Assembly (NCBI GenBank): GCA_022573895.1 | Contig: JACZTB010000031.1 | Span: 1 to 20,213, forward strand | Origin: Nitrososphaerota archaeon | Lineage (GTDB): Archaea > Thermoproteota > Nitrososphaeria > Nitrososphaerales > Nitrosopumilaceae | Length of the DNA stretch: 20,213 nt | Direction: 5' to 3' | Shown here: positions 1 through 20,213 of the stretch, piece after piece | How the letters are laid out: each line of letters starts with the position of its first letter | Numbering within the stretch: position 1 is the first letter of the stretch | Program-made: the position numbers and the translations under genes | Notes under the pieces: generated by a model | Seen by the model: only the letters and a program-made list of their open reading frames with translations | Database searches by the model: none | Told to the model about the DNA's origin: nothing

Positions 1-2577
1 GACAACGACGTTGTCGGATTTGATGCTCCAACAGCATTAGAGGGCTTTACATTTGGTTCTCTAGGTAGACTGTTAGATATTACATTTGATGATGTAAAGT
101 GGGAGAATGTCGGTGGTAACTGTGACCCAGGAGCAGACAATGATGGACTCGGTGCTACTGGATTTACTCTGGTAGAGACCGATATTGCATCAGGTGTCTT
201 TGTTGGTGACTTCCAAATCCCAGCAGAATGGTGTAGAGCAGATACTATTAATACTGAAGAAACCACAACCGGACTCGACATCGAAGTCAACTATGTTGAC
301 TATAGAGATGCATCTGGTGAAATCATCGAAGTAGGTGACTCAGCAGGAGTAAGAGCCAATACAGGAACAATTAGTCTTGATAGAACCGTATATCCAGTAC
401 CATTTGGTATTCCGGATGACTTTGGTTCAACAAACACAGCACCAACAGGTGATTCCATCTTTGCAATTCATGCAAGTGGATTCAATGATGACACACTAGC
501 TGTTGATGGTACCTTTATCCCAAGTGGCGATTTGACGATTCACATTAGAGTCAACGACCCCGATGCAGATCTCAATCCAGCTGGTGAAGATAACATTGCA
601 TTTGTTCGAACAGCAGCCGTATCAGGTGGAAGTCCAGACAATGGACCAGTCAGAATCTCTGTAATCAGAGGTGCTGATACTGTTGTCCTTGGATATGTTG
701 GTGGCCCAGATGCCATCGACAGAGCCATATTTGTCGGCGCTAGTCCTGGTGACCAAATTGCCAGAGACTTTGGACCAATGGGTGAAATCGCACCAGACGC
801 AGGTATATTCGAAGCTGATATTACAATCCGATACACTGACGGTCCAGCAAGTAGCGTATGTCCAGATACAACAGCATACACCGACATAGTTGTAGCCGGT
901 GATGTTAACGTAACTGGAGAAATTCTTGACAGATTCTCTGCTCTTGACGACACTGCTGCTAATGATTATTGTATCCTACAAGGAGACATTCTCCAAGTAG
1001 AATACGAAGATCCAGCAGATGCATCAGGTAACACAAACACAGTAACTGACTCTGCTACATTTGACCTAAGAAACGGTGTATTACAATCAGACAAATCTGT
1101 ATACATTATTGGTTCCGACATGATCTTGACCCTCATTGAACCAGACTTTGATCTGGACAACGACGGAGCCGAGACATATGACTTGGACTTGATTGAATGG
1201 GATTCTGATGCCGCAACTGTCACCATGGGTGATAGAGACGGCGAAGGTGCAGCATTCGATCCAGAACCCGATGCATTTAGGGAAACAGGTGACAGCACTG
1301 GAATCTTCCAGATTGTCATTGAAATCCCTGAAGCTCTAGAAAATGATAACCTTGAAAGAGGTGAACAAATTGTTCTAGAGTATACCGATTGGGGTCCATC
1401 AGGAGCTGACTATGTAGGTCAGGAAGATGAAGATATCAACGTAACAATCTACACTTCTAACTTTGGAGCAACTGTGGAACTTGACCAAAAAGTTTACACT
1501 TGGACTGACAAAGTCTACATTACTATCGTAGCACCAGATCACAACTTCGACAGTGATTTGATTGATACAATCGGAGATTCTCCTGCAGATCCAGTAAAGA
1601 TCTCAACTAGAGGATTCGATATTAATCAATACTCACTAGTAGAAACTGGTACTGATACAGGCATCTTCACCGGTGAGGTTATCCTTGTCGGATTTGCACA
1701 TGATGCAACAGGCGATGGTAGTTTCGACAAAGGTACACAAACCACTTCCGCTGATGACACTGGCCCAACAGATGGTTTCTTAGAGACTGATAATGACGAC
1801 GGTCTTACTGTCTCATTTGAATTCTCAGAAGATGAAACTGTAGTTGGTTCAGCACTTATCAGATGGAATATTGGTGAAACCCAGTGGCTTGAAGCAAGTT
1901 ATCCAGCTAGCGGAACAGGTGTTATAAGAATAATTGATCCAGACATGAACTTGAATCCAGAAGCAGTCGACAACTTTAACGTCGATGTGTGGTCTGACTC
2001 CGACGCCGGAGGTATTGATCTTACCGTAACAGAAACTAACGAGGCAACCGGAATATTCGAAGGTACTGTGTTCTTCACAACTACTGACGAATCATCTGGT
2101 CACAGACTCAGAGTTTCAGAAGGTGACACAGTCACTGGAGAGTACGAGGACAATACACTACCTGATCCATACACAAGAGCCGATGAGCTCGATATTTCTG
2201 CCACTACACTAATCGGTACTATAGTACCACCTCTCGAGAGAGCACCAGCTGCTAACTTGAGAACAGTTGACGCATTCGGCAACAGCTTAGATGCTGTCTC
2301 CGTTGATCAACAGGTACAAATCAGCGCTGACTTAGCTAATGGTCAAGATAGAGAGCAAGCATTTGCATACTTGGTACAGATTCAGGATGGTAACGGTGTT
2401 ACAGTCTCACTAGCATGGATTACAGGTTCATTAACTGCTGGTCAATCATTTAGCCCAGCATTATCATGGATTCCAACTGAAGCAGGAACATACACTGCTA
2501 CTGCATTCGTTTGGGAATCAATTGATAATCCAACGGCATTGTCACCACCAATCAGCACAACAATCAACGTAAGTTAA
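1..2577 (+). CDS. Large acidic modular surface/secreted protein, 5'-truncated by window edge (858 codons visible); candidate S-layer or adhesin-type protein
   Basis: Frame 1 is open from nt 1: my translation DNDVVGFDAPTALEGFTFGS... runs without a stop into the ATG at 532 used by the ORF track. Stop at 2575-2577. Very D/E/T/G-rich. Recurrent ~120-160 aa module: xVxLDxxxY ... IxVxDPDxNLxP ... L(V/T)ETGxxTGIFxGxV ... GDxVxxEYxD. The TGIF-type motif lies at window aa ~61-71 and ORF-track aa ~88, 250, 370 and 500. Distinct C-terminal ~110 aa domain (LRTVDAFGNSL...TYTATAFVWES). No C-terminal TM anchor. Confidence 0.85.
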   Translation, partial: DNDVVGFDAPTALEGFTFGSLGRLLDITFDDVKWENVGGNCDPGADNDGLGATGFTLVETDIASGVFVGDFQIPAEWCRADTINTEETTTGLDIEVNYVDYRDASGEIIEVGDSAGVRANTGTISLDRTVYPVPFGIPDDFGSTNTAPTGDSIFAIHASGFNDDTLAVDGTFIPSGDLTIHIRVNDPDADLNPAGEDNIAFVRTAAVSGGSPDNGPVRISVIRGADTVVLGYVGGPDAIDRAIFVGASPGDQIARDFGPMGEIAPDAGIFEADITIRYTDGPASSVCPDTTAYTDIVVAGDVNVTGEILDRFSALDDTAANDYCILQGDILQVEYEDPADASGNTNTVTDSATFDLRNGVLQSDKSVYIIGSDMILTLIEPDFDLDNDGAETYDLDLIEWDSDAATVTMGDRDGEGAAFDPEPDAFRETGDSTGIFQIVIEIPEALENDNLERGEQIVLEYTDWGPSGADYVGQEDEDINVTIYTSNFGATVELDQKVYTWTDKVYITIVAPDHNFDSDLIDTIGDSPADPVKISTRGFDINQYSLVETGTDTGIFTGEVILVGFAHDATGDGSFDKGTQTTSADDTGPTDGFLETDNDDGLTVSFEFSEDETVVGSALIRWNIGETQWLEASYPASGTGVIRIIDPDMNLNPEAVDNFNVDVWSDSDAGGIDLTVTETNEATGIFEGTVFFTTTDESSGHRLRVSEGDTVTGEYEDNTLPDPYTRADELDISATTLIGTIVPPLERAPAANLRTVDAFGNSLDAVSVDQQVQISADLANGQDREQAFAYLVQIQDGNGVTVSLAWITGSLTAGQSFSPALSWIPTEAGTYTATAFVWESIDNPTALSPPISTTINVS

Positions 2578-2596
2578 AACTAGTTCAAACTATCCC

Positions 2597-2611
2597 TTTT
2601 TTCTTTTTTTT
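2597..2611 (+). terminator. Oligo-T tract (T6-C-T8) 20 nt after the stop of the acidic protein gene; archaeal-type terminator
   Basis: Sequence cccTTTTTTcTTTTTTTTg read directly. Archaeal RNA polymerase terminates at oligo-T runs (established). Confidence 0.55.
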
Positions 2612-2685
2612 GAATCCCACTTAACGAAAGTTATGGATAATTTTTCCAGAAGCAATATCTATTAGAACACTATTGATTAATCAAA

Positions 2686-3657
2686 ATGAAACTCCAAATT
2701 TTATTTTCTGTATTAATTGCACTTTTACTTGTACAAATTCCAAATTCATTTTCAGAGGAACTAGTGTTATTTACAAACAGCAAGGTCTATTCTCCTGCAC
2801 ATAGTTTACAGATATATGGCACAGGACTGCCTGAAGAAAATCTGATTATACGACTCTTCGCCCCTGATGATACAATTGCAAAGTTTGATCAAATTAGTAC
2901 CGAACCAGACGGTTCTTTTAATTATGGTTTGTTAATTTGGCCAGAACCCTCAACAAGTTTTCCATATGGAACATACACAGTAGAGGTAATCAGCACTGAA
3001 CAAAATGGAATCTCTAAAAAAATTGATGTAAAGTTTACATCAACAACAGACTTGGTTGATGTACCTGTTGAAAGAAATGTGAACACGTTAGTCTTTGCTC
3101 CTGAAACTGCTGCGGTAAACCAAACATTTCGAGTTTTTGTGCAAACAACCAGTGATGGCCTCTTGATTGGAAATGATCCTGCTGAATTACTGAGAACCAC
3201 CCATGTCCACTTGCCATCCGGCCTTTCCATTTCTCTGTCTACTTTATTTAATACCTTACACCAAGGATTGTATTTTGTTGATTTTACTCCCAGGGAAGAA
3301 GGAACACATGTCTTTCATGTCGTTGTTTTTATTCAAGGAACAGTGTCTCATGGATCAGCTGCAACTAACGTTATAAGTCAAGATATTGAAGGGATTTCTG
3401 AGCAAATAATTAAACTAAACTCAATTCTAGATGAGACCTCAAGCGAGCTTGATGTTCTCAAATCTGAAATTGCAGGATTTGATGTTACTCTAGAACATGC
3501 AAGTAATCAGATAGATGAAAATATTGGAACCATCTCTACCTCTGTACAATTCATTAGTGAGGCTTCCTCTCAACTCAACGCACTGATGTTGCCAATTATT
3601 GCATCTATTGGCCTTATTGTAGCCTTGCAAATTACAATTCTTGCAAGGAGAAGATAG
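2686..3657 (+). CDS. Secreted, C-terminally membrane-anchored protein of unknown function (323 aa)
   Basis: N-terminal signal-like segment MKLQILFSVLIALLLVQIPNSFSEE. Beta-rich middle. Heptad-like/coiled-coil-looking segment (SEQIIKLNSILDETSSELDVLKSEIAGFDVTLEHASNQIDENI). C-terminal TM helix plus basic tail (LPIIASIGLIVALQITILARRR). No recognisable catalytic motif. Confidence 0.75.
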   Translation: MKLQILFSVLIALLLVQIPNSFSEELVLFTNSKVYSPAHSLQIYGTGLPEENLIIRLFAPDDTIAKFDQISTEPDGSFNYGLLIWPEPSTSFPYGTYTVEVISTEQNGISKKIDVKFTSTTDLVDVPVERNVNTLVFAPETAAVNQTFRVFVQTTSDGLLIGNDPAELLRTTHVHLPSGLSISLSTLFNTLHQGLYFVDFTPREEGTHVFHVVVFIQGTVSHGSAATNVISQDIEGISEQIIKLNSILDETSSELDVLKSEIAGFDVTLEHASNQIDENIGTISTSVQFISEASSQLNALMLPIIASIGLIVALQITILARRR

Positions 3658-3664
3658 TTGTGAA

Positions 3665-4061
3665 CTACCACCCAACAAGTGCGGTGGACTCTTCCTGTTT
3701 CATAGAACCCTTTGGGTTCTCCACAAGCGTTACTTCCCGCAGCTCCTGCGGTAGTTTATAGTCGGCTTTTGCCGACAGGTTTAATCCCTTGTTGAGGATG
3801 TTAATACTGGCATTGTAATCTCGATCTAAAACCAAATTACAAACATTGCACCTGTGAATCCTAACGGATAGACTTTTTGGTACCATACTACCACATCTTG
3901 AACAATCAATAGTTGCAATCATTTCTTGATACAAATCCCTTTTGAGCATATTCTACAAACTTGTTGTACACCCAACGACACACAGATAAATTATTCTGAA
4001 GTTTGTACTCTTGGGAACCATTAGGGTATAGTCTAAATTTGTAATTTCTTGTTAATACCAT
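3665..4061 (-). pseudogene. tnpB: Internally deleted, frameshifted tnpB (IS200/IS605-family OrfB/TnpB) remnant keeping only the N- and C-terminal ends
   Basis: Minus-strand translation from ATG 4061-4059 gives MVLTRNYKFRLYPNGSQEYKLQNNLSVCRWVYNKFVEYAQKGFVSRNDCNY* (stop 3908-3906), the canonical TnpB N-terminus (YKFRLYPN..Q). The overlapping 94-aa ORF 3665..3949, in a different frame, carries the C-terminal zinc ribbon (CSRCG...CNVC), the RuvC-III-like DRDYNASINI and the typical tail ...VENPKGSMKQEE. Full-length TnpB is ~400 aa; only ~130 aa equivalents remain. No tnpA in the window. Confidence 0.85.
3704..3776 (-). other. Three perfect GC-rich stem-loops inside the 3' end of the tnpB remnant (possible omega-RNA/right-end scaffold remnant)
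   Basis: AGAACCC-ttt-GGGTTCT (3704-3720), CCGCAG-ctc-CTGCGG (3737-3751), GTCGGC-tttt-GCCGAC (3761-3776). They are locally GC-rich in an AT-rich genome. TnpB guide RNAs are known to be encoded across the tnpB 3' end and transposon right end. Confidence 0.35.
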
Positions 4062-4158
4062 TACCAGAATTTGATATGGTAAACAATGTTAAATTACTTG
4101 TCATGAAAAAAACTGCAAGTCCAGCTATACCATATTTACTAGTCTTCTCGCCATAAAA

Positions 4159-4166
4159 TTATAAAT
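4159..4166 (+). promoter_or_regulatory. TATA-like box (TTATAAAT) ~26 nt upstream of the protease ATG; implies leaderless or very short-leader mRNA
   Basis: Sequence read directly. The spacing matches archaeal TATA-to-TSS distance (~25-30 nt). Confidence 0.45.
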
Positions 4167-4187
4167 GCCATAAAATAAACACAAATA

Positions 4188-7100
4188 ATGCCCAAAGTGG
4201 CGATTTTCATCTCTATCATACTTCTCTCATCTGTATCTACAAATTCTTACGCAATTCCTTCTGGAGATATGATTCTTGAAGAAGGCATACCAAAACAGTT
4301 TGAATTTAGTTCAGGTATAATTAAAGTTGATCCTAACTTTTTTACTGAAAATAATTTCAAGCGATATCTAATTTTTGGAGCAAACCCACAAAGTTCTGAT
4401 TATCTAAAAAACCATTCCTCGTACGGAGTCCGTTCTGATAGCGGATTTTTCCATGTAGCAATACTTTCAGAAAATGGCGCATCAAGTCTAGTCTCTCAAG
4501 GCTATAATGTAATTGAAGATTTTAAGTTAGATTTTCATTCCACTGATCTAACTGATGTATCACGGATTGCCCAAATAACTCGCTCTGATATTGCACAAAA
4601 AAATTATGGTGTTACGGGAAACGGAACAACAATTGCAGTTATAGATACAGGAGTTGATTTTTCCAATCTAGATATCCAGCACTCTCTTGCTAGAGATGAC
4701 AAAAACCATCCTATAATGCTTGATCCTGATGGTCAGGGAATTATTCTAACCAATGCAACCTTCTTTGCATTTATTGACAAAAATGACATCATCAGAAATT
4801 ACAGCAAACCTATTCCACCTGCTCTAACATCCTCAGTCTATGTAACAAAACAAGGAGTCTTTCTAGACGTGTCTCAAGAAGGTAAGGGTACCATAATCTC
4901 AATCTACAACTCATTTTTTCCACAACTAGGCTTCTCAGTAATTTTTAACGGAACTCTATCTGAGGATATGAAGATTGGTGAAGATAACAGAAATTACATC
5001 AAATCAAAGAGTGGAATATATCACCTCGGTATAATTTATCAGGGATCTCTAGCGCGAATACAAGTAGTACCCGTACTGGTAGTTGACTCGTTTGTATCGG
5101 GTGTCTATGATACAATAATTCCTGATCTGAGTACTTCATGGGAAGACTATACCAGATTTGATCTGAAGCAGGGCCAAAAACCAAAATATGATTTTGACTT
5201 TACTGATGAGAAACCAATCATACTAGGAAGCGGAAAAGAGTTTCTTGTGTATGATTCAAACGATGACGGAAAAAATGATTACAGTGCAGGGACATTTGGT
5301 GCACAAGTACTGGATGTTTATGGCGTGATACAGAACAAGACTGCAAAGATTGATGATTTTCTGATGGCAGTTAATGGAACATTACTTCCGGCATTAGATC
5401 CTGACGGTGAATTTTTTGGCCTGATGACTGATTTTGTGGGACATGGCACATCTACTGCAGCAACCATTACTTCGAGAGGAATTGAGACTTATGATATCTA
5501 TAACAATACTAAGAAGTTTACCATCCTTGGCGTAGCTCCTGATGCAAAGATTATTCCTGTAAAGGCATTGTGGTTTGGTGATACTGTTTATGGATGGCTA
5601 TGGGCTGCCGGATTTGATAGTGTAGAAAATGATTGGAAGTTTACAGGAAAGCCCAGAGTTGATATAATCTCAAACAGCTGGGGCGTCTCTAATTTCCCTT
5701 CCTTTAAGACATCTCCAGGTATGGATGTTCTTTCTCTGATTCTTAGTATACTTGTAACACCTCATTCCTTGGATGATGATTATCCAGGAGTTACGATAGT
5801 TTCCAGTGCAGGAAATTCCGGACATGGATATGGAACAATAGGATTACCAACTGCATCACCCTATGGAATTTCAGTTGGCGCAACTACCAACAATGTCTTT
5901 GTAGGTTATGGCTCATTCAAGGATCAGCCAAGATTTGGAAATTCAACATCAAATTACAATGAAATAGTTGATTTCTCTAGTAGAGGTCCTAGTTCTATTG
6001 GTGATCCAAAACCGGACTTGATGAGTATAGGTGCATACGGATTTACTCCATCAAATGTTTTAAAATCTGAAAAAGACTCTAAGGATGAATCATTTTCTTT
6101 GTTTGGAGGAACCAGTATGTCCGCACCTATCGTATCTGGTAGTGCAGCAATACTGATAGAAGGTATGAAAAAACTCTCCCAAGACATTGATCCATTTACA
6201 ATTAAAAATATTTTAATGTCTACTGCAACTGATCTTAAAAATGATCCATTCACTCAAGGATCGGGATTAGTTAATGTCTCTTCAGCTTTGGACTATGTTA
6301 ATGGACAAGATGGATTGTTTATCGTACATAATGATGCATCATATCTCAACATCAAGAAAATTTTAGATCCTGCAATAAACAAAGTAAACTCGACAGCAAT
6401 TGGATTTGAAAAATTTCAACTGCCCTCTAGTTCTATTCCTATGACGAGTTGGTTTGCAGGACAATTACTCCCAGGCGAAAAAAGTTCTGCTACTTTTACT
6501 ATAGTCAATCCTTCTGAAAATGAAATAACAGTTACTGTAACGCCAAAAAAATTATCTCTAATTGCAAAAAATCAGTTTAGCGGAACAACAATTGTACAAC
6601 AACAGGATCCAATACATAACAAAACTGGAATCTATATTCCAAACTATGTCAAGCTCTCAGATGTAAGACAACATTCCACCTTGGCTGAATTTTTTGATGA
6701 GAAAGATCCCATTCCTGATGATTCCTCATTGATGATACTGAATGTAAATTTCCAGTTTGATACATTCATGAATAAGACTTCAGATGTCTATGCTGATGAT
6801 ATCAAGATCTCTTCTTTGTATATTTATGATTGGCTTGATAACAATAATGATACAAAAATTACAAGTGATGAATTATCCATGGTTAATAGAGCTGGCTCCT
6901 GGGGAACTGTTCAAGAACTCAGAGTAACTGATCCAAATGAAAAATTTGAAGGAACTCCTCTGGTTGGTGTATATCCTGTCCCAACAAGATATTCTTATTG
7001 GCTCGGTGACACAAAAATGAATTCCACCTCTATGGATTATACATTATCTGCAAGTTTTTATCAAAAGGAAAAGTGGTCTGTCATCTGGCTTGAATCTCAA

Positions 7101-7970
7101 ACTATTACTGTACCGCCAAAAGATGTTGCTACAGTTGATGTAACATTAGTTGCACCAACTGATCTGCAAACAGGAGTCTATCAGGGATTTCTAACTTTTG
7201 AGGGAGAAAAACATACGGTAAATGCCCCAGTATCCTTTGTTATAAAACAATTAGTTGATCAGAATGATTCTACTGTAATTATCCAAGGCAAACAAAGTGA
7301 TGATGTTCTTTATGGCAGTGGATACATCAAAGGAGCATTTGATATGGCTAATCGATACATGGCAGGAGATTGGAGACAATATTATTTTGACATTCAAGAC
7401 GAATCAATTAATTCAGCAGCGATTGAACTTTCATGGATTACTGATGATACTAATCTGGCTGTCTTTGTAACGGATCCATCGGGACAAATAGTTCAAACAA
7501 ATGTTCCATCTGGAGTGTTTGGTCATTTTCTGGGATGGCCTTCTCTTGATTGGTTAGGCAACTCTATCTTTAGTCAAGGTGGTGGATTCTTTCCTGTAAA
7601 AAATAAAGATAATACATCAACTGTTCTATATGTTCCAATTAACCAAACTGGTACTTACACTCTTTTGACACATTCAACATTATTTGGAGGAAATTCAACA
7701 ACAGAACCAATTACACTTGTAGCAAAATTCACTAACATTTCATCTCAAGATGAGTCGATAGAAACAGAGTTTGAATCAAATGATTCTATTTCAGAAGACG
7801 ACTATAACACAATCTCTAAAACAAAAACTCTTCCTGATGACTCTGTTCAAATAAATTATTCTGATAGACTTGATTCATCCTTTAGTCTTGGCATTACTCT
7901 TGGATTAATAATTGGAATTGCGATTGGAGTCATTATCATATTCATTATCAGACAAAAACATGAAGAGTAG
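4188..7970 (+). CDS. Giant extracellular, membrane-anchored subtilisin-family (S8) serine protease with TPPII-like catalytic spacing (1260 aa)
   Basis: Signal-like N-terminus (MPKVAIFISIILLSSVSTNSYA). Catalytic Asp in TTIAVIDTGVD (D153, nt 4644-4646), His in VGHGTSTAA (H419), oxyanion Asn in ISNSWG (N496), Ser in GGTSMSAPIVSG (S643). About 265 residues lie between Asp and His. About 600 aa C-terminal extension, an acidic/Ser-rich linker, then TM anchor GITLGLIIGIAIGVIIIFIIRQKHEE. Confidence 0.9.
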   Translation: MPKVAIFISIILLSSVSTNSYAIPSGDMILEEGIPKQFEFSSGIIKVDPNFFTENNFKRYLIFGANPQSSDYLKNHSSYGVRSDSGFFHVAILSENGASSLVSQGYNVIEDFKLDFHSTDLTDVSRIAQITRSDIAQKNYGVTGNGTTIAVIDTGVDFSNLDIQHSLARDDKNHPIMLDPDGQGIILTNATFFAFIDKNDIIRNYSKPIPPALTSSVYVTKQGVFLDVSQEGKGTIISIYNSFFPQLGFSVIFNGTLSEDMKIGEDNRNYIKSKSGIYHLGIIYQGSLARIQVVPVLVVDSFVSGVYDTIIPDLSTSWEDYTRFDLKQGQKPKYDFDFTDEKPIILGSGKEFLVYDSNDDGKNDYSAGTFGAQVLDVYGVIQNKTAKIDDFLMAVNGTLLPALDPDGEFFGLMTDFVGHGTSTAATITSRGIETYDIYNNTKKFTILGVAPDAKIIPVKALWFGDTVYGWLWAAGFDSVENDWKFTGKPRVDIISNSWGVSNFPSFKTSPGMDVLSLILSILVTPHSLDDDYPGVTIVSSAGNSGHGYGTIGLPTASPYGISVGATTNNVFVGYGSFKDQPRFGNSTSNYNEIVDFSSRGPSSIGDPKPDLMSIGAYGFTPSNVLKSEKDSKDESFSLFGGTSMSAPIVSGSAAILIEGMKKLSQDIDPFTIKNILMSTATDLKNDPFTQGSGLVNVSSALDYVNGQDGLFIVHNDASYLNIKKILDPAINKVNSTAIGFEKFQLPSSSIPMTSWFAGQLLPGEKSSATFTIVNPSENEITVTVTPKKLSLIAKNQFSGTTIVQQQDPIHNKTGIYIPNYVKLSDVRQHSTLAEFFDEKDPIPDDSSLMILNVNFQFDTFMNKTSDVYADDIKISSLYIYDWLDNNNDTKITSDELSMVNRAGSWGTVQELRVTDPNEKFEGTPLVGVYPVPTRYSYWLGDTKMNSTSMDYTLSASFYQKEKWSVIWLESQTITVPPKDVATVDVTLVAPTDLQTGVYQGFLTFEGEKHTVNAPVSFVIKQLVDQNDSTVIIQGKQSDDVLYGSGYIKGAFDMANRYMAGDWRQYYFDIQDESINSAAIELSWITDDTNLAVFVTDPSGQIVQTNVPSGVFGHFLGWPSLDWLGNSIFSQGGGFFPVKNKDNTSTVLYVPINQTGTYTLLTHSTLFGGNSTTEPITLVAKFTNISSQDESIETEFESNDSISEDDYNTISKTKTLPDDSVQINYSDRLDSSFSLGITLGLIIGIAIGVIIIFIIRQKHEE

Positions 7971-7980
7971 TTCATGAAGA

Positions 7981-7987
7981 TTTATAA
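7981..7987 (+). promoter_or_regulatory. TATA box TTTATAA ~30 nt upstream of the Rieske gene ATG
   Basis: Exact TTTATAA read at 7981-7987. The same heptamer sits at the same distance upstream of the cupredoxin gene. Confidence 0.55.
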
Positions 7988-8013
7988 GCAATTTGGCGTG
8001 TACGTCAGCTTGA

Positions 8014-8619
8014 ATGTTAGAGCTTGGGATAAAAAAGTCTGACGGATTATCCAGAAGGGACTTTCTAAAGTTGATGGGCGCCGCAGGCACAGGATTAGCG
8101 TTTGCTCCATTTATTCCATGGGGCAATTTCATGCCAAACCCAAGTCAGGCAACTCTTGAAAAAGTACCCGTAATCTTACCTGATGGGACTCGCGCCAATA
8201 TCAACACTTTTCCAATTAATTTCTCTGAAGTAATCACATATCCACATACTGGCGATTCTGCACTTGATGCAGAAGCATTTCGTAAATGGCAGTTCATAAG
8301 ATTACCTGAAGAATTAGGTGGTTCAAAAAGTGACATATCTGCTCTCCGAGCATACAGTATGATCTGTCTTCATCTTTGGTGCTTGTGGAAGTATTGGCCA
8401 GATGAAGGAAGAAAGAGAGGTGAATGTCCTTGTCATGGTAGTATGTATGATCCAACAACTGGAATAGCTTTTCTAGGTCCTGCATCAGTGCAAGCCCCCC
8501 CATCAAACACGTTAGCTGAATTGTATTTGGAAATTGACTCCGATGGATTTGTATTTATCTTGCCGCCAAAGTTTGATGTAAATGCTAATGGAGTAATTGG
8601 ATATGGCCGTTTCGCTTGA
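8014..8619 (+). CDS. Rieske [2Fe-2S] protein with twin-arginine (Tat) signal; complex III / b6f-like subunit
   Basis: Tat motif SRRDFLKLMGAAGTGLAFAPF. Cluster-binding boxes CLHLWC and CPCHGS. 3' end overlaps the cytochrome b start by 23 nt. Confidence 0.92.
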   Translation: MLELGIKKSDGLSRRDFLKLMGAAGTGLAFAPFIPWGNFMPNPSQATLEKVPVILPDGTRANINTFPINFSEVITYPHTGDSALDAEAFRKWQFIRLPEELGGSKSDISALRAYSMICLHLWCLWKYWPDEGRKRGECPCHGSMYDPTTGIAFLGPASVQAPPSNTLAELYLEIDSDGFVFILPPKFDVNANGVIGYGRFA

Positions 8620-10186
8620 AAGAAGAACTGGGGTAGTCTCCCTCATTTACTGGTTTTGGGATGGAATAGATAGAACAATCTTTACTGGACTCAAGTTTTC
8701 ATTCCCTTCTAGATTTGTTAGTCCGTTTGGATTCTTAGGGATGCTTACCTTTATCACATTTATCATTCTTGGAGTTACAGGAGCTCTGCTCATGTTTTAC
8801 TATCAACCTATATTGGATAGAGCTTGGGATAGTGTTCAATTCATTAATGATGTTGTTCCGTTTGGTTTTCACATTAGAAATATTCACTATCATGGTTCCA
8901 ATGCAATGGTGCTATTGGCTGTTCTTCACCTGTATTACCAATTCTTTAGTGGACGATACAAAATTAGAAATCAAGTTTTATGGATGACTGGTGTAATTCT
9001 TGGTACTGTTACTATTCTTGAAGCATTTACTGGATATGATGTTATATTTAGTGAAAGAGCAGAACTTGCAATTAGTATTGCTGCATCTCTGACGACATCA
9101 ATTCCTATAGTCGGACCGACGATTCGTGATGCGGCGCTGGGTAGTGGGTTCTCGGACTTTGTGTTAAGGTTCTATGCACAACATGTGTTCTTGTTACCAA
9201 TAGTAATGCTAGGATTGATGGCAGTTCATTTCCCAAGATTCTTGGTATTTGATGTACCTATGGTCATGGCCATTTCTGGTGCTATTCTAATCACTGGTGG
9301 TGTGTTCCCAATTGATATGGGATTCAAGTTTGAGCCGTCAGTACCGCCAGGAGTGACGGTTCCTGAATGGTATCTTACAGCAATTTATGCATTCATGAGG
9401 ACTCAGTATGACAAGTTTGTAACAGGACTGTTATGGCCTCTGATATTTATCGCCACGCTTCTGTTAATCCCGTTCATTGATAGATACAAGAAATTCTCAT
9501 GGAGAGACAGACCAATAGTTACATCATTTGGGATTACTAGCATTGCTCAGATTATGGTTACCACATATTGGGGATTCTACATTAATCCTGACGTCACGGT
9601 TCCATTAGTAGAGCGTTTGGTGATTGATCCTATATTCTTCTACTCTGTAATGATCTTGCTGGTACCTCTAGGATTTGGATTTACATACATGATGATTAAA
9701 CTTGCAAATGAAGCTGAAAGAAAAGCAAAACTTGCAAAAAGTAAAGGTCCACAGAAAGTTGCCACAATCAACCTTTCTGAAAAATGGATTAACTGGCTAC
9801 TTGTTGCTTTGTTAGCATTCCAAGTATTCCTAAACATTGCAGCATATAATGCCTCTTTGACAGGAATGAAGAACATGTCGTTATTCTTTGTTGGAATAAT
9901 CTTGTTGGTATTTGCCGCATTCTTCCATCTTTACAGATATGCTTTGAGTGCGGAAAAGAGTATGCCACCACCTCCACCTATTCCAGTACAGGAAGAACAA
10001 CCAAAGCTACCTGCAGCTGATGTATCTTCTGAACCAAGTAAACTTCCAGAAGATACTAAACCCGAAGGAAAACCGGAACCAAAAGAATTAGCTCAAGAAG
10101 TTCCTATACCAAAAGCTCAAGCAGATTTGGGAATTGGTGCAGATAACAATCCAAATCTTGATTCGAGTGATCTTAACAAACCATGA
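8597..10186 (+). CDS. Cytochrome b (fused b6 + subunit-IV-like) with extra C-terminal TM helices and a Pro/Glu/Lys-rich tail (529 aa)
   Basis: Helix-B heme ligands HYHGSNAMVLLAVLH (13 intervening residues). Helix-D pair HVFLLPIVMLGLMAVH (14 intervening residues, b6-type). Qo-site PEWY motif (VPEWYLTAIYAF) in the same polypeptide. Two further TM helices after residue ~395. Tail PPPPPIPVQEEQPKLP...PEGKPEPKE. The start could also be the ATG at 8603. Confidence 0.92.
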   Translation: MDMAVSLERRTGVVSLIYWFWDGIDRTIFTGLKFSFPSRFVSPFGFLGMLTFITFIILGVTGALLMFYYQPILDRAWDSVQFINDVVPFGFHIRNIHYHGSNAMVLLAVLHLYYQFFSGRYKIRNQVLWMTGVILGTVTILEAFTGYDVIFSERAELAISIAASLTTSIPIVGPTIRDAALGSGFSDFVLRFYAQHVFLLPIVMLGLMAVHFPRFLVFDVPMVMAISGAILITGGVFPIDMGFKFEPSVPPGVTVPEWYLTAIYAFMRTQYDKFVTGLLWPLIFIATLLLIPFIDRYKKFSWRDRPIVTSFGITSIAQIMVTTYWGFYINPDVTVPLVERLVIDPIFFYSVMILLVPLGFGFTYMMIKLANEAERKAKLAKSKGPQKVATINLSEKWINWLLVALLAFQVFLNIAAYNASLTGMKNMSLFFVGIILLVFAAFFHLYRYALSAEKSMPPPPPIPVQEEQPKLPAADVSSEPSKLPEDTKPEGKPEPKELAQEVPIPKAQADLGIGADNNPNLDSSDLNKP

Positions 10187-10207
10187 TTTCAAAAGTTCTA
10201 AACAAAC

Positions 10208-10214
10208 TTTATAA
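10208..10214 (+). promoter_or_regulatory. TATA box TTTATAA ~27 nt upstream of the cupredoxin ATG
   Basis: Exact TTTATAA read at 10208-10214; ATG at 10238. Confidence 0.55.
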
Positions 10215-10237
10215 GAACTTGAGAGTTTGAAAAAATT

Positions 10238-10699
10238 ATGAGTTCACCTACGTCGAGCCACGCGTATGGTATAGGGGTTGTTGCAATAATCATTGCAATG
10301 TCTGCCTCAATTGTATTTTACACTTCATTTTATATTCCTGAATCTTTGGCAAAGCCAACCGTAGCTGAACATATCTTAAATCCAGACACAGATTTTATTA
10401 TTGAAATTGTTCCAGGTGCAGTAATTGAAGGAAATGAAAACTATGTTCCAAACCAATCCAAAGTGTTATTGGGTATTAACAACAAAGTTATTTGGATAAA
10501 TCTGGATGATACTCCTCATACTGTAACTCCTGATCATAGAGCCTCTGATAAGTATAGTGGAGACTTTGGTTCTATAGGTGTCCTTAAACCTGGTGATTCC
10601 TTTGAATTCCTATTCACAGAGGTTCAAGAAATTCCTTATCACTGTGAACCTCATCCATGGATGACTGGAAACATTTCTATAGAACTGAGCAGATTCTAG
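10238..10699 (+). CDS. Membrane-anchored plastocyanin/amicyanin-like type-1 blue copper protein (153 aa)
   Basis: N-terminal TM (YGIGVVAIIIAMSASIVFYTSFY). Type-1 Cu ligands: His in DDTPHTVTP and C-x2-H-x3-M in YHCEPHPWMTG. Located directly after Rieske/cyt b. Confidence 0.9.
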   Translation: MSSPTSSHAYGIGVVAIIIAMSASIVFYTSFYIPESLAKPTVAEHILNPDTDFIIEIVPGAVIEGNENYVPNQSKVLLGINNKVIWINLDDTPHTVTPDHRASDKYSGDFGSIGVLKPGDSFEFLFTEVQEIPYHCEPHPWMTGNISIELSRF

Positions 10700-11046
10700 A
10701 TAGAATATTTCGCAAAAATTATTTGACTTTCAATTTCTTTATGTTGCTCAATAATTGACACTCTAAATTTTATTTCATGTTCTTGTTTTGGCTCAAATTT
10801 AATTAGTGCGGTAAATTCTGCCTTGTTTTTAGGCATTACCTCTTTGTTGATGAATAATCTTGAAACATTTTGTGAAATACTCTTTCCGTTGCATGACTTG
10901 TAGAATATGTGTTCATTTGAATCTAAAATCTGGGTATTTATCACAACTCCATCATATCTTCCTGGATATGACACAGAAATTGTTCCTCTGATTTCAGAAT
11001 TTGGATGAATGTCAGTTGAGTTTAGTGTGAATACTAAATCTTTCAT
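10696..11046 (-). CDS. Small hypothetical protein (116 aa), possibly arrestin-N/Spo0M-like beta-sandwich
   Basis: Clean ORF with ATG. The pattern LNSTDIHPNSEIRGTISVSYPGRYDGVVINTQI resembles arrestin-N/Spo0M-type strands, but this is weak and by eye only. Its stop overlaps the cupredoxin stop by 4 nt (convergent). Confidence 0.6.
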   Translation of the reverse strand: MKDLVFTLNSTDIHPNSEIRGTISVSYPGRYDGVVINTQILDSNEHIFYKSCNGKSISQNVSRLFINKEVMPKNKAEFTALIKFEPKQEHEIKFRVSIIEQHKEIESQIIFAKYSI

Positions 11047-11189
11047 GAAAACATCATCTGTAAATCAGAATAAATAATTTTGTTAAGCGGGCCCAAAGGG
11101 TTCAAGATACTAACTTGGGTCTAATTTTGGTTCCACTTTGTTCATAAAATTTTGTTTTGCGTAATCTTATAGAACCACGTAGCAACTCT

Positions 11190-11416
11190 CTGTAGCTTAA
11201 ATCTGAGCTTCTCTGGATTTAGCTTTTTAGCTCTTCAAGCTGGAACAAAAATCTGTAGCTAAACAGCTACAGATGCACTACATTAGCTGTTGTAGCTACA
11301 GTTGTCGTGCGTAGAAAGCAGCTACAAAAGAGCTACAACTACGCCTGAAAAACTACAGAAGCTGTTTTGTAGCTGTAGCTAGGCACGACACTGTAAATTG
11401 TAGCTTATAGCTACAA
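11190..11416. repeat. Dense array of GTAGCT/AGCTAC hexamers arranged mainly as dyads (non-coding)
   Basis: GTAGCT at 11192, 11255, 11293, 11369, 11375, 11400. AGCTAC at 11265, 11295, 11320, 11331, 11409. Dyads: CTGTAGCT-aaac-AGCTACAG (11253-11272), TGTAGCTACA (11291-11300), TTGTAGCT-tat-AGCTACAA (11398-11416). Tandem GTAGCTGTAGCT (11369-11380). Confidence 0.9.
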
Positions 11417-11466
11417 CTTACAAGAAGATCTACAGGAGCTTCGTTCGTAAACCTTTACGCACGACA
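11303..11466. repeat. 11-bp perfect inverted repeat TGTCGTGCGTA / TACGCACGACA enclosing part of the GTAGCT array
   Basis: Left arm 11303-11313, right arm 11456-11466 (142 bp between them). A third GCACGACA lies at 11383-11390. Confidence 0.85.
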
Positions 11467-11918
11467 GTTAGCTGAATAGCTGCGTAGTTCTAATGGAGAT
11501 TACGAAATAATACGATAGTGAATATACTTATGAAAATTTTGGATCAACCTTTTCCCCTAAATTAGTTTATTGATAATTAATAAAAATAGAACCTCCCCTC
11601 TCCCTGCTAAAAAATCACGGTTTTCTCGTTATGTTGTACGTTATGATTTGTTGGAAAAAGGTTACGGAACAAATATGGGAAACATAACAACGGATGAAAA
11701 ACAGGGATGTCCAGAAAATTGAGAACGATGGATTATAGGGCCTTTCTTCATTGATGATCTTACAATAATCAAGAGCTATGAGCCACTGGAGTGTTTTGAA
11801 CGAACTGCAATTCATCCATACGTGGAATATATCAACGGTTCCTCTGATTTTATATTGGATTAGAACTTCCTCCCATTCTCTGCAAATGTGATCTTGGTTC
11901 CTCAAGTTCTTTTCCTTC

Positions 11919-13868
11919 CTATGCCTGGGTTGTAGAAGCTTTTGGATGGCCCACTTTTCGGTGTTGCGTATCGCTGTCCAAAGGCAACAAGATATGGATC
12001 TCAGCTCCCTTATCTCTTCCCTCGGATTCCGCCCAGATCTTACCGTCATGATTTTCGATTATTCCCTTGCAAACTGATAAACCCAAACCAATTCCTCCAG
12101 TTTCTCTGGTAAGGGAGCTGTCTATTTGATAGAATTTTATAAAAATTTCATCAAGTTTTTCTTTTTGGATTCCTGCTCCATTGTCTTTCACTATCACTCT
12201 AGCGTTAAAACTGTCGGAATCAAGTTTGACGTGGATTTTACCATTTTTTTTGGTGTACTTCATAGCATTAGATATTAGATTTGATAGAACTTGTTCGATT
12301 CTAGTTTTGTCACACGAACAGAAAATATTTTCTTGCAGATCCGTGGTGATAGAAATGTTTTGTTTTTTCGCAATAGTCTTCATATTTGTGGCTGTCACGG
12401 TGATAATTTTAGACAAATCATAGATCTTCTTATCTAATTTCAACTGACCAAGTTCTATTTTTTGAGCATCCAAAAGATCTGAAACAAGCCTCAGAAGTGA
12501 ATCGGTATTTGATTTTACTACATTAAGTATTTTTCGTTGTTCCTCTTTGATGCTGCCAAACTTTCCTGATAGAACCATATCAGTATAACTTTTTATCGGA
12601 ACTAACGGAGTTCTCAATTCATGTGAGGTCATATACAAGAATTCAGATTTTGCCGAGTCCAATTTTTTAAGTTCTTCATATTGTTTTATTATGGTCCTTT
12701 GCTTTTCTTGTAGCGCTTTTTGTGCGTTGTACATTTCTGTGATGTCTCTAATGATGGTATTGCTACCAATTAACTTGCCACTGTCATCATAGAGATTGTT
12801 TGCACTAATTAGAGTTGGAAAAGTAGTCCCATCTTTTCTCCTTAATCTAACTTCCCTATTTAATATACGTCCTGTCTTTTTCCACGTTTCAAATGAGTCA
12901 CGCATCTCGGATTCTCCTTCTTTAGAGATATGCTCAAAGATTGATTTGCCAATTATCTCTTCCTTGGTGTAACCCAAGTGTTCGGCATAGGATTTGTTAC
13001 AGTTAAGGATAATTCCTTCTTTATTGATGGTACGGTACAGATCCGGTGAATTCTCGTATAAGCTTCTATATCTTCTTTCAATCTCTTCGATTTGTGAAAT
13101 GTTTTTGATTACTGTGTTACTTCCAATAAGTGTACCATCTTCATTATACAGACTTGTTGCACTTATTAGCACGGGAAATGAAGTTCCGTCTTTTCTCATT
13201 AGCCTAGACTTGTGAGTTGGGACTCTTCCTGTCTTTTTCCATTCCTCAAATAATTTGTGCGTTGGTTCAAGGCTTCTTTCACTACAAAAGTCAAAAATTG
13301 ATTTTCCGATTATTTCTTCCTTTGAATATCCCAGTTCCTGAGCATACTTTTTGTTACAATCAATAATTATTCCATTTGTATTTATGCTACGATGAAGATC
13401 CGGTGATCCCTCATACAAGCTTCTAAATTTTCTTTCAGTCTGTCGGAGTTCGGAGATATCTCTAATGATGGTATTGCTACCAATTAACTTGCCACTGCCA
13501 TCATAGAGATTGTTTGCACTAATTAGAGTTGGAAAAGTAGTCCCATCTTTTCTCATTAGCGAAATTTCCATGCTGGAAACTGTTCCCCCTTTCTTCCACT
13601 CATCAAAAGATTTACGTAATGCTAGCAGACTTTGTTCTGCGACGTGTTCAAATATTGATTTGCCAATAACTTCTTTTTTCGAATAGCCCAGATTCTTTGC
13701 ATAGGATTTGTTGCAGACAACAATTATTCCGTCTGTATTTATTGTTCGGTAAAGATCGGGAGACTCGTTGTAAAGGTTCATGTATATTTGAAATAACGGA
13801 TGACTTTCACCTTGTACTTTTTTTGTTATCTCTTTCTCTGAGAAATTCACCGACATCCCTGTCTCCAT
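11919..13868 (-). CDS. Cytoplasmic sensor histidine kinase with three tandem PAS domains (649 aa)
   Basis: Three repeats of YRSLYExSPDLYRxIN..GII..CNK.YA..LGY.KEE.IGKSIF ... RKDGT.FP.LISA..LY...G.LIGSNT.I.(D/N)IS. H-box MTSHELRTPL, N-box LSNLISNAMKYT, G1 VKDNGAGI, G2 GGIGLGLSVCKG. No TM segment. No response regulator in the window. Confidence 0.92.
   Translation of the reverse strand: METGMSVNFSEKEITKKVQGESHPLFQIYMNLYNESPDLYRTINTDGIIVVCNKSYAKNLGYSKKEVIGKSIFEHVAEQSLLALRKSFDEWKKGGTVSSMEISLMRKDGTTFPTLISANNLYDGSGKLIGSNTIIRDISELRQTERKFRSLYEGSPDLHRSINTNGIIIDCNKKYAQELGYSKEEIIGKSIFDFCSERSLEPTHKLFEEWKKTGRVPTHKSRLMRKDGTSFPVLISATSLYNEDGTLIGSNTVIKNISQIEEIERRYRSLYENSPDLYRTINKEGIILNCNKSYAEHLGYTKEEIIGKSIFEHISKEGESEMRDSFETWKKTGRILNREVRLRRKDGTTFPTLISANNLYDDSGKLIGSNTIIRDITEMYNAQKALQEKQRTIIKQYEELKKLDSAKSEFLYMTSHELRTPLVPIKSYTDMVLSGKFGSIKEEQRKILNVVKSNTDSLLRLVSDLLDAQKIELGQLKLDKKIYDLSKIITVTATNMKTIAKKQNISITTDLQENIFCSCDKTRIEQVLSNLISNAMKYTKKNGKIHVKLDSDSFNARVIVKDNGAGIQKEKLDEIFIKFYQIDSSLTRETGGIGLGLSVCKGIIENHDGKIWAESEGRDKGAEIHILLPLDSDTQHRKVGHPKASTTQA
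12745..12840. repeat. Intragenic 96-bp repeat copy A (PAS3), 95/96 identical to 13459-13554
   Basis: tctctaatgatggtattgctaccaattaacttgccactgTcatcatagagattgtttgcactaattagagttggaaaagtagtcccatcttttctc. Offset to copy B is exactly 714 nt (238 codons). Flanks diverge sharply. Confidence 0.9.
13459..13554. repeat. Intragenic 96-bp repeat copy B (PAS1)
   Basis: Same sequence as 12745-12840 except C at 13498 versus T at 12784 (Gly versus Asp in LYD(G/D)SGK). Confidence 0.9.
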
Positions 13869-13914
13869 GAAATACTACTTGTTATCTTCGTCTCTAAATC
13901 GAACGACTTTATCC

Positions 13915-13932
13915 GGGGGGGGGGGGGGGGGG
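13915..13932. repeat. G18 homopolymer (C18 on the kinase coding strand) 47-64 nt upstream of the kinase start codon
   Basis: Counted directly: atcc + 18 G + ttctc. It lies in the divergent intergenic region between the kinase (-) and the 14141 gene (+). Confidence 0.9.
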
Positions 13933-14140
13933 TTCTCAAAAACCAAATTAACAATTTTCTCCATTCATTTTGTTTCTATCATAATAATAAGAAGAATGGA
14001 AATTTTAACTCAATTGATGTACCAAATTGGCCATTTGAATGACTTTTGTAGAGCTGTTAACGCACTTCATAATCATTACTAAGATTACGCAAGAAAGATT
14101 TGATGTTACTAAAAAGTTAATTTTCTAGTAGAATGACTAC

Positions 14141-14638
14141 GTGTTATTGAAGAGGGCTGTCATAATTCTTGGATTTATCCTTTCATTAGGAATAGTTGTT
14201 AGTCTTTCATTTTATGCATCCGCAGAATCCCTTATTCCATCTTGGATAAAAAATACAGCTGGGTTTTGGGTTGATGATCAAATTAGTGATTCAGAGTTTA
14301 TAGCTGCATTACAATTTCTTGTAAAAGAAGGAATCTTGATGATTCCACAACCAGTTGAGGAAAAACAAGAACAACAGAGTGGATTTAGTAATACGAATTG
14401 TCGCAAAGATCTCACTGGGTTTGTAACAATGACTGGTAAATTTACAAATGGTCAAACACCTGCTTCTCAAATATACTTCATATTAGGAGTGCTTGATGCT
14501 GATGGGGCTGTGTTAGCCACAGGTATTGGGGTTATTTCCAATGTTGAGGCTTATCAAACAAAACTCTTTGAAGCTACTGCTGCATATACTGGACCATTTA
14601 CTAAATGTGAAATTCAAGTCTCAGATGTTTTTCGATAG
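14141..14638 (+). CDS. Small secreted/membrane-anchored protein (165 aa), GTG start
   Basis: N-terminal TM/signal (AVIILGFILSLGIVVSLSFYASA), then the motif IPSWIKNTAGFWVDDQISDSEFIAALQFLVKEGILMIP, which I recall as recurrent in thaumarchaeal secreted proteins (memory only). C-terminal ~85 aa beta-rich domain with two Cys. The start is GTG at 14141; the nearby ATG at 14133 is out of frame. Confidence 0.7.
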   Translation: MLLKRAVIILGFILSLGIVVSLSFYASAESLIPSWIKNTAGFWVDDQISDSEFIAALQFLVKEGILMIPQPVEEKQEQQSGFSNTNCRKDLTGFVTMTGKFTNGQTPASQIYFILGVLDADGAVLATGIGVISNVEAYQTKLFEATAAYTGPFTKCEIQVSDVFR

Positions 14639-14644
14639 CTATTC

Positions 14645-14680
14645 TATCTTTCGTAATCTGTACTAGGATTACGAAAGATA
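14645..14680. terminator. Perfect 14-bp stem / 8-nt loop hairpin 7 nt after the stop of the 14141..14638 gene; founding member of a dispersed hairpin family
   Basis: TATCTTTCGTAATC-tgtactag-GATTACGAAAGATA read directly. A half-copy TACTAAGATTACGcaagAAAGAT lies upstream of the same gene (14078-14099). Confidence 0.6.
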
Positions 14681-14888
14681 TTATGAATTTGGAATAATTT
14701 TTAATAGAACAATCTTCAGATTCCTTTGAATGGGATCGCAAAATCCGTTTGATTCGTTACCTAATCTGCAAGTTCTAACCGATGAACCAGATGAAAAACC
14801 AACTACAGATTTTGATAATATCAGTAAATTAATTGCAGGTTTGATGAATGCAAACCAGAGATCAATCACTTTTTGACTAAAATTTGAA

Positions 14889-14929
14889 ATTTGTAATATA
14901 TCTTAACACTGCTTTTTTTATTGAATAAC
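14889..14929. repeat. Direct repeat copy 1 (~41 bp); also contains the 10-bp inverted repeat AATTTGTAAT (14888-14897) / ATTACAAATT (14930-14939)
   Basis: atttgtaatatatcttaacactgctttttttattgaataac. Compare copy 2 at 15040-15082 (about 5 differences including a 1-nt indel). Confidence 0.8.
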
Positions 14930-15039
14930 ATTACAAATTAACTATCGTATTTTTAACTGATAACCCCGATTTTGGTTTCAAAATGAATTAAGGTCTTTTA
15001 CACATGTCTTTTTATGTATTAAACCACTTGGCACGAATG

Positions 15040-15082
15040 ATTTTGTAATATACCTTAACCATGCTTTTTTTAATTGAATAAT
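15040..15082. repeat. Direct repeat copy 2 (~43 bp), ~55 nt downstream of the stop of the 15139..15819 (-) gene
   Basis: attttgtaatataccttaaccatgctttttttaattgaataat. Confidence 0.8.
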
Positions 15083-15138
15083 CCTTTTAAAAAAAATATT
15101 TGTATTTTCTATTCAAAATTTCATTTGATGCGAAAAAT

Positions 15139-15819
15139 TCAAACCTTGTTTAATTCATCAAAAATTTTTCTAATATAATCGTCATGATTAGAAACAAATT
15201 TTTCAACTTTTGATTTGTCTTTATTTCTGTATACTGTCATGACATCAAAAGTTTTTTCTGAACTTCGGGCTGCAGGTTGAATATTAATATCAAACCAGTC
15301 ACTACTCTGTATTTTTTTATCAGATGAGTATATGTGAAAACCATAATTTAAAACAGGTTCTTGGATTATGTTTTTTATTTTTTCATTTAGGTTTCCCTCT
15401 GGTTTGATTTTTCCTAATCTTTCCATTGGATTTTCACCAGTTTCGATAGCATAATTTGACAATAATTCGTAAAAAATGGCATTTTCATCAATTGTGGGTT
15501 CTATTGAAGTCTTGACAATATCTAATATCTCCAAAAAAACATTAATTGATTCATTAAGATCACTTCCATCAACCCCAATAACTTGTGGAAGGGAATCAAA
15601 TTGTATAGCCACATTCCCTTTTTTACCGATTATCCCATTCCAATCTAATGATACACCAATTGGAGTAGGTCCTGTTTTTGGAGGAGGTATTAAGACATAA
15701 TCCATCTTGGTTCGAGCTAAAGCATTTTGAAGATCACCAGTAACAAATGGAAATATAACGTATCTATAACGAACAGATAGCCTGTTTCTTTTTGCAGTAA
15801 TTTTGAATTCTTGAGACAT
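15139..15819 (-). CDS. Hypothetical protein (226 aa), no recognisable domain; second gene of the HTH operon
   Basis: Clean ORF with ATG, 11-nt gap after the upstream HTH gene. Soluble, mixed alpha/beta-looking sequence. No catalytic motif I can name. Confidence 0.7.
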   Translation of the reverse strand: MSQEFKITAKRNRLSVRYRYVIFPFVTGDLQNALARTKMDYVLIPPPKTGPTPIGVSLDWNGIIGKKGNVAIQFDSLPQVIGVDGSDLNESINVFLEILDIVKTSIEPTIDENAIFYELLSNYAIETGENPMERLGKIKPEGNLNEKIKNIIQEPVLNYGFHIYSSDKKIQSSDWFDINIQPAARSSEKTFDVMTVYRNKDKSKVEKFVSNHDDYIRKIFDELNKV

Positions 15820-15830
15820 CGTGCATCAAA

Positions 15831-16577
15831 CTAAACTGAAGTTTCTTGGTATTCTATTTTTCTTGGTAAATTCGCTGCCGCTAGACCAATATACATTCTT
15901 GAGCTAATGTCTTCATCAGAAAGGAGTGGCATAGAAAGTATTTGTTTATTTAATTCGTCGTGAACATCTTGTACTATATCTAGTGGTAAGTTACCCCGCT
16001 CTGTTAATTCTTCAAGACTATGTGGAAAAGTAGGATAAATCCAGGAAGCAACCATTTGAGGTATCAACATTCTCATGGCAGTATATTCCAATAGAATTGT
16101 TTGTTGTGGTATCCAGTGAAAATTTTTTGATTTTGCAAAATCGTTCATTGTTAAGAATAGCTTGTTTACTTCTAAATCACGATTTTTGTAGATAAGCCCA
16201 GCATATTCCTTTACCATATTTTCGAATATCCTGACAGTTTTGAGATATTCATCTTCATCCTTTGCATCGAATGATTGTTCGTACAAAGTTGACAGATAAG
16301 ACATCAAAGTTTCTGAACTAGAATTATACAATTTATCAGTAAGATAATAGAAAGTTTCTAGAGGTAATTTTTCAATTAATGTTTCCAAAACTTTTACCTT
16401 AGTAGAATGTTTTACATCTTCTTTACGAGCTCTCCAGCCATAAACAGATGCTTTAGCAATGCCACATTCTGCTGCTGTTGGCTCAAGTTTATTCCCAAAT
16501 TCTTTTTGTAATTTATCAAATAGGTGGGCCGTCCCCTCAGAATCCAGGTAATTTGCATATTTTTCTATATACTTCAT
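15831..16577 (-). CDS. Helix-turn-helix DNA-binding protein with ~180-aa unknown C-terminal domain (248 aa)
   Basis: HTH-like segment LEPTAAECGIAKASVYGWRARK (aa ~31-52). The rest is helical and unrecognised. The start codon lies 7 nt from a 24-bp perfect palindrome. Confidence 0.7.
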   Translation of the reverse strand: MKYIEKYANYLDSEGTAHLFDKLQKEFGNKLEPTAAECGIAKASVYGWRARKEDVKHSTKVKVLETLIEKLPLETFYYLTDKLYNSSSETLMSYLSTLYEQSFDAKDEDEYLKTVRIFENMVKEYAGLIYKNRDLEVNKLFLTMNDFAKSKNFHWIPQQTILLEYTAMRMLIPQMVASWIYPTFPHSLEELTERGNLPLDIVQDVHDELNKQILSMPLLSDEDISSRMYIGLAAANLPRKIEYQETSV

Positions 16578-16583
16578 TATACT

Positions 16584-16607
16584 AACCGTATAGTATACTA
16601 TACGGTT
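16584..16607. promoter_or_regulatory. Perfect 24-bp palindrome AACCGTATAGTA|TACTATACGGTT in the divergent promoter region; candidate operator overlapping TATA-like sequence
   Basis: Checked by hand: the reverse complement of aaccgtatagta is tactatacggtt. It covers -7 to -30 relative to the HTH gene ATG (16577) and itself contains TATAGTATA/TATACTATA. Confidence 0.6.
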
Positions 16608-16663
16608 TGGTCTTTAATATATAATTTTTAGGATATATTTGAGTAAGCACATTTCTTACCCTA

Positions 16664-17458
16664 TTGAGTCAGACATGCTCTCATCGTGATGGCATACTAG
16701 TCGATACTAAACCTAGTGGATTGATTAGTTTGAGAAATGCAATTTTAGATTTAATTAGAAAATATCTTTGTCCTAACGCCGATCAGGTTAATCCTCCCAC
16801 TTTTGTAAATTTGCAAATTACTCAACCATTCAAAACACAGTATACTAGTCCTGCTGAAGAATTAATTCTTGAAATTGACGCAATGAGTTTGTTCAGACAC
16901 ACTGGAATAACAGATTTTGAAACACGTGGATGTTATAAACCAAGCGACGGAAAAATATATTTAGTAAGGAACAAGTGGTGTTTAGAAACATTAATTCATG
17001 AAACTCTACATGCATGTTCAATAAACTCCCAAGATCCTGAATTAAAAAGATATGAACAATTATTTGATGGTTTAACTGAATTTTTTACTGGGTACATTTT
17101 ATTTCAGGAATTCAAACAATGTTATACGGATTGTTTTTCATCATTTGACCAACAATGTAGTATGACATATCATAATTATACAAAATTATGGATTGCACTT
17201 TGTAATTTTGTTTCACTAAAAAATGTTATAGGAATTTACTTTCCCACCGATAAACTCTGGGATGATGAAGTTAAAGAGTTTGTTAATAGAATAAAAAATC
17301 TAGGATTTGATAAATTCAGTAATCCATTTGGTAGAGCTGGTTTAGATAGTATAACACGATTTAGAATTATTTGTGATAAGACATTTGGCAATTCATATGA
17401 CGATATTTGTGAGCATTACAAACTTTATTCTGACTTTAGTAAAGTTAATGACACATGA
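16664..17458 (+). CDS. Putative zincin-fold metallopeptidase-like protein with HExxH motif (264 aa, Cys-rich); start codon uncertain (TTG)
   Basis: GKIYLVRNKWCLETLIHETLHAC, with HETLH at aa 112-116 (nt 16997-17011). This resembles the 'I.L....L..tLlHExxH' context of SprT/WLM/ImmA-like minimal metalloproteases. Possible third ligand Glu in YEQLFDGLTEFF. 11 Cys. There is no in-frame ATG near the 5' end; the ORF track starts at TTG 16664. Confidence 0.6.
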   Translation: MSQTCSHRDGILVDTKPSGLISLRNAILDLIRKYLCPNADQVNPPTFVNLQITQPFKTQYTSPAEELILEIDAMSLFRHTGITDFETRGCYKPSDGKIYLVRNKWCLETLIHETLHACSINSQDPELKRYEQLFDGLTEFFTGYILFQEFKQCYTDCFSSFDQQCSMTYHNYTKLWIALCNFVSLKNVIGIYFPTDKLWDDEVKEFVNRIKNLGFDKFSNPFGRAGLDSITRFRIICDKTFGNSYDDICEHYKLYSDFSKVNDT

Positions 17459-17568
17459 TTATTTAGAAAATACCTATTACACAAAATTTAGATTTCATTT
17501 TTTCAATAATTGAAGATATTTTTTATATGCAGGAAAATCAGTTGTACTTATTTTAAACAATTTTTTTA

Positions 17569-17589
17569 TAATCTTAGATAGGACTATGA
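17569..17589. repeat. 21-bp repeat TAATCTTAGATAGGACTATGA (degenerate member of the hairpin family), 76 nt downstream of the 417-aa gene
   Basis: 20/21 identical to 19022-19042. The loop ttagatag is identical. Confidence 0.8.
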
Positions 17590-17665
17590 GACCAAACGAG
17601 TTTATTGATAAAGAGTAAAAAGTCAATCCCCCCTTTCACGAATAAAAAATCCATTATGACTAGCG

Positions 17666-18919
17666 TTATGATGTAGTGGAAAGTACATCTGTTAGATATG
17701 ATACAATAGTAAATATTGTTGAAATTACAGTTGCTATAATTTGCCAATTCTCTTTAATCCTTGTGGTTAATGAAATATGAATTAAAAATTTTGAAGTATC
17801 AGATACTTGTATCTTATTTTGAATAGAAGCTAAAAGTTCCAATTTATTGTCTTTTTCAAGATATTTTACAAAATTATGTGCAAGATCGGTAAGATGCTTT
17901 GAATCATAATTCACACAGGTTGATTTAATCTCATCCAATCTATTAATATTCAAATTAGTATTTTTCTTAACGACATTTTCATAATAATTTAATCCCATAA
18001 GCAGGTATTTTCTTTTAGTCATTTGATCAAGGTCTTTGAATCTTCTAACGATGATAAAACATCCTTTGGCACTAAGATAATAAAAATCAGAAAATTTGGT
18101 TAATGTGTACTTAAATGGAAAAATCATGTATGCCATTACTACTGGAATTAACCAAACAAATATCAGAAATTCAATGAATGTATTATTTGAAATTTCATCA
18201 ATAAACGGAAACGGTTTTAATTGTTCTAATTCCTTTAGAAGTGTTTTTTTTAACTCATCATAATTCATTTCATTATATTTGTTATGTAGTAAATTTCTTC
18301 GATCTAAATCATTATCTATCCTCCATAAGATTTCATTTCCAGGTTGATGGAATTCTGCAAATGTTGCATTTTCATTCCTTTCAAGTAATTCATTTCCAAA
18401 TAGAGTAACAATCCTTCGATCTACTTGTAAGGTGCTCATTTCTAAAATTTGTTCATGAAAATAATTACGTAATTCATCTTCTGTCAAGCCATATGTTTTT
18501 TTAATTTTGTTTTCATATTCACTTTGTTGAGAATTATATTGTTCCATTAATTGTTGCTTATCAGATATTGTTAAGAATATCCCAATGCCTACTAAGATAC
18601 TAATTATAATTAATGTTACCATAGAATATTTTTGGAGTTTTTCTAAGTACTCGAACCTAATTATTGCTCTTTCAAATGTTAAAGCTTTAAAAAATTTTGA
18701 TTTTTCTCTTTTACGGAAAAATTTTTTTTCATAAATTAGCAAAAATATTACTATGTATGAAAGAGGAACTGACCAGACATAAACTGGTAAATTGTTACCT
18801 GTTTCATTTGAATATATTATTACTAATACAGCATAAAGTATCGTTGGTAATATCAATCCCAGAAAACTAGCAAGTCTTAATTCTTTTGAAAGGATTTCAC
18901 TGAATTCATCTTGACTCAT
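17666..18919 (-). CDS. Multi-pass membrane protein of unknown function (417 aa)
   Basis: Predicted TM helices by eye: ASFLGLILPTILYAVLVIIY, LPVYVWSVPLSYIVIFLLIY, YSMVTLIIISILVGIGIFLTI, FIEFLIFVWLIPVVMAYMIFPF and C-terminal WQIIATVISTIFTIVSYLTDVL. Charged helical soluble segments lie between them. Very AT-rich. Confidence 0.7.
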   Translation of the reverse strand: MSQDEFSEILSKELRLASFLGLILPTILYAVLVIIYSNETGNNLPVYVWSVPLSYIVIFLLIYEKKFFRKREKSKFFKALTFERAIIRFEYLEKLQKYSMVTLIIISILVGIGIFLTISDKQQLMEQYNSQQSEYENKIKKTYGLTEDELRNYFHEQILEMSTLQVDRRIVTLFGNELLERNENATFAEFHQPGNEILWRIDNDLDRRNLLHNKYNEMNYDELKKTLLKELEQLKPFPFIDEISNNTFIEFLIFVWLIPVVMAYMIFPFKYTLTKFSDFYYLSAKGCFIIVRRFKDLDQMTKRKYLLMGLNYYENVVKKNTNLNINRLDEIKSTCVNYDSKHLTDLAHNFVKYLEKDNKLELLASIQNKIQVSDTSKFLIHISLTTRIKENWQIIATVISTIFTIVSYLTDVLSTTS

Positions 18920-19019
18920 ATTTTTTTAATTAATTATATCCTCATAAAGATTGAGATTATTCATTGTAACTTATAATAAATGAGAAATAATTCAAAGAAA
19001 TAGGCAAAGAATCAATCAT

Positions 19020-19042
19020 CGTAATCTTAGATAGGATTATGA
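19020..19042. repeat. Hairpin-family copy CGTAATC-ttagatag-GATTATG, 10 nt downstream of the 169-aa gene stop and ~100 nt upstream of the 417-aa gene start
   Basis: Read directly. The 10-mer CGTAATCTTA is shared with 11160-11169, and the arms with 14652-14673. Confidence 0.8.
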
Positions 19043-19052
19043 ATTCAGAATA

Positions 19053-19562
19053 TCACTTAAAATGAAAATCCCACATATGAGGATCTGAGTTTTTTAGAAA
19101 TTTTTTGTGTCTTTGAACTTGTTTTAGTTTGATATGTTTTACACATTCGTCACAAGCTCCAAAATCAGGATTTACTGATTTTTTTAAATCCAACCAAATA
19201 GGTTTGAATTTGCTACGAAACTTTTCTGCACGGTTGGGATTTTCTGAATTTGTATCGTAGTATTCTTTAACTAAATCGTAAAGTTCTCGTGTTTTTTCAT
19301 ACGTGTACAAATGTTGTAAAACCCTTTTTCCTGTTAATTTGTCATGATTAAATACTATCCAAATAGCATTAGAATATAAGCTCGAAGTTCTCATCATGCT
19401 GTTAAAAAAATCCAGTAATGGTTCTATCTCTTTTCGATAATCATCTCTAAAAAAATATTTTTTATCATGTTGCTTGTTCCGAACATTCCATAATAGACTT
19501 AATGATCCTATAACTACACCAGCTAACGCAATGTAAAATATAGGATCTTCATAGAATTCCAT
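19053..19562 (-). CDS. N-terminally membrane-anchored hypothetical protein (169 aa)
   Basis: Single TM PIFYIALAGVVIGSLSLLWNV followed by a basic/helical soluble domain. CDEC..H near the C-terminus. Confidence 0.65.
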   Translation of the reverse strand: MEFYEDPIFYIALAGVVIGSLSLLWNVRNKQHDKKYFFRDDYRKEIEPLLDFFNSMMRTSSLYSNAIWIVFNHDKLTGKRVLQHLYTYEKTRELYDLVKEYYDTNSENPNRAEKFRSKFKPIWLDLKKSVNPDFGACDECVKHIKLKQVQRHKKFLKNSDPHMWDFHFK

Positions 19563-19613
19563 CTAAATCAAAAACTGAGGTTTTGTTAATAATGTTGACG
19601 ATTAATTTTAATG

Positions 19614-19633
19614 TGTAATCCATAGTAATTACG
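19614..19633. repeat. Degenerate hairpin-family copy TGTAATC-catagta-ATTACG, ~25 nt downstream of the 19656 gene stop
   Basis: GTAAT (19615-19619) pairs with ATTAC (19628-19632). It is followed by AATATT, as in GATTACGAAAGATATT at 14667-14682. Confidence 0.55.
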
Positions 19634-19655
19634 AATATTTGGCAAAAATAGAATT

Positions 19656-20213
19656 TTATTCCATTGAATATCCAGTCAGATCCTGATGTTCACTTTGAAG
19701 ATTTTGAAATTCGGTTTGTGCTATTTGTTCCATTTCTGATAAATCAAATAATTGGTACCAATCATCTTCTTGTGTTTTTGAAGCTAAATACAATTCCTTG
19801 TCATTTTTAATTAAATTTTGGAAATTTTCAATCAATTTTAAAGAAAAGAGGTATCGATACTTTTGGAATGTTTCAAGTAATTTATCCCGATCTTGAGGAA
19901 TTATTAGGAGGTGAGACTTATTTTCTGAATTCTTGCCAAAGTTGTTTCCTCTTGATTTTGAAGACTGAAGAAAATTTAACAAAGTGCCATAAGCTTCTAA
20001 TCTTTTTTCAATTGTTTGTAATTTAGCATTATTTTTCCATTTTTGAGGTTCTAATTTTTTTTCTTTGTAGAGTAAGAATGCGATGACAATAGAACCCGAT
20101 ACAACAGCTGCCACTATCGCACTATCTATAGGAAAACCTTCCTGGGTTTGTTCTGGTTCATCTTGTTGTGCAGCAAAAGCAATGAATAGGAATAGCATTG
20201 GGGTAATTATCAT
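19656..20213 (-). CDS. Membrane-anchored hypothetical protein (>=185 aa); may be truncated at the window edge
   Basis: The ATG is the last three bases of the window, so the true start may lie outside. Signal-like MIITPMLFLFIAFAAQQ, short acidic segment, TM IVAAVVSGSIVIAFLLY, then a helical soluble domain with loose resemblance to the 169-aa neighbour (IEKRLEAYGTLLNFLQSS versus IEPLLDFFNSMMRTS). Confidence 0.6.
   Translation of the reverse strand: MIITPMLFLFIAFAAQQDEPEQTQEGFPIDSAIVAAVVSGSIVIAFLLYKEKKLEPQKWKNNAKLQTIEKRLEAYGTLLNFLQSSKSRGNNFGKNSENKSHLLIIPQDRDKLLETFQKYRYLFSLKLIENFQNLIKNDKELYLASKTQEDDWYQLFDLSEMEQIAQTEFQNLQSEHQDLTGYSME

Follow-up and report, generated by a model that had tools for sequence, protein, structure and literature searches.

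We analysed a stretch of 20,213 nucleotides of a Nitrosopumilaceae contig (JACZTB010000031.1; hereafter the window), in which a gap of 872 bp between open reading frames (positions 11047-11918) contains a block of non-coding DNA (11157-11507) that is saturated with one 8-letter word. A preliminary description of this DNA had reported a gap of about 870 bp and no ORF over the block, and indeed no ORF of 60 aa or more covers it, the longest stop-free stretch being 38 codons. Further to the right, a 144-aa ORF (11615-12049) without a family match overlaps a kinase gene. The block was also carried in identical orientation by an independent ENA contig (L003) with a single SNP (T>C at 11297) and is therefore not an assembly artefact. 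The features of the locus are given below with the evidence for each; only the tRNA remnant is assigned a strand.

11088-11100, minus strand: 13-nt remnant of the 3' end of tRNA-Arg(TCT), CCCTTTGGGCCCG, attachment-site core and left junction of the island (contig L004 and comparison of five loci)
11101-11156: terminal arm of the island, includes GTCTAATTTTGGTTCCACTTTGTTCA; about 33 nt shared with the terminus of another island, L151, inserted at this tRNA
11157-11183: left outer inverted arm, TTGCGTAATCT..TAGAAC..ACGTAGC, pairing with 11478-11507 (repeat I12 and folded structure)
11190-11416: array of 11 YTGTAGCT / AGCTACAR sites, six in one orientation and five in the other (word counts and simulations)
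11194-11481: wider run of 19 AGCT cores enclosing the array (word counts)
11251-11274: dyad 1, ATCTGTAGCT AAAC AGCTACAGAT, with 10-bp perfect arms (repeat I10)
11303-11390: central imperfect palindrome of about 88 bp (repeats I1 and I8)
11392-11422: dyad 3, TGTAAATTGTAGCT TAT AGCTACAACTTACA (repeat I2)
11456-11466: second complement of the G+C-rich arm, TACGCACGACA, alternative partner for 11303-11313 (repeats I9 and D11)
11478-11507: right outer inverted arm, GCTGCGTAGTTCTAATGGAGATTACGAAA (repeat search and folded structure)
11508-11590: A+T-rich tract adjoining the block, 72-80% A+T (composition)
14647-14678: palindrome H1, perfect copy of the hairpin family with 12-13-bp perfect arms and an 8-bp spacer, beginning 9 nt past the stop of ORF 14141-14638
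19020-19041: degenerate palindrome H2, CGTAATC TTAGATAG GATTATG, just beyond the stop-codon end of ORF 19053-19562

All 11 copies of the hexamer pair GTAGCT/AGCTAC that had been noted before could be located by position, with GTAGCT starting at 11192, 11255, 11292, 11369, 11375 and 11400 and AGCTAC at 11265, 11294, 11320, 11331 and 11409, and every one of them extends to YTGTAGCT or AGCTACAR. The earlier rough estimate of about 19 AGCT against roughly one expected was also accurate: within the 351-bp block we counted 19, against 1.15 expected from base composition and a mean of 0.97 per 351 bp in the remainder of the window. Each of the 11 8-mers has AGCT at its centre, and a further eight AGCT are bare. 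In simulations (n=1000, first-order Markov, using the block's own dinucleotide content) AGCT reached a mean of 6.8 and a maximum of 15, and the commonest 7-mer was found at most six times versus 11 times in the block. The 7-mers TGTAGCT and AGCTACA do not occur in the remaining 19.9 kb of the window. Spacing of the array sites is irregular (6-33 bp), with no helical phasing and no periodicity above the null.

The sites lie within nested inverted repeats. The dyads with 4-, 0- and 3-nt spacers (11253-11272, 11291-11300 and 11398-11416), the tandem pair (11369-11380) and the perfect 11-bp inverted repeat (11303-11313 / 11456-11466) of the preliminary description are all present, and a third copy of this 11-mer (91%) was found at 11380-11390. 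The complementary brackets said to enclose the block, CGTAATCT at 11160 and AGATTACG at 11497, are both there, and their complementarity reaches further inward than had been described, so that the block ends in inverted repeats that are perfect over 8-11 bp and imperfect over about 24-27 bp. In the central palindrome, G+C-rich bases (TGTCGTGCGTAG / CTAGGCACGACA) flank the 8-mer-type sites, one arm having a pair of AGCTACAA sites and the other a pair of TGTAGCT. Folding of the block gave z = -9.5 for the plus strand and -8.3 for the minus strand, with a long-range helix closing the entire block; no K-turn was evident in this outer helix by manual reading. A+T content at 11501-11580 is 72-80% versus 64.5% for the window.

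Comparison with related contigs showed where this block lies. In contig L004 the neighbouring 116-aa ORF is identical and the tRNA-Arg(TCT), which ends in the 13-nt core sequence, is intact; on the host side five loci show no differences, and their divergence sets in exactly at the 13-nt remnant. Homology to contigs sharing the neighbouring ORF breaks at 11100-11107. The tRNA-Arg occupies this position in most of 36 Nitrosopumilus loci and, across 80 Nitrosopumilus loci, is an insertion hotspot, with a different integrase element at the insertion site in L001. To the right of the remnant, the window consists entirely of a strain-specific island, at least 9 kb long, in a Nitrosopumilus genome. 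The block begins 57 bp inside this island and the array is situated 90-316 bp from the attachment core. The terminal arm in between matched the end of the L151 island with a score of 34 versus a maximum of 26 in 300 shuffles, and had no match in the empty site L004. ORFs of the window to the right of 11100 had no significant homologue in the loci compared, with the sole exception of ORF 14141-14638, which showed a weak 44-residue match in L151. Over the 9 kb of the island that are visible, Pfam, PHROGs and PADLOC revealed no replication, partition or integrase gene, and no second copy of the attachment core was found within the window. The L151 island has the terminal 33 nt and lacks the block, and the ends of L130, L158, L157 and L185, elements likewise inserted at this tRNA, are free of arrays; integration there accordingly does not need the block. 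A direct repeat (11123/11535) was considered as a target duplication or second attachment site and rejected as not significant (p about 0.05).

As had been proposed, the arms of the block belong to a hairpin family found elsewhere in the window, with H1 as a perfect and H2 as a degenerate copy. Three short palindromes share the block's arms, and four instances are known. H1 is also present in L328 between non-homologous flanks, with one compensated change (C-G to T-A), and this 34-bp palindrome of L328 has TTTTGCGTAATC, the left arm sequence of the block, as its own left arm. On the strand of its gene, H2 shows an A.C mismatch. In 1.47 Mb of related DNA scanned, hairpins with these arms were confined to the islands described here. 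The idea that the H1 region is a paralogous 'empty site' corresponding to the flanks of the block was rejected, since similarity was not significant beyond the arms.

Searching related genomes, as the preliminary description had suggested, gave a divided result: a blastn search with 11101-11918 yielded no match in the 80 Nitrosopumilus loci (nor in phage GenBank records or PLSDB plasmids), and a diverged version of the block was found at the end of a Nitrosarchaeum island (L331, 9219-9465). This version contains 11 of the same 8-mers and 15 AGCT, and the aligned core regions of the two blocks are 59% identical. They are the two AGCT-densest segments (19 and 15) in 1.27 Mb of Nitrosopumilaceae DNA, the next non-coding segment having 6. 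The 8-mer is conserved as sequence, and other stems drift with compensation. The central palindrome is conserved at L331 9297-9380, with four pairs changed on both sides and none broken, whichever strand is read. A covariance check, likewise suggested earlier, returned four compensated pairs in the central hairpin, from two sequences only and with equal signal on both strands, the consensus structures (-33.5 vs -37.1 kcal/mol) being equally good; with only two independent versions known, these compensated changes prove little. Palindrome arms can homogenise without selection.

The Nitrosarchaeum block lies in the first approximately 370 bp of its island, adjoining a tRNA-like locus; the corresponding site in eight further genomes of Nitrosarchaeum is occupied by a tRNA-like gene instead. 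A hairpin with the outer arms seen in the window (TCTTTCG/CGAAAGA) begins exactly at the junction with core DNA and is found beside the block, not around it. This island carries an integrase (PF00589). The visible parts of the two islands have no proteins in common and no common candidate binder. An A+T tract (80-90%) is present here as well, on the other side than in the window, and the transcription context of the block differs between Nitrosopumilus and Nitrosarchaeum.

No second full-length copy was detected in the window, in 1.47 Mb of related DNA (by 8-mer and AGCT density) or in viral and metagenome scans. Only one other two-orientation 7-mer array was found in 1.23 Mb, with the word TGTCAAG, and it is also part of a tRNA-Arg-site element (L135). 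Scanning IMG/VR and JGI metagenomes with the pattern brought up many same-word arrays in unrelated bacterial phage and MGE contigs, which we discounted because they were selected by the search pattern itself; Smith-Waterman scores cannot tell true relatives from any array of the word. These phage arrays adjoin a gene for a small DNA-binding-like protein or a helicase-like gene, and immediately upstream of a small protein, which appears ribbon-helix-helix-like by eye, the phage contigs of IMG/VR carry GTAGCTAC arrays. This protein had no Pfam match, and neither the window nor L210, L135 or L151 gave a hit to its profile with an E-value under 0.4. L210 alone among the scanned contigs matched the more specific architecture of the block, with a flank homology to the window that is marginal at best, and a spurious ORF across the L210 block gave no hits as a protein query. 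Rfam searches at gathering and permissive thresholds produced no match in the block (best E-value 0.47, far below threshold), and ARAGORN found no tRNA.

Several other leads were followed and rejected. The HTH protein at 15831-16577 belongs to a three-gene cassette that elsewhere occurs without arrays or hairpins. The kinase has a 91% relative in L328, where homology ends 30 nt past the stop codon, and two further kinase contexts held nothing relevant. The right flank (11508-11918) was considered as a pseudogene, for which there was no Pfam match, and exhaustive search gave repeat-driven chance matches only. An invertible promoter was discarded as well, with the orientation in L003 being the same as in the window and the block ends being without full recombinase core sites by manual reading.

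Three decisive pieces of context were absent from the preliminary description: the cellular nature of the genome (Nitrosopumilus), the insertion of the island at the 3' end of a tRNA-Arg with the block starting 57 bp from its edge, and the role of AGCT as the methylation motif of this archaeal family. AGCT m4C methyltransferases have been listed for Nitrosomarinus, Nitrosoarchaeum and strain MY3 (PMC11033074), and in the two marine Thaumarchaeota MAGs that were examined, 82-91% of AGCT sites were found modified (PMC8919816). The tetramer is not avoided genome-wide, with an observed/expected ratio of 1.10 in 1.27 Mb of Nitrosopumilaceae DNA. We know of no reader protein for m4C at AGCT.

The presence of a diverged copy at the same place in a second genus makes it probable that the block serves these islands as a control site for protein docking, as far as its sequence tells. 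The strand-symmetric palindrome signal, the missing Rfam match and the 8-mer kept as sequence together point to a cis element acting at the DNA level, a multi-site landing pad with a palindromic core. Because AGCT is the m4C target reported for marine Thaumarchaeota, we prefer an origin-like, methylation-sensitive control region: a cis-acting module at the tRNA-proximal island end that might serve replication or maintenance control of the excised island, a proposal that we make tentatively and rate somewhat short of an even chance. Iteron-type sites, clustered methylation sites and a neighbouring A+T-rich tract would all be united in such an origin-like region. A single sequence-specific DNA-binding protein, of island or host origin, would occupy the 8-mers in many copies, and the bound proteins would jointly build a large nucleoprotein complex around a palindrome able to extrude as a cruciform. 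Occupancy would depend on the methylation state of AGCT and therefore on replication. That the AGCT m4C cluster, the iteron-like words and the cruciform-prone palindrome together form an epigenetically read origin or copy-control switch of a tRNA-targeting island family is a more far-reaching idea and a distinctly improbable one. The terminal position in both islands is unexpected for an origin and counts against this role. The next most likely role of the same DNA element is that of a recombination-enhancer arm beside the attachment site. The variable dyad spacers (0, 3 and 4 nt) fit hairpin stems better than a fixed dimer site.

Among the three readings of the preliminary description (iteron or operator array, ncRNA, MITE), the protein-binding array is favoured over the ncRNA because the 8-mer is kept in a relative of 59% identity, the structure is strand-symmetric and Rfam gave no match; the ncRNA is thereby weakened, not refuted, and a plain MITE is unsupported. 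The ncRNA would be a structured transcript of about 350 nt from the island end, in which the repeated identical stems form a multi-hairpin scaffold or protein sponge and the post-stop palindromes are related RNA hairpins. It would explain the extreme folding (z -9.5 / -8.3) with its whole-block closing helix, the four compensated pairs that hold the central hairpin across genera, dyad spacers that vary as loops do, the small palindromes directly past stop codons and a TATA-like AT-rich box about 25-35 nt upstream of the minus-strand arm (manual reading). However, besides the symmetry between strands and the negative Rfam search, the mismatches of the imperfect repeats are G.G, G.A or evenly strand-split and thus show no wobble bias, H2 carries its A.C mismatch on its gene's strand, the transcription context differs between the genera, and the strict conservation of the 8-mer inside stems exceeds what RNA pairing alone requires, so that we regard a transcript of this kind as unlikely. 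A recombination arm or subterminal repeat cluster also appears doubtful to us. Here the 8-mers would be arm-type sites for an integrase or excisionase and assemble the excision/integration complex, and this suits an array that is 90-316 bp from the core (in Nitrosarchaeum within about 370 bp of the junction), that would flank attP in the excised circle and whose repeat motif differs from the core. Against it stand the terminal 33 nt of L151 without the block, the elements L130, L158, L157 and L185 without end arrays and the 11 mixed-orientation sites, which far exceed known arms; no integrase of the window island is visible, the window ending before any such gene, and, to our knowledge, minimal sites suffice for those archaeal integrases that have been characterised.

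Mobility of the block itself was the third of the earlier readings, as a MITE-like element inserted into a hairpin. In its wider form, a small non-autonomous MITE- or CIME-like module would have landed at the island end, with the arms of the 34-bp palindrome family as its termini and the internal repeats as sites of the mobilising enzyme. The block is non-coding, 351 bp long and has inverted termini, its arms recur in two strains as short palindromes whose flanks are not homologous, and blocks terminate two islands whose genes are unrelated, with none at the related L151 end. There is, however, no target-site duplication and no direct repeat abutting the arms, no second full-length copy in the DNA scanned and no visible transposase, and the Nitrosarchaeum hairpin lies beside the block and not around it; this speaks against insertion into a hairpin and makes mobility of the block quite unlikely. 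Functionless palindromic or low-complexity DNA that arose by local duplication and inversion would fit the few lineages, the irregular spacing and the tendency of palindromes to self-expand and homogenise. As the 8-mer, its copy number, the central palindrome and the hairpin arms persist at equivalent positions across two genera at 59% identity, and the block is stable between independent assemblies, such a neutral origin is highly improbable.

Ammonia-oxidising archaea are among the most abundant ocean microbes, most of their island genes are without recognisable function, and almost nothing is known about the movement, replication and control of their islands. A conserved and easily recognised terminal module represents a handle that locates islands and could be used as bait for its binding protein, and it permits testing whether the family-wide AGCT m4C has a regulatory or a purely defensive role. 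If the methylation link holds, this would be among the first functional readouts of m4C in Archaea, and if the proposed switch is real, an archaeal m4C counterpart of the Dam/SeqA GATC clusters at bacterial origins with a new reader protein.

Integrated elements of Thaumarchaeota were described with tRNA 3'-end integration, short direct repeats and cryptic gene content (Krupovic et al. 2019, PMC6563490), and the window island resembles them in its tRNA 3'-end integration and its cryptic content. The passages of that paper retrieved by term searches contain no repeat-packed terminal module, and the sole mention of iterons among them is a citation on wHTH replication proteins. The short palindromes, and only these, are comparable to REP/BIME elements and to the 13+8+13 sites of the loxP/FRT type, being 34 bp long, with perfect arms of 12-13 bp around a spacer of 8 bp, and also situated just past stop codons and at the boundaries of non-homologous segments; they differ in having no associated RAYT transposase or recombinase. 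The block's outer arms are 329 nt apart and thus cannot serve as a single core site.

The short repeated words within a few hundred bp beside a recombination site are reminiscent of attP arms and of the subterminal repeats of Ac/Ds or En/Spm, which bind proteins in these systems. Arms of lambdoid phage and mycobacteriophage attP have 5-7 sites. In contrast to attP arms, the block is missing in other elements that share its attachment site, and no arm-binding integrase was identified. Ribbon-helix-helix proteins bind cooperatively to centromere or operator arrays of many 7-11-bp words in direct and inverted orientation, such as the omega heptads of pSM19035, parC of R1 and the ParG sites of TP228. 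The block has such words as well, but known arrays of this type are contiguous or regularly spaced and adjoin the gene of their binder, whereas no adjacent gene for a small DNA-binding protein or ParA-type ATPase was found in the window by profile and Pfam searches. The iterons of plasmid and phage origins (RK2 oriV, P1 oriR, lambda ori) are 17-22-bp direct repeats, usually phased and adjoining a rep gene, and E. coli oriC contains 11 GATC Dam sites that are bound by SeqA when hemimethylated. Unlike iterons, the word of the block is 8 bp long, occurs in both orientations, is unphased and has no rep gene in view, and unlike the Dam/SeqA system the block is archaeal and its mark would be m4C at AGCT. 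Like iteron origins and GATC clusters, the block is non-coding DNA in a mobile element that is saturated with one short word and adjoined by an A+T tract, and like Dam-site clusters its word contains the methylation tetramer of the host family at about 19 times the expected density, methylation in this particular strain being presumed.

The block, a 351-bp non-coding array at window positions 11157-11507, contained GTAGCT six times and AGCTAC five times, in agreement with the 11 copies of the preliminary description, and all 11 hexamers extended to the 8-mers YTGTAGCT or AGCTACAR. The other 19.9 kb of the window held no copy of the 7-mers TGTAGCT/AGCTACA. The excess of AGCT described earlier was also borne out, with 19 copies against 1.15 predicted from base composition and a mean of 0.97 per 351 bp in the rest of the window. 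In simulations keeping the dinucleotide content of the block (n=1000), AGCT averaged 6.8 with a maximum of 15, and the commonest 7-mer reached at most 6 copies vs the 11 observed. The dyads, the tandem pair, the perfect 11-bp inverted repeat and the CGTAATCT/AGATTACG bracket were all recovered in place, and no ORF ran across the block. The G+C-rich 11-mer occurred a third time, at 11380. Complementarity of the outer arms continued inward to about 24 bp, so that a long-range helix closes the whole block, and single-strand folding was far better than that of shuffled sequences on both strands (z = -9.5 and -8.3). The block was present with one SNP in an independently assembled ENA contig (L003) and is therefore not an artefact.

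The window represents the cellular genome of an ammonia-oxidising archaeon and not a virus; its cytochrome b showed 82-92% identity to 80 Nitrosopumilus genomes. Features around the block were as follows.

Neighbouring genes in the window: Rieske protein, cytochrome b, plastocyanin-like protein, PAS histidine kinase
11088-11100, minus strand: last 13 nt of a tRNA-Arg(TCT), CCCTTTGGGCCCG; the rest of the tRNA is gone from the window
14647-14678: perfect CGTAATC..GATTACG palindrome (12-13 + 8 + 12-13), starting 9 nt past a stop codon
19020-19041: degenerate copy of this palindrome, likewise just beyond a gene end

In contigs encoding an identical 116-aa ORF (10696-11046), the match to the window stopped at 11100-11107. 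At that point tRNA-Arg(TCT) was intact in a contig with an empty integration site (L004), and another contig (L001) carried a different element with an integrase-like ORF. The gene order cytochrome b, plastocyanin, small ORF, tRNA-Arg was kept in Nitrosopumilus, and the tRNA-Arg(TCT) following this cluster is an integration hotspot across the genus (loci L125-L204), with at least four different element ends represented. Elements of 4-5 kb bounded by a tRNA remnant and a full tRNA were found in two loci (L130 and L158); seven further Nitrosopumilus loci had the remnant alone, and the elements there are therefore longer than 9 kb. Window ORFs to the right of 11100 had no significant homologue in 80 Nitrosopumilus loci except for one weak 44-residue match (L151), and Pfam, PHROG and PADLOC gave no function for them except for the kinase. 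Because the match to sister contigs ends here, a tRNA remnant is present and the ORFs lack homologues, all of the window from 11101 onward is an island specific to the strain and at least 9.1 kb long. Its G+C content falls to 0.25-0.33 past 14.5 kb. The block starts 57 bp inside the island. The first ~33 nt of the island recur in L151, where another island occupies this tRNA and is without the block.

The PAS histidine kinase gene was 91% identical in contig L328. Window 14006-11889 matched L328 808-2924 with 93.8% identity and not past those limits, and both flanking contexts differed; the island thus has a mosaic make-up, with modules that can be exchanged. An 18-G homopolymer (13915-13932) about 50 bp upstream of the kinase start corresponded to 11 G in L328 (888-898) and lies where a contig breaks off in one metagenome (L206); it reflects either variation in tract length or a problem of sequencing. 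Further along, ORFs of 264, 248 and 226 aa (15139-17458) formed a conserved cassette which recurred in different neighbourhoods of other thaumarchaeal contigs (L311, L312, L314), in one case close to the gene of an HNH protein and in another surrounded by housekeeping genes. The intergenic region that separates the divergent ORFs 15831-16577 (HTH-like) and 16664-17458 contains a perfect 24-bp palindrome, AACCGTATAGTA|TACTATACGGTT (16584-16607), which is probably the operator of this pair.

L328 also carried the palindrome of window 14647-14678 within wholly different flanks and with one C-G to T-A change on both arms. Its left arm TTTTGCGTAATC was identical to the left arm of the block. Hairpins of the form T[CT]TT[TG]CG..CG[AC]AA[AG]A occurred only in these islands among 1.47 Mb of Nitrosopumilaceae DNA. 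Owing to the shared left arm and this restriction, the arms bracketing the block are members of a palindrome family that is specific to the islands and marks the boundaries of modules.

The numerous arrays of this word that a metagenome scan gave in unrelated contigs were discounted, as they had been selected by the search pattern itself. A low-G+C contig (L210) fitted a stricter pattern, consisting of AGCTACAA, AGCTACAA, a 25-26-nt gap, TTTTGTAGCT and then GGCACRACA, which no other locus among those compared with it matched. NCBI annotates the protein beside this block as Nitrosarchaeum sp., and the region was identical in four more contigs with longer context, in which the order from the host side was as follows.

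Housekeeping genes, eIF-1A, cold-shock protein gene, tract of 80-90% A+T
Hairpin TCTTTCGAT(20 nt)ATCGAAAGA after the A+T tract
Two GTGTTCGA repeats after the hairpin, then the block
L331 9219-9465: Nitrosarchaeum block, in which the same 8-mers occur 11 times and AGCT 15 times
Past the block: SEC-C, TPR, CDC48-like and Schlafen/AlbA_2 proteins and a PF00589 integrase

In eight further Nitrosarchaeum genomes whose cold-shock protein is identical, its gene is followed by a conserved 130-nt sequence, then a 203-aa gene and aIF5A. Parsed by hand, the 130-nt sequence would be a minus-strand tRNA-Tyr(GTA) interrupted by an intron of ~52 nt that follows the anticodon; neither ARAGORN (bacterial mode) nor Rfam called it. 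It was located at L343 4270-4400 and at the same site in L335, L337-L342 and L344. Homology of the island-bearing genome to the others stopped at ...TTATTATTTTTAAAAT, where the hairpin begins, and the tRNA-like sequence was not found in its next 11.8 kb. The same spot hosts other insertions in N. salarius and another Nitrosopumilus; insertions right beside the tRNA-Tyr-like sequence were seen in at least three lineages (L336, L346, L349). In two genera, then, a large insertion next to a tRNA locus opens with ~370 bp that comprise the block and a hairpin of the same arm type. As far as the two islands are visible, they have no proteins in common.

Identity between the two blocks was 59% over their aligned cores. 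Both kept the 8-mer (11 copies each), the AGCT density and a central palindrome of ~88 bp (window 11303-11390), in which every predicted pair was kept, four via changes on both sides; these four lie in the G+C-rich base and a linker pair, none in the 8-mers. This comparison comprises two sequences, too few for a covariation test, and palindrome arms can co-evolve without selection. The structure was equivalent on the opposite strand (-37.1 vs -33.5 kcal/mol), and there was no wobble bias, since mismatches in the imperfect repeats of the window were G.G, G.A or divided between strands. We take this as evidence that the central palindrome matters, or at least is maintained, but not as evidence of an RNA product.

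Methyltransferases with AGCT as their m4C target are listed (PMC11033074) for Nitrosomarinus catalina, Nitrosoarchaeum BD3 and strain MY3, and SMRT sequencing showed 82-91% of AGCT modified in both marine Thaumarchaeota MAGs studied (PMC8919816). AGCT was not avoided in Nitrosopumilus DNA (observed/expected 1.10). Of all 351-bp segments in 1.27 Mb, the two blocks had the most AGCT (19 and 15), followed by one coding alanine repeat with 11 and then, in non-coding DNA, a segment with 6. The window strain presumably methylates AGCT as well. As the core of the word is the listed m4C target and eight more bare AGCT are present, the block would bear ~38 modified cytosines in 300 bp.

Non-coding and conserved, the block is a genuine module of integrated islands and lies at their tRNA-proximal end; its word is conserved as sequence, its palindrome is conserved, and the palindrome family is associated with it. 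The 8-mers might be binding sites of a sequence-specific DNA-binding protein loading in many copies, with the palindrome supplying a cruciform or symmetric core and methylation modulating binding. A DNA-level cis element, with both its possible roles taken together, is somewhat probable. As its role we tentatively prefer control of replication or maintenance of the excised island, as an origin-like region, because iteron-like sites, an adjacent A+T tract and a cluster of presumed host methylation sites are combined, as is typical of origins. The terminal position in the island points instead to a recombination arm. L151 and other elements using this attachment site lack the block, however, and this role seems unlikely. 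The strong folding would suit an ncRNA, which we consider improbable; folding was strong on both strands, and no known RNA family matched the block. That the block is a mobile module is rather improbable, and neutral DNA, given two genera with the same word, is very improbable.

Another element at the tRNA-Arg site (L135) had a comparable array in both orientations, built on another word, TGTCAAG, and such arrays therefore recur in these elements; the locus is rearranged and the array position there uninformative. This non-coding array (12730-13080; RNA-fold z = -5.3) was saturated with TGTCAAG/CTTGACA, including a perfect palindrome CTTGACGCGTCAAG, and came after an integrase-like ORF fragment, the remainder of the gene being apparently inverted at 20514-21542. 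Arrays were also seen elsewhere. In 38 low-G+C IMG/VR phage contigs (L006, L008, L009, L010, L107 and ~33 others), GTAGCTAC(AAA) arrays directly preceded a protein of ~100 aa starting MKSKPIGVRFDLDKLD, which looks ribbon-helix-helix-like and had no Pfam match; they are probably an autoregulated operator or centromere array. Two JGI metagenome contigs (L225 1-520, L249 60-560) had, at contig ends, 8 direct TGTAGCT and ~17 tandem AGCTACAGCTACAAAAY units in opposite orientation on either side of a ~90-bp A+T-rich spacer, which looks like an origin or telomere. A bacterial phage contig (L310 7100-7370) carried a non-coding array of (T/C)TGTAGCT and AGCTACAAAA immediately downstream of the gene for a 393-aa protein, by appearance a P-loop or helicase-like ATPase; this would fit a phage origin.

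Mobile elements with repeat arrays are a known kind. What appears to be new is an 8-mer built on a presumed host methylation tetramer, in mixed orientation, together with a nested palindrome whose closing arms come from a palindrome family specific to the islands, as well as its conserved terminal position in thaumarchaeal islands and its occurrence in two genera. Term searches of a survey of thaumarchaeal integrated elements (PMC6563490) returned nothing like the block. The block is now directly testable.

Follow-up and report, generated by a model that had tools for sequence, protein, structure and literature searches.

Repressor/metalloprotease pairs such as ImmR/ImmA, DdrO/IrrE and CapH/CapP are a major bacterial link between stress and the induction of mobile elements, DNA repair and the expression of immune genes. 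No archaeal counterpart of these switches was found in the literature we searched. The locus described here, a divergent three-gene cassette within 20,213 nt of archaeal DNA (the window), raises the question of whether such a counterpart exists. By analogy, the cassette looks like a self-contained archaeal unit built like the bacterial XRE-repressor/metalloprotease switches.

Two genes lie on the minus strand, separated by an 11-nt gap, and constitute the HTH operon: the first ORF (15831..16577) encodes a 248-aa regulator and the second (15139..15819) a 226-aa protein, the putative cargo. An ORF on the plus strand (16664..17458) encodes a divergent, Cys-rich protein of 264 aa that is a candidate zincin-like metallopeptidase. 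It begins with TTG, at exactly the alignment position where its orthologues begin with ATG, GTG or TTG. The divergent spacer (16578-16663) is 86 bp long and contains a perfect 24-bp palindrome, AACCGTATAGTATACTATACGGTT, at 16584..16607, which corresponds to -7 to -30 from the HTH start codon and is the operator candidate. The original prediction had described these three ORFs, the gap, the spacer and the palindrome, and all were correct when recomputed; its low-GC ORFan setting was also borne out, with a GC content of 0.30 at 14001-20213 versus 0.38 at 1-14000 and low-GC ORFan genes running from approximately 14 kb to the end of the window. The three cassette proteins had no meaningful counterpart in Pfam, PADLOC, PHROGs or NCBIfam, their neighbours yielded nothing usable in these libraries either, and PADLOC-DB v2 (E<=1) gave zero matches for the three proteins and two neighbours. 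The three protein families are unannotated.

We compared the cassette across archaeal genomes. At each of the 21 protease loci compared, which belonged to Nitrosopumilaceae, Bathyarchaeia and unplaced archaea, an HTH gene adjoined the protease gene. Co-occurrence, which had been put forward as a check, was thus found in two archaeal classes. Hosts of the protease family were archaeal, comprising ammonia-oxidising and sediment archaea. The only HTH protein found without a protease (L036) also lacked the C-terminal tail.

The palindrome is the longest perfect one in the 20-kb window, the runner-up being 14 bp, and arms of 12 nt were reached in 2 of 1000 Markov-1 simulations of the window. Its 18-nt core, with up to 3 mismatches allowed, occurred in the window solely at this site and was found 0 times in 100 shuffles. 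Orthologous palindromes were present in the same placement at other loci (for example CATATAGTATACTATATG, CGTATAGTACACTATACG and TGTGTAGTATACTACACA), giving a consensus, YRTRTAGTRYACTAYAYR, located beside the HTH gene in nearly all of them, and the half-sites carried symmetric substitutions on both sides between loci. A degenerate form of the pattern had a single occurrence in each locus, in every case at the HTH gene. The exceptions were L017 and L018, in which the operator is divergent, and L142, in which it was not evident. Retention beside the HTH gene and symmetric half-site changes agree with the earlier proposal of an operator, and on these sequence grounds we regard the palindrome as a conserved operator and putative binding site of an HTH dimer. 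The operator-derived 16-mer GTATAGTATACTATAC was found at 120 or more loci in metagenomes, only 4 of which carried the cassette; the remainder were mostly (TAGTA)n/(TACTA)n simple-repeat junctions, and the matches therefore provide no evidence of a wider regulon.

Two AT-rich boxes, TTTAATATATAA and GGATATATTT, lie at 16612..16640, and their position was conserved in an alignment of eight Nitrosopumilaceae control regions. From archaeal promoter geometry, TTTAATATATAA is the candidate TATA box of the minus-strand HTH operon and GGATATATTT that of the plus-strand protease gene. Judging by its position, the palindrome would cover the site at which transcription of the HTH operon begins. In Nitrosopumilaceae the operator does not overlap the presumed protease promoter but lies upstream of it. 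Bathyarchaeia have a TATATAAG box approximately 20 nt before the protease ATG, and there the operator abuts the presumed TATA box of the protease gene.

The 248-aa protein has an Xre-type HTH in its N-terminal part (approximately residues 15-75), continues with a helical middle domain and ends in a variable tail, in which the family alignment revealed a short conserved T-A-x-x-L island. Family profiles matched HipB(Lp) (8ezt_A) over residues 14-75 (E=0.0025 and 5.9e-4 for profiles A2 and A6, respectively) and, weakly, the Xre antitoxin 4pu3_D. Pfam HTH families were sub-threshold in many members, including HTH_28 in 8 of 19 and HTH_8 with a best E of 1.9e-4. As had been predicted, the protein is an HTH protein, of the Xre/HipB type by sequence. 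A weak likeness of the middle domain to yeast Rif2 (E ~1e-3) was judged unlikely to be meaningful.

The 264-aa protein had been described as a Cys-rich HExxH protein, and both the motif, WCLETLIHETLHAC, and 11 Cys residues were found. It has 32 close homologues and belongs to an unannotated family that forms 155 clusters at 50% identity. Among 68 diverse members, H112 and H116 of the H112-E113-T-L-H116 motif (codons 16997..17011, plus strand) were invariant and E113 was at least 90% conserved. Position 135, located 18 residues (x18) after H116, is Glu in at least 90% of these members and Asp in the window protein; E139 is one helical turn beyond (codons for D135-G-L-T-E139 at 17066..17080, plus strand). 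Which residue might serve as third zinc ligand had been posed as a question, and the gluzincin HExxH-x18-E pattern makes position 135 the candidate.

The AlphaFold2 (AF2) model of this protein (pLDDT 86.5, pTM 0.86) shows an N-terminal helix, five strands, the HExxH helix (107-118) and a next helix (125-149) that holds both residues 135 and 139. The HExxH and the conserved Glu position thus fall on consecutive helices of the model, as in gluzincins. The C-terminal region, 151-255, is all-helical in the model and lacks an alpha/beta GAF-like domain. A family profile (A4) matched the zincin-like C1 domain of the phage N4 virion RNA polymerase (PMC13434306, PMC5512222) with E=5.6e-5 to 1e-4, at approximately residues 2144-2239 of gp50; the match runs from the N-terminal helix through the sheet to the HExxH helix and was the only significant sequence link found for the family. 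The predicted order is that given for zincin-like MPTases by Iyer et al., namely helix, sheet, HExxH-helix and Glu-helix (PMC5512222). Foldseek returned nothing significant for the model against the PDB (IrrE at E=1.8), and in BFVD the PolyVal, IrrE-N-like and SprT-like zincins were enriched with none at E<=1e-3. The order of elements and the N4 match would fit the expected zincin fold, and the zincin matches given by Foldseek were weak. In Pfam, MPTase-PolyVal was sub-threshold (E=0.058, 1 of 68 family members) and Peptidase_M78 (PF06114) was absent from the matches of the 68 members at E<=0.1, while the window protein itself had no Pfam match at E<=1 and none in NCBIfam or PADLOC. From sequence and model, the protein looks like a zincin-type metallopeptidase; the earlier assignment as a small metalloprotease is upheld in these features but not in membership of SprT/WLM or ImmA/IrrE/CapP (M78) by sequence.

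The 226-aa protein belongs to a family of at least 19 members with 42-78% identity. Its AF2 model (pLDDT 81.3, pTM 0.79) consists of two tandem beta-alpha-beta(3-4)-alpha units, and the best Foldseek matches were archaeal and eukaryotic TBPs (1ais_A, 8iue_U and 2z8u). The match to 1ais_A had E=5.8e-4, prob 0.99 and TM 0.34/0.41; overall, TBP matches had prob 0.89-0.99 but a TM of only 0.31-0.44 and an rmsd of ~10 A, and ACT-domain proteins and McrD were also listed. TBP (PF00352) was absent from the Pfam matches of 17 family members at E<=10, family profiles found no TBP among PDB sequences and no Pfam or PDB sequence similarity at all, and hhalign of the two halves detected no internal repeat signal. 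Unlike TBP, then, the protein shows no sequence similarity to that family and has halves that are not detectably alike. The statement that it has no recognisable domain holds for Pfam sequence matches but not for the predicted fold, which weakly suggests a TBP-like two-repeat protein through a link from the structural model only. The known non-TBP members of the TBP-domain superfamily have a single TBP domain (Brindefalk et al. 2013, PMC3597702), so a bipartite member would be unusual, if real.

The TBP-like gene is swapped for unrelated genes at L140, L018, L049 and L093. At least four unrelated genes (TBP-like, COMM-domain and two others) occupy this second-gene slot, all of them tightly or translationally coupled to the HTH gene. 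As the second gene is replaced while the HTH gene, operator and protease stay, the idea that it is cargo gains support from exchange between lineages; the cargo role itself is a prediction. Our guess at its function would be nucleic-acid or transcription-factor binding.

How does this arrangement compare with known systems? COG2856/XRE pairs include ImmA/ImmR of ICEBs1 and phage phi105, IrrE/DdrO of Deinococcus, and CapP/CapH, which regulate CBASS and other defence operons (Lau et al. preprint; PMC12828697). Like the archaeal cassette, they combine a gene for an Xre-type HTH repressor with one for an HExxH zinc metallopeptidase, have a palindromic operator within a region of divergent promoters, and are accompanied by cargo that varies; both kinds of locus lie in variable parts of the genome, frequently close to defence genes. 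IrrE and CapP consist of an N-terminal zinc peptidase, an HTH-like linker and a C-terminal GAF sensor (Lau et al. preprint), whereas the archaeal protease has neither linker-HTH nor GAF, a C-terminal half that is helical and Cys-rich, no match to the Peptidase_M78/COG2856 profile, and HExxH-x18-E ligand spacing in place of the x28 of CapP. The HTH and protease genes are divergent here but co-directional in COG2856/XRE pairs, and the cargo belongs to the HTH operon, where the known systems have it on the other side of the promoter. The hosts are archaeal, unlike those of the COG2856/XRE pairs, and cleavage in the archaeal cassette is only predicted.

MPTase domains of phage and plasmid polyvalent proteins (MPTase-PolyVal, including N4 gp50 C1) have the core order predicted for the archaeal family, namely helix, beta-sheet, HExxH helix and Glu helix. 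They are domains of giant injected proteins, in contrast to the stand-alone, single-domain archaeal proteins of ~265 aa, and their context is a virion or conjugation protein rather than an HTH partner. Makarova et al., in type II toxin-antitoxin surveys of 2009, reportedly predicted three-component modules of Xre, COG2856 and a toxin. These also combine an HTH protein, a metalloprotease and a variable third gene in a compact unit that moves between contexts; they differ from the archaeal cassette in protease family, in orientation (divergent here) and in the third gene, which carries no toxin signature in the archaea.

The reading we favour, tentatively and with slightly less than even confidence, is by analogy that of an autorepressed HTH operon with a protease that inactivates the repressor and releases the cargo. 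Geometry and conservation suggest that a dimer of the 248-aa protein would bind the palindrome. With the operator placed downstream of the AT-rich promoter box and ahead of the HTH start codon, binding would silence the regulator's own operon, shutting off the HTH and TBP-like genes together. The 264-aa protein, in which the motif is observed, would be an active zincin-type metallopeptidase. Upon a stress or invader signal, the enzyme may cleave or otherwise inactivate the repressor, probably in its C-terminal part; we infer this step solely by analogy with ImmA/ImmR, IrrE/DdrO and CapP/CapH. Cleavage would derepress the operon and yield more of the co-operonic cargo, here the 226-aa TBP-fold protein, from a slot whose occupant is exchanged between lineages.

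In favour of the switch are the Xre-type HTH, the zincin features, the constant pairing of HTH and protease genes, the conserved operator, the exchangeable second gene, the missing tail of the protease-less HTH protein and the frequent restriction or defence neighbours. Points against it are a protease that does not match M78/COG2856 and lacks the GAF sensor of IrrE and CapP, Foldseek searches of PDB and BFVD with no significant zincin match, loci set among housekeeping genes, and the operator position upstream of the presumed protease promoter in Nitrosopumilaceae, which makes its control of the protease gene less certain. In the known systems the gene order is different, and the protease, as the divergent gene, may simply be a regulated target. 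The locus would then be a plain divergent regulator-target pair in which the HTH protein controls itself and the peptidase gene and is never cleaved. Under this explanation the peptidase substrates might be peptides, the cargo protein or invader proteins. Divergent genes around a shared operator are its classic layout, the operator abutting the protease TATA box in Bathyarchaeia fits it, and so do a protease family outside M78 in which no sensor domain is recognisable and the housekeeping peptidases that flank the L017 cassette. It leaves unexplained, however, why the HTH gene is always accompanied by a second gene that is exchangeable and translationally coupled to it, and why the sole protease-less HTH protein lacks the tail; most local regulators, moreover, are less tightly paired across such deep divergence than these genes are at 21/21 loci. 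We consider this explanation somewhat unlikely.

The genomic neighbourhood bears on the remaining alternatives. Restriction or defence genes were neighbours in approximately 5 of 13 loci (GmrSD with type I R-M, an AAA_15/21 ATPase, an MmeI-like enzyme, HNH, and ResIII with an integrase), in line with the expected defence or mobile setting, but at several loci the cassette lies amid housekeeping genes, and defence or mobile genes are missing from the vicinity. Flanking genes differ between loci and none is conserved. Such a compact, self-contained cassette with unrelated flanks in every locus could be a toxin-antitoxin or abortive-infection-like module, in which the zincin or the cargo is toxic and the HTH protein is antitoxin and autorepressor. 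In that case the HTH protein might act by itself or together with the second protein, and the cassette would behave as a small selfish or defensive unit. The defence neighbours, the low-GC ORFan stretch in the window, a second-gene swapping that resembles toxin shuffling, and weak Tox-MPTase4 Pfam matches in family members all point in this direction. Those matches are far below threshold, however, no PADLOC match was obtained, the supposed toxin is on the opposite strand, unlike in typical type II operons, and some copies sit inside core housekeeping regions, leaving this explanation unlikely.

A third alternative, the immunity/repressor region of an integrated virus or mobile element analogous to immR-immA of ICEBs1, follows the same logic as ImmR/ImmA (Lau et al. 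preprint) and accords with the low-GC ORFan genes and with the tyrosine integrase adjoining the L013 cassette, but is very improbable given that all three families are absent from IMG/VR viral contigs and the protease and TBP-like families (the two searched) from INPHARED phage genomes, that flanks are not conserved and several loci are housekeeping on both sides, and that the window has no integrase, tRNA or att-like repeat. A viral or provirus origin was thus left unsupported by these database searches and by the tRNA/integrase scan of the window. Were it correct, the low-GC genes to the right of the cassette would be the element itself.

Returning to the switch with a repressor-inactivating protease, a more far-reaching version would have a new stand-alone zincin family cleaving the Xre repressor and the bipartite TBP-fold protein hitting basal transcription, in a switch that would be widespread and specific to archaea; we regard this version as quite improbable. 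Under it, the TBP-fold protein might compete with TBP at TATA boxes or titrate TFB, transcription might be shut off or reprogrammed upon virus attack or stress, and other lineages might plug in other effectors, including the COMM-domain protein.

Confirmation of a second bipartite TBP-fold protein would also be informative about how the TBP domain evolved. If the proposed switch is true, it would provide a first entry point to inducible gene control in Bathyarchaeia and ammonia-oxidising archaea, for which there is almost no genetics, and a defined operator/repressor pair usable as a tool. The list of cargo proteins (TBP-fold, COMM-domain and others) would then represent candidate new stress or defence effectors of archaea.

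All three genes of the cassette were recovered in the ORF list: the 226-aa 'cargo' ORF (15139-15819) and the 248-aa HTH-protein ORF (15831-16577) lie 11 nt apart on the minus strand, and the 264-aa ORF of the HExxH protein (16664-17458, plus strand) is parted from this divergent pair by an 86-bp spacer. The TTG start of the 264-aa ORF is credible because it aligned with ATG, GTG or TTG starts of orthologues. The stretch holding the module has a GC content of 0.30, compared with 0.38 for the left 14 kb. These ORFs, gap and spacer, together with the 24-bp palindrome, HExxH motif, Cys-richness and low GC, were each confirmed as described in the original prediction. Scans of the three proteins against Pfam, PADLOC, PHROGs and NCBIfam gave no meaningful match, including no defence-system match in PADLOC.

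The contig is a Thaumarchaeota MAG by its database name. Ordinary chromosomal genes lie in the left part of the window (4188-10699, plus strand; 11919-13868, minus strand); they encode a subtilase of 1260 aa that has an Fn3-like domain, a Rieske protein bearing a TAT signal, cytochrome b, a plastocyanin-like copper protein and a histidine kinase with three PAS domains. A probable TnpB remnant, a 94-aa ORF (3665-3949, minus strand), matched the Cas12f1-like/TnpB TNB domain (E=1.2e-9). Right of the module, a minus-strand series of ORFan genes of very low GC (17666-20213, GC 0.26-0.29) includes a 417-aa ORF resembling a membrane protein, together with ORFs of 169 and 185 aa that matched no family; the series was not kept beside the cassette at other loci.

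The 264-aa protein contains 11 cysteines and the motif WCLETLIHETLHAC. Its family comprised 155 clusters among 1.8 billion representatives, all of them single-domain proteins of ~250-290 aa. Across 68 diverse members H112 and H116 were invariant, and C106, E113, L115, S119, E135, G143 and C165 were at least 90% conserved. Position 135 is Glu in the family, although the window protein has Asp there, and falls exactly 18 residues past the second His. This is the gluzincin spacing HExxH-x18-E, so that the zincin superfamily motif (HExxH plus Glu) is present in the family; E139 follows one helical turn later. The AlphaFold model was confident (pLDDT 86.5, pTM 0.86) and ran from an N-terminal helix through a five-stranded sheet, helix 107-118 (HExxH) and helix 125-149 (E135/E139) to a helical C-terminal half, the order of the zincin-like metallopeptidase core described by Iyer et al. 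(PMC5512222).

Only one solved protein was matched significantly by the protease-family profile, the phage N4 virion RNA polymerase (residues ~2144-2239, E=5.6e-5 to 1e-4). The matched region is its C1 subdomain, which has a conserved HExxH (PMC13434306) and was unified with zincin-like MPTases by Iyer et al. (PMC5512222). Pfam zincin matches in family members (Tox-MPTase4, SprT-like, DUF6782, MPTase-PolyVal) were all sub-threshold. Foldseek comparison of the model with the PDB returned nothing significant (IrrE ranked fourth, E=1.8), and with BFVD no match at E<=1e-3, the top of the latter list being enriched in PolyVal, 'zincin protease', IrrE-N-terminal-like and SprT-like proteins. We concluded that the protein represents a new stand-alone family, predicted to be zincin-like as originally proposed. 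The suggested kinship with ImmA was not supported, as profile and architecture tests for M78 (ImmA/IrrE/CapP) membership failed and the GAF domain is absent.

Conservation of C106 and C165 reached at least 90% over the protease family as a whole, and C180 and C237 were invariant among its close members. 'Cysteine-switch' control has been described for some CapP proteins, and a second metal site, or else redox or 'cysteine-switch'-like control, might be the role of these four cysteines.

In profile searches, residues 14-75 of the 248-aa family matched the Xre-type HTH protein HipB from Legionella (8ezt_A), with E=0.0025 for alignment A2 and 5.9e-4 for A6, upholding its description as an HTH protein and placing it among the Xre type. 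Sub-threshold Pfam HTH matches occurred in many members (HTH_28 in 8/19, for example), and an Xre antitoxin was matched weakly. Beyond the HTH follow a helical domain and a tail of variable length with a short conserved island, T-A-[AGST]-[NTS]-[LI] in A6, which might serve for docking or cleavage. This tail, the C-terminal ~40 residues, is of low complexity, with the island appearing as TAANL, TAGTL or TMATL; several Bathyarchaeia proteins terminate in GGAT or GGTT.

The perfect 24-bp palindrome, AACCGTATAGTATACTATACGGTT, lies at 16584-16607 inside the divergent spacer. No perfect palindrome elsewhere in the window is as long, the runner-up measuring 14 bp, and when the window was simulated 1000 times with a first-order Markov model, 12-nt arms arose in only 2 runs. 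Its 18-nt core had no second copy in the window at up to three mismatches (shuffles, 0/100). In nearly all loci a counterpart adjoined the HTH gene, with the consensus C[GA]TATAGT[AG][TC]ACTATA[CT]G in Nitrosopumilaceae, TGTGTAGTATACTACACA and variants in Bathyarchaeia, and ATGTATAGTGTACTATACAT at the distant locus L140; the degenerate pattern occurred exactly once per locus. Substitutions were often symmetric, with both half-sites changed together, in keeping with the operator role first assigned to it. The 16-nt core alone, GTATAGTATACTATAC, is not specific: only 4 of 120 metagenome matches (L020-L139) had cassette genes, and most of the at least 120 matches were cassette-unrelated (TAGTA)n/(TACTA)n simple-repeat junctions.

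Alignment of eight Nitrosopumilaceae control regions revealed a common order: HTH start codon, 6-8 nt, operator, 6-10 nt, AT-rich box, ~10 nt, second AT-rich box, ~22-30 nt, protease start codon. Archaeal TATA boxes lie ~26 nt upstream of the transcription start site. This promoter geometry would place the operator over the transcription start of the HTH operon but, on the protease side, upstream of that gene's promoter.

Contexts gathered from public assemblies, a GTDB genome scan and an operator-seeded metagenome scan were all screened with family HMMs. In all 21 distinct loci, which came from Nitrosopumilaceae, Bathyarchaeia and unplaced archaea, the protease gene had a same-family HTH gene next to it. 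At a further locus, L036, an operator (2698-2713) precedes a 209-aa HTH gene (2764-3393, plus strand) with no protease gene on its other side, and this solo copy lacks the entire C-terminal tail carried by protease-linked copies. Two contigs of one Bathyarchaeota MAG (MFD03726.bin.2.171; L003/L014:330-761, minus strand, and L015) carry near-identical protease and downstream genes; on one of them the HTH gene is broken to a 137-aa fragment and the operator altered, which may reflect a decaying copy or strain variation.

Co-occurrence of all three genes was only partly upheld: the full trio, with cargo and HTH genes on one strand and the protease divergent, was present in 14 loci, but elsewhere the gene after the HTH gene, often overlapping it, was unrelated to the 226-aa family. 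These alternatives include a 216-223-aa protein (L018:4168-4818, minus strand) and a conserved 141-aa helical protein whose gene overlaps the HTH stop (L049:3043-3468, plus strand; L093:2104-2529, minus strand), none with a Pfam match or similarity to the 226-aa family. In a distant cassette version (L140:3579-4205 and L141:4152-4778, minus strand) the cargo is an archaeal COMM-domain protein that matched Pfam COMM_domain (E=2.1e-5, 25.0 bits, cut-off 22.4) and COMM_HN (E=0.003), two domains that are paired in eukaryotic COMMD/Commander subunits.

The 226-aa model (pLDDT 81.3, pTM 0.79) is built from a beta-alpha-beta(3-4)-alpha unit that occurs twice in tandem. Its best Foldseek matches were TATA-binding proteins (TBPs), including P. 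woesei 1ais_A (E=5.8e-4, prob 0.99) and those of human, yeast and M. jannaschii, at low TM-scores of 0.31-0.44 and rmsd ~10 A. We use the name 'TBP-like fold' rather than TBP because of these scores, because ACT-domain proteins and McrD were also listed, because profile and sequence searches found no similarity of the family to TBP, and because the two halves showed no detectable similarity to each other.

Flanking genes differed at every locus. Defence- or mobile-type neighbours were seen at L001 (GmrSD and type I R-M genes), L004 (AAA_15/AAA_21 ATPase), L007 (HNH protein), L008 (MmeI-like enzyme) and L013 (ResIII and a tyrosine integrase), but neighbours were purely housekeeping at L015, L017 and L140, the last lying between primase/GINS and ribosomal protein L44e/eIF2-alpha genes.

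The cassette thus combines an Xre-type HTH protein, whose gene has a conserved palindrome beside it, a predicted zincin-like protein with intact catalytic signature obligatorily linked to that gene, and an exchangeable gene in the HTH operon. By analogy with ImmA/ImmR, IrrE/DdrO and CapP/CapH, an HTH dimer would bind the operator and autorepress its operon; on some signal the zincin would cleave and so inactivate the repressor, and the cargo would be expressed. We hold this repressor/protease switch tentatively, at slightly less than an even chance. Less probable rivals are a plain regulator-target pair and a toxin-antitoxin-like unit. A third, the immunity region of a mobile element, would suit the integrase-bearing locus but sits poorly with the housekeeping flanks, and none of the three families was found in IMG/VR viral contigs, nor the protease or TBP-like protein in INPHARED phage genomes.

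The proposed switch would work like the COG2856/XRE switches, whose logic is already known; its protease differs from M78 in sequence and has as its nearest detectable relative the polyvalent-protein MPTase domain of phage N4 gp50. The TBP-like and COMM-domain cargo folds are unexpected. The protein families are new, as are the host range in archaea, the divergent arrangement and the placement of a cargo gene in the repressor's own operon.
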